46,830 nt of DNA from Bdellovibrionales bacterium (GCA_043739185.1 JAYUEN010000180.1:1-46830); one strand, 5' to 3'; shown: positions 1-46,830, numbered from the stretch's first letter. A program made the numbers and translations. The notes: generated by a model from the letters alone, not told the origin.

Positions 1-1
1 C

Positions 2-82
2 TTTGACGCGAGATTTGACAGAGGGATTACTCAATGGGCAGTAGCCGATGGTATAAACATCGATTTGATAAATTTGACATGA
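2..82 (+). CDS. Possible 3' end of a gene entering from the left edge (partial)
   Basis: Open frame FDARFDRGITQWAVADGINIDLINLT* runs from the window edge to TGA at 80-82; no family recognised. Confidence 0.3.
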   Translation, partial: FDARFDRGITQWAVADGINIDLINLT

Positions 83-495
83 GCACTTCTGACTCAGACT
101 CGCATTCATTTACATTTTTTGACACTAAAAATTGGTCGCTCTAAATATAGATTCATCGACATTCGAAAACACGCTATCAAGAGTTTTTAATCAGTTAGAT
201 TTTGCAATCTTCAAAATATTTTTTCAAGTCTGACTTGCTAGTAATGAGACTGGCAATGAAGGCAAGCTGAGACTCGATTTCACTAGTATCTCCAGTAGAG
301 ACATTAAGAAGAGCTCGTGACAGCAAGCGCACGAAGATCATCAGCCCGGCGTTTTTTAACCCGAATCTGAGAATGAGCTAAGTCGGCAAGTCTCGACTCG
401 AGAGAGCGTGTGCGATAGAGTTATGCGTTTTTAAACTTTGTATGTTGGTTGGCGTTCCCGTTACTTCACAATTTGACGAGCGGTTTTGACAAACC

Positions 496-523
496 CAACT
501 GCACACGAATGGGTGTGCAGTTG
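496..523 (-). terminator. Hairpin, likely terminator of the 548..1060 gene
   Basis: Perfect 11-bp inverted repeat CAACTGCACAC-GAATGG-GTGTGCAGTTG about 25 bp past the stop; U-tract is weak. Confidence 0.55.
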
Positions 524-547
524 CAAATCTAAATTATCTAAATATAT

Positions 548-1060
<513 letters not shown>

Positions 1061-1764
1061 TTTTCCCCCTTGAGTGTTTCATTATTTAGGATGCAAAGAG
1101 ACAGGCCAAAGTTTCAATATAATACAAGCTTATAAGAAATTGTTTTGCCTCGTGATTCTCATTTTAAAACGGACTCAAAGAGGGGCATCGATTCAGAGTG
1201 TAAAATAGAGTTTAGACAAATGATTGGGTTCTAGACGCCTCAAATTTAGATTTCATAAGGCTTTTCAGGCACAATTTGCTTATTCGAATAAAACTTTCTT
1301 TTTATGTTTCCATTTTTGTAGTTTATCTTGATGAGCGCAAAAATGAGGATATTTTAAAGCTGTAAAATTGGCTTCGAGCCAATCACCGCATCGTTGATAT
1401 CGAAAAGGTCGATCGCAAGACGGCCACAACAGCAATTATCGGACCGAAAATTCCCGAGCTTCGTCGACCATTAAACAAGTTGCCGCTGAAAGCCCTCGCA
1501 TAAAATATTACAAGAACCTAGTCGCTTTATGTCTCGATGAAGCTGCGAGTGTTGATATCACGATGTACTCTGGAGGGGGTATTGCACAAAAACAAATAAT
1601 TTTACACCGTAAAATTGGAATACTTTTTGTCTTGGCTACACGTCAAAAGTCGAGTTCGTATGCTCGACGCAACTCATCGATTTTGTTAGCGATGGCTCTT
1701 CTGACTTACAAGATCTTCGTATTTCGGGAAATTAATGATTTTTTCTGTTTCGATTGTATGCGGT

Positions 1765-1965
1765 TTATGAAGCCTTTTTGGGCTTGGTAGGACTTTGAAT
1801 TTTGACAATTAGATTTAATTTTTCACGGTGGAGTTGGTCTTGAATTGCGAGTTCAACAAGAGTTGCTTCCATCAAACCAATCTTCTTTGCGACCTTTGAG
1901 ATCGTTAATTTGCGCCGCAAACTTTTGATTTTAGGCACAAGATGTTGGCGTTCATTTGAACCCAT
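1765..1965 (-). CDS. Small putative HTH DNA-binding protein
   Basis: KIKSLRRKLTISKVAKKIGLMEATL resembles a Cro/XRE-type helix-turn-helix. Confidence 0.45.
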   Translation of the reverse strand: MGSNERQHLVPKIKSLRRKLTISKVAKKIGLMEATLVELAIQDQLHREKLNLIVKIQSPTKPKKAS

Positions 1966-2099
1966 GAATTTAATGCTGACTAAATCTCAGTCGCTGTCTC
2001 TATATCTTTAAATCATGTATTTCTAATTTATAAATAGAAAGGAATTTTTATGAAAAGTGAAAAGACTTTCTTATTTAGCTCGAATTTTTGCTTTCAAAA

Positions 2100-3305
2100 C
2101 TAATCTTTTAAACCTGACAATTGAGGAATCGTAAAATTAAAAGTACTTCCTTCACCGAGCTTTGAGCTAACCCACAGGCGCCCTTGATGGGCTTCGACAA
2201 GCATTTTAGATATATAAAGACCCAAACCCAGTCCGACTCGATTATTTACACCCAGCTGTGCGTACCGCTCAAAAACTTTAAGTCTTTTCTCTTCAGGAAT
2301 ACCTGGTCCAGAATCACAAACAGAAACTTGAAGCTCAGTTTCATTAAAAACTATCTCGATAGTGATGGTACCGCTTTCAGGTGTAAATTTAATAGCGTTC
2401 CCGATCAGGTTATAAAGTACCTGTATTATGCGATCCTTATCACAAAAAGCTTCACTAGGAATATCAGTTTGTAGGGTCTTAAGAAGCACATTTTTTGCGA
2501 GGGCCCCTGGAGCAAAGCTCTCGACGACTTCCTGGATGATTTGGCTAATGTCGTGCTTTTCCAGTTTGAGTTGAAGCTTTCCACCCTCAATGCGTTCCAT
2601 ATCCAGTAAATCAGCGATTAATCGCAATGACGTATCAATATTTCTTTTTATGAGCTCAACAGATTTGCGCGCTTCAGTTCCTAAAATCAAAAACGCAGGG
2701 TCTTCTAAAAGCATTTCTGCACACATGGAAGCCGTACCAATTGGATTCTTGAGATCGTGACTGACGATTGCTAGAAACTCATCTCTAGTGGTCAAAGAAA
2801 TCTTAGTCTTGGAGTGCTCTGAAACCTCATCCGAAAGTAGGCCAGTTGTATGTTTTATTTTTGAGTCAGTTCTAGTTCGCTCGGCAGAAAGATTTTTGTC
2901 CGTCAACTTTCGCTCTTGTTCGAGCAACTGACTTGCAAGTGCACTTTTTAATTCACGTTCTTTATCAATTGCGAGATCAACTCGGGACCGCTCTAACTCA
3001 ACCGCTTTATCTGATCGATCTCTTTCGTTGAGCAACTGATCACTGCCAATTTGTTTCTCATCTTTGGTGACATATCCTGACTCCTCTCTTTTTTTATTGG
3101 AATCGGAGTCGGCTATATCGCGCGATTCTGATGTGGTTTGATCTGCCTCAAGTCGTTCGCCTTGAACCTGCTTGTCAGTTTGACGTTCGGTGCTGGATTT
3201 TGATTTCTTCAGAGATTCATTTGTCTTATCGCGCTCTGCGACTAAGCTGTCGTCAGTCTTCTTTCGCTCATCTTTTAAAAACGGGTTTGATTGAGAAAAA
3301 TCCAT
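2100..3305 (-). CDS. Soluble sensor histidine kinase (HisKA + HATPase_c) with repetitive coiled-coil N-terminus
   Basis: H-box FLAIVSHDLKNP, N-box NLIGNAIKF, G1 DSGPGI, G2 GLGLGL; no TM segment; ATG at 3305 preferred to TTG at 3320. Confidence 0.93.
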   Translation of the reverse strand: MDFSQSNPFLKDERKKTDDSLVAERDKTNESLKKSKSSTERQTDKQVQGERLEADQTTSESRDIADSDSNKKREESGYVTKDEKQIGSDQLLNERDRSDKAVELERSRVDLAIDKERELKSALASQLLEQERKLTDKNLSAERTRTDSKIKHTTGLLSDEVSEHSKTKISLTTRDEFLAIVSHDLKNPIGTASMCAEMLLEDPAFLILGTEARKSVELIKRNIDTSLRLIADLLDMERIEGGKLQLKLEKHDISQIIQEVVESFAPGALAKNVLLKTLQTDIPSEAFCDKDRIIQVLYNLIGNAIKFTPESGTITIEIVFNETELQVSVCDSGPGIPEEKRLKVFERYAQLGVNNRVGLGLGLYISKMLVEAHQGRLWVSSKLGEGSTFNFTIPQLSGLKD

Positions 3306-3860
3306 AAAGCTCCTACGCAATCGATCCGAAGAACGGGGTAGTTCATTCTAAATTCATTCTCCGACGACTGACACGATTACTATATCACGCTAAAATTAAT
3401 ATTAGTCGCTTAAACCATGCTGGATAGCGCCAGGAGCTCCTATCTCTTGCTGGGCGGATATGGACTTCAAAATTTAATTTATCCAATGCAGTTGCGTTTC
3501 ATTTCAAATGACAGTTTTTTATCAAAGAGCCCATATTTGTTTTAACGCACGAATTTCTTATTCCGAATTCCAGTAACGGTAGTTCAAAAGTCTCAAAAAA
3601 ATTCTCGAATTGTAGACCCAGCTTGGGTTTCCCAGTCGACTATGGGTGCGTTAAGTATACTTTGTAGTGGTTGAGCTCCATAAACCCGTACTTTCTTTAG
3701 CGCTTAAGTCTCAGCGCCTCTCAGCTTTCGTGATAAGACTTTTTCAGAAATAATTCCAATTCTTTTTGCGGAATTCGAAGTGAAGTAATAGCCATTCTTT
3801 CTGAGGAAAACTAGAGTGCTGTTTTAGCAAGAGCGACGCGGTTATAAGCCCGCCGTAACA

Positions 3861-4310
3861 TCAGGCCGAATGCTTCTCAAGATCAATTTTAATCGCGGCA
3901 GGTTTTTCAACCGCAACATCAGTGAGCATTTCATAGACCGAACGAAACTCTTTGTCTTTGGGTGCAAGCATCTCAAGAGCGAAAAGCCGAATATCCTTTT
4001 CCGTCGTCCATGTCATGCCAGTGACATGATTTTTGGCCTTTTCCCATTTGAGAACCGCAGGGTGGGTTACATCAAAACGTTCTGCAAATTGCGATAAAGT
4101 CATCTCCGCAAACAAACGAATGAAGTGAATTTCATTTCCAGTTAGTTTACTTTGCTTCATAACCAAGGCCTCAACAACTCGCTGCTGAAGAACTTTTTGA
4201 TTGATATCTGGAACCCACTCACCACGAATTTCGATCATCGGTGCGTTTAAAAGAGTGACCGAAAAGCCAAAACCGTGGTCCTGATATGTTTTTTGAAATT
4301 TCTTTTTCAT
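3861..4310 (-). CDS. HTH antitoxin-like protein (MqsA/YgiT-like architecture)
   Basis: C-terminal XRE HTH LTGNEIHFIRLFAEMTLSQFAERFDVTHPAVLKWEK; ATGA overlap with the upstream gene. Confidence 0.75.
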   Translation of the reverse strand: MKKKFQKTYQDHGFGFSVTLLNAPMIEIRGEWVPDINQKVLQQRVVEALVMKQSKLTGNEIHFIRLFAEMTLSQFAERFDVTHPAVLKWEKAKNHVTGMTWTTEKDIRLFALEMLAPKDKEFRSVYEMLTDVAVEKPAAIKIDLEKHSA

Positions 4311-4627
4311 ACTCTCTCATCCTCTTTATCTAAATCAATCGTCGTGATAACAAAAACTCCTGGACTGACTACGGCCACAATAATTCTAAGATTTCTTTTG
4401 TCGACTGTTTTGCCTCGAATCGAATAGTCCCAGGCCTTTTCTTTTTCATTAAAAGTATCTTTTCGTGGCTCGTGATGTCCATTTTTAAGAACATATTCAA
4501 CCTCAGGCTTTATAATTCCACGCTGTTTCATGCGTTCATTGGCATGTCCAGAATACAGAACCTTGCCCGATTGAGCCGCCGCCGAAACTATTTTGATGAT
4601 GCCAGAGGCCTTTGGCGGTCGACTCAT
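4307..4627 (-). CDS. DUF4258-family putative ribonuclease toxin
   Basis: YSGHANERMKQRGI...EVEYVLKNG...YSIRGKTVDKRNLRIIV...VITTI matches the DUF4258 (RelE/BrnT-like) pattern. Confidence 0.8.
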   Translation of the reverse strand: MSRPPKASGIIKIVSAAAQSGKVLYSGHANERMKQRGIIKPEVEYVLKNGHHEPRKDTFNEKEKAWDYSIRGKTVDKRNLRIIVAVVSPGVFVITTIDLDKEDERV

Positions 4628-4633
4628 TTGAGC

Positions 4634-4662
4634 ATTGTAACTCAGTTACATTATGATTTCAA
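4634..4662 (-). promoter_or_regulatory. sigma70 promoter with overlapping palindromic operator (TA operon)
   Basis: Minus strand TTGAAA-N17-TACAAT, 6 nt before ATG; perfect TGTAAC-TCA-GTTACA at 4636-4650 overlaps the -10 box and spacer. Confidence 0.75.
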
Positions 4663-4850
4663 GCAAAATTTCAGGGCTTAAAATGAGAAAATCCGGCTAC
4701 AGAATGCTATCAAAAAAATAAATTTTCAATGTCCGCATGTTGACCCCCTGTAACCACTCGACCGGACATCGCAAAGCAAGCCGCCAAAATTCAATTTTCA
4801 TAATAAGGCTCATGTACATACGGCGGAACGCAGCCACGAGGAACTCTTCT

Positions 4851-5130
4851 CTAAAGCTCGCTGACCACCCCCTCTCTACATAAGGTATAGAGGAGGTGGT
4901 CAGCGAGACGAAGAGTTGACAAAAGTGGCTGCGGATACAAGATTAAGTTTAAACCAAATGCTGGTGGCGTGTTGGTATCGTGATCGCCAACAATGAGAGT
5001 GACGATTGTTTGTTTTGGAATAATTTGTTGTTGCGGGACTACCCCTGCCAAACCGAAGACAACTAAGGCATACGGAACAACTGTATTGCCAATGGATCTA
5101 GAACCAAAGGCTTTGACATAAATAAGTTAC
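4851..5130 (-). pseudogene. Degraded remnant, possibly an alpha/beta-hydrolase C-terminus
   Basis: Frame reads ...IVTLIVGDHDTNTPPAFG (like hydrolase L-I-G-x-x-D-x-x-x-P); upstream frame broken by stops, no good start. Confidence 0.3.
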
Positions 5131-5375
5131 TCATGATTCAAATCGAGACTTCGATCGTTTATTACCAAAGATCTATTTATGAATCCCTTTATTATGTTCA
5201 CTTAGCCTACACCTACACGAACTTGACAGCTAAATGCGATTCTTTGTCGAATGCGCTAGAGCCTCAATTTGCAATTAGATATTTGAAGTATCAAGAGCTT
5301 TTGGGATTTGCCTCAATGCTTTTGACAAGCACTTTTTGTCAAACTTATGAACACGATTAAAAGGCGATTATCAAA

Positions 5376-7280
5376 ATGAGAATACCCACCCAAAAAAATC
5401 TATCATCAGCCCTTGCAAAATTGACACTTCTCAGTTTTGCCATAGTGTTAAATAGTTTTTTATATACAAATTGTTCTGGCCAAGGCTTCAGTACGATTTC
5501 AGTGAGCTCAAGCGGAAGCGCCACTGACAGCTCAGCTACCAATTCAAAGATCCCGGGCAAGTACCTGGATGCCACTTTTACCTTGGGAACCCGCACAGCT
5601 TTCAGTATTTTCAATACTGACTTTACTCCGAATAATTCCTTCTATGTGGATGCGAATCGCGGCAACGACGCCAATCCAGGAACTTGGGGATTGCCGTTCA
5701 AAACAGTGGCACGCGCTCAAGCCGAGGTTCGAAGCCTGCTGGCCACTAAACCGGCGGCGGGCAACATCGCAGTGAACCTCTCCGGCCAATTCTGGTTGTC
5801 GACTCCGTTGACTTTCACTTCAGTGGATTCGGGACAAAACGGAAACTTCGTCATTTATCAAAGCGTATCTAATCCGCAAGCAATGATTAGCGGAGGCACG
5901 CTTCTGTCAAACGCATGGAAATTGGCGAACCCTGCCCTGAACATCTATAGTATGCCTGTCGGCTCGCTGAGATTCCGAAATCTTTATGTGAATGGCCTGC
6001 GTGCCCAAAGAGCCCGAAGTTCCCTTCCGCTCTCGATGTCCACGACCAATTCGACAGGGGCCGACGTGAGTTCATGCGGGCTTCCCACCGTCGCTTCGGA
6101 TACTCCTGTGGAAATAGTCACACTCCTCCAGTGGGAGGTTTTTCGCTGCCAGGGTATTTGGCACCCAAATCAGACCGTCACGGCCAGTCAACCATGTTGG
6201 GGTCAGATGCTGACTTCTTATGCTGGAGCGCCAAGTAAGATCTCATGGTTAGAAAATGCATTGGCGTTTTTGACTCAGAAGGGACAATGGTTCTTGGATT
6301 CCACTGTTGGAGTACTCTACTATATCCCGCGCACTGGCGAAGATATGACATTAGCGCAAGTTATCGCTCCACAGCAGATGAATTTGATTCAAGCCAACAA
6401 GCTCGCAAATGTCGCTTTTTTGGGAATCGAATTCAGCCACACAAATTGGAATGAACCGGATTCTCCCAATGGATATGTGAATGCGCAAGCGGAGGCCTTT
6501 GCGCCTGGCTCATGGGCGGCCTGGGTCAGCACCCCCTCCGCATTTGAATGTGTCGGCTGTAACAATATTTTGGTGATGGACTCGAAATTCGACCATCTGG
6601 GTACGGCTGGAATTCATTTCGGTGGGGGGGCATCCACGAATCTCTTCTTCAATAACACCATTAGTGACACGTCCGCCGGAGGGATTCAGATCGGGGGCTT
6701 CTCCGCGGCTGATGCTAACGATCCAACCCTGCTTTCGACTGGCAACTCAGTCGAAAACAATATGATCTCTAGTATTGGACAAGAATTTTTCGGTTCGGTT
6801 GGCATCTTTCAGGGCTATGCCGCCAGATCAAAAATCATCGGTAACACAATACACGATATTCCTTACACCGGAATATCCGTGGGATGGGGATGGACGCTCG
6901 ATGCCTCCCCCAACAGTCATGACAACTTGATTCTGAACAACCACATATATAACGGCACGCTGGTTATGCAGGATGGAGGCGGGATCTACACGCTGTCTCA
7001 GCAAATGGGCACTCAGATTTCAAATAATTACATCCATGATTTAGGAGGCGGCTTGCCTGGAGTCCACAACGGCATTTTTAGTAACGGGATTTACCTCGAC
7101 AACGGAAGCGAGTACATGACTATCAGTAACAACGTTGAGGTCCGCATTCCTTCGCTTGGTATATTTATCCAGAACATTGCTATGCCATTTGCATTGAACA
7201 ACTCAACTCCCCCCAATTCGTTATCTGACTCGGAGATTGAGCTTTCTGCCGGAGTGCGCTCCTTGCCTCGTCATCCTTAG
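5376..7280 (+). CDS. Lipoprotein with right-handed beta-helix, GH141-like glycoside hydrolase
   Basis: YTNC lipobox-like motif and Ser-rich linker; GNDANPGT..PFKT..RAQ, PYTGISVGWGW, DGGGIYTL and GIYLDNGS motifs typical of GH141-like beta-helix proteins. Confidence 0.75.
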   Translation: MRIPTQKNLSSALAKLTLLSFAIVLNSFLYTNCSGQGFSTISVSSSGSATDSSATNSKIPGKYLDATFTLGTRTAFSIFNTDFTPNNSFYVDANRGNDANPGTWGLPFKTVARAQAEVRSLLATKPAAGNIAVNLSGQFWLSTPLTFTSVDSGQNGNFVIYQSVSNPQAMISGGTLLSNAWKLANPALNIYSMPVGSLRFRNLYVNGLRAQRARSSLPLSMSTTNSTGADVSSCGLPTVASDTPVEIVTLLQWEVFRCQGIWHPNQTVTASQPCWGQMLTSYAGAPSKISWLENALAFLTQKGQWFLDSTVGVLYYIPRTGEDMTLAQVIAPQQMNLIQANKLANVAFLGIEFSHTNWNEPDSPNGYVNAQAEAFAPGSWAAWVSTPSAFECVGCNNILVMDSKFDHLGTAGIHFGGGASTNLFFNNTISDTSAGGIQIGGFSAADANDPTLLSTGNSVENNMISSIGQEFFGSVGIFQGYAARSKIIGNTIHDIPYTGISVGWGWTLDASPNSHDNLILNNHIYNGTLVMQDGGGIYTLSQQMGTQISNNYIHDLGGGLPGVHNGIFSNGIYLDNGSEYMTISNNVEVRIPSLGIFIQNIAMPFALNNSTPPNSLSDSEIELSAGVRSLPRHP

Positions 7281-7565
7281 GCTGGTTAAAGAGCTTCAAC
7301 TTCAAATACGATTCTGCTAGATATCGTGATGTTTTACGATCTCACTTGTTGTTTAATTTTTTGTTGGTTTGTAACGATTCTGTAAACACCGGCGTGGATC
7401 AAACTGCTTTGTATAGGGACAAGCACAGGTTGAAAACCTGAGTGCATCTTTGTAAAGCACCACTCTGTGACGCGTTTAGCTGGTCGCAATACGACTATTA
7501 AGAAATAATAATCTGTTATATTTTGATTCTTCAAAGCTTTGATCCAATTTATTGTCGGGAGACCT

Positions 7566-7805
7566 ATGGCACAACCATCATCGAAGTATATTAAAGGCGA
7601 TAAAGTTTCATACAGAAACCTCGCCTCCCCAGCAGCAAAATGCGAAATCGTTTCTGTTCATTGGAATAAGGTCTATAGTCGATGGGAATACAATATTTTA
7701 TCGGGTTCAGGTGCCCGCCAACTCAATGTGCCTGAAAGCGATCTATTGACTGACGAAAAATTAAAGCAAGTTATTCCTAAAAAGAAAAAAGCTAAGAAGT
7801 CTTAG
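7566..7805 (+). CDS. Small basic protein, possible SH3/Tudor-like beta-barrel
   Basis: GGGAG RBS before ATG 7566; KYIKGDKVSY...W.Y.I...VPESDL pattern; Lys-rich tail. Confidence 0.6.
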   Translation: MAQPSSKYIKGDKVSYRNLASPAAKCEIVSVHWNKVYSRWEYNILSGSGARQLNVPESDLLTDEKLKQVIPKKKKAKKS

Positions 7806-7971
7806 CTTTAGCAATTCTCGCAAGTTCTAATTTCAATATTAGTCTTAAAAAGTAGACTGAAAAATCTCCGCTAAAATCTCGAAAAAAATACCTTTCGAAA
7901 TTAAATAATTCTCGATTTAGAGACCTGTTACAAAATTCGTAATCCTTTCGATATCTTAAAAATTCGCCCAA

Positions 7972-8157
7972 CTAATTAAATTTTGGTCCTCTCATTGCTT
8001 TTCCAAAACGCCTGCAAGCGTAGGTTGAGCCGCAGCAGTTATCGCCTGAAATTTGAACGATGCAATCGGAGTGGATTTTGCACTTAGGTTCATTTGCGAT
8101 TTTTGGTGCGCCAAAAACTGAAGAAGTTGTAAAAAGAAGCATCAATAGTAATTTCAT
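7972..8157 (-). CDS. Small secreted Cys-rich peptide (possibly truncated)
   Basis: Signal peptide followed by C-x4-DC-x8-CC-x5-C; TTGACT-N16-TATCCT promoter-like motif directly upstream. Confidence 0.55.
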   Translation of the reverse strand: MKLLLMLLFTTSSVFGAPKIANEPKCKIHSDCIVQISGDNCCGSTYACRRFGKAMRGPKFN

Positions 8158-8277
8158 CAGATAAGGATAGAGTTCCCCCAGTATCAGTCAACCGACTAAT
8201 GCCTGAAGTCTTAGGCTACTTCATTTTTGAATTGGCCTTGTGTCGACATATTTTCAAAATGAGACAGTATTTTATGC

Positions 8278-8305
8278 TCAATTTGTTTGAGTAATATTCC
8301 GACAA
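8278..8305 (+). promoter_or_regulatory. sigma28 (FliA)-like promoter
   Basis: TCAA-N16-TCCGACAA, 9 nt before ATG 8315 (consensus TAAA-N15-GCCGATAA). Confidence 0.4.
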
Positions 8306-8314
8306 GATCGAATC

Positions 8315-8902
8315 ATGAATATTGATTTCGTAGCCTCATTATTGAGATCGAAATGGTCAGGCCTTCTTTTCATTGCATTCTTTGCTGTGAGCCAGACTCT
8401 TCCTCGCGCGCTGGGATGGGCGCACTTGGCATTTCTACCCTCCATAAAAACCAAGGAGCTAGCCTCGTCAAAACTTCCATTCGAAGCTCAACAGAAACTC
8501 TATATTCAATACCATCAAAACCTATGTCGAGCGGTTGAAATCTGCCAAACCATGGACTCTAGAAAGCCCGCCTCAACGATAAGCTTGGATTGTGAGCTCT
8601 CTGCAAAACAAATTGCTACAGTACCCATTCCGACAGATTTGCCAAAAAGTATTCAAAAAAATATGCAGGCCAATCAGAGCTCGCTTATCAATTCGACTCA
8701 ATACATATCTAGATCTTGGAGTAATTCTGGGGTGCTTTCTCTGCGCTCCCTAGCAAGATGGGAGATTGACACCTGCGGCTTGGACAGTGTCTCGCAAAAA
8801 CTACATCGACTCTATCAATTAGACCAGCTCACACACAGTAAACTAGTTACCTGTACTGAAATACAAAAACTGCCAAAAGATGATTCAATTATAGCAAAAT
8901 GA
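8315..8902 (+). CDS. Hypothetical protein with N-terminal hydrophobic segment
   Basis: 195-aa ORF with N-terminal TM or signal segment; no family recognised. Confidence 0.65.
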   Translation: MNIDFVASLLRSKWSGLLFIAFFAVSQTLPRALGWAHLAFLPSIKTKELASSKLPFEAQQKLYIQYHQNLCRAVEICQTMDSRKPASTISLDCELSAKQIATVPIPTDLPKSIQKNMQANQSSLINSTQYISRSWSNSGVLSLRSLARWEIDTCGLDSVSQKLHRLYQLDQLTHSKLVTCTEIQKLPKDDSIIAK

Positions 8903-9050
8903 AAATGCTCTCAATCGCTCCTCGTGGTTTCTCGAAGAGTTTGAGTCGATGATCTTAAGTTTGAAGCGACACTTTTGGATCTGTCGTTTTTAAGAATCGA
9001 AAAGCAAATGCTAGCAAAAAAGCTCCCGCGATTCACGTACTTTCCCATAC

Positions 9051-9119
9051 TTGTTAGCAGAGGCTGATCGGGTCATTACTCTAGAAGACGGGCGAATCAT
9101 AAAGGAAGAGGTTATTTAA
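9051..9119 (+). pseudogene. Remnant of an ABC-transporter ATPase C-terminus
   Basis: Reads LLAEADRVITLEDGRIIKEEVI*, the typical ABC ATPase ending; no Walker motifs upstream. Confidence 0.5.
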
Positions 9120-10866
9120 ACGAAGCTTCAATTTGTTTTTCAAAACTTGGGTCGAAAATTAGAAATTGATATGATGAGGCTTTGGTAGCCAGATACATTG
9201 TCTTAAGTTTCATTTTTTCAAGCAGCTGGACAGACTCATTGTCAATGGCTAAGAAAAGCGTCTGCCCCGCCATTGCCTGTTTGCAGATTCCTAAAATATT
9301 TGGATAGCTCCTATCTTTTTCGATTTCCTTCAAGGTCCCAAGAGATTTTAATATTTTAATTTTGATGGTGCTTCGATTCTGAATATTTTTTAGTTCGAGG
9401 ATTTCAATCATAAGGGCTTTTTCATAGTAGTAGGAAAACTTTGCTGCCAATTCAGCCAGATTATCCTGTTGGCTTAGTCGTAGAGAGAGTAGTTCGTCGT
9501 AGACCACTCCGCCGTTAGCTAGATATTTTTCTTTAACTTCTTTCGATAGTTTTATAGGGTATTTCGCTTCGCCCAAATATGGCTCACAAAACTTAAATAC
9601 TTTGGTCTTAATTTCGGTGTTAGAAATATCAGCTTTTTGAAAGAGAATTTTAAGTACAAGATTAAACAGGCTTTCTTCAAGGCTTGAGTGGAGCTTCTTG
9701 AAATCTAGGCCCGAAAGAATCCACGCGATTTTCAAATTTTCTGTTTTTTTGAACTCATCGATTACGGATTGGTAAACTCCTAAATCCGAATTTTGCTGAT
9801 TGTAGTCTACAAACTGCATTGCTAGCCGCTCTAAAAAATCACTTTTTTCTTTTTCAGGCAAATTTGTTAAAAAGTCAGATGTCCGAAAATCGCCGGGAAA
9901 GCTTTTTGCATACTTAAGGTAATCTAAATAGAAATCCATGATTTTTGCGAGCACAGAATAGTCTTGTTTTTTAAAAAGCTCTCGCGCCTCATAAAATAAT
10001 AAGCTAAACTGAGGCTGAATTTCTCTGTTTTTTTGCTTAAAGAGCTTATAGACGTTCACTTTAAGATCAAATGATTTGGGTTCAGAGTAATAAAAAGACT
10101 GCAAGAACTGGCGCTGGGTTTCGACATCAGAATCCGCCTTCAATTTAGCAAGAGATAACCACAAATTAGCTCGAGCAGCTTCATTTAGGCCGCTTAGAAA
10201 TCTCTTTAATATTCGACTCATAGCTCCTGGGTCCAAAATGCTGGATAAGAAACTCGCGTCGACTACGTTGCGCTTAATCAATTCATCGAGACAGTAATTT
10301 TCAAAGTCTCGATCTTTGATTAAAATTTTTAAATTCTCGACATTTGATTCGCTCATTTTTTTTGCGAGTAGGTCGTTGTTAAAAAGAATTTCAAACTTTT
10401 CTTCGAGCTGGGGTGAAGCCGGTGAAAAAACAAAAACCCCATCGAAGTCTACTAAGAGTGAGCGGGCCTTATCCGGAACGGAGTCTAGTTGATTCCAATA
10501 GCGATGCTCTTGAACCCATTTATTCGCAATCATTTTAACTGGAGGTCGGATCTTGACAGTTAAGATCTGGCCAGCTTCAACCGCGTGAATATCAAATGTG
10601 TCTTCAGAATCGGAATTAAAATCACGAATCAGCGGCGGGGTAGGTCGAAGTGGTTTTTTTTCACCAGCTTTGAGCGAAAGTTCTGTTGGCTTTGAATACC
10701 TTTTGAGAATCTCGACCTTGGCGGTATTTTTCTTGGTATTGTAGACTAGAACCTTAACCAGCAAGGCCATTTTTACTGTTTCAAGCGTGAACTCTGATAT
10801 ATTAATTCCGTCTGCATACGAAACCAAAGGGAACAACAAAACAAAAATAAAGTTAAAAATTTTCAT
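9112..10866 (-). CDS. Large secreted hypothetical protein, mostly alpha-helical
   Basis: 584-aa ORF with signal peptide MKIFNFIFVLLFPLVSYA. Confidence 0.8.
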   Translation of the reverse strand: MKIFNFIFVLLFPLVSYADGINISEFTLETVKMALLVKVLVYNTKKNTAKVEILKRYSKPTELSLKAGEKKPLRPTPPLIRDFNSDSEDTFDIHAVEAGQILTVKIRPPVKMIANKWVQEHRYWNQLDSVPDKARSLLVDFDGVFVFSPASPQLEEKFEILFNNDLLAKKMSESNVENLKILIKDRDFENYCLDELIKRNVVDASFLSSILDPGAMSRILKRFLSGLNEAARANLWLSLAKLKADSDVETQRQFLQSFYYSEPKSFDLKVNVYKLFKQKNREIQPQFSLLFYEARELFKKQDYSVLAKIMDFYLDYLKYAKSFPGDFRTSDFLTNLPEKEKSDFLERLAMQFVDYNQQNSDLGVYQSVIDEFKKTENLKIAWILSGLDFKKLHSSLEESLFNLVLKILFQKADISNTEIKTKVFKFCEPYLGEAKYPIKLSKEVKEKYLANGGVVYDELLSLRLSQQDNLAELAAKFSYYYEKALMIEILELKNIQNRSTIKIKILKSLGTLKEIEKDRSYPNILGICKQAMAGQTLFLAIDNESVQLLEKMKLKTMYLATKASSYQFLIFDPSFEKQIEASFK

Positions 10867-10978
10867 CGCCTATTTTCATTGAAATGCGCGTCGTTTGTCT
10901 ACAGATTTAATCTTGTTTCGACTCCTGGTTCCTTATGAAGGTCTAGACAGAATAGATTTTCGAATGTTAGCTTAAATA

Positions 10979-11482
10979 ATGGAATTCAGACGACTTCAAA
11001 AAGAAGATTTAGAATTGTATTTTGCGAATCGCTTACGGGCATTGCAGAATGCCCCATCTGCATTTTTAACTACCTACGATGAAGAAAAGATAAATGGCAG
11101 CGATCACTTTGAGAAGACTTTATCTCGGAGTGATAATAGCAACGTAATTTTCGGCGCGGTTTTAGAAAGCAAGATAGTTGGTACTATAGGAATTTACAAA
11201 GAGGACCGACCTAAAACTTCCCATAAGGCAGGGATCTGGGGAATGTACGTAGATGTCGAACATCGGCAGCTTGGAGTCGGAGCAAAATTGCTAGAAATTG
11301 CCCTCGCATTTGCTAAAGATAAAATGAAAGTCGAAGTGGTCGGCCTATCATTAGAATCTACGAATCATCAAGCTAGAAAGCTATATGAAGCTCAAGGATT
11401 TAAAATTTGGGGAGTCGAACCAAGAGCAATGAAAGACGCTGATACTTCATACGATGAGTGCCATATGGTCTTAATTTTTTAG
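10979..11482 (+). CDS. GNAT family N-acetyltransferase
   Basis: IWGMYVDVEHRQLGVGAKLL (acetyl-CoA-binding motif A) and N..A.KLYEAQGF. Confidence 0.93.
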   Translation: MEFRRLQKEDLELYFANRLRALQNAPSAFLTTYDEEKINGSDHFEKTLSRSDNSNVIFGAVLESKIVGTIGIYKEDRPKTSHKAGIWGMYVDVEHRQLGVGAKLLEIALAFAKDKMKVEVVGLSLESTNHQARKLYEAQGFKIWGVEPRAMKDADTSYDECHMVLIF

Positions 11483-11584
11483 TTCTTCACATTCACATTG
11501 CAGCCACATTAAAGTCACTTTACGCACGGCATGTAGATAAATTCGAATGGCTAATTTAGATTATGCTTCAAGGAGAATATCTTT

Positions 11585-12064
11585 ATGCTAAAAGCCTATG
11601 CCTGCATCTGGTCAAACCAAAGCGCTGCCGAGATGGTGAAGTTCTACAAATCTGTTTTTAAGGGTACCAAAGTTGGCAAGTTCTCTTACTGGGGAAAAAA
11701 TCCAATGGGAGTTAAGGAGGGTTCGGTACTCACCGCACACCTTAACATTTTGGGACAAAAGCTTATGCTTTTAAATGGGTATATGGAGATGCCGTTTAAT
11801 GAATCTGTTTCGATGGTGGTTCCCTGCAAAACTCAGCGAGAGATCGACACCTATTGGAAAAAGCTAACAGCGGGTGGAGGTAAGCCCGTGCAATGCGGCT
11901 GGCTGATCGACAAGTTCGGCGTCCGCTGGCAGATCGTACCTTTTCAATTCGATAAGTGGAATACCACCAAGAACAAGGCGAAGAAAGAAGCAATGATGCT
12001 TGAGATGTGGAAGATGATAAAGCTCGACATCAAGAAATTGAAAGCGGCTTTCGACAATGCTTGA
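11585..12064 (+). CDS. VOC family protein (3-demethylubiquinone-9 3-methyltransferase-like / PhnB-like)
   Basis: FNESVS...TQREIDTYWKKLTAGG...CGWLIDKFGVRWQIVP...MIKLDI signature; AAGGAG RBS. Confidence 0.92.
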   Translation: MLKAYACIWSNQSAAEMVKFYKSVFKGTKVGKFSYWGKNPMGVKEGSVLTAHLNILGQKLMLLNGYMEMPFNESVSMVVPCKTQREIDTYWKKLTAGGGKPVQCGWLIDKFGVRWQIVPFQFDKWNTTKNKAKKEAMMLEMWKMIKLDIKKLKAAFDNA

Positions 12065-12107
12065 ATCGCTTAGAAAGCAGCACGAAATTCGAAGAATTTA
12101 ATTTAAA

Positions 12108-13772
12108 TTATTTTTCTGTATGCGCGGGCTGAGCTGATTTTTTAGAGCTTAAAGTTTTGAATCCGCCATAGCATTTTAAAGCATAGAGAACAGAGGCCTG
12201 TTCAATGATGCTTGCATTTTTTGAAAATTTGCAGAGTGGATCAAACATGGGATCGTCTTTGTGAATTTCGCAGAGTCTTTTAGAATTCATCATTTTGGCG
12301 CGACTTAAGTGCAACGAAGCTTGGCCAAAGCCACTGTCTCTATCCATAACCGAATCTCTCAATTTAGATGAGCAAGTTGAGCGAGGAATGTTTTCGGCTT
12401 CATTGGCTTGAAAGCAATGAATGCTTTGGGGATCAAATTCCATTCCGCCATTGTATTGCACGGGAAAGGCTGCGCCGAATCGGTATTTCCCGGATCCTAA
12501 AATTTCAAAATCGTAGCGGTCACCATCAATACGTTTAAATTGCCCAATGCTTTGACCATTCACGCTGAGATCAGTTTGATCGCAACTTTCATTTTTCAAT
12601 ACAAATGGCTTTTCTTGATCTTTTGTCCAATTGGCCACATCTCTCTGTAAAAGATTGCATTGTCCATTTGAGAAAGTGCCTTTTTCATCCATGATTTCGG
12701 TGAGGTGTCCGGGTGCTATGTGAATACTTGCGCACGCCGAAGAATCGAATACTCCCGGTACATTTCGCATTTCGACATGATCAATGAGACCTCTTACCTC
12801 AGAATTCGTGAGCCCGAGCTCTGCTCGGCATTTTACCAAAGCTGTTGCGGCTTGAGCTGGTTGAGTCAGTTGTGCGCCAACCACTGCTACTAAACCCATG
12901 GCGATTCCGCCAGCTAGGCTTGGGCTTTTAGAAAATCCACGCATGCGCGCCATTGCACTTTCAGATTCAACTTCTGCGCTCAAAAGATTGCGTAAACTGC
13001 CACGCGCTTTGCGCGCAGAATCTTTAAAGTCTTTCTCAGCTCTGGGGCTAGAAGCAAAATCACCGAATGCTTCGCGCGCAACTGGATAAAGAGCCTTGGC
13101 TTCAAAGGCTAAAAATATTTTCTGCTCGACCATCAGATCGAGCATCATCGGATTTTCGGAAAGGTTCCATTTTTCTGCTATCGTATCTTCAAGTGCTTGG
13201 GTATTGCCGTGATTTCCAGAAAAGTATCCAACATTTTTGCTGTTCATTGCGGCTTCGATACGATCATGAAACTCTTGGTAGAGGATTGGGTTTTTTCGAA
13301 ATTCTTTGCCGTACTTATTTTCAAAGTGGCTTTGCTCTTTTTCGATGATCGAAGCTGCTACGGAATTCTTTCGCCGAACCTCTTCAGCGGCAGCGTGAAG
13401 GTCGTCAACAAAGCTTTTCATTTTAGCCGCATCAGAACTGGTTTTAGCAAGCTCCGCAAGTTGTTTGTAGGCCGAAGTATTGGGAAGCATAAAAACTCCC
13501 AAAGCAGCCATTTGTGTGACGCCACTTTTGAGATTTGCGCGGGCTGAGAACTCTTGAATAAAGTTCGGATTTGCACAGTTGTTGTTACGTCCCGCGGGAG
13601 CTTCAACGGCTTTAACTTTGATTTCTTTCTGTCGAGATTTATCATACTTTCTTTGATTGATTTGCCAGGCCTGATTCAGCTCGCGGGGGAATTGGTCATC
13701 GGCACCAAAAGACTTTGGTGAGTTTGATAAAAATAAAATGATGACGAAGAGTTTTTTTAAAAACGACAGCAT
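12108..13772 (-). CDS. Secreted hypothetical protein with Cys-containing C-terminal half
   Basis: 554-aa ORF, signal peptide, internal Ala/Gly hydrophobic stretch; no family recognised. Confidence 0.8.
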   Translation of the reverse strand: MLSFLKKLFVIILFLSNSPKSFGADDQFPRELNQAWQINQRKYDKSRQKEIKVKAVEAPAGRNNNCANPNFIQEFSARANLKSGVTQMAALGVFMLPNTSAYKQLAELAKTSSDAAKMKSFVDDLHAAAEEVRRKNSVAASIIEKEQSHFENKYGKEFRKNPILYQEFHDRIEAAMNSKNVGYFSGNHGNTQALEDTIAEKWNLSENPMMLDLMVEQKIFLAFEAKALYPVAREAFGDFASSPRAEKDFKDSARKARGSLRNLLSAEVESESAMARMRGFSKSPSLAGGIAMGLVAVVGAQLTQPAQAATALVKCRAELGLTNSEVRGLIDHVEMRNVPGVFDSSACASIHIAPGHLTEIMDEKGTFSNGQCNLLQRDVANWTKDQEKPFVLKNESCDQTDLSVNGQSIGQFKRIDGDRYDFEILGSGKYRFGAAFPVQYNGGMEFDPQSIHCFQANEAENIPRSTCSSKLRDSVMDRDSGFGQASLHLSRAKMMNSKRLCEIHKDDPMFDPLCKFSKNASIIEQASVLYALKCYGGFKTLSSKKSAQPAHTEK

Positions 13773-13778
13773 CTTATC

Positions 13779-13805
13779 CTATCGGATTTTTTAAGAAAGT
13801 CTTCA
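13779..13805 (-). promoter_or_regulatory. sigma28 (FliA)-like promoter, probably leaderless
   Basis: Minus strand TGAA-N15-TCCGATAG, 6 nt before ATG 13772. Confidence 0.55.
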
Positions 13806-14005
13806 CTGGACTCGCTCAATGTCGGGCTTAATTTCCTGGGGTGTGAGCACAAAGTAAAGTCTAGGTCTTTGTGGCGCTATAGCCTTTAAACATGGCTTTA
13901 AAAGAGGCTAGGGCCGGACAAAAACTGAATCGCATAGGTCGAGTAATTGAGAGAGCAGCTCGCCGCAGTAATCTTTCGGTCATTGAAAACCCAAATTGCT
14001 AAGCC

Positions 14006-15403
14006 CTACATAAATCCTAAGAGCTCCCACAAGCCGGGGATGCGGCTGGGATTTGATAGAGTCGCATTGTGCATCAACAGGGGAACAAAAACTTCATTTG
14101 AAGTGGCTCCGCCATGTTGCCCACGATCTTTGTTTAAAAATGAAATGCCCGGTTTTGGAATGATAAGCACGTCGGGATGAGAATTTGCTCGAAAATATCG
14201 CGAAAGATTAGAAATGAAAAAAGGATAATAGAGATCATTAATTGGACTCTTTATTTCGTCAGGACATATAATTTCGCGCCTTGAATTTTGCCCGGAGCTT
14301 AAATCGGAATTTAAAAACGAAATTTGAAATTTGTCATGCCTACATTTGTCCCCGTCTTCATAGATAAATGAAGTGTCGAATTTTGAAGAGTGAACGCACA
14401 CTTCATTTCCTGAAAGCGAAGCAACGATATCTAAATTCGGTTGAGATGCGACAAATTTGACAAATTCACTTTTGCGAACCTCTGACCAAACTCCACGAAA
14501 GCGAATGGCAGCAAATCTCTCTTCGTTTAAAAAGTCGAATTCGCCGGCAAACTTTTCTAAGACTTCCGCAAAATTTATAAACTTCGTGATTCTTTTGTCG
14601 AAGCCGTGGTCGGAACTCAGCAATGATACGACTTCTCTAGTATGTGCGTGTTCAACGGAGTTTAAAATCTCAAATACAGTTGAAAGTTTACGGTCTAAAA
14701 ATTTTAAATATTCACTCACTTCTTGGGCTTGTGGGCCCAAATCGTGGCTTTTTAAATCCAATCCGATGAGATGAAGATAAATAAAATCAGGCCATGATTC
14801 AGGTTTCGAGTTTTTTAAAACACTCTCTAATGAATTGATAAGGCGCGTGTCGACGAGCTCATAATTTTTTTTTAATACGGCTAAAGCTGCCTCGGTATCA
14901 CCTGAGAACATTCGCGCTGTCGAGTTCGAACTGAAACTATAGTCGAGGCTAACGGTCTTTAAGCCCTTTTCTTTTAGGCGCTTGAAAATATTTTTACCTT
15001 TAATTAAATTGTTTAGATGAACAAAATTTTTGGGATCTTCAAAATTCAAATATTCATCATCATCAATGATCTGATTGCCATAAATGCCATGCTGATCAAC
15101 TGTAGATTCAGTCAAAAGTGAGGCAATTGCAGGATAGGTCTCGCTCGGAAAAAGCGTTCGAGCGACAAAAAACTTTTCTTTGCCTTTAATGAAAAAGTCA
15201 TTGAGCTGGGGTAAATGTCCTTGGTTGAATTCTTGAGAGAGCATTTTGAGTTGAAGGCCGTCGATTAAAATAAATAGAACAGTCCGGTGAGAAGTTTTGG
15301 CGCCGTTTGTTGCTTCTCGATACTCATCTGAAGCATGTTGTTCAGTTGAACAGGCTGATAGCAAAAAAAACGAAATTAAAATGAATGCAATCCGCAAATG
15401 CAA
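14006..15403 (-). CDS. Alkaline phosphatase superfamily (nucleotide pyrophosphatase/phosphodiesterase-like) lipoprotein
   Basis: ILIDGL, PSETYPA (Thr nucleophile), DLKSH, SDHG and GQHG metal motifs; LLSAC lipobox; TTG start near 15403 inferred, ORF open to 15526. Confidence 0.88.
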   Translation of the reverse strand: MHLRIAFILISFFLLSACSTEQHASDEYREATNGAKTSHRTVLFILIDGLQLKMLSQEFNQGHLPQLNDFFIKGKEKFFVARTLFPSETYPAIASLLTESTVDQHGIYGNQIIDDDEYLNFEDPKNFVHLNNLIKGKNIFKRLKEKGLKTVSLDYSFSSNSTARMFSGDTEAALAVLKKNYELVDTRLINSLESVLKNSKPESWPDFIYLHLIGLDLKSHDLGPQAQEVSEYLKFLDRKLSTVFEILNSVEHAHTREVVSLLSSDHGFDKRITKFINFAEVLEKFAGEFDFLNEERFAAIRFRGVWSEVRKSEFVKFVASQPNLDIVASLSGNEVCVHSSKFDTSFIYEDGDKCRHDKFQISFLNSDLSSGQNSRREIICPDEIKSPINDLYYPFFISNLSRYFRANSHPDVLIIPKPGISFLNKDRGQHGGATSNEVFVPLLMHNATLSNPSRIPGLWELLGFM

Positions 15404-15559
15404 AACTTGTTTCCTCAAATTGTTTTTAGTGATTCTCAAGTAGTTATCGCAAAATATAGACCCATTTAGGAAGAAAGGCAGAGGCTTAGAGGTGAATTTT
15501 TGCTGAACCCCTAGTAAACTCGCCAATTAATGAGCTTAAAAATGTCATAGGCTGGCAAA

Positions 15560-15622
15560 CTGAAAGCCGATAACCGAAACTGCGAAACGGTTAACAGCTG
15601 CGGCTGCCGTTAAAACCGATTT
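15560..15622 (+). repeat. Dispersed ~63-bp intergenic element, copy A
   Basis: CTGAAAGCCGATAACCGAAACTGCGAAACGGTTAACAGCTGCGGCTGCCGTTAAAACCGATTT; 49/63 identical to copy C by ungapped hand alignment. Confidence 0.85.
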
Positions 15623-15783
15623 GAAATCTAATGTTTAAAAGTTCCCTTGGCGACTTAAGGAATCAGACAAAAAAAGTCCGAAGTGTAAAATACTTGTCCG
15701 CACTGAACGGCCGAGTTGGTAGCTTCAAATGACGTTATTCTAGATCCAGTTCGAGTTGACGATAAATTGAGTGAAGCGATTCG

Positions 15784-15799
15784 TGGCATAGCACTTGCT
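15784..15799 (+). promoter_or_regulatory. sigma54 -24/-12 promoter
   Basis: TGGCATAGCACTTGCT (GG-N10-GC), 33 bp before the GTG at 15833. Confidence 0.75.
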
Positions 15800-15832
15800 T
15801 TTCAAGTGATGTCTAACTAAGCCGGAGTATTT

Positions 15833-17293
15833 GTGTCGAAAGCGCTTGGCTACCTTCATTTTCAATTAGGATTTAAGGCCCATATTCTGGCTCTCGCTTT
15901 TCTTTGTTCTTGTTCGATGCAAAAACAATTGACTGAAATGCATGATACCACTGAAGATCTTGATCAGCAGACACACGAACTCAATCAAGAGACCAAGCAG
16001 GTTGGTCAAACCTCTAAAGATTTGAGTGCAAAGACTGATAAAATTGTCTCTACCTCGACTGAGTTATTAGATAAGACGATTCGCATTGCCGATACTTCTG
16101 GAACTCTTTTAGATAAAACCAATAATATTTCGAGTACTTCAAATAAACTATTGGATCGAACCATACATGTATCGGATACATCGGATAAGCTCCTAGAGGA
16201 AACCATAAATGTTGGTGTGGTCTCAGGCGAATTAAAAGAGATTTCGGCACATATTGCGGAGCGAACAGACTATGCCGCAACTAAAATGGATCACGTCAGT
16301 GATACTTCTGATCAAGTCGTAAAATTAACTGGCACACTTTTAGATGTTTCAAAACATGGGGCCTCATTAGATATTCGGCAAAAAATTTGGAGAGAAATAT
16401 TAGACCCTCAATTGAGTCGAAATGCTCAAGATATTATCCCTCGTCTTTCTCGAGCAGGAAAATATCATATGGCTTTTGAATATCAGCTCTGGTCGGGCCT
16501 TAGCCTTGATAGCACTGCACACCGTGATCGATTGGGAGCGCTCGCAATTGAGGAGTTCCTGCGAGATATTCAAGGTCTTTATATTAGTGATCGAATTTTG
16601 CCAAATCCAATGAGTGATGATCCAAAAGAAGCAGCGCTCAATGTGCTGGCGACTGCTATGAGTGCGGTAGATAATGTTCAACAAGAAATCATAAACGCAG
16701 ATCAATCTTCGGGTAATCCCCAGTTAAAACCCATGACCATGTTGACGCTTATAAAAGATAGTCTTTCACATGCCAAAGAAATTCAACTGGGTCAAAAAAA
16801 GCTAGAAGAATTTCCGCCCTTTGTAAAAGAGGTACTAAATCAAGAAAATGTGGCGCTTTATTTATTAAAATTGCGTGTGAACTATTTGTCCTATATGGGA
16901 TTGGGAGCCTTGATAAAATCGCAGCTAACTCCCAAGCCAAGTTCAATTGATAGCTGGCAAAGTTTTGGCATCAATATGATCGAAATGAAAAAATCTTTTT
17001 TGTCTCAGCATTGTCTTTTGGCGCAAAAATTCTCTTCGCAACTGCAAATGGCTGCAAATATTTCAGAATTTAATGATGAGCAATTGTCTGAGATTGCGCG
17101 CTTTTTACAGGGCGCCTTTGATACCAGAGAGTTTCTTAAATCTATCGAAATTAAGGCCGAGCAAGAATGCGTGACTAAGGCTTTATTTTCAATCGTTGAT
17201 GATTCAAAGCTTGTAGATGCACGACAAGGATTCACTGCGAAGCGAACGGCTTTAAAGCAAAAGATTTCTGGACTTATTAAATCTTTAAAATAA
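15833..17293 (+). CDS. Lipoprotein with 14-residue coiled-coil repeats
   Basis: GGAG RBS, LCSC lipobox, repeats of the TSxxLLDKTxxIxD type. Confidence 0.8.
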   Translation: MSKALGYLHFQLGFKAHILALAFLCSCSMQKQLTEMHDTTEDLDQQTHELNQETKQVGQTSKDLSAKTDKIVSTSTELLDKTIRIADTSGTLLDKTNNISSTSNKLLDRTIHVSDTSDKLLEETINVGVVSGELKEISAHIAERTDYAATKMDHVSDTSDQVVKLTGTLLDVSKHGASLDIRQKIWREILDPQLSRNAQDIIPRLSRAGKYHMAFEYQLWSGLSLDSTAHRDRLGALAIEEFLRDIQGLYISDRILPNPMSDDPKEAALNVLATAMSAVDNVQQEIINADQSSGNPQLKPMTMLTLIKDSLSHAKEIQLGQKKLEEFPPFVKEVLNQENVALYLLKLRVNYLSYMGLGALIKSQLTPKPSSIDSWQSFGINMIEMKKSFLSQHCLLAQKFSSQLQMAANISEFNDEQLSEIARFLQGAFDTREFLKSIEIKAEQECVTKALFSIVDDSKLVDARQGFTAKRTALKQKISGLIKSLK

Positions 17294-19105
17294 ATAAACG
17301 CAGCCAGAACTAGCATGATTTTGAGAGCTGGGATCTCCTCCGATTCCGGTGGCGCTGCCGCCTTCTGCATTGTCTCCAACGGCAATGCTTTGACCGTCAT
17401 CTGATAGAGCCACCTTAAAGCCAAAGTTTCTCGTTGCGCCCGTAAAGACGGGCGGTTTCAAATAGGAGAATTGAGTCCATACGGATCCAGCGCGTTTGAA
17501 AATATAGACGGCGCCTGATTGTGAACTGAGATTATTTGTTTGGTCGCCGCCAATGCCTAGTGCATTACTACTCTCACCTGGCGCCGATACTGCCAATGTA
17601 TTGCCGTCTGCTGAGAGTGCCGTCGAGCTTCCAAAAACATCGCCGGCCTCTGAGTTTGAAGACTTGATATAGGCTTGCTGTGACCAATTGATTCCACTTC
17701 TAGAAAATACAAAGACCGCTCCAGATTGTGCTGCCGAGGTATCCGCAGCATTGCCGTTGATTCCGGTAGCATTGCTGGCTTCGGTCGCAACGCCTGCTGC
17801 TAAAGTATCTCCATCGTAAGATAAATTTATATTGATTCCAAAGTTTTCTCCTGTGGAGATGACCGATGGCTTAATGTAAGCCTGTTGGGACCATGCCGCA
17901 GCGGCATAGGTGAAGATATAAATCGCTCCGGCATTAGCGAGCGAGTTGTCATTCTGATTGCCATTGATACCGGTTGCATTGCTCGCCTCTTTCGGCGCGC
18001 CTACAGCTAGTGTCAGTCCATCTCCGGACAGTGAAAGGCGAGCGCCAAAGTTGTCAAGACTATTGGGATTCGAAGCTTTAATATAAGTTGATTGTGTCCA
18101 GGTCCCCAAGCTCCGAGTGAAAATATAAACTGCGCCTGATGAGGACAAGGCATTGCTCGCTTGGTTTCCGTTAATGCCTGACGAATTACTACTTTCACCC
18201 GAAGCTCCAACGGCGAGGGTATTGCCGTCAGCAGATACACTCAATTGACTACCAAAACCATCGCCAATATCGGGGTTTGAAGACTTCAGATAAGCTTGTT
18301 GCGACCAAACAGAGTTGGCTCTAATAAATATATAAGCGGCACCTGAGCCAGACATAAGGTTATTGCTACCATCACCATTGACTCCGCTGGCGTTGCTGTC
18401 TTCGCTGGGTGCGGTAACCGCTAGAGTATTTCCGTCTTGAGATAATCGAACAGCAGTGCCAAAGGTATCGCCACTATCTGTATTGGAGGCTTTAATATAG
18501 GCTTCTTGAGTCCAAGTAACTCCCGATTTTGTGAATACGTAAACCGCACCAGAATTACTTGCGGACGTATTGCTTTGATCTCCGTTGATTCCGGTCGCAT
18601 TGCTATTTTCAAAAGCAGCACCTATGGCCATAGTCTTGCCGTCTCCTGAGAGTGCGACTGATCCGAAGTTAGCGCCGGTCGCGCTATTTGAGGCCTTGAT
18701 ATATCCGACTAAACTATTTAACAGGCTTTGAGCAGATAAACTTTGAGTGCTGCGCACACAAGCTGTTTGATCGCAGGCTTCGACAAAAATTTGCGGATTT
18801 TTCAAAGCCACATCTAACAAATTAAATTCGATTTCTGAATTGGTAGAGTTTAATGCGCTCTGAAGAGTGGTTTCGACCCCACTCACGATTTGAATGATTC
18901 GATAGGATAAGGCTCCAGTACTTCCGGTCCAAGAAACTTTGACCACTCTTGGCTTTTTGGTTGCCATAATTGATAAATTCGTCGGCTTTAAAATACTAGA
19001 GGATGAAGCTGAAGTACCGTTTTCATTTGAAGAAAAAACTCCACAGCTACAAGTGATTCCAATGATTAGGCTAAGTTTAAAAAATTCAATGAAGTGAAAT
19101 TTCAC
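17285..19105 (-). CDS. FG-GAP (integrin-alpha-like) beta-propeller lipoprotein
   Basis: About 7 repeats of AYIKASN...D.FG..V.LS.DGNTLAVGA..E.SN..GING...SGAVY.F; TCSC lipobox; FnIII-like N-terminal part. Confidence 0.9.
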   Translation of the reverse strand: MKFHFIEFFKLSLIIGITCSCGVFSSNENGTSASSSSILKPTNLSIMATKKPRVVKVSWTGSTGALSYRIIQIVSGVETTLQSALNSTNSEIEFNLLDVALKNPQIFVEACDQTACVRSTQSLSAQSLLNSLVGYIKASNSATGANFGSVALSGDGKTMAIGAAFENSNATGINGDQSNTSASNSGAVYVFTKSGVTWTQEAYIKASNTDSGDTFGTAVRLSQDGNTLAVTAPSEDSNASGVNGDGSNNLMSGSGAAYIFIRANSVWSQQAYLKSSNPDIGDGFGSQLSVSADGNTLAVGASGESSNSSGINGNQASNALSSSGAVYIFTRSLGTWTQSTYIKASNPNSLDNFGARLSLSGDGLTLAVGAPKEASNATGINGNQNDNSLANAGAIYIFTYAAAAWSQQAYIKPSVISTGENFGININLSYDGDTLAAGVATEASNATGINGNAADTSAAQSGAVFVFSRSGINWSQQAYIKSSNSEAGDVFGSSTALSADGNTLAVSAPGESSNALGIGGDQTNNLSSQSGAVYIFKRAGSVWTQFSYLKPPVFTGATRNFGFKVALSDDGQSIAVGDNAEGGSATGIGGDPSSQNHASSGCVYLF

Positions 19106-19206
19106 ATTATCTTAATCGGTATTAGAAGGGCCACAATCAATAGCTTTATTCAGGACCAAGGGCTAAGAATGATTTCTCAACTACTTAATTTGCATGTCTC
19201 TTTAGG

Positions 19207-19971
19207 TTAGGACTTCAAGAGTGAATGGAAATTCTCATTTCGGACATCATCAATTGAAAGCGTCCAGTATCTTTTTATTTGTTCAACGGAGCCCATGGCT
19301 TTGAACGATTGAACCGGAAGCATAAGGATGGAATACCCTAAACTTAGGTAATGATTGTAAAGCCTTGAGACATAATATTCTTCGGCAGACTCTTGCCTGA
19401 GTTCTTCGCTTGCCAACTTTTCAAAAAGATCATAATTTCTAAAAAAATAAAAACCAACAGAGCACCACTTTGAAATGCGTTTTTTCTCTTGAACCTCTAC
19501 TACCTTTTGCAATCTATTTTCTTCTGATACTCGGCAAAATGACCAAGCTTCGCCGGCTTCAATTGAACACGGAATAATTCCTTCAAATTGAGGTTCGGTC
19601 ATAGAGGATAAGAGATCCGGACATTCAAAACAAGAATCTGCATTGAAAATGGCAATCGAATTCTTACGGTCTATTAACTTAAGTGCAGTAACGGCCGTTT
19701 CAAGTTGGCCTCTGGTGAAATAATCAAGATCAAACCAAATCAAGTGGGCTTTGGAAATATTTTTACTGACCCGCTCTTGAATTCTCGAGAGGCGATCCTG
19801 GCGCTGGCTTACCACAATTATCTGATCATCATTTTGTATCGGCAAGGAATTCAGTGCATACTCTAAGAAGCTCAGCCCGTTTATTTGCAAAAGGGCTTTC
19901 GGAATATCCTGGCTAATTTCCTTTGTTCTGGTCCCCTTGCCCGCAGCGCAAATTATATAAGATATTGCCAT
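19207..19971 (-). CDS. Sugar-phosphate nucleotidyltransferase (BcbE-like GT-A)
   Basis: AAGKGTR..IPKALL, TRGQLETA, FNAD, EKKRIS...VGFYFF, EYYVS..YN; ATG 19971 overlaps the upstream stop. Confidence 0.85.
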   Translation of the reverse strand: MAISYIICAAGKGTRTKEISQDIPKALLQINGLSFLEYALNSLPIQNDDQIIVVSQRQDRLSRIQERVSKNISKAHLIWFDLDYFTRGQLETAVTALKLIDRKNSIAIFNADSCFECPDLLSSMTEPQFEGIIPCSIEAGEAWSFCRVSEENRLQKVVEVQEKKRISKWCSVGFYFFRNYDLFEKLASEELRQESAEEYYVSRLYNHYLSLGYSILMLPVQSFKAMGSVEQIKRYWTLSIDDVRNENFHSLLKS

Positions 19972-19972
19972 A

Positions 19973-21313
19973 TTAAGAGCCTGATCGCAGCGCATTTTGG
20001 CCGGCCAACATAAATTTTAGAAGTTGATTTTGATGGTTCAAATGCAGAGGCAAAAGGCTGTAAAACAACGAGGCCTCATACAGTCGCAGGTCATCTAACT
20101 TAATTTCAAATTCTTTCAAAAACTCCTTAAAATAAATTTCACTCAAGTTTAAAGCATTCTTGCCATATTCAGAGTTTCTAGCAATTGCATCGTAAGACCC
20201 AAGCGCACTATGACTCATTTTTGCCAGATCATATTCAATAGGACGATAACTTGAGCCTTCTGCCTCAATTCCTCGAGGGTCAATAAAATTTAATTCTTTG
20301 TCTTCAATATCATAAAGAATATTCGAAAAACATAAATCGCCGTGAGAAAAATAGAGCTGACATTGAGACGATTTGTCGATCAGTGCTTTGAGTTGAATTA
20401 AAAGAGCGTTCACGTCGGATTCAAAATGAGAGCCTGTGTGGGTGTTATAGTCACTGAGCAGGCTCTCGTAGTCGTTCAATTTGCGAAATTCCTCTAAGCG
20501 ATATTTTAGTTTTTCGATAAAATAATGTTCAAGTTTCTTTTTTAAAAGTTGATTTGTAATATTTAATTTGGGGAGCTTTGTAAAATATTTTCTGAGCTCA
20601 AAATAAAAGGCCTGCCAATCTGCGTCCGTAAATGAGTCTTCAAGAATGAGGCGCCCCAGATCAAAGCGGCGTAAATTGGTCATTTTGTATGAGGCAAACT
20701 TGTCTTCAATATGACTGTTAATTAATTTTGGGTAGTATGGTTTGAGTTTATCAGGGAGGGCATCAAAGAATCCAATTTCAGCTTCACCTTTTTGCTTCAA
20801 ATGACAAATTTTAGTGACAAACTGGCTGTCAAAAATGACTTCGTTGAACTGTCTAGGGTTACAGGCGAACTGAGAAAAATCAAAATCTTGAATTGCAGAA
20901 TTGAGATTCAAATATTCGCATTCGTAACTGGGAAACTCACCCGGAGAAATATTCGTAAGTTGATTCTGATCTAAAAACCAAGAGACATTCACGCAAGACG
21001 TTGAAATCTTGAGAAGCAGTTGATTTAATTTTTGCAATTGGGAGCTTCGAAAAAGATGTCCGCATGACAATGCTAAAGTGCAGGGAGAGAGAGTGTTTTG
21101 AGCCGTATGCCAGATATCTGAAGGCGTTTCGGGCCAAGCCTCATCTTTTAACATCCAATTAATTTGCAATTCATTGGTTATATTGTGTGGGCTCAAAGCT
21201 TGGTGCTTCTCTAGATTTTGAACAGAATGTATTTGGCGTAATTTATTTCGGACCGCAGATTTGAGGCTCAATTGATTATAAAATATGATATTAACTTTCC
21301 CAGGACTCGCCAC
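19973..21313 (-). CDS. APH/choline-kinase-like phosphotransferase (capsule-biosynthesis type)
   Basis: HGDLCFSNIL, FIDPRG, YDLAKMSHSALGSYD and SLLPLH motifs. Confidence 0.82.
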   Translation of the reverse strand: MASPGKVNIIFYNQLSLKSAVRNKLRQIHSVQNLEKHQALSPHNITNELQINWMLKDEAWPETPSDIWHTAQNTLSPCTLALSCGHLFRSSQLQKLNQLLLKISTSCVNVSWFLDQNQLTNISPGEFPSYECEYLNLNSAIQDFDFSQFACNPRQFNEVIFDSQFVTKICHLKQKGEAEIGFFDALPDKLKPYYPKLINSHIEDKFASYKMTNLRRFDLGRLILEDSFTDADWQAFYFELRKYFTKLPKLNITNQLLKKKLEHYFIEKLKYRLEEFRKLNDYESLLSDYNTHTGSHFESDVNALLIQLKALIDKSSQCQLYFSHGDLCFSNILYDIEDKELNFIDPRGIEAEGSSYRPIEYDLAKMSHSALGSYDAIARNSEYGKNALNLSEIYFKEFLKEFEIKLDDLRLYEASLFYSLLPLHLNHQNQLLKFMLAGQNALRSGS

Positions 21314-21314
21314 T

Positions 21315-22061
21315 TTATACTTCCTTCGAAGGGCTAGTGCGAATGCGCCAAACTAAAAGTGTTCGCAGGGCTTGCCAGCCCACATTAAAACTTTTTGCAT
21401 TTGAGATTTGATCAACTTCTCGCCACGAAATGGGAACAAAACAGAGGCGGCAATGATTCTCAATTATATTAAGTAAAAGATCCATATTGAAAGTAAATTG
21501 ATTTGAATAGGTTTGGTATTGCAAGTTTGCTAATGCAGAAAGTTTAAAGCCATTTAAGCCTGAACCTAAATCTAGTACCTTGGTGCCGGTCAGGATGGTG
21601 TAGGCAATATTTAAAATGCGATTACCAAAAGTTCGTAATTTCGAATAGCCAAGTCGTCTTGAATTTTTCATGAATCTTGAGCCAAGTACGGCATCATATC
21701 CCTTTTTCAATTGAGATATAATCATTGGGATTTCATTGGTGTCGCCCTGATCATCTCCGTGAAAAATTATTATATGAGAATAATTTTGCGCCAAAGCGAG
21801 TGCAAATGCCGCTTTGTGAGTGCCGCCGAGTCCAAGATTACTTGAGTTGACCTGAACTTCCGCCCAGTCTTCAATTTGCGCCAGCAAAATATGCTGATTT
21901 GCAACGTCAACTGTTTTGTCCGGACTTTGGTTGTCGAGAACTAGAACTTTTTTAATTTCAGGCAATTGATTTCTATTTTTCGAAAGCTCCGAAAGGACTC
22001 TTGAAATTTGACGTTCGCAACGATAGCAGGGGATCACCAGAAGAATTTCAATTTTATCCAC
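21315..22061 (-). CDS. GT2 glycosyltransferase (DPM/DPG-synthase-like)
   Basis: VIPCY, LDNQSPDKT, NLGLGG, HGDDQ, VLGSRF, DLGSG; GTG start at 22061 inferred. Confidence 0.9.
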   Translation of the reverse strand: MDKIEILLVIPCYRCERQISRVLSELSKNRNQLPEIKKVLVLDNQSPDKTVDVANQHILLAQIEDWAEVQVNSSNLGLGGTHKAAFALALAQNYSHIIIFHGDDQGDTNEIPMIISQLKKGYDAVLGSRFMKNSRRLGYSKLRTFGNRILNIAYTILTGTKVLDLGSGLNGFKLSALANLQYQTYSNQFTFNMDLLLNIIENHCRLCFVPISWREVDQISNAKSFNVGWQALRTLLVWRIRTSPSKEV

Positions 22062-22105
22062 AGGCTTAGTTTGCCTCGTAGCGATGAATCGCGCAAGATA
22101 AAAGC

Positions 22106-23638
22106 ATGAAATGGTTGATATACTTAGTTGCTTCACTGTGGCCGTGGATTGGCTACGCAAAATATCCGGCTCATAATCCGTTGGTTATCATAAGCGGATT
22201 TATGGCATCTTGCATCCTGGTTTTGATTTTTGCTTGGGCCCCAAGAGTGTTTCAGATTGTGCGACAGGATTTTGATAGCTCTAAGAGAATTGTTTTTGCT
22301 TTTGTCTTTTTCATTCAAGTTTTGCAAATTATTTTATGTTTTCCTGGCAAGGTCAGCTATGATGACCTTGCTTTTATTCAGGATCTTTCTTTAGGAAATA
22401 TTTCGCCACATAGTTCAAATAGTTATTCTCTACTACTTCAGGCTTCACATCTTATTTTTTTTTCGGCCCTACGTATTTCGATATTGAATCTTATTTTCTA
22501 TTTATTTGTTCTTTTTCTTTTTTTGCGCCTGCTGCCCAAAAAACTTCCGGTCTGGATGTCGATTGGAATTTGTATTCTATTTTGCTTTCCACTTGCAACT
22601 GCTTTGGTGGTTTTTGAAAGTCGCGATTCTATAAATTCAATTTTGCTTGTTTGGTGGTGTTTAGGTTTGTGTGGCTTGAATTCTCAATTCAAGAATGATC
22701 CATGGTTTCACCTTTATTCGTTAGGATTACTCACTCTAGTTTTAGGAGATATGCGTCCCGAAGGTAAAATTATTGTAGTTCTGTTCCCGATCGCCGTTTG
22801 TTGGATCAAACAAAAAAAATGGGGATATTTTGTCAATTTGGGGTTGATAATGCTGTCGACCAGTTTTTTATGCAATTGGATTCCCCAAAAAGTATTTAAA
22901 TTTGATTCCTTCTCTGAAAGGTATCTTTCAACAACTGTTATCAATCCCTTGGGGTATGTTTTTCAGAAAAAAGGTATGAATGCGGCAACCAAAGACGAGC
23001 AAATTGAGTTGGAGCGTTTTATGAGTGTTCAATATTTAATTGAATTCTATGATCCATTTGAAATAGCGCCATATCACCGAGGCGGCATAAAAAATTTAGT
23101 TACAAGTGAAGATTTTAAAGCATTTCAGAAGGTGGCACTATCAATAATCATGAGAAATCCAAAACTGTTTTTAGAAAATCGCAAAATGATGGCTTCTCAA
23201 TTGTTGAATTTTGAAGGACATCCCTATGTTATGTCAGATAACAGAGCCGAACTTTTCGATAAGTTTGGGAATGCAGCTGCCTTTTATTCAATTGATTATC
23301 ATCCATTTCACTCGCTTTACCGAGAAATATATGACGCGTGTTTAGAGAGATTAATTTATGGTTTGCCACTGTTTTTTCGCTTGCTGCTTTCAAGTTGCTT
23401 GGTGCCGATTTTAGTAATGTTTTTTATGCTATTTGATCAAAAGCTGATTTCCCCTCTTTTTTGGTTGGGGTTGGTGAACTTAGTTCGATTGGGCGCGATT
23501 TTGTTTACGACTCCTGCGTCTCAATTCAAATATATAACTTCAATTTGGTTGGTCGGTTGGATCATGCTTATATTTTTATTAGCGGTTCCGTTCAAGACTC
23601 AGATCGCCGACAAGATCAAAGGTGAAAAGCTAGATTAA
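22106..23638 (+). CDS. Polytopic membrane protein, possible GT-C-type glycosyltransferase
   Basis: About 11-13 hydrophobic segments, PG..SYDD loop after an early TM, large periplasmic loop, Q.KY near the C-terminus; divergent from the GT2 gene. Confidence 0.6.
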   Translation: MKWLIYLVASLWPWIGYAKYPAHNPLVIISGFMASCILVLIFAWAPRVFQIVRQDFDSSKRIVFAFVFFIQVLQIILCFPGKVSYDDLAFIQDLSLGNISPHSSNSYSLLLQASHLIFFSALRISILNLIFYLFVLFLFLRLLPKKLPVWMSIGICILFCFPLATALVVFESRDSINSILLVWWCLGLCGLNSQFKNDPWFHLYSLGLLTLVLGDMRPEGKIIVVLFPIAVCWIKQKKWGYFVNLGLIMLSTSFLCNWIPQKVFKFDSFSERYLSTTVINPLGYVFQKKGMNAATKDEQIELERFMSVQYLIEFYDPFEIAPYHRGGIKNLVTSEDFKAFQKVALSIIMRNPKLFLENRKMMASQLLNFEGHPYVMSDNRAELFDKFGNAAAFYSIDYHPFHSLYREIYDACLERLIYGLPLFFRLLLSSCLVPILVMFFMLFDQKLISPLFWLGLVNLVRLGAILFTTPASQFKYITSIWLVGWIMLIFLLAVPFKTQIADKIKGEKLD

Positions 23639-23682
23639 GCTCCGCAAATTATGTCTTGCCCCGGTCAATGTGTGCACTTTAA

Positions 23683-24117
23683 TTAAGATTTTTTTGAATT
23701 GCCTTCATCAAGTAAGGCATTAATTTTTTTAACTAAGTCCGAAAAAAAGTCATTTTTACGAGTGTGAATGCGGATTTCTTTATTGCCTGCCAAGCGCTCG
23801 TCAAGAACACGATTGATATGATATACGGGGCCAGCAATACGATGTGATAAGTAAAGGGCTGCGATCCAGGTTATAATAAGAGTAAGGCTAGATAAACCTA
23901 GCAAAATAGTTCCGCTTACATTTACATTTCTAATAATATTTAAAGCTATATCACTGCGAATATCTACGATGCCAAGGATTTCAAGGATTTTACTTGAGAG
24001 CAGTCTCAACTGCAAAGCCGATATTAGATAAATAGAGGCACCACTGGCCACTACTGTCAGTAAGAATTGATATTGCAGCTTCTTATCAACGATTTTAATT
24101 CGGCGTTTGTGCTTCAT
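23683..24117 (-). CDS. Two-TM protein with HAMP-like C-terminus
   Basis: KRR..IVDKKLQ start, two TMs, SHRIAGPVY...R.ND.F.DLV..IN HAMP pattern; no signalling domain follows. Confidence 0.75.
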   Translation of the reverse strand: MKHKRRIKIVDKKLQYQFLLTVVASGASIYLISALQLRLLSSKILEILGIVDIRSDIALNIIRNVNVSGTILLGLSSLTLIITWIAALYLSHRIAGPVYHINRVLDERLAGNKEIRIHTRKNDFFSDLVKKINALLDEGNSKKS

Positions 24118-24123
24118 ATCCCT

Positions 24124-24152
24124 ATTGGAAGGCGAATTTTTAAGAATGTCAA
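24124..24152 (-). promoter_or_regulatory. sigma70-like promoter
   Basis: Minus strand TTGACA-N17-TCCAAT, 6 nt before ATG 24117. Confidence 0.5.
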
Positions 24153-24190
24153 TGCGTTAGCATTTTTGTAATAAAGCGCTATGCAAAGAT

Positions 24191-24856
24191 TTAATTTTGG
24201 CCCGCGAACATTTCAACATCGATGATAATTTGTCTGGATTCCTTCAGGAGTTCTTCGACCGCTTGGCGATCAATATCAAAATGGTGATTAGATAACCCAT
24301 AACGGAGCTGTCGGCAGGGCAGGCCTCCACTGGCAAAGTGTCCGCCGCCCGCAATAGCGGACCAGGCTTTACTTTCTAATATGTCATTTTGATTCAATTT
24401 CAAAGAGAGTTCATAAGTCAATTGTGCAGCCGCTTGATGAATTGTGACAAGTTCGGATCCAGAGCAATTAATTTGTGCCAATCGCTTTTGAAGTTCAAGA
24501 ACTCGAGCTGAAATGCCGCGACAGCCCTGTGGATTCTTATCGTCTTTCAACGCCTTTTGACTGTCGGCTACAAATTGCGCGTATTGGCCAGTACCTGAGC
24601 ACCTTTTTTCATAATGATCGGCATCTTTAATATCAAAACTAACTTCAACTGGCTTGCAAATTACTTCTTGAATTGAGGGCGGAGCTGGGGGCGGCGGCAA
24701 GTTGCGAATTTCACGAATTTTATCTATTGCTTTTGAAGCCCAAGGATAAGCAGGTTTTTTCACGATTGGATAACAGCTGCTAGGCCCGGCTAAGGCAGAC
24801 TGACTGAAAAGTGCAAGGGCCAAAAGTGAAAAAAGGCATATTCGGATATTTTTCAT
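24191..24856 (-). CDS. Secreted hypothetical protein with poly-Pro segment and several Cys
   Basis: Signal peptide MKNIRICLFSLLALALFSQSALA from ATG 24856. Confidence 0.75.
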   Translation of the reverse strand: MKNIRICLFSLLALALFSQSALAGPSSCYPIVKKPAYPWASKAIDKIREIRNLPPPPAPPSIQEVICKPVEVSFDIKDADHYEKRCSGTGQYAQFVADSQKALKDDKNPQGCRGISARVLELQKRLAQINCSGSELVTIHQAAAQLTYELSLKLNQNDILESKAWSAIAGGGHFASGGLPCRQLRYGLSNHHFDIDRQAVEELLKESRQIIIDVEMFAGQN

Positions 24857-24871
24857 AGTATCCAAGGAGAG

Positions 24872-24887
24872 AGCAAGACCTATGCCG
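24872..24887 (-). promoter_or_regulatory. sigma54 -24/-12 promoter
   Basis: Minus strand CGGCATAGGTCTTGCT (GG-N10-GC). Confidence 0.7.
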
Positions 24888-24975
24888 TAAGCAGCGAGAT
24901 TCAGTGATCTTATAAGCTGAATCTCGTGCCAAAAATTGATCATTTTTAACTATTGTGACCTTTTAGGACTCTGGC

Positions 24976-26187
24976 TTAGGCTCGGCCTTTCAGCATGCCT
25001 TTCCAGTACAAAATTGGCAGAAGATAGCGCTTTAATATCCACATTGAGCGCCGCTCCTTTGTCTGATCGAAGGGAAAGCTGGGCATGAGTTTTCCGTCAT
25101 AGCCGAACTCAGCCAGTATTACCTTGCCGAAGCCGGTGACCAGCGGACATGAAGAATATCCGTCGTACTGCGCTGTTGGTTTTTCGCCTCTTATAAGGCT
25201 CAATATATTTTCAACAACGACCGGAGTCTGTTTGCGAATGGCAGCTCCTGTTTTAGAGTTTGGGACGCCCGTAATATCGCCAATTCCAAAAATATTTGGA
25301 TTTTTCAAGCTCTGAAGGCTGTGCTTATCGACTGCCATCCAGCCCTTCTGATCCCCTTCCGTGAAGGCGAGGTCTGATTGACTTATCAATTCGGGAGCCA
25401 TCATCGGCGGAACGACATGGAGTAAATCGTACTTTATTTCGACTTTTGAAATGGCCCCATCCGCGCCAGCTACTTCAAAACAAGCTATTTTTTCAGAGGC
25501 TTTTACACCAACCAATTTATGAGAAAACTTAGTTTCAATCCCACGGCGCTTAACAATTACATCGAGCGCTTTGGCAAAAGTGGGGACCCCAAACATCGCC
25601 TTGCCAGGAGTTGTAAAAATAATATTTGATTTATCCTTTACGCCATTGCGGGTGAAAATATCATCCGCAAGATACATTATCTTTTGTGGAGCGCCAGCGC
25701 ACTTTATGGGAACAGGGGGCATGATAAAAATCGCAGTTCCACCTTTGAAATCATTAATCATTTGGGTCGCAATATCGACCTGCTCATATTCATAAATTGA
25801 GCAGATTCCGTTTTTTCCCAAATGAGATTTCAAGCCATCAATTTTCTCCCAGCCGAGTTTGAGGCCATTTGCAACGATGAGATAATCAAATGAGATTTTT
25901 GATTGATCTGCGAGAGTAAGACTCTGTTCTTTTGAATCAATTGAAGTGCAGGCTTTTTGAATCCAAGTTACTTTTTTCGGAATGAGTTCAGACATTGGTT
26001 TTGCAGTCGATTGCTTTTTTGCAGCTCCGCCGCCGACGAGTGTCCAGAGGGGCTGATAAAAATGAGTTTGTGCAGGGTCGACAATCGCGATGTCTTCGGC
26101 ATTCATTTTTTTGCTTAGATGTGCAGCCGTAGAGATTCCTCCGGTACCACCGCCGAGAATAAGTACTTTAAATTTAGTTTTTGGCAT
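24976..26187 (-). CDS. sqr: Sulfide:quinone oxidoreductase (type II / SQRDL-like)
   Basis: GGGTGG FAD motif, HFYQPLWTLVGGG, IKCAGAPQKIMYL, SKTGAAIRKQ, YDGYSSCPLVTG (both catalytic Cys); GAGGAG RBS. Confidence 0.93.
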   Translation of the reverse strand: MPKTKFKVLILGGGTGGISTAAHLSKKMNAEDIAIVDPAQTHFYQPLWTLVGGGAAKKQSTAKPMSELIPKKVTWIQKACTSIDSKEQSLTLADQSKISFDYLIVANGLKLGWEKIDGLKSHLGKNGICSIYEYEQVDIATQMINDFKGGTAIFIMPPVPIKCAGAPQKIMYLADDIFTRNGVKDKSNIIFTTPGKAMFGVPTFAKALDVIVKRRGIETKFSHKLVGVKASEKIACFEVAGADGAISKVEIKYDLLHVVPPMMAPELISQSDLAFTEGDQKGWMAVDKHSLQSLKNPNIFGIGDITGVPNSKTGAAIRKQTPVVVENILSLIRGEKPTAQYDGYSSCPLVTGFGKVILAEFGYDGKLMPSFPFDQTKERRSMWILKRYLLPILYWKGMLKGRA

Positions 26188-26361
26188 TTGATCTCCTCAT
26201 TCGTTTTAATAGAGTGAAGAACTAGAATTGAATTTAATTTGGCCATTGGTCAACCCCATTGATCCGATTGAAAGCAAAAAAGTGACAAAAATTGCCAGGT
26301 GTGAATTTTTCTTTTTTCTGCTATATTGCCTTTTCCTAACAAAAGAAGCTTGAGGCCATCT

Positions 26362-26826
26362 ATGTTCTTAAAATTTTTAGTTTTAATTCTCTTGGTGGCC
26401 GGGAGCTTGAATGCCTGGGCTGATGATTCCCTTCAGCTTGACTTAAAATGCAGTGGTGTTCCTATTGGTTTTCCTCCGGCAAATGGGGTTACAATAAACG
26501 GAATCCTGGGATTTGCGATGAGCTCTCAAAAGCTTACAATGAGATTTAATTTAATTGAGCATGAACTAAGCGGTGCCGACAATTTACTTCAGAGAGAATA
26601 TATCCGCGGCAATTCCGGATCGAGCTCAATAACTTCAACGAGTTTTTTATGTGGGAATATGCAAGGTACCCATTGCGCAGAGCTCAGCTATGAAACTGGC
26701 AAGGATCTAAAAGCTTTAATATTAGGCGCGAAAGCCGGCGCCAAAGTTGATTTTCAATTGAGTTTTGATCCTAGCACTAGCACCCATACTTATTCTTATT
26801 TTTTCAAATTGAACTGTCACTTATAG
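26362..26826 (+). CDS. Secreted hypothetical protein
   Basis: Signal peptide MFLKFLVLILLVAGSLNAWA; GAGG RBS. Confidence 0.7.
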   Translation: MFLKFLVLILLVAGSLNAWADDSLQLDLKCSGVPIGFPPANGVTINGILGFAMSSQKLTMRFNLIEHELSGADNLLQREYIRGNSGSSSITSTSFLCGNMQGTHCAELSYETGKDLKALILGAKAGAKVDFQLSFDPSTSTHTYSYFFKLNCHL

Positions 26827-26828
26827 CA

Positions 26829-27683
26829 TTAGCGTTTAGCAAGAGTGGTCGTGCCAACATACTGTAGGTTGCTAGTAACAGGATTTCGCATATAAAAGTT
26901 GCCAACCCAAGCTTGTAAATTATTAACAAAGTAAAGCTGTAGATAGCGATTACTACCAAGAGCTAAAACTGTAGCATCTGGGGTGCCCTCACTTCCTTGA
27001 ATACCCCCAAGAGTTGGTACGAAACTTCTTTGATCAAAAACAACACCTTTCAAAGACAGCTCCACATTCACTTGGCCACGAACCAAGCCATTGCTCATAC
27101 TCGGCTCGTAATCGACCTTCAACTGAATCGGGTGGTTTGGAGTTTTATCCCAGGTGAGATCTCCATAATAAACGCCCGCCATTTTGAGGACTTGATCATC
27201 CATGGGTACCGCTTGCGCCTTACGAATGTCGTTTGGATTATTGAGCTGGGTACTTCTTAAAAAACTTTGAATATCTTCTGGTTTAGAAAGACCATCAAGG
27301 GATTCGGTTGGCAAGACATTTGTGCCGACAATTGATTGCAATTTTTGTGATTTTGATTGGTTGATTGAGGCGACTTTTCGATTTTGTTGTTGAGAAGAGG
27401 GCGCTAATTTCTCAATTTCAATTGAAGCTTCGGAATTTTTTTGGAAATTCATTTTGAAAGCTTGTTCAGTATCAACTTTCTTTCGGTTTTCAATATTTAA
27501 ATTATTGATGTCTTGAGATTCAAAGGGCCGGGACTTGTGGTCACGAACTTCATTTGTGTTTTGTACGAGCTTCTTTCTGGACTTGCTAAACATTTGGCGT
27601 CCCAAGATGAGACAGCCTGCCACTACGAGAAATAAAAAACATCTAAATAGAATCGTTGAATATTGCTTATTTCGAACACTCAT
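26829..27683 (-). CDS. Membrane-anchored hypothetical protein with beta-rich C-terminal domain
   Basis: N-terminal TM, Gln/Asn/Ser linker containing NRKVAS, beta-strand-rich C-terminus. Confidence 0.75.
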   Translation of the reverse strand: MSVRNKQYSTILFRCFLFLVVAGCLILGRQMFSKSRKKLVQNTNEVRDHKSRPFESQDINNLNIENRKKVDTEQAFKMNFQKNSEASIEIEKLAPSSQQQNRKVASINQSKSQKLQSIVGTNVLPTESLDGLSKPEDIQSFLRSTQLNNPNDIRKAQAVPMDDQVLKMAGVYYGDLTWDKTPNHPIQLKVDYEPSMSNGLVRGQVNVELSLKGVVFDQRSFVPTLGGIQGSEGTPDATVLALGSNRYLQLYFVNNLQAWVGNFYMRNPVTSNLQYVGTTTLAKR

Positions 27684-27729
27684 TGAGACCCCTAGAGTTT
27701 CGCATTTGAACTAGCCACACCTCAAGAGA

Positions 27730-27745
27730 TGCAAGTTCAAGACCT
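27730..27745 (-). promoter_or_regulatory. sigma54-like promoter
   Basis: Minus strand AGGTCTTGAACTTGCA (GG-N10-GC), 46 bp before ATG 27683. Confidence 0.5.
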
Positions 27746-27874
27746 AAATCGGAATTTGCTAGTCCAATTAAATGCTTTTCAAGACCTCATGCTGTCCAAT
27801 TGTCAGTCATCTGTAGTTTAATAAAAATAAATTGAGTGCTCAATTTCAAGGGCTTAAAATCCGAAAAAGCAGAG

Positions 27875-29299
27875 ATGACAAAGTGCTTTTTCATTATTTT
27901 CATATTGTTTTCTGCGTCAGCTTTTGCGCGGGCGCCGTCTTTGTTGAGTTCTCTCAATTTACTTGAAGCGAAGTCAAAAAAGCTCACTGCTCAAACGTGC
28001 TTAGTATTTTTGAAAGAGGCAAAGCTTGAGGTCTTGGACAGCAAGCTCTATGACCTCAATAGCAAAGAGGTGAAAAAATACGGAAAAAAAATTCTCGATT
28101 CAGCTTGGCATATTCGAACCAATTTAAATGACAAATTGAGTGAGCTAGCTCCGTGTCTTAATGAATTGAAAGAATACATTTACAATAGCCGCTATTTTGA
28201 AGATATGTTGTCCGTGCGTTTTTTTGATATCACTTCCGCATTGCCTTACGAGGTTAAATTTGCGAACGACCCTTCGCCCATATTTGACAATAAGTTTCAC
28301 AAGGGATATCTCTATCGAAAAGGATTTGAGCCAGGCCAAAAATTTCAATTTAAATCAGGCGATGTTTTGCTTGAAAAAGGACCTTCCTTTATTAGTTCGA
28401 TTATTTCGACAATTACTTTGCCCAAGAGTCAGTTTAGTCATTTTGCGGTACTTCATCGAGACTCAAAGTCTGACAAAGTCATTTCTTTAGAGTCCTATAT
28501 TCAGTCGGGAGGCCTCGACCTCTTTGAAATCGAAAGCGCTCTTAAGAAATACAATGTCCGAATTGTACTCGTTCGCCCGAAAGATCAAAAGCTTGCGGAG
28601 AAAGCCACCGAGCTTATTCGTGAAAAAGTTGTAAGTGAAAAAGAAGGCAAAGCTGAAAAGTCAAAGTACGACTATTTTTTTAACTTTACCGACGAATCGA
28701 AAATGAACTGCGCGAAACTATTACTTTGGTCTTATAAGAAGGCATCTGATGGTCAAATCATTTTGCCTCAGTCACCATCGGTATTAGACAAATCAATTGA
28801 AAAAATCATTACAATTGTCGGAATCAAGCCTGGTCCTGTGCTCACGCCAGTCGATATTGAGGTCGATCCGCGTTTTGAAGTTTTATTAGAGTTTCGCGAT
28901 TTGCGTTTGGTGCGTGACTCCAAATATCGGGATGCTATCTTTATTGCGCTCTTTGATTGGTTCATAAATAAAAAATACAATTTGGTTTTGCTTCCTAAAA
29001 AAATAAATATGCAGGCGGCAATGGCACCGATGCGAATGTCTAATTTACCCAATCCTAAAAATGCACAAGGTCTCATTGATATTCCAGAAATATTTTTGCG
29101 CCCGGTTTATCAAATCAATAGTGTTGCCAACCTTATTTACAAAAAGCTTTATCTTAAAGATAAAGCCTTTGAGAAAAAAAACGCTTGGCCAATGTCTTTA
29201 GACGATCTGCTCAAAGCACTTGAGGAAATTCGTATTGAGGATCAAAAGGCTTATGAGCAAGAAGATCCCTTTGCCTTTCACCATCTTTTTAAAAGTTAA
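27875..29299 (+). CDS. Secreted permuted papain-like amidase (YiiX/YebB, NlpC/P60 superfamily)
   Basis: GDVLL..G...SQFSHFAV (His) precedes YDYFF..D..KMNCAKL (Cys); signal peptide from ATG 27875. Confidence 0.8.
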   Translation: MTKCFFIIFILFSASAFARAPSLLSSLNLLEAKSKKLTAQTCLVFLKEAKLEVLDSKLYDLNSKEVKKYGKKILDSAWHIRTNLNDKLSELAPCLNELKEYIYNSRYFEDMLSVRFFDITSALPYEVKFANDPSPIFDNKFHKGYLYRKGFEPGQKFQFKSGDVLLEKGPSFISSIISTITLPKSQFSHFAVLHRDSKSDKVISLESYIQSGGLDLFEIESALKKYNVRIVLVRPKDQKLAEKATELIREKVVSEKEGKAEKSKYDYFFNFTDESKMNCAKLLLWSYKKASDGQIILPQSPSVLDKSIEKIITIVGIKPGPVLTPVDIEVDPRFEVLLEFRDLRLVRDSKYRDAIFIALFDWFINKKYNLVLLPKKINMQAAMAPMRMSNLPNPKNAQGLIDIPEIFLRPVYQINSVANLIYKKLYLKDKAFEKKNAWPMSLDDLLKALEEIRIEDQKAYEQEDPFAFHHLFKS

Positions 29300-29780
29300 G
29301 CAGACAGGCGATATTCTTTGGCGCCACCGTAGATGCAAGGCTTAAGCAATTATTAGACTGTACATTCTGAGATTCCTTATTCAAGGAAATCTGCGAGTGA
29401 TCAAAATATGCAGAAATGAGGCTAGCGTTTGTCATTTTGGCATTTTCAAAAATCGTTCTGAAAAATTTTGCGCCCGAAAAATCAACATCTTCAAAATGTG
29501 AATTTATAAATTTAACATCAGTAAAAATAGCGCCTCTAAATGTCACGCGAGTGAAGTGAACATTGGTAAAGCTTGATTTTGAAATCGTCGATTCGTTCAA
29601 TTCAACATCCTCTAGTTTATGATTGTTGCCATTGATTTGAAAAAGTGACCGATATCTTTGCTGCGAGCATGAAACGACCAAATTATTTTTGACTTTGAGG
29701 CACTCAGAGTTTGGTGGCGTGAGGGAATATGTATTCAGGGGAGCGAGAAACAAATAAAAAGCTAATATAAAGACTTTCAT
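29289..29780 (-). CDS. Secreted pentapeptide-repeat protein
   Basis: SSFTN VHFTR VTFRG AIFTD VKFIN SHFED VDFSG AKFFR TIFEN repeats; signal peptide. Confidence 0.9.
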   Translation of the reverse strand: MKVFILAFYLFLAPLNTYSLTPPNSECLKVKNNLVVSCSQQRYRSLFQINGNNHKLEDVELNESTISKSSFTNVHFTRVTFRGAIFTDVKFINSHFEDVDFSGAKFFRTIFENAKMTNASLISAYFDHSQISLNKESQNVQSNNCLSLASTVAPKNIACLLNF

Positions 29781-31054
29781 TTTGAGTCCTCCTGTAAAAC
29801 AAAGAGTGGACCCTGGTCAGTGGGAATCCATATTTGACCTTTAGTAAAATGAGGAGTTGCGGTAATTTTAAAATCCCCTTTGAAAATGGATCTTGAAGTT
29901 TTCAGATTTTTATCTATTTCGCAAAGCTCTTGATCCTTGCAGACTTGATAAAGAATTGTCTGCTTGCCAGACTTTAAGATTTGAGGTGAGGAGATATTAA
30001 AGCGATTGCCCAAATCTATTTGAATCAAGTTTTTGCCTTCAAGGTCAATTCTATAAAGTTTAGATTGATCTGAAAAATAAACTCGATTGGCCTCGCGATC
30101 TAAAGCTGGGCTTGAACGAGAATTGGGTGAAATCGAGATTTCATTCACGATGGCTCCGCTGCTCGCATCAAGAATATGAAAACGACCCTCCATTGAAATT
30201 GCATAAAGTCGATTTTTAAAAAAGGCCGGAGCGCTTCGTAATGGGCCACCGGTGAGTTTTTGTTGCCAAAGCCTTGATCCGTCTTTTGTTGAAAAGGCGT
30301 AAAACTGTCCGTTATTTGCACCTAAAAAAACCAGAGATTGGTCGTCATTAGTTGATGGGCTTGAGTGTGATTGCTCTCCGAAAGCTTGGCTTCGCCAAAT
30401 CATTTCTCCTGTCCATTTATTTATTTTATAAAGATATCCATTGGGTGGCGAGGTCTCGGCATTTACAAAAAGAGCCTCACCTAAGAGCAGGGGACTCGCG
30501 CCGATTGCCTGACCGAGAAATTGATTCCAAATGATATGACCACTGGGTGCATCGATTCTTAGGATTCGGCCCGAGTAATCACCGATCCACAAATTATCTC
30601 CTTCAATGACCGCAGAAGAATGAATGCCTCGGTTTGAATTGGGAACAAAGAGCGACCAGCGAGTTTTGAAGGTCTTCTTGTCAATTGCATAAAACCATCC
30701 TGAGTCGGTTCCGACAAATGCCGTACTTTCATTTGAAATGACTGTCGACTTTGCAGCTGAATGGATGCCAACATTAAATGGGTCAAGGACTTTAATAATA
30801 TTAAAATGCTTTAATGCAGTTTCTAAAACTTCACCAGTGCGAAAAATATTCCCGCGAAACATTTGTATTGAAGCCTGTTCCGTATGCCCTGGGGCGCTCA
30901 CTTTTTCACTTTGATAATTTATAAAACGAAGCGGATCTGCGTTGTTATAGGTGCTGGGGTGTATGAGTTCGCCAAAACCATAGGTCAAAGCGCTTTGGGA
31001 AATATAAAGGGCTATAATAACAATATAGATTATCCCAAGCCACTTCACCATGAG
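29777..31054 (-). CDS. PQQ-like / BamB-like beta-propeller protein with N-terminal anchor
   Basis: Repeated x-D-x-x-(T/S)-G-x-x-x-W blades, HSSP motifs, MFRGN..RTG; ATG 31054 inferred. Confidence 0.85.
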   Translation of the reverse strand, partial: LMVKWLGIIYIVIIALYISQSALTYGFGELIHPSTYNNADPLRFINYQSEKVSAPGHTEQASIQMFRGNIFRTGEVLETALKHFNIIKVLDPFNVGIHSAAKSTVISNESTAFVGTDSGWFYAIDKKTFKTRWSLFVPNSNRGIHSSAVIEGDNLWIGDYSGRILRIDAPSGHIIWNQFLGQAIGASPLLLGEALFVNAETSPPNGYLYKINKWTGEMIWRSQAFGEQSHSSPSTNDDQSLVFLGANNGQFYAFSTKDGSRLWQQKLTGGPLRSAPAFFKNRLYAISMEGRFHILDASSGAIVNEISISPNSRSSPALDREANRVYFSDQSKLYRIDLEGKNLIQIDLGNRFNISSPQILKSGKQTILYQVCKDQELCEIDKNLKTSRSIFKGDFKITATPHFTKGQIWIPTDQGPLFVLQEDSK

Positions 31055-32226
31055 ACTCGCCCTAACATATTGACTGAAAATTTCTTTGCGCAAACGTTTT
31101 GGATATTCAGTACGTCGTGAAAGTGAGTTTCACTTTGCAGTCGCGTCTGCAATGAAAAGTCGACTTCGGTTTGAGGTGCAAGTTTGTGGCAGAGTTCATT
31201 GAGATAGGCGGCATATATCAATGGATCACATTTTATGCGTGGCGCATTCGTTTCAGGAACATAATTCGTCAAAATCGTATTTGTGCCGGAACGGATAATG
31301 ACCTGATTGAGGCAAGATGGTTTGCCGTCTAGCATATTCAGAGAAAAGCTTCTGCCTATGCCGTCAATATTTGAATTTGGATAGGCGAAAACGCGAAAGA
31401 TCTGCAAGGCAAATAAGATAAGCAAAAGTGCTGGAGCTATTGGCTTGGTGAATTTTTGTGGTGGCGCAGTTATTAAAAAATAAAAGCTTAAAATCAAAAA
31501 CATAGTGATTGGATAGAAGTAGCCAACCACCTGCCAAGAAATCAGATGAAAAATCAAAAAGCTGCTAATAATGAGCCACCAAGCTTTTGATTTAAACGGG
31601 ACGACATAAATAAGAGGGGCCATTAAGAGTTCAAGAGGAATTACAAACAAAAAGGCCCAATATTGCAAAGCCTTTGGGAAGAAGATTTCTTTAAGCATTG
31701 CGGAGCCACTTAGCCACTCGGGATTGATTTTTAAAAATCCCGCGGCAATATAAAAGAGCGGAATTAAAAAATAGATGCTCTTGATCTTGTTCGGCACAAA
31801 TAAATAAAACAAAACCACCAAAAAATGCATAAAGTGATAGTTGCCCATGAGTCGATAGTCTTGCGAGAACATTAAAAATTTAAGTGCTAGACCCAAAAGT
31901 AAAAGCCAATAAGCGACTTTGGTTCTTCTGCTTGCAAATCCAAAAATTGAAAAAATCGCGGTGCAAGCGATTGCCCCACAAAAATATTGATGATTGTGAG
32001 CAATAAAGTTACGTAGAGTTTCGCAATTCGAGAAATAATACCAGCAATATGCAGTCGAATTGGTTTCGACATATCCTTGCCACCAAAAATAAACCGTTAA
32101 AAATGAAATAAAGTTCAAGGCGATGCCATACTTCACAAGAGAGGCGTGGCTATGAATCTCTTCAACTTGATCATTGAAATATTTTAGCAGGGAAGATGGT
32201 GAAATCAAAAGTTGTGGGCCTTTCAA
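31045..32226 (-). CDS. HTTM-domain (vitamin K-dependent gamma-carboxylase-like) membrane protein
   Basis: Multi-TM; NYH motif, YIAAGFLKINPEWLSG, FH in a later TM, R.FSLNM. Confidence 0.7.
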   Translation of the reverse strand: MKGPQLLISPSSLLKYFNDQVEEIHSHASLVKYGIALNFISFLTVYFWWQGYVETNSTAYCWYYFSNCETLRNFIAHNHQYFCGAIACTAIFSIFGFASRRTKVAYWLLLLGLALKFLMFSQDYRLMGNYHFMHFLVVLFYLFVPNKIKSIYFLIPLFYIAAGFLKINPEWLSGSAMLKEIFFPKALQYWAFLFVIPLELLMAPLIYVVPFKSKAWWLIISSFLIFHLISWQVVGYFYPITMFLILSFYFLITAPPQKFTKPIAPALLLILFALQIFRVFAYPNSNIDGIGRSFSLNMLDGKPSCLNQVIIRSGTNTILTNYVPETNAPRIKCDPLIYAAYLNELCHKLAPQTEVDFSLQTRLQSETHFHDVLNIQNVCAKKFSVNMLGRVSW

Positions 32227-32479
32227 GATTCTGAAAATTTAACGGGTGCGATCAGTAGATTATTTCGAACTTAAAAAAAATGGGCAAGCAAAAGCTTTAG
32301 GGTTTTTGAATTCTTTCTGCCTTTGTCTCGTAAAATGTCGAAAACTTCAGCGCTCAGCAGCTGGCATTCGGGAAGCAGTTAGCTGCAACAGATCCAGGAT
32401 CTCGAAACTGAAACAGCCAATCGGCCCACTGCCGCGGGTGCCACGAAAACTGCTTTTAACTCTAATGACTAAATGAGAT

Positions 32480-32695
32480 ATGTTTTTGAAAAAACAAATT
32501 GGGTTTGTGATGATCACGGCTGCAAGTCTCTTTGCCATTGGGGTTCAGGGCAAAGATTTGATTCGAACGAATGTGCAAAGCGAAGAGAGTCCTTTGCTTC
32601 AACTCGCGGCGTGGATTGCCGTGCAATCTCAAGCCGTATTTGTTACCGGTGATAACGGCACCGTCGTTTCATTTTCACAAAGCGGCGGCAATTAG
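32480..32695 (+). CDS. Small hypothetical exported peptide
   Basis: Signal-like N-terminus; its stop overlaps the stop of the convergent gene. Confidence 0.4.
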   Translation: MFLKKQIGFVMITAASLFAIGVQGKDLIRTNVQSEESPLLQLAAWIAVQSQAVFVTGDNGTVVSFSQSGGN

Positions 32696-33597
32696 TAAAT
32701 GCAGCCGTGCTGAGCACTTAGATTTGCCAATCCAGTATTGGCTAAATAAGCCGAGTTAGACCATTCCATTTGAAGTTTCCAAACAGTCGAATTGCTAAAA
32801 GTTGAAAGGCCATTTCCAGGCGGGAAGCTCCAGGCGCATTTGTCGCCGTTTTCCTGGCCGCTGCTATCAAACCAGCTCGAACCTCTTGGGTCGGTGATGC
32901 TTTCAAGTAGCTCATGGGCAGTGACATTGGCGACGGCTGCAAGTCCTTGAGAGTGTCCAGAGCTTGAGTCTTGCGGATCACATCCTGCGATTCCATCAAT
33001 ATTGGGCATATATGCGACTTGCACTTGGGCTCCGCTCGAGCAACTTCCCCAAGAATGCCACGCACAGTAATTTACTTTGCCGGCCCCGGTTGCTGTATAG
33101 ATAAAATAAACGGTACTAGGATCGGGATGATTTTGGGTAACTTTGCAAACCTCACTGATTGCCTGTGAGGTTGAGAGCGCTCGATTCGGAACAACCGAGC
33201 TGTCGATAAGATGACCTTGATAGGTTGAAGCTGGCGAAATGAGGCCAGTGCTATCGTAATATTCTGAGCTCGTGAAAGCATATCTTGAATTGCCAAATCC
33301 CAAAAAGAAAGAATCAAGGCCTGAAATTTTGTCCGATGCAAAGCTCGTATTATTCCAACTAGAGCCCCAGAAAATAGCCGCGGTTGCATTTGCTCTTAAA
33401 ACCTTGCCACCATGAAAGCTCATGAGGGGGCTTGCAGTCGAGCCGCCAGACCGTGCATGCCCTGAGTGCATGGTGTTTTGATACATATAGGTTGGCTCTT
33501 CGAATTGGCTTTCTTCGTGGGAGTTGAACTCATTTGAATGAGCTAGTGCAATTGAGGAAATAAATAAACTCAAACCATAAATTAAAAACTGCTTCAT
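32692..33597 (-). CDS. Secreted Phi-1/EXORDIUM-like protein
   Basis: MSFHGGKVL, IFWG, YCAWHS, AHELLESITDP, WFD..GQENGDKCAW, LQMEWSN; AAGGAG RBS. Confidence 0.75.
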   Translation of the reverse strand: MKQFLIYGLSLFISSIALAHSNEFNSHEESQFEEPTYMYQNTMHSGHARSGGSTASPLMSFHGGKVLRANATAAIFWGSSWNNTSFASDKISGLDSFFLGFGNSRYAFTSSEYYDSTGLISPASTYQGHLIDSSVVPNRALSTSQAISEVCKVTQNHPDPSTVYFIYTATGAGKVNYCAWHSWGSCSSGAQVQVAYMPNIDGIAGCDPQDSSSGHSQGLAAVANVTAHELLESITDPRGSSWFDSSGQENGDKCAWSFPPGNGLSTFSNSTVWKLQMEWSNSAYLANTGLANLSAQHGCIY

Positions 33598-33643
33598 ATT
33601 GAACTCTCCTTAAAAAAAGTAAGTGAAGATGACTGAAAGAGAG

Positions 33644-33659
33644 AGCAAGCGATGCGCCG
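33644..33659 (-). promoter_or_regulatory. sigma54 -24/-12 promoter
   Basis: Minus strand CGGCGCATCGCTTGCT (GG-N10-GC), 46 bp before ATG 33597. Confidence 0.72.
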
Positions 33660-33694
33660 CTATGGGTGTGGGCTAAAGGTGTAAATTTAAAGAG

Positions 33695-33711
33695 AATCTC
33701 AAATTGAGATT
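33695..33711. promoter_or_regulatory. Perfect palindrome, candidate protein-binding site
   Basis: AATCTCA-AAT-TGAGATT between the sigma54 promoter and element copy B. Confidence 0.45.
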
Positions 33712-33754
33712 GCGTGGAGTGATGACATCTGTTTGCCGTTTTACCAGGTGTCTA

Positions 33755-33810
33755 TGAATCAGCTGGAGTGAATCAGCTGGAGTGAATCTGTTGGAGTGAA
33801 TCAATTAGAA
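33755..33810. repeat. 14-bp tandem repeat (about 4 copies, degenerating)
   Basis: tgaatcagctggag tgaatcagctggag tgaatctgttggag tgaatcaattagaa. Confidence 0.9.
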
Positions 33811-33870
33811 TCAGTTTTAGCGGCAGCTGCGGCGGTTGACAGTTTGGCTGTTTCGGTCTCGGTTTTTGGG
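33808..33870 (-). repeat. Dispersed ~63-bp intergenic element, copy B
   Basis: Reverse complement CCCAAAAACCGAGACCGAAACAGCCAAACTGTCAACCGCCGCAGCTGCCGCTAAAACTGATTC; last 50 nt are 40/50 identical to A and 41/50 to C. Confidence 0.85.
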
Positions 33871-34074
33871 TGCGCAGGAATACCATGATGCCGTATGCCG
33901 ACGTTTAGTAGCGGGAGAATGAACATATCTTGAAGTCATGCCGATTCTTTTAAGTTACTGACTCCTAAAATTTATCAAGACTCACAACATTACAATCGGG
34001 ATCTTTGATTGCGGATTGGGAATTCTTGTAATATCTACAGGGCTCAATTTTAAAACGCTCCGGGGGGGGGACTC

Positions 34075-34719
34075 ATGTCAAGATATTCATTTATTTTAGC
34101 TACTTTTGTATTATTCGCTTTTGCAAACTTGCAGGCCCAAACACCTGTTACAGGGGATGAAGTAGTCCCCCATTTTGCGCAAGTTGCGCCCGGAATTTAT
34201 CGTGGTGGAACTCCTGAGCTTAGTAACGGAGTTGCCTACCTACATGAGCAGGGAATTAAAACGATCATCAATTTGCAGGGCGCAGACCTGGTTTTAAAAT
34301 ATAGCGCTTCAGAGCGCTCAGATAGTCGTAATAAGGAAGGCGAAGCGGCAGTTCAATTGGGCATGAAATATTTTAATTTGGCAATTCCGGCAGCGGCTGA
34401 TTTTTCTGATGCTGATAAAGAGAATATGGGAAGAGCCGTTCGTATTATGAGTAGTCCTGAGTTTCAGCCGGTTTACGTGCATTGCAAGCTAGGAAATGAC
34501 CGAACTGGCGTTGTGATTGGCCTATATCGTATACTTTTTCAAGATTGGACTGCTAAACAATCGAACGACGAAATGACCGAAAATGGTCACAGGGGACTAA
34601 GAGGATTTTTCACTCCATACTTGAGCCCATTTTTGTTTCGCATTTCTGATGAGAAAGACTTTGCACTAAAAGGTAAGCCAGTTGAGGATCAAAGTTTTTT
34701 TGATGCCTTGAAAAACTAA
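34075..34719 (+). CDS. Secreted protein-tyrosine/dual-specificity phosphatase (Siw14-like)
   Basis: PVYVHCKLGNDRTG (HCx5R), IYRGG.P, GIKTIINL; signal peptide. Confidence 0.9.
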   Translation: MSRYSFILATFVLFAFANLQAQTPVTGDEVVPHFAQVAPGIYRGGTPELSNGVAYLHEQGIKTIINLQGADLVLKYSASERSDSRNKEGEAAVQLGMKYFNLAIPAAADFSDADKENMGRAVRIMSSPEFQPVYVHCKLGNDRTGVVIGLYRILFQDWTAKQSNDEMTENGHRGLRGFFTPYLSPFLFRISDEKDFALKGKPVEDQSFFDALKN

Positions 34720-34728
34720 GGCTTCACA

Positions 34729-34757
34729 TTGACTTTTCTAGTGCGGCGCGCTATATT
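34729..34757 (+). promoter_or_regulatory. sigma70-like promoter
   Basis: TTGACT-N17-TATATT upstream of the GGAG RBS and ATG 34788. Confidence 0.55.
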
Positions 34758-34787
34758 CTTGGGCCCTTACACAATTTCGGAGATTCA

Positions 34788-35723
34788 ATGAAGAGAATTT
34801 TGGCGCTCTCGCTTGCTGGTTTTTGTTTTTTACCTTTAGTCGCTCGCGCGAGTATATGTCGACCAGCTTCGCCGGCTGAATATTTGGTTTTTAGCAGAGG
34901 CGATCTTCAATATGAATCAAGCGATTTTCAAGGTCTTACTGGCGCAGGTTCAAAGGTCACGATGAAGGATTTTAATATCCATCGCAGTCCTCCGGCTTCA
35001 GGCTGTCCTTCACTGATAGCAGGGAGCGATGTTAGTCTCGTTGATGGCTCTATACAGGGTGGCGGCGTTCACTCAGGCGGACACATACGATTGAGACGTG
35101 TGAGTGTTCAGGGCGAACTCAAGGCCCTTGGCGGAGTTTCAAGTATTGACTCGAATACAACCGGATCGTTAAAGGCACAAAGCAGCTCTGTTGAAAGTTT
35201 GGTTTCGACTTCTCGATTTTTTGTAAATCAGTCGCGTCGTTTTTCAGAAATGCCAGCTAAAGCATATTCAAGCTCAAGCAATAATATTAACTTCGAAGCT
35301 GAGCCGTCGGGAATGAGTGTATTTCAAATTTCTGCTGAAAGGCTTGCGCAAAATTCAATTATTCGCCTTCGGGGCTCCGCTCTTTCTTGGATCGTAATAA
35401 ATGTCTTGGGATCAAATGCATCTATACGTGCGCAAGATATTCGTCTTGAAGGTGGCATTGGGTTTGGCCGAGTTTTGTTTAATTTTGTAAACGCAACTGA
35501 TCTCGATATTACCGCTAGCGGGGAAATTCATTACGGAATTCCTGCGACGATCCTGGCCCCACTTGCAGCTACGCAATTTTGGAATGGACTCATTAGCGGT
35601 GGCCTCTATATTGGGAGCCTCTGCGGAAATGGCCAAGTCAATCCTGGCGTTTTTAGCGGATGGTTAACTGAAGCCAATGTCGATGCGCCGGTTCCTGCTT
35701 TACGGTGCCAATATTGCAAGTAA
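34788..35723 (+). CDS. Choice-of-anchor A family secreted protein
   Basis: SDFQG...G, IVINV.G, VLFNF.NAT.L, TILAP.A, NG.I.G pattern. Confidence 0.75.
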   Translation: MKRILALSLAGFCFLPLVARASICRPASPAEYLVFSRGDLQYESSDFQGLTGAGSKVTMKDFNIHRSPPASGCPSLIAGSDVSLVDGSIQGGGVHSGGHIRLRRVSVQGELKALGGVSSIDSNTTGSLKAQSSSVESLVSTSRFFVNQSRRFSEMPAKAYSSSSNNINFEAEPSGMSVFQISAERLAQNSIIRLRGSALSWIVINVLGSNASIRAQDIRLEGGIGFGRVLFNFVNATDLDITASGEIHYGIPATILAPLAATQFWNGLISGGLYIGSLCGNGQVNPGVFSGWLTEANVDAPVPALRCQYCK

Positions 35724-35764
35724 TTGGTAGCAAGAGCTTTCACCCTTTGCCTCTAGGACCACGC

Positions 35765-37003
35765 ATGATTCTTAAAATTCTCACATTTTTGATAGCACTT
35801 TCATCCTCGGCATTGGCGGCCCCAAATGCCGAAGTACGTCTGCATTCAGAACCCGAGAGTTCTTTGCTTGCGCGCTTGCAGTCTATTTTGAGTTCACAGA
35901 ATGAAATTTCAATTGAAGCCTTTTATTTAGAAAATGATTCGGTCGCAAATTTTTTGTTGTCTCAATTGGCAAATCAAAAGAAGCAGTGGCCAGCATTAAA
36001 CATAAGAATTGTAACCGATGCTTGGGGATCGAGTTCGCAGCCGCTTGAGAATATTTGCTACTGGAAGAACCAGGGACTCGATTGGAAGAACTTTAATCCA
36101 AGCACGGGTTTAAGTCAGGTTTTTAATCAAGAGCGTACCCACCGCAAAATTTGGTTGAGTGATACGGGTCTTATTGTTGGCGGACGAAATCTAGCCGCTG
36201 AGCACTTTAAAAAAGAAAAGCTGGATTGGGATCTTGAGGTGAAAGCCGAAGCCAATAGTCAGATATTAGCTGGGGCGAAAAGTGCTTTTCAAAAAATGTG
36301 GAGCTTGAGTCAAGAGGTCAATTGTTCGAAGTCAAAAAATCAAGCGAACATCAAGATGAATCAAAAGGAAATTGAGGAAATTTTAAGTGAAGTTAAAATT
36401 CCGGCGTGGCATAGCGCTTACCTAAATTGGCAGACAGAGGCCCACAATCAAAACCAGTTGGTAGCAAAAGAAATTCTTAGACTATTTAAAACGGCAAAAC
36501 AGAGCTTGATATTAGACAATGCCTATTTTATTCCTCCTCGTGCTTTTAATAAATTATTTCAAAAGTTCGCGCAAAAGAAACTAGACATGAGCTTTTATCT
36601 CAGCGGGCCTCAGCCCAATTTGATTTGGCAGGGTCAAATTACTCAATGCCTATCTGCTCCTTACCAAGAGGACTTAATTTCTCAAGGGGTTCAAATTTAT
36701 CACCCCATCGAAGAGGTTCTTCATAGCAAGGCCTTTCTGATTGATGGCCAAATCCTGGGGATTGGCTCTTTCAATTTAGATTATCGTTCCGCCAACTGGA
36801 ATATTGAAGATGTCATGGTGGCTACTGAGGCTCCAGAATTGATTGCTGAATTTAAGGAAGCTCGGTCCCTAAGACTGAAGCGCGCATTGTTAGTAAAGAA
36901 TTCGCAAGATTTGTGGAAACAAAAAGGCGAACTTGATCACGAAGAGCTTGAATGCCGTGACCATGGCCAGGATTACAGTTCGCTTCTAAAGTATTTTTTC
37001 TAA
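35765..37003 (+). CDS. Secreted phospholipase D / cardiolipin synthase-like protein
   Basis: Two HKD motifs, HRKIWLSD..GGRN and HSKAFLID..GSFNLD.RS; signal peptide from ATG 35765. Confidence 0.9.
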   Translation: MILKILTFLIALSSSALAAPNAEVRLHSEPESSLLARLQSILSSQNEISIEAFYLENDSVANFLLSQLANQKKQWPALNIRIVTDAWGSSSQPLENICYWKNQGLDWKNFNPSTGLSQVFNQERTHRKIWLSDTGLIVGGRNLAAEHFKKEKLDWDLEVKAEANSQILAGAKSAFQKMWSLSQEVNCSKSKNQANIKMNQKEIEEILSEVKIPAWHSAYLNWQTEAHNQNQLVAKEILRLFKTAKQSLILDNAYFIPPRAFNKLFQKFAQKKLDMSFYLSGPQPNLIWQGQITQCLSAPYQEDLISQGVQIYHPIEEVLHSKAFLIDGQILGIGSFNLDYRSANWNIEDVMVATEAPELIAEFKEARSLRLKRALLVKNSQDLWKQKGELDHEELECRDHGQDYSSLLKYFF

Positions 37004-37038
37004 TACCAATTGCTAATATGGTCTTGCTTGCTTGAGGT

Positions 37039-37054
37039 ATAGGTTATTTACTAT
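37039..37054. promoter_or_regulatory. Candidate LysR autoregulatory box
   Basis: ATAGGTTATTTACTAT dyad, similar to the box upstream of the isonitrile operon. Confidence 0.5.
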
Positions 37055-37083
37055 AGCCAAAGTATTTCATCAAGGATTGAACC

Positions 37084-37929
37084 ATGTTACCAAGTGCAAC
37101 TGATCTTGAATATTTTTTAGAAGTTTCGCGCACACTTAATATCTCAAGGGCAGCCGAAAGAATCGGAATCACGCAGCCAACACTCACACAATCTATTCGA
37201 AAGCTCGAGTCCTCCGTCGGTGCTCAACTCCTCATTCGAACTAGGACGGGGGTTCGCCTTACTAAATCAGGACAGAGAATATCAGGTCAAGTTTTAGCGC
37301 TTCTTGAATCCTGGGCCAATGTTCAAAAAGAGGCGCAAGAAGACGAATTTGAGTTGCAAGGCAAATTTCGCGTCGGAGTTCACCCATCGGTTGCAAGATA
37401 TACTCTGCCGCAATTTTTTAAGCTTCTATCTCGTAAGGCCCCGCGCGTAGAGCTTGAATTGATTCATGATCTCTCTAGGAGAATTACCGATTCAGTAATT
37501 AACTTTAAGGTCGACCTCGGTTTTGTAATCAATCCTGTAGAGCATCCAGATTTGGTATTAAAGAAGCTTTGTGAAGATCAGGTCACAGTTTTTGAATCAC
37601 CAAAAGAAAGATACGGTAAATTATTGTTCGGAGACCCTGAGCTCATTCAAACTCAATGGGTTTTAAAGCGTCTGAAAAAGGCTTCCCTTGATTTTTCAAA
37701 CTTTGTCCCGGCGCCAAATCTCGAAGTGGTTTACTGTATGGTAGCAGCAGGGGCGGGTTATGGGGTCCTACCCGGAAGGGTCGCCAAGAGCGAGGCTGGA
37801 GCAAAATTGAGTGTCGTCGATGTCAAACTGCCAAGTTTTAAAGACGAATTGTTCTTAGCCTATCGAAAAGAAGTTATGAGTTCTCGTGCCGCCAAAACCC
37901 TTATCGAGTGCGGTAGGGAATGTTTCTAG
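37084..37929 (+). CDS. LysR-type transcriptional regulator
   Basis: LEYFLEV....NISRAAERIGITQPTLTQSIRKLE..VG..LL.RT..GV.LT..G HTH plus substrate-binding domain. Confidence 0.96.
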   Translation: MLPSATDLEYFLEVSRTLNISRAAERIGITQPTLTQSIRKLESSVGAQLLIRTRTGVRLTKSGQRISGQVLALLESWANVQKEAQEDEFELQGKFRVGVHPSVARYTLPQFFKLLSRKAPRVELELIHDLSRRITDSVINFKVDLGFVINPVEHPDLVLKKLCEDQVTVFESPKERYGKLLFGDPELIQTQWVLKRLKKASLDFSNFVPAPNLEVVYCMVAAGAGYGVLPGRVAKSEAGAKLSVVDVKLPSFKDELFLAYRKEVMSSRAAKTLIECGRECF

Positions 37930-37933
37930 AGAC

Positions 37934-37971
37934 ATAGGTTTTGACCTATATCAATGATAGATCCTAATTAT
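37934..37971. promoter_or_regulatory. Candidate LysR recognition and activation sites for the isonitrile operon
   Basis: Perfect ATAGGT-TTTG-ACCTAT (37934-37949) followed by ATAG-N7-TTAT (37957-37971, T-N11-A). Confidence 0.6.
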
Positions 37972-38025
37972 TATACTTAATGCCACAAGTTTTCTATTAC
38001 TAGCTTAAGAAGTAATGGAGGTCTT

Positions 38026-39012
38026 GTGCAAAATAACACTGATTTTACAATTTCAAATTCGGTTCTCAAGCTAGTTTATGAAATGCGAAATCTCTCGCAA
38101 AAGCATTTTCTATCTGAAAATGATTCGGCGGCAGTGCAAATTCAAGAACAATTGCAAATTGCTAAAATTCAGAAATTCATCAATCAGAATGACCCCATAA
38201 AAATGATCCTGCCCGCATTTCCGGCCAAATCACCAAATCCGAAAAAAACCGTGAGCAGTCGTCCGGACTATGGTGAGGTGCTAGCACTTAAGCGTTTGAA
38301 TAATTTATGTTGCAGGATTTCTGAAATTTACAGTCCAGGAGCTCGTCTGATCATTTGCTCGGATGGGCGGGTATTTAGTGACCTTGTCAAAGTATCAGAT
38401 AGTGCGGTCGACTTGTATGGCCGTGAAATACGAAATATCATTGAAGAGCACGAGTTGAGTTTTCTTTCGACGTTTAGCTTAGAGGATATTTTTTCAGCTC
38501 ACGACTATGATTGGATGCGGACGCGCCTGGTAACTGAATACGCCGAAAGCATCGAATGTTTACGAGCGAGAATTAAGCAGGAGCCTGAGGCCAAATCATT
38601 GTTTAACGGAATTCACCGTTTTATGTTTGAGGACCAACTATATTTGAGCGCAGGAAAGTCGAAAAGCGAAATTAGGGAGCTCTCTAAACAACTCGCTTAC
38701 GAAGTCATTCAAAGAAGCAATGCTTGGAGCAAATTAGTTGAGAAAAAATTCGCGGGTGCACTTAGGCTTTCAATTCATCCACAGTCGCCACTTTCAAATA
38801 AAATCGGAGTTTCACTTTTAGCTTCAAGTGATAATTGGCGAACGCCATGGCATTCTGTGACTGTTTTTGATGGCAGTGAGTTTTACTTAAGCTCACGCGA
38901 AGCCGCTGAAGCAGCAGGCGGCAAACTTTCTTATGCATATCACAAATACCCTTACTATCTTGTCCAAAATAAGAAGACTGGGGCTTTGGCTCAGAAAGAA
39001 GCGGTTTCATGA
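38026..39012 (+). CDS. pvcA: L-Tyr/L-Trp isocyanide (isonitrile) synthase, PvcA/IsnA/Dit1 family
   Basis: MILPAFPAKSPN..K, PDYGE..AL, IYSPGARLIICSDGRVFSDLV, RSNAWS, ALRLSIHPQ, KIGV.L, W.TPWH; GGAGG RBS with GTG start. Confidence 0.95.
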   Translation: MQNNTDFTISNSVLKLVYEMRNLSQKHFLSENDSAAVQIQEQLQIAKIQKFINQNDPIKMILPAFPAKSPNPKKTVSSRPDYGEVLALKRLNNLCCRISEIYSPGARLIICSDGRVFSDLVKVSDSAVDLYGREIRNIIEEHELSFLSTFSLEDIFSAHDYDWMRTRLVTEYAESIECLRARIKQEPEAKSLFNGIHRFMFEDQLYLSAGKSKSEIRELSKQLAYEVIQRSNAWSKLVEKKFAGALRLSIHPQSPLSNKIGVSLLASSDNWRTPWHSVTVFDGSEFYLSSREAAEAAGGKLSYAYHKYPYYLVQNKKTGALAQKEAVS

Positions 39013-39797
39013 TTTATCAAAGAATGAAAACTTTCGGATCTATCACGCAAGCCGAGAAAATGAAAGCTTCTGATCTCAATTTGAGTGAGCTTGCTAAAGA
39101 GCTTTCACAAGATAAACTTCTTGTAATTCGCGGGCTGGCTCCTCTATCAAGTGAAGAGTTTTTAAGCCTCTGTTCTCGCTTTGAAGGGGTGTCTCCTATG
39201 AGTTGGAGTTTTGGACCCGTTATGGAGATGAAGGAAAGTCAGGACCCAGAAAACTATTTATTTTCTAGAGAGCGTGTTCCCTTTCACTGGGACGGCGCTT
39301 TTTATAAAGTGCCTGACTATCTTGTGTTTTGTTGTATTGAAGCGCCCACTGAAAACGCAGGGGGTGAGACACTTTTCACTTCTACGACAAAAATATTAGC
39401 AGATGCCAGCCCCGCCCAGCTTGATGTTTGGCAGCGCATGATACTAACATTTGAAACTGAAAAACGAGCGCATTATGGTGGTAAAATTCAAGGGCCTTTA
39501 GTTCAAAAGCATCCGCATACAAAACAGAATATTCTGCGCTTTGCAGAAGCTGTTGAGACCGAACTAAATCCGGTAAGTTTACAAATTAGCGGTGTTTCAA
39601 ATGACGAAGCAAGTTCGGCTTTAACAGAGCTCACGCAGAAAATCTACGATCCACTTTATTGTTATAGCCATAAATGGCAGGTGGGCGATTTAATTTTTGC
39701 AGATAATCATAGTCTCATTCATGGTCGGACTGCCTTTGAATTAAATTGTCCGAGGCATTTACGTCGAATTCAACTCATTGCAAATTTAAAGGAGTAA
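39009..39797 (+). CDS. pvcB: Fe(II)/2-oxoglutarate dioxygenase, TauD family (PvcB/IsnB-like)
   Basis: W.FGPV.E, VPFHWDGAF (HxD), GGETLF, HKWQVGD....DN..LIHGR..F, RHLRRIQ; ATGA overlap with the synthase gene. Confidence 0.92.
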   Translation: MIYQRMKTFGSITQAEKMKASDLNLSELAKELSQDKLLVIRGLAPLSSEEFLSLCSRFEGVSPMSWSFGPVMEMKESQDPENYLFSRERVPFHWDGAFYKVPDYLVFCCIEAPTENAGGETLFTSTTKILADASPAQLDVWQRMILTFETEKRAHYGGKIQGPLVQKHPHTKQNILRFAEAVETELNPVSLQISGVSNDEASSALTELTQKIYDPLYCYSHKWQVGDLIFADNHSLIHGRTAFELNCPRHLRRIQLIANLKE

Positions 39798-39801
39798 TTT
39801 T

Positions 39802-41013
39802 ATGGATCTTTTTTCTCAGAAAATAAATTCAAGCCCATTTGAATTCTCAAAAGCCATCAAGGCTAAGGGGCCGATCTTTTTCTCTCCTCTGGAGCAATTT
39901 TGGGTGGTATCAGACTACGATTTGGCAGTAACTGTTTTAAAGAGTGGCGATTTCAGTGCGGATCGCTCAGCGTTTTTTATGTCCAAAGCCTCAGGCTGTC
40001 CCTTTCATAAAGTCGCCAATTTTTTTGGAGTTGTAAAAAAAATGATGGTGACCAGTGATCCTCCTGATCATACTCAAAGACGACGTTTGGCTAGCTCTGG
40101 GATGAATGATCAAATTTTAGATCAATTTGTGCCCAATGTAAAAAGCGTCGTAGGAAATTTGCTGGATCAAATCAAAGATCAAACAAATATTGAATTTGTC
40201 GAACAGATAGCTTTGCCATTGCCTAACATCATTTTGGCAGATTTGTTTTCAATACCACCAGAGAATCGTCGCGATTTTTATCGTTGGTCAAATTATATGA
40301 CACAATTTTTCGGCGGCGGTTCAAGTGAAATTATCCGTGATGCTGAAAATGCAGATGATGGCGCTTTGCAGTTGTCTCAATATTTTACTAAGCTCATGAA
40401 AGAGCGCAAACAAAATTTGCAAAACGACTTTATTAGCAATCTTTTGCGAGCTCAAGGGAGCTTAGACGATTCTGAGCTCATTTCTCAAGCTGCGATCATG
40501 TTGGTTGCAGGCACGGTAACCACCACAGATCAAATCTGCAATAATCTCTTTTCGCTCTTGAAATCTGGCATTTATCAAAAGCTAGTTCAGGATCAAAATT
40601 TGCTCGATCAGGCAATTGAAGAGGCCACTCGCCTTGATCCTTCAGTCAACTTCATCTTTCGTGTTGCAAAAGTAGATAGCGTCTTGGCGGGTGTTGAAAT
40701 CAAGGCCGGTCAGATGGTCTTTATTTCGAATCATGCGGTCAATCGAAGTGAGAAAATGTTTAGTAAGCCTGATGATTTTGTTTTAGACAGAGAAAAGAAC
40801 CCCCATCTTTCTTATGGCTCTGGGATTCACTATTGTTTAGGAGCCAGGCTTGCCAGAATTCAGATGCGTGAACTATTTGGCCAGCTGATTTTGCGTTATC
40901 CGAATTTGAGTTTGGATTCAAAATCGAATCCAATTAAAAAACATCAAAGCTTAGCCTTTTCGGGTTATGAAACTCTGCCTCTTCAGTTGATTAATTCAAA
41001 GGAGCAAATATGA
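39802..41013 (+). CDS. Cytochrome P450
   Basis: DPPDHT..RR, I-helix AGTVTT, EEATR (ExxR), heme motif HLSYGSGIHYCLGARLAR. Confidence 0.96.
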   Translation: MDLFSQKINSSPFEFSKAIKAKGPIFFSPLEQFWVVSDYDLAVTVLKSGDFSADRSAFFMSKASGCPFHKVANFFGVVKKMMVTSDPPDHTQRRRLASSGMNDQILDQFVPNVKSVVGNLLDQIKDQTNIEFVEQIALPLPNIILADLFSIPPENRRDFYRWSNYMTQFFGGGSSEIIRDAENADDGALQLSQYFTKLMKERKQNLQNDFISNLLRAQGSLDDSELISQAAIMLVAGTVTTTDQICNNLFSLLKSGIYQKLVQDQNLLDQAIEEATRLDPSVNFIFRVAKVDSVLAGVEIKAGQMVFISNHAVNRSEKMFSKPDDFVLDREKNPHLSYGSGIHYCLGARLARIQMRELFGQLILRYPNLSLDSKSNPIKKHQSLAFSGYETLPLQLINSKEQI

Positions 41014-42173
41014 AGGTCATTTTTTGTTTACTGTCTGAACAAGGTCATATCAATCCCTATATTGGTCCCGCCCAAGCCTTGAAAAAAATGGGCCATGAAG
41101 TGCTCATCAGTTCAACTGGCGAAATTTCAGATCAAATTAAAAAAAGCGGATTGAGTTTTACAAATGCTTTGGTTCAGCCACAATCTGCGGCCGGCCCCAA
41201 AGGAAAGGCACTTATTGAGCTTATTGAAAATCGCAAAGAACATCGTGCTTTGATTGAAAAGTTTTTCTTAAAGGGAATTCGCGAGCAAGTTGCCCCTATA
41301 CAAACTTGGCTCAAGAACGAAAGGCCCGATGTCCTGGTTATTGATCCTATGAATTACTCTGCAATTATTGCAGCCGAGTTGCTTAAGATCCCGTGGGTTT
41401 CGATGTCGAGCTCTTTGACCTCAGTGATTTCAGATGAAATGAAAAGTGATGTACTCGAAATAATTGAGAGTCTGGCTCCGGCTCGTTTTGAGATATTTGA
41501 AAGCTTTGGCTTGGCGCCAAAATTTCGCGCCGTTGATTGTTTGTCTTCGTTTTTAAATATTAGTTTCACGACCAAAGAATTCATTCTCGATGCACCTGAA
41601 GATATTTGTTTGGTGGGGCCCTCTGTACCGCTTTCAAAACGAGGCGACGAGGTCAATGTGAGAAAGATACCTGGCGATAGGCCTGTGATTTATGTTTCAT
41701 TTGGCAGTCAAGTTTTTCATTACCCAGAGCTTTTTAAAAAGATTCGCGAGGCTTGCAAAAATTTAAAGTTGCATTTGGTGATGTCAATTGGAGATTTAAA
41801 AGATGATGTGAGCTGGGAAGATGAGGAGTTCGTGCATTACTACAAATATGCTCCGCAACTCGAAATTTTGCAGGCGGCCTCCCTATTTATTACTCATGGC
41901 GGCGCCAATTCAGTTATGGAGAGTCTACGTGCGGGCGTACCCATGCTCATTCACCCGCTATGCAATGATCAACATCACCAAGCACATTTTATTGAGAAAA
42001 GTGGTGTTGGACGCAGTCTCAATCTCAAAAATGCATCTGCGCAAGAAATTACAAAAGAAATTCTAGAGATTTTACAGGATCGCAAAATTAAAGTGGATCT
42101 CGAAAAGGTTACAAAAAGTTATCAACGAGATGGTTCAGCCGAAGCTGCTAAGTTAATAGTTCAAAGTTTGTAG
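41010..42173 (+). CDS. Family 1 (UDP/TDP-sugar, MGT/OleD-like) glycosyltransferase
   Basis: GHINP N-terminal His motif, VIYVSFGS, APQLEIL..ASLFITHGGANSVMESL..GVPML..P...DQ; ATGA overlap with the P450 gene. Confidence 0.94.
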   Translation: MKVIFCLLSEQGHINPYIGPAQALKKMGHEVLISSTGEISDQIKKSGLSFTNALVQPQSAAGPKGKALIELIENRKEHRALIEKFFLKGIREQVAPIQTWLKNERPDVLVIDPMNYSAIIAAELLKIPWVSMSSSLTSVISDEMKSDVLEIIESLAPARFEIFESFGLAPKFRAVDCLSSFLNISFTTKEFILDAPEDICLVGPSVPLSKRGDEVNVRKIPGDRPVIYVSFGSQVFHYPELFKKIREACKNLKLHLVMSIGDLKDDVSWEDEEFVHYYKYAPQLEILQAASLFITHGGANSVMESLRAGVPMLIHPLCNDQHHQAHFIEKSGVGRSLNLKNASAQEITKEILEILQDRKIKVDLEKVTKSYQRDGSAEAAKLIVQSL

Positions 42174-42186
42174 AAACGAATCTTGG

Positions 42187-43395
42187 TTAAAGAAATAGTT
42201 CACGACAGAGCCGAGGTTTAGAAAGGCTCTCTTCTTTCTGAGCTTTTCTTAAAGACTTGATGTTTTCGTCCTTAGTTCGGCGCTTAAGGTGGTGCGCGAT
42301 AAATTGGTCCCGTCCATTTTCGCCGGCTAGAATCTCGAGGGCCGTGACTTCTCCACCAAAAATTTCAGCGCGATGAGTATCAATTGAGATTACTTTGCGT
42401 CCATAGTAGGGATGCTTAAAATTAATTTTCGAATCAGGGGTTGGGCTATGACCGATTACAATCTGATCAACATCAAACCAAGCCAGAAGCTCTTTTAATT
42501 CCTTTCGAGTTAAACCATGCTCAGGCCGTCGGCTGGCATTTTTTCCGGTCTCGATCTTAAAGCTTCGATCTGAAAGAGGGCCGGTTACTTCTGTGAATTT
42601 TTGTTTTTTTGAAAAATCCTTTGGGTCTTTTTCTAAATCTACGATCCAGTCAAAATGCTTTGAGGGGGGATAGCCCGTTAGATTTTGAAAGAACTTAATA
42701 AACTCTCGACCAATGACATTGATATCTCCCGGATTCTGCATTGTACGAGACATATCAAGCATCGGGCGCACAAGGCCCGCATGAATAATAAGGGTGCGAT
42801 TGACTATGGTAAAAAAGTTGTTGCCTCTGAGTTCGCTTGCGTAGCGTCCATTGGCTGCGCGAAACATATGTCTTATGTGTTCATCAATTTCATTAAAATC
42901 TTTTTTTCCTGAACTGCCATCAGCGCGAGCGAAGAGTTCTTTCTCGGCTTTATCCATATGAGATTCATCACCGCCAATTGCCATCAATTCGTGGTTGCCG
43001 AGATTGATTTCAAGACTGCCTCCGCCTTGAGTAATTTTGTCTCGAAGGCTGCCGTAAACAAAATCAAGAATCAATTCAGAATCTGGATCACCATCGATGA
43101 GGTCACCATTGATGACGAGTTTCGTATCTCCGCCAATCCAATTTTCATTTCGATCAAATAGCTGCAGTTTTTTTGCGGTGAGTATTCGTAGTAAGGCTTT
43201 CATATCGCCGTGAATATCGCTGATAACAATGCTTCTGCGAACATTGGTAAAACGAAATGCAATTTGATCACGAGCATATTCAATTTGTTCAGCAGCCATT
43301 GCAATATTGAAATTAAATGAGAGCAAAACTAAGCAAGTTGTGAAAATGGCAAAGCTTCGCGAAGCAATTGATTTTTGGATCTTAAAGGGCGACAT
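42187..43395 (-). CDS. Secreted calcineurin-like metallophosphoesterase (Shewanella-like phosphatase type)
   Basis: SDIHGD, GDLID, GNHE, HAG, VIGHSP, IDT; signal peptide; ATG 43395 preferred because TTG 43413 lies inside the promoter. Confidence 0.9.
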   Translation of the reverse strand: MSPFKIQKSIASRSFAIFTTCLVLLSFNFNIAMAAEQIEYARDQIAFRFTNVRRSIVISDIHGDMKALLRILTAKKLQLFDRNENWIGGDTKLVINGDLIDGDPDSELILDFVYGSLRDKITQGGGSLEINLGNHELMAIGGDESHMDKAEKELFARADGSSGKKDFNEIDEHIRHMFRAANGRYASELRGNNFFTIVNRTLIIHAGLVRPMLDMSRTMQNPGDINVIGREFIKFFQNLTGYPPSKHFDWIVDLEKDPKDFSKKQKFTEVTGPLSDRSFKIETGKNASRRPEHGLTRKELKELLAWFDVDQIVIGHSPTPDSKINFKHPYYGRKVISIDTHRAEIFGGEVTALEILAGENGRDQFIAHHLKRRTKDENIKSLRKAQKEESLSKPRLCRELFL

Positions 43396-43408
43396 AAACC
43401 TATGAAAC

Positions 43409-43424
43409 TGCAAGTCTAAAGCCA
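43409..43424 (-). promoter_or_regulatory. sigma54 -24/-12 promoter
   Basis: Minus strand TGGCTTTAGACTTGCA (GG-N10-GC). Confidence 0.7.
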
Positions 43425-43559
43425 GTTGAACTTGCTCTTGGAGGGGATGAGGCTTAAGGGAGGCAGGTTAGGCTGAAAAACTATTGGACGGAGGGCCTGG
43501 AATCGACTTTTTGGGTGGGTTCATTTTTTCTATTGGGCAAGTTTTCAAATATTGAATTC

Positions 43560-43622
43560 GAATCAGTTTTAACGGCAGCAACAGCGGTCAACTGTTTGGC
43601 GGTTGCGGTGGTCAGGTTTCAG
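43560..43622 (-). repeat. Dispersed ~63-bp intergenic element, copy C
   Basis: Reverse complement CTGAAACCTGACCACCGCAACCGCCAAACAGTTGACCGCTGTTGCTGCCGTTAAAACTGATTC. Confidence 0.85.
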
Positions 43623-43794
43623 TGCTTCAGCTCGTACAAGCCAGCAAGCTCGCTCGGCTGACCCGCTCTAAGAGCCACAAATGGTCTACGATATTGCAAA
43701 ACTTACTTGGCCTAAACTTCAGGTAAATGCCTTATTTTATTTGGCGGTGGTGTGAAAATTGAAGCTTTTTGTGGCTAAGATATGAGGCGTTTGT

Positions 43795-44868
43795 ATGATG
43801 AAAATTAAAAGTTTAATTTGTTTATTTGTTGGTTTGAGCGGCCTTTTAGGCTGTACGAAGTCGAAAGATGGTGCGGCTCCTCCGCCGGAGGCGCCCAATG
43901 TTCAAGTATTGTCGCAAATTGCTGGTGGTACTTTTCTTCACGGAAATTCTTCAATAAATTTTTTGTTTGATGGCAGTTTTGAATTCAATCTTGAATCGGA
44001 TGTGCGTTACTGGGATCCAAATAAAAAAAATAATGATCGCAGTAAAGAATCAGATGCTCTCTGTATGCTTAAGCTAAATGGCCAAAGTTCTCAGCTAAAA
44101 AAAGAAGAAACCGATTATCCGTATCTTTATACCACTAAATTAGAGGTGACTGGTGCCATGGTGACGAGCGCTAAAGTCTTGCGTTCAGACCTTTCAAGTG
44201 TGCCTGCTAACGAGATTTGCGCAGGATTTGTATCAGAGATTTTGAAGTCCAAAAAATTTAGTCAAAGATTGGTTGAGTTTGATTCGAATCATTTGGTGTT
44301 TTTTGGTATGAGCTTTCCTATTTATAATGTAGATACTTTTTCAAACGATAGCAGCCTCTATTATTCCGAGCTTCATAAATTAAGAGAGCGCTACTCTAAA
44401 AGAAAAGCAGAATGGGCCTATACGTATTTTGTTAAAGAGGGCGCAAAAGTTGACGTGACTGCAGAAGTAATGCGCGACCTCGACGGAGAATATTTACCTG
44501 AAATTGAAATGAGTAATGTCGAGTCACTAAAGCTTAAGGTCGATGCCAAACAAAATAACATTAGTATTTCACTGGGTGCCTGCGGAACCACCCATGCCGG
44601 CGAAATCGAATTGATTTATTTTGACAGCTTTGGCTTAGAGCTCAAATTAAAGCCTCTCAAGCGCATCACTCGTGATTCTCAAACTTCGAATCATTCCCGA
44701 GATTGTGAAGGGCAACGCCAAATTGCATTGAATTTGTCGAAGTATACTTTGGGAGTCAGTTATTTTAAGCCAAAACTTGAGACTAAAACAGAGAGATCTC
44801 GACTGAGCTTTGAATTCCCATCGGATGCGCATTTGACATCAATTGGATTTATAAAGACTGGTCTCTAA
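43795..44868 (+). CDS. Hypothetical lipoprotein
   Basis: LLGC lipobox, Pro-rich linker, GAGG RBS. Confidence 0.8.
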   Translation: MMKIKSLICLFVGLSGLLGCTKSKDGAAPPPEAPNVQVLSQIAGGTFLHGNSSINFLFDGSFEFNLESDVRYWDPNKKNNDRSKESDALCMLKLNGQSSQLKKEETDYPYLYTTKLEVTGAMVTSAKVLRSDLSSVPANEICAGFVSEILKSKKFSQRLVEFDSNHLVFFGMSFPIYNVDTFSNDSSLYYSELHKLRERYSKRKAEWAYTYFVKEGAKVDVTAEVMRDLDGEYLPEIEMSNVESLKLKVDAKQNNISISLGACGTTHAGEIELIYFDSFGLELKLKPLKRITRDSQTSNHSRDCEGQRQIALNLSKYTLGVSYFKPKLETKTERSRLSFEFPSDAHLTSIGFIKTGL

Positions 44869-44998
44869 ATTAAATATTGAATAATCGCTTTACGTATTTT
44901 ATACCGGATTAATTCCGCTTTAAATTAAAGTGCTGATAGATTTCACTGATCATAGGCCTTGCAGGAGAGCATTGCACCTCTCAAACCAAGGAGACCCT

Positions 44999-45913
44999 AT
45001 GAGATTTTCTTATTTATTCATTATTGCTACATTGATCTATTCCTTTAACTCTATAGCATCAACGCAGGATTATGTCGTTGGCGGTGAGCCGGTGAAATCA
45101 AATGACCCGATTCAGGCTTCAACTGTCGGAATTTTTGAGCCGAGCCCAGATGGGCAATCAGGTTCACTTTGCACAGGGACTCTCGTTCGTAAAGATATGG
45201 CGTTAACGGCAGCTCATTGTCTCTCCGGAGATAATGGTAAGGCCTCAGTGATCTTTGGTCCAAATCTTCACTCGGCTTTGGCTCCACATCGGACTATTCA
45301 AGAAGTAGCAATCAATCCGAAGTGGGCAAATCATTCTGAAAAGAGTATGGACCAAGGCGATATTGCTTTAGTGAAATTCAAGGGCGGTCTGCCTCAAACA
45401 TACAAACCAATTGCAGCACTTGGTTCCGAAAGAGAAATAAAAGCCGGTGGAGAAGTGACGCTTGCAGGATACGGAATATCAGATGCGCAAAACAAAACCG
45501 GAGCAGGTGAGCTTCGAAAAGCTCGGGTCAGAATCGAAAAAAATCGTCCGGGAAAAAGTGAAATGATTTTAGATCAATCTCATGGCCAAGGTGCTTGTCA
45601 TGGTGACTCGGGAGGGCCAGCCTTTCTTCGCCAAGGTAAACAGATAAAGTTGGCAGGGGTCACAAACCGAGCTTACCCAAATCATGCTCCTGATGATTGT
45701 GCTCACCGTGTGGTTTATACTAAAGTTCCAGCTTATGAATCGTGGATAAAAAGCAGTGAACGCAAATTAGCAAAGGCTTCAGAGCCAAACGCGCCACTAA
45801 AAATGAAAACTAAAATGACGAGAGTTGGGCATTTGAGGAATTCAAAAATACGCGTTCAGCATGCGCGGATTAGTCGAATTCGTAGCCATCACCAGAGAAA
45901 AATGAAATCTTGA
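44999..45913 (+). CDS. Secreted trypsin-like (S1) serine protease
   Basis: VVGG mature N-terminus, CTGTL, LTAAHC, DIAL, GACHGDSGGP; AAGGAG RBS before ATG 44999. Confidence 0.95.
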   Translation: MRFSYLFIIATLIYSFNSIASTQDYVVGGEPVKSNDPIQASTVGIFEPSPDGQSGSLCTGTLVRKDMALTAAHCLSGDNGKASVIFGPNLHSALAPHRTIQEVAINPKWANHSEKSMDQGDIALVKFKGGLPQTYKPIAALGSEREIKAGGEVTLAGYGISDAQNKTGAGELRKARVRIEKNRPGKSEMILDQSHGQGACHGDSGGPAFLRQGKQIKLAGVTNRAYPNHAPDDCAHRVVYTKVPAYESWIKSSERKLAKASEPNAPLKMKTKMTRVGHLRNSKIRVQHARISRIRSHHQRKMKS

Positions 45914-45936
45914 GCTATTCAGAGTTTAGTAAATTA

Positions 45937-45968
45937 GCCTCTTACTAAAGTGATTTTTAGCAAGAGGC
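45937..45968. terminator. Hairpin between convergent genes
   Basis: GCCTCTTACTAAA-GTGATT-TTTAGCAAGAGGC, 13-bp stem with one mismatch. Confidence 0.5.
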
Positions 45969-45981
45969 CATATCAGTTTTA

Positions 45982-46242
45982 TTACTTAGCTTTTCGGTCA
46001 GAGCGAAGAGTCTTGCGAGCAGCAACACAAGTATCTGAGAATTTAAAATCCTTGTGGGCTTTTTTGTAGGCAGCTAAACATTTAAGTAGGCCTGTTCCCA
46101 CTTTTTCTGTGCCGCAACCAGCAGTGGCTGCATCCGTTGAACAAGCCGTATTAACAGCCTGGGCGTCTGAAGCTTTGCTTTCTGCTGCATTTGCAACCGA
46201 AGTCATTGCCAAAATCATACTTAAAGCGATTAGTGTTTTCAT
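45982..46242 (-). CDS. Small secreted cysteine-rich-repeat protein
   Basis: Signal peptide from ATG 46242 (AAGGAG RBS); AC..D....C......G...CL.........S..C pattern. Confidence 0.8.
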   Translation of the reverse strand: MKTLIALSMILAMTSVANAAESKASDAQAVNTACSTDAATAGCGTEKVGTGLLKCLAAYKKAHKDFKFSDTCVAARKTLRSDRKAK

Positions 46243-46397
46243 TTTTTGCTCCTTTGGTAGCTTGTGATTCTTTCCTGATGCTAGTTTAGCAAATGCGCTT
46301 AAAATCAATGTGATTCTAAAATGAAATAAATTTAATAGAGGCTTTTTGCCAGTCATTGAGAGTACTTCGTGAATACTTCAGTTGACTGGCATATAGC

Positions 46398-46830
46398 TTA
46401 AAGTTCGCAATCATCCGCATCGATTCGGGTCATTCGCTTGACTTCAGAAAAGTGCAAAGTGCCAGAGAAGTCATCTTGAATGAAGGCTGGATCGCCGACG
46501 CTAATTTGACCGGAAGGGATATTCGCCTGAGCTTCTTTCCAGAGGCGATTGAGGATGGTTGCATAGATTGCCGCGCCATCAGCCATGCGTGAAATTGCAA
46601 GCTTAAGTTGAGCTTGCGCACCGGAGCCGCTTCTACCTAATTTTTTATCATTTGATAAAACTTGATCACGAAACATAAGTGCTCGTTCAATTTCAATAAA
46701 GCTTAAATCAATGAGAGAGGTATTCATGAGAACATTTAGGTTCGAGGGATTTTGTAAGATCGCCGAAGCTTCAGCTTGAACTTGTCTTCCGATAGTCTGC
46801 ATATCTTGAATATTATCGGTTTCAAAGTAT
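46398..46830 (-). CDS. Hypothetical protein, probably 5'-truncated by the window edge
   Basis: ORF of at least 134 aa whose frame stays open to the window end. Confidence 0.55.
   Translation of the reverse strand, partial: YFETDNIQDMQTIGRQVQAEASAILQNPSNLNVLMNTSLIDLSFIEIERALMFRDQVLSNDKKLGRSGSGAQAQLKLAISRMADGAAIYATILNRLWKEAQANIPSGQISVGDPAFIQDDFSGTLHFSEVKRMTRIDADDCEL

Follow-up and report, generated by a model that had tools for sequence, protein, structure and literature searches.

The closest described relative of the locus analyzed here is an isnAB cluster with an HTH regulator and a P450 that Tobias et al. (2016; PMC5126622) noted in Legionella; its supplement includes lpari_01861-63 and records the P450 for 5 of 15 Legionella species, and the accessible portions of that report are silent on substrate, product and occurrence beyond the genus. 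The Legionella parisiensis and L. anisa loci that we examined have the order isnA-isnB-P450, at 43-50% identity to the window (the whole 46,830-nucleotide stretch of Bdellovibrionales DNA analyzed here), with a P450 of the same family and a divergent LysR, but, unlike the window, no glycosyltransferase (GT) after the P450.

Several other pathways share part of this logic. The fungal xanthocillin (XanB/XanG) and yeast Dit1/Dit2 systems also unite isocyanide synthase, desaturase and P450, and in the accessible text their P450s (XanG, Dit2) are proposed couplers acting by oxidative dimerization (PMC5974471); the likeness drawn here is in gene content, and those systems differ in their Tyr substrate, eukaryotic P450s, fused XanB, and the hydratase and methyltransferase in the cluster. 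Rhabduscin, byelyankacin and sinapigladioside (isnA-isnB-GT) share the vinyl-isocyanide core and a GT1-fold GT but are Tyr-derived and made without a P450. Paerucumarin (pvcABCD, with the LysR-type PtxR) likewise comes from a LysR-regulated operon with a ring-oxidizing third step, but PvcB, with its L107/C188, leaves the carboxylate in place, and the flavin enzymes PvcC/D stand in place of the P450 (PMC3639982, parts accessible); no flavin monooxygenase of the pvcC/pvcD type is present in the window operon. Hazimycin is a bacterial di-isocyanide dityrosine, dimerized by oxidative coupling, that differs in its Tyr units, its biaryl link and its lack of a vinyl group (PMC13647977, likewise in part); a Streptomyces plasmid locus (asnB-P450-isnA) would fit it, and the P450 there is 28% identical and falls outside the family described below. 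The eDNA IsnA/IsnB and hapalindole AmbI/WelI/HpiI 1-3 enzymes, which make indolyl vinyl isonitrile, share the window's Trp-type IsnB signature and IsnA motifs, whereas the hapalindole, ambiguine and welwitindolinone clusters carry prenyltransferase, cyclase and Trp-biosynthesis genes where the window has a P450 and a GT; no prenyltransferase, Trp or isoprenoid biosynthesis gene was found by Pfam among the 37 window ORFs. A sequence-only reading of the window had found that a P450 combined with a GT1 matches none of the known bacterial architectures it considered, a view that needs correcting given the published Legionella combination of isnAB, regulator and P450 and the existence of hazimycin; for the three-gene core we found no described product in the literature.

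The operon and its conserved triad

The five called ORFs all lie on the + strand, in the order lysR-isnA-isnB-P450-GT1, with all catalytic residues kept:

37039..37054, no strand: ATAG-N8-CTAT palindrome preceding lysR; candidate operator for LysR (putative function)
37084..37929, + strand: LysR-type regulator (PF00126 and PF03466; HTH and substrate domain)
37934..37949, no strand: second ATAG-N8-CTAT palindrome, upstream of isnA, candidate LysR operator (putative function)
38026..39012, + strand: IsnA/PvcA isonitrile synthase, leaning to Trp type (NGIHRF; PF05141, E 3e-79)
39009..39797, + strand: IsnB-type Fe/2OG decarboxylase-desaturase with Trp-enzyme signature (TauD, E 1e-36)
39802..41013, + strand: cytochrome P450, member of the triad's dedicated family (p450, E 3e-31)
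41010..42173, + strand: GT1 glycosyltransferase of YjiC/MGT-like type, accessory to one P450 subclade (UDPGT, E 1e-21)

The tight packing of four co-oriented genes behind lysR that had been described from the sequence is borne out: the ATGA overlaps fall at 39009 and 41010, and a gap of 4 bp, TTTT, precedes 39802. The isnA start is GTG, preceded by GGAGG, and the lysR-isnA gap is 96 bp; the gene after GT1 is convergent and lies 13 bp past the GT stop, indicating that the 3' operon boundary is correct. The identical order recurs in other genomes and is thus not a chance arrangement. Cluster GC and GC3 match the genome and neighbors (0.415 versus 0.418), and hence there is no compositional sign of recent transfer. 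Neither a redox partner nor a transporter was found within the operon (ORFs and Pfam), the promoter and terminator scan gave chance-level results (9 versus 9.1 and 7 versus 5.0), and DUF924 was not found in the cluster's own genome.

The operon would be under LysR control. A LysR orthologue (79% identical) occupies the same position in a related locus (L049), and homologues at 31-44% identity stand beside many triads and beside Tyr-type sister clusters. The ATAG-N8-CTAT motif has only two sites in the window (0.49 expected; 7 of 100 shuffles reach 2), and L049 carries it at the matching place. An exact palindrome upstream of isnA occurs in 9 of 33 AF-type loci (defined below) with an adjacent lysR versus 4 of 39 in which none was found, a rough tally that misses distant LysRs.

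The conserved unit is the triad isnA-isnB-P450, without the GT. For this P450 family, isnB lies directly upstream in 73 of 76 informative loci, against 0 of 31 loci with other P450s, and the triad, which many predatory and water-dwelling bacteria have in common, ranges over Bdellovibrionota, Legionella, other Pseudomonadota, Elusimicrobia and one cyanobacterium. In a sample of 401 phylum genomes, 29 carry the triad, and the triad P450 stands beside 30 of 30 AF/VF-type isnB genes and none of 31 others; in the Tyr-type (MY) sister cluster, the third position belongs to a FAD phenol-hydroxylase-like gene at 30 of 31 places. One locus encodes an IsnB-P450 fusion, and another keeps P450 and GNAT with no isnAB in the 8 kb upstream. 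Across 71 loci, the P450 is followed by GT1 in 2, a GNAT-like gene in 18, HAD in 2 and no recognized tailoring gene in 46. We conclude, from this linkage, that the P450 very probably acts in the isocyanide pathway, as the sequence-only reading had anticipated.

GT1, present in 2 of the 29 triads of the phylum sample, is a minority gene added on in one P450 subclade; in Bdellovibrionota and Elusimicrobia alike it sits at the same place, with 48-59% identity. Its nearest solved structure is YjiC; in alignment with that protein, its His13/Asp112 dyad, H296-S301 (HGG.NS) and D320-Q321 (DQ) are invariant in 14 of 14 sequences, and it scores below the macrolide GT subfamily TIGR01426 (163 versus a cut-off of 260). 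Four isnA-isnB-GT loci taken from a sample of Enterobacterales have the MY signature, and their GTs share 20-27% identity with that of the window, a comparison made with GTs of the same architecture; an SpgE-like GT is 22% identical. We reject the reading in which all four genes make up the conserved unit: of the P450-plus-GT architecture proposed earlier as defining, the P450 half stands and the GT half does not.

Substrate of IsnA and IsnB

IsnA is a clear family member (PF05141, 267 bits versus a cut-off of 26.4; E 1e-59 to 1e-65 against PvcA structures), with six motifs matching the published alignment (PAFPAKSPN, CSDGRVF, I.RF, RS.AW, RLSIHPQ, TPWH), and falls below the L-tyrosine isonitrile synthase equivalog NF045653 (245.9 versus 600). 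Its motifs separate substrates poorly, because RSNAW also occurs in an SpgA-like protein and in three of six sister-cluster IsnAs.

For IsnB, the nearest solved structures are PvcB/PIsnB, and H93, D95, H238 and R253 align with PIsnB H101, D103, H250 and R265 (the iron triad and the carboxylate-binding Arg). All five elements of a Trp-type pattern, which is our own reading of the published alignment rather than a published rule, are present (NYLF, PFHWDGAF, GGE[ST]LF, HYGG, R[FY]AE; GGETLF and RFAE in the window). In these elements, the HWDG-AF of the pocket among them, the protein resembles eDNA IsnB and AmbI3/WelI3/HpiI3, unlike PvcB and PIsnB, although the loop after HWDGAF is one residue shorter than in the eDNA and hapalindole-type enzymes. 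The Tyr-type PIsnB pocket (M105/Y106, K/R107, N/H188) is replaced by A97/F98/Y99 and A179, and the PvcB-type L107 and C188 are likewise absent (Y99, A179). M105/Y106 belong to the lining of the aromatic pocket in PIsnB, and an M105A/Y106F/K107A mutant no longer showed the melting-point shift with Tyr isonitrile (PMC9467999). Of 76 triad IsnBs examined, 73 were readable at this position and all 73 have AF or VF; MY occurs in 6 of 6 sister-cluster IsnBs. A query with a cyanobacterial IsnB returned 120 proteins, largely unnamed or from Pyrinomonadaceae.

The substrate, which the sequence-only reading had left open among Tyr, Trp and Phe, is on these pocket residues probably Trp rather than Tyr. 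The Trp reference enzymes represent two lineages only, and the signature may track ancestry. The finding that the triad's IsnB carries HWDG-AF and not HWDG-MY is new here, as is the linkage of AF/VF-type isnB to this P450 across the phylum sample.

The P450 step and its alternatives

The P450 has its ExxR at E274/R277, and its heme ligand Cys345 is invariant in 60 of 60 aligned sequences. In the I-helix (AGTVTTTDQ) the conserved acid is missing, with V239/T240 instead (the alcohol is kept); among 116 readable family members, 114 have Val or Ile at the acid position and none Asp or Glu, and Asp243/Gln244 are invariant. The structural model (pLDDT 93) has an ordinary P450 fold, with best solved matches at 29% identity or less, CYP109-type being nearest. 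All fold matches are alike and generic (Z 37-46, 19-29% identity), such that the fold search cannot separate coupling from hydroxylation; an Atlas search returned generic P450 clusters only, and no member of the family was found on plasmids (best matches 33% or less). Electrons would come from ferredoxins encoded elsewhere in the genome, which has five Fer2 matches.

In the pathway that we tentatively prefer, and consider somewhat short of probable, IsnA would form the isocyano acid by condensing L-Trp and ribulose-5-phosphate, and decarboxylation by IsnB would give 3-(2-isocyanovinyl)indole (chemistry established for both families). The P450 would then abstract the indole N-H hydrogen and couple two molecules, with the vinyl carbons that bear the isocyanide as one possible site; the resulting bis-indolyl di-isocyanide would be the Trp counterpart of fungal xanthocillin. 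In its subclade, GT1 would glucosylate the product, at the indole N or some other nucleophile, for storage or self-protection. Coupling is favored by the change of acid to Val/Ile, as in indole-coupling P450s: in the accessible part of the source, PtmB and the Trp-diketopiperazine dimerases have Val there, keep the alcohol and act on indoles, albeit in different substrates (PMC11573659). None of these is among the top sequence or fold matches listed for the window P450, and the likeness is thus probably convergent. The acid is also missing outside the couplers, as in CYP114 with Ala at that place, and P450Blt is a coupling enzyme that retains it as Glu238. The loci that have no recognized tailoring gene after the P450 indicate that its product can be final. 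The broader claim, in which a widespread, dedicated bacterial P450 family, evolved independently of XanG and the diketopiperazine dimerases, joins indolyl vinyl isocyanides in pairs, forming a bis-indole di-isocyanide that one subclade N-glycosylates and another acetylates, is possible, with the balance leaning against it. Literature searches found no report of such a scaffold.

Hydroxylation with O-glycosylation is a close rival to coupling, if itself somewhat unlikely. Here the P450 would be a monooxygenase of indolyl vinyl isocyanide (ring C-hydroxylation, N1-hydroxylation or oxindole formation) and GT1 would form the O-glycoside, an indole analogue of rhabduscin and byelyankacin, with GNAT-like genes acetylating the same handle in other lineages. 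The capping genes directly after the P450 (GT1, GNAT-like, HAD) are interchangeable and often joined by ATGA overlaps, and a new hydroxyl fits them better than does a dimer, but most triads have none. The FAD monooxygenase gene in the same third position of the sister cluster favors hydroxylation, known isonitrile GTs yield aryl O-glycosides, and invariant Asp243/Gln244 could stand in for the proton relay; against this, the acid-to-Val/Ile change agrees with indole-coupling P450s and the fungal precedents are couplers. The two mechanisms first put forward, hydroxylation then glycosylation and xanthocillin-like dimerization, are thus still the live ones, but the premise that a Trp or Phe product needs a hydroxyl was too strict: GT1 N-glycosyltransferases such as RebG are known, and an indole could be glycosylated without one.

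It is improbable that the P450 instead oxidizes the monomer otherwise or removes the isocyanide (beta-carboline/carbolinone cyclization, isocyanate, epoxidation), leaving no isocyanide in the end product. The non-canonical I-helix, the lack of a redox partner and transporter in the operon, and the frequency with which isonitrile pathways finish in isothiocyanates or formamides would suit this, but no specific reaction has positive evidence and no isocyanide-hydratase-like gene recurs at triad loci. Quite improbable is a Tyr (or Phe) substrate, which would lead to true xanthocillin made by a bacterium, or to a similar phenol dimer, with the sugar O-linked to the phenol groups. A phenol is the obvious GT acceptor, XanB/XanG offer a precedent, the AF/MY dichotomy is incomplete (an SpgD-like Tyr enzyme shows a third pattern, HWDLSM), and the genome has no TrpA match, so that Trp must be imported. 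Nevertheless, IsnB lacks every Tyr-type position (M105, Y106, K/R/L107, N/H/C188) and agrees with Trp enzymes at all conserved ones; MY-type IsnBs form a separate clade (support 100) and triad IsnBs their own group in the trees, the characterized Trp and Tyr enzymes entering the comparison by motif only; and a second, separate locus in this genome is of MY type. Very unlikely is a P450 that is a dead GT activator (DesVIII/EryCII-type activators have lost the heme cysteine) or a GT that is a stray promiscuous resistance enzyme: there are weak matches to TIGR04515 and TIGR04516 and to EryCIII-like domains, and the GT is MGT-like, but Cys345 is invariant, scores fall far under the cut-offs (111.6 versus 343 for TIGR04515; 62 versus 440) and the P450 mostly occurs without a GT, on which grounds we reject the activator, while the GT's conserved position argues against a stray enzyme.

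Role and significance

Indolyl vinyl isonitrile is antibacterial (PMC5947517), and the product's likely role is antimicrobial or copper/heme-binding defense rather than predation as such. The predatory role once suggested is not supported by the distribution, in that non-predators, Legionella and others, have triads that are mostly intact, and a search of 60 relatives, of which 34 belong to the same family, did not find the triad.

Few IsnA/IsnB end products are known; on the Trp side, the literature consulted yielded only indolyl vinyl isonitrile in its free form and the hapalindole family. The triad would add a third tryptophan branch of isonitrile chemistry, with its own P450 family, and either outcome, dimer or hydroxy-indole glycoside, would represent a novel class of compounds encoded by as few as three or four small genes. 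Reading HWDG-AF against HWDG-MY may allow quick substrate sorting of orphan isonitrile clusters, and within the phylum it predicts the third gene (P450 versus flavin monooxygenase) almost perfectly. If the coupling reading is true, Bdellovibrionota would have in this four-gene route a small-molecule pathway that is well delimited.

Gene content and spread of the isonitrile operon

The operon in the window comprises five genes.

Genes of the operon (coordinates; Pfam family; closest solved structures)
37084-37929: lysR; Pfam LysR
38026-39012: isnA; Pfam DIT1_PvcA; PvcA
39009-39797: isnB; Pfam TauD; PvcB and Photorhabdus-type IsnB (7TCL)
39802-41013: P450; Pfam p450; generic bacterial P450s
41010-42173: GT1; Pfam UDPGT; YjiC

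An ORF check placed all five genes exactly where the sequence-only reading had put them, including the ATGA overlaps at 39009 and 41010 and the 4-bp gap before 39802, and every catalytic residue that could be checked in the operon enzymes is kept; the operon is real and intact. The window is an entire contig of a 4.85 Mb genome (97.65% complete). The closest named homologues are Bdellovibrio proteins, and in the P450 and IsnB trees same-phylum sequences cluster with named Bdellovibrionota loci. The neighbouring genes are apparently unrelated to the pathway (upstream, 34075-37003, tyrosine-phosphatase-like, choice-of-anchor A and phospholipase D genes; downstream, 42187-45913, a convergent metallophosphoesterase and a trypsin-like protease). 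Elsewhere, on the minus strand (19207-22160), consecutive nucleotidyltransferase, choline-kinase-like and GT2 genes probably serve to make surface phosphocholine or a glycan. Two copies of the palindrome ATAG-N8-CTAT lie in the 46.8 kb, one ahead of lysR and the other ahead of isnA, a count that is not significant by itself (it was reached in 7 of 100 shuffles); the locus of B. bacteriovorus strain kdesi (L049), which has all five genes, retains both sites. LysR may bind these palindromes, and PtxR offers a precedent for LysR-type control of an isonitrile operon (PMC3639982).

The P450 has a family of its own, in which 244 proteins reach E 1e-60 or better and which forms a single clade (support 99 against three outgroup P450s). 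Alignment to the family retrieved 120 loci (78 genomic and 42 metagenomic, duplicates left in), 89 with a family P450 and 31 with a distant one. Where at least 500 bp was available upstream of the family P450 (76 of the 89 loci), isnB lies directly 5' of it in 73; isnB adjoins none of the 31 distant P450s. The linkage of isnAB to the P450 is strict, and the conserved unit is the triad isnA-isnB-P450. The three exceptions are L116, which lacks isnAB within 8 kb upstream of the P450 (at 7248-9730 the P450 and a GNAT-like gene are retained, with an unrelated gene in place of isnAB), and L130 and L131, decayed triads in which isnA and the P450 are both truncated.

The distribution of the triad is patchy, with hosts in Bdellovibrionota, Legionellaceae, other Pseudomonadota (Kangiellaceae, Parachitinimonas), Elusimicrobia and the cyanobacterium Scytonematopsis. 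Among 401 genomes drawn evenly from the phylum of the window, 29 have the P450 and 59 have a homologue of isnB, at 61 places in all. In one Kangiellaceae locus (L037, 537-7260) IsnB and the P450 are fused into 697 aa, alongside a second IsnA and a cNMP-binding/IsnA/DUF924 fusion. DUF924 (PF06041), a candidate resistance or accessory protein, adjoins the triad in 9 of the 120 loci, from several phyla (L019, L033, L034, L037, L039, L042, L105, L107 and L108), and was not found in the window's own genome.

Substrate signatures of IsnB and IsnA

At five motifs the Trp enzymes (eDNA IsnB, AmbI3, WelI3 and HpiI3) read NYLF, PFHWDGAF, GGE[ST]LF, HYGG and R[FY]AE, and PvcB reads DHIF, PLHWDGMY, GGRTTF, HYSS and RFCE (PMC4236562, supplement S4). 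PIsnB likewise reads HWDGMY, GGRTTF and RYNE but shares HYGG with the Trp enzymes; the window IsnB follows the Trp enzymes at every one of the five. M105 and Y106 of PIsnB line its aromatic pocket, and the mutant M105A/Y106F/K107A lost the ligand-induced melting shift (PMC9467999). The residues after HWDG are AF in 72 of the 76 triad IsnB ORFs (VF in one, unreadable in three) and MY in all six sister-type IsnBs, from clusters whose third gene encodes an FAD monooxygenase. Across the phylum sample, an AF or VF isnB is followed by the family P450 in 30 of 30 places and by a flavin monooxygenase in none; of the other 31 isnB genes (29 MY, 1 MF, 1 unreadable), none is next to the family P450 and 30 are next to an FAD monooxygenase. 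Because kin are not independent, these counts represent two ancient cluster types and not 61 events. The MY enzymes form one clade (support 100 in the IsnB tree), and both types occur in the window's own genome. A search of 60 relatives with IsnA (34 from the same family) gave five matches, all of the sister type.

The second isonitrile locus of this genome (L010, G000:C438, 548-7862) is of the Tyr type and contains isnA-isnB, the FAD monooxygenase, an ATP-grasp protein, an MFS transporter and a LysR (43% against the window LysR); upstream lies a gene of the DOPA-dioxygenase family. Of the 31 non-AF places in the phylum sample, 30 carry the isnA-isnB-FAD monooxygenase core, which in L226 is fused.

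The motifs of IsnA agree with a Trp assignment more weakly than those of IsnB: of the 68 triad IsnAs looked at, 50 could be read and 49 of these have NG-I-x-RF, also carried by IsnA and WelI1/I2, with RA, RG, CG or LG in Tyr-type loci, and RSNAW does not discriminate between the types. Judged from these signatures, the substrate is probably Trp, although the reference Trp enzymes come from two lineages only, a SpgD-like Tyr enzyme shows a third pattern, and tryptophan synthase alpha (PF00290) had no match in this 97.65% complete genome with its putative Trp-consuming pathway, so that Trp would be imported. To our knowledge Phe has never been assayed as a substrate in such a family.

AF-type IsnB also exists without the family P450. 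In L245 (5429-7869) an AF-type TauD gene adjoins a Trp-halogenase-like flavoenzyme, and nothing in 15 kb matches isnA; on a Hymenobacter plasmid (L241, 6335-11344) integrase genes flank an FAD oxidoreductase and AF-type isnAB that carry long extensions. A further set of AF-type IsnB proteins (P0241-P0360), several of them named Pyrinomonadaceae, has PFHWDGAF in 120 of 120, which calls into question the source label L-tyrosine isonitrile desaturase borne by some. Since the characterised AF-type enzymes all decarboxylate (PMC11350588, PMC5947517), the expected intermediate would be 3-(2-isocyanovinyl)indole, which is antibacterial in disc tests (PMC5947517).

The P450 reaction and the genes that follow it

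The sequence-only reading had joined both the P450 and the GT to isnAB. In relatives the P450 is indeed co-conserved (73 of 76 informative loci) but the GT is not: among 71 family loci with at least 500 bp past the P450, the next gene is a close GT1 in two (L048, from Elusimicrobia, and L049), GNAT-like in 18, DUF924 in three and HAD in two, with none recognised in 46. The phylum sample has a close GT in three genomes, adjacent to the triad in two, and in 5 of its 29 triads, as in 5 of the 120 retrieved loci, a divergent lysR has a different GT (23-28% identity) behind it. GT1 is an add-on restricted to one P450 subclade (33 rows, support 99), in which all four members with informative context (the window, L049, G309/L170 and L048) have a close GT at 48-59% identity; among the 16 best GT homologues, 9 apparently share a genome with a subclade P450, two of these being the L049 and L048 proteins, which is circumstantial. 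GT1 retains its His13/Asp112 dyad and DQ motif, and differs from a SpgE-like GT (22% identity) and from the GTs of isnA-isnB-GT loci (only 20-27%), a gene order shown by 4 of the 6 matches in an Enterobacterales sample of 401 genomes. The GNAT-like family (L051:9164-9736 and 17 similar loci) is unannotated, has an invariant WT close to the C-terminus and matches acetyltransferases only weakly; in Bacteriovoracaceae-type triads its gene starts at or across the stop codon of the P450.

The P450, the only one found in the genome by tblastn, has an ordinary predicted fold (pLDDT 93; solved relatives at most 29% identical). The operon contains no redox partner, and the genome has five Fer2 matches. 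A role as a dead GT activator is ruled out because all 60 aligned sequences keep the heme Cys. The I-helix reads AG-x-V/I-TTT-DQ, which by its sequence is non-canonical: at the acid position the 116 readable homologues (of 120) have Val in 72, Ile in 42, Thr and Ala in one each and Asp or Glu in none, and DQ follows four places on in all readable homologues. A Nostoc plasmid P450 (L240, 6974-8209; 31% identity, I-helix AGHLTTTDL, isnAB absent nearby) has likewise lost the acid and is a possible outlying relative.

We consider it very probable that the P450 acts on the IsnB product. Of the two fates that had been proposed, each followed by glycosylation, xanthocillin-like coupling is our tentative choice. 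PtmB and the Trp-diketopiperazine dimerases, which couple indoles, keep the alcohol and have Val for the acid (PMC11573659); CYP114-A261D is mentioned alongside them there, and P450Blt couples with its Glu retained (PMC12002111), so that acid loss is a hint of coupling and no diagnosis. In fungi, XanG and Dit2, the P450s associated with isocyanide synthases, have been proposed to catalyse dimerisation (PMC5974471), and hazimycin is a known bacterial di-isocyanide dimer (PMC13647977). A Streptomyces plasmid locus (L244, 2266-7903) with the gene order MFS-asnB-P450-isocyanide synthase lacks isnB and would be compatible with an amide dimer of the hazimycin type. Hydroxylation instead of coupling seems somewhat less likely to us; its main arguments are the interchangeable capping genes 3' of the P450 and the flavin monooxygenase that is the third gene of the Tyr-type sister cluster. 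Coupling could begin with N-H abstraction, giving an indolyl radical delocalised via C3 to the isocyanide-bearing vinyl carbon, much as the phenoxyl radical would be in xanthocillin formation.

Precedents for the triad

In the full texts within reach, which left out most subscription papers, we found no report of a triad product, of the Trp assignment or of the triad in Bdellovibrionota. Brady et al. in 2007 reportedly expressed several isnA clusters, one possibly from Bdellovibrio, which could bear on novelty. The architecture itself is already in print, apparently uncharacterised: Tobias et al. 2016 (PMC5126622) noted that Legionella isnAB is accompanied by a P450 and an HTH protein, and the L. 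parisiensis and L. anisa loci are the triad. Many isnA clusters are uncharacterised (PMC8252389). The operon described here is spread more widely than could be known from the window.
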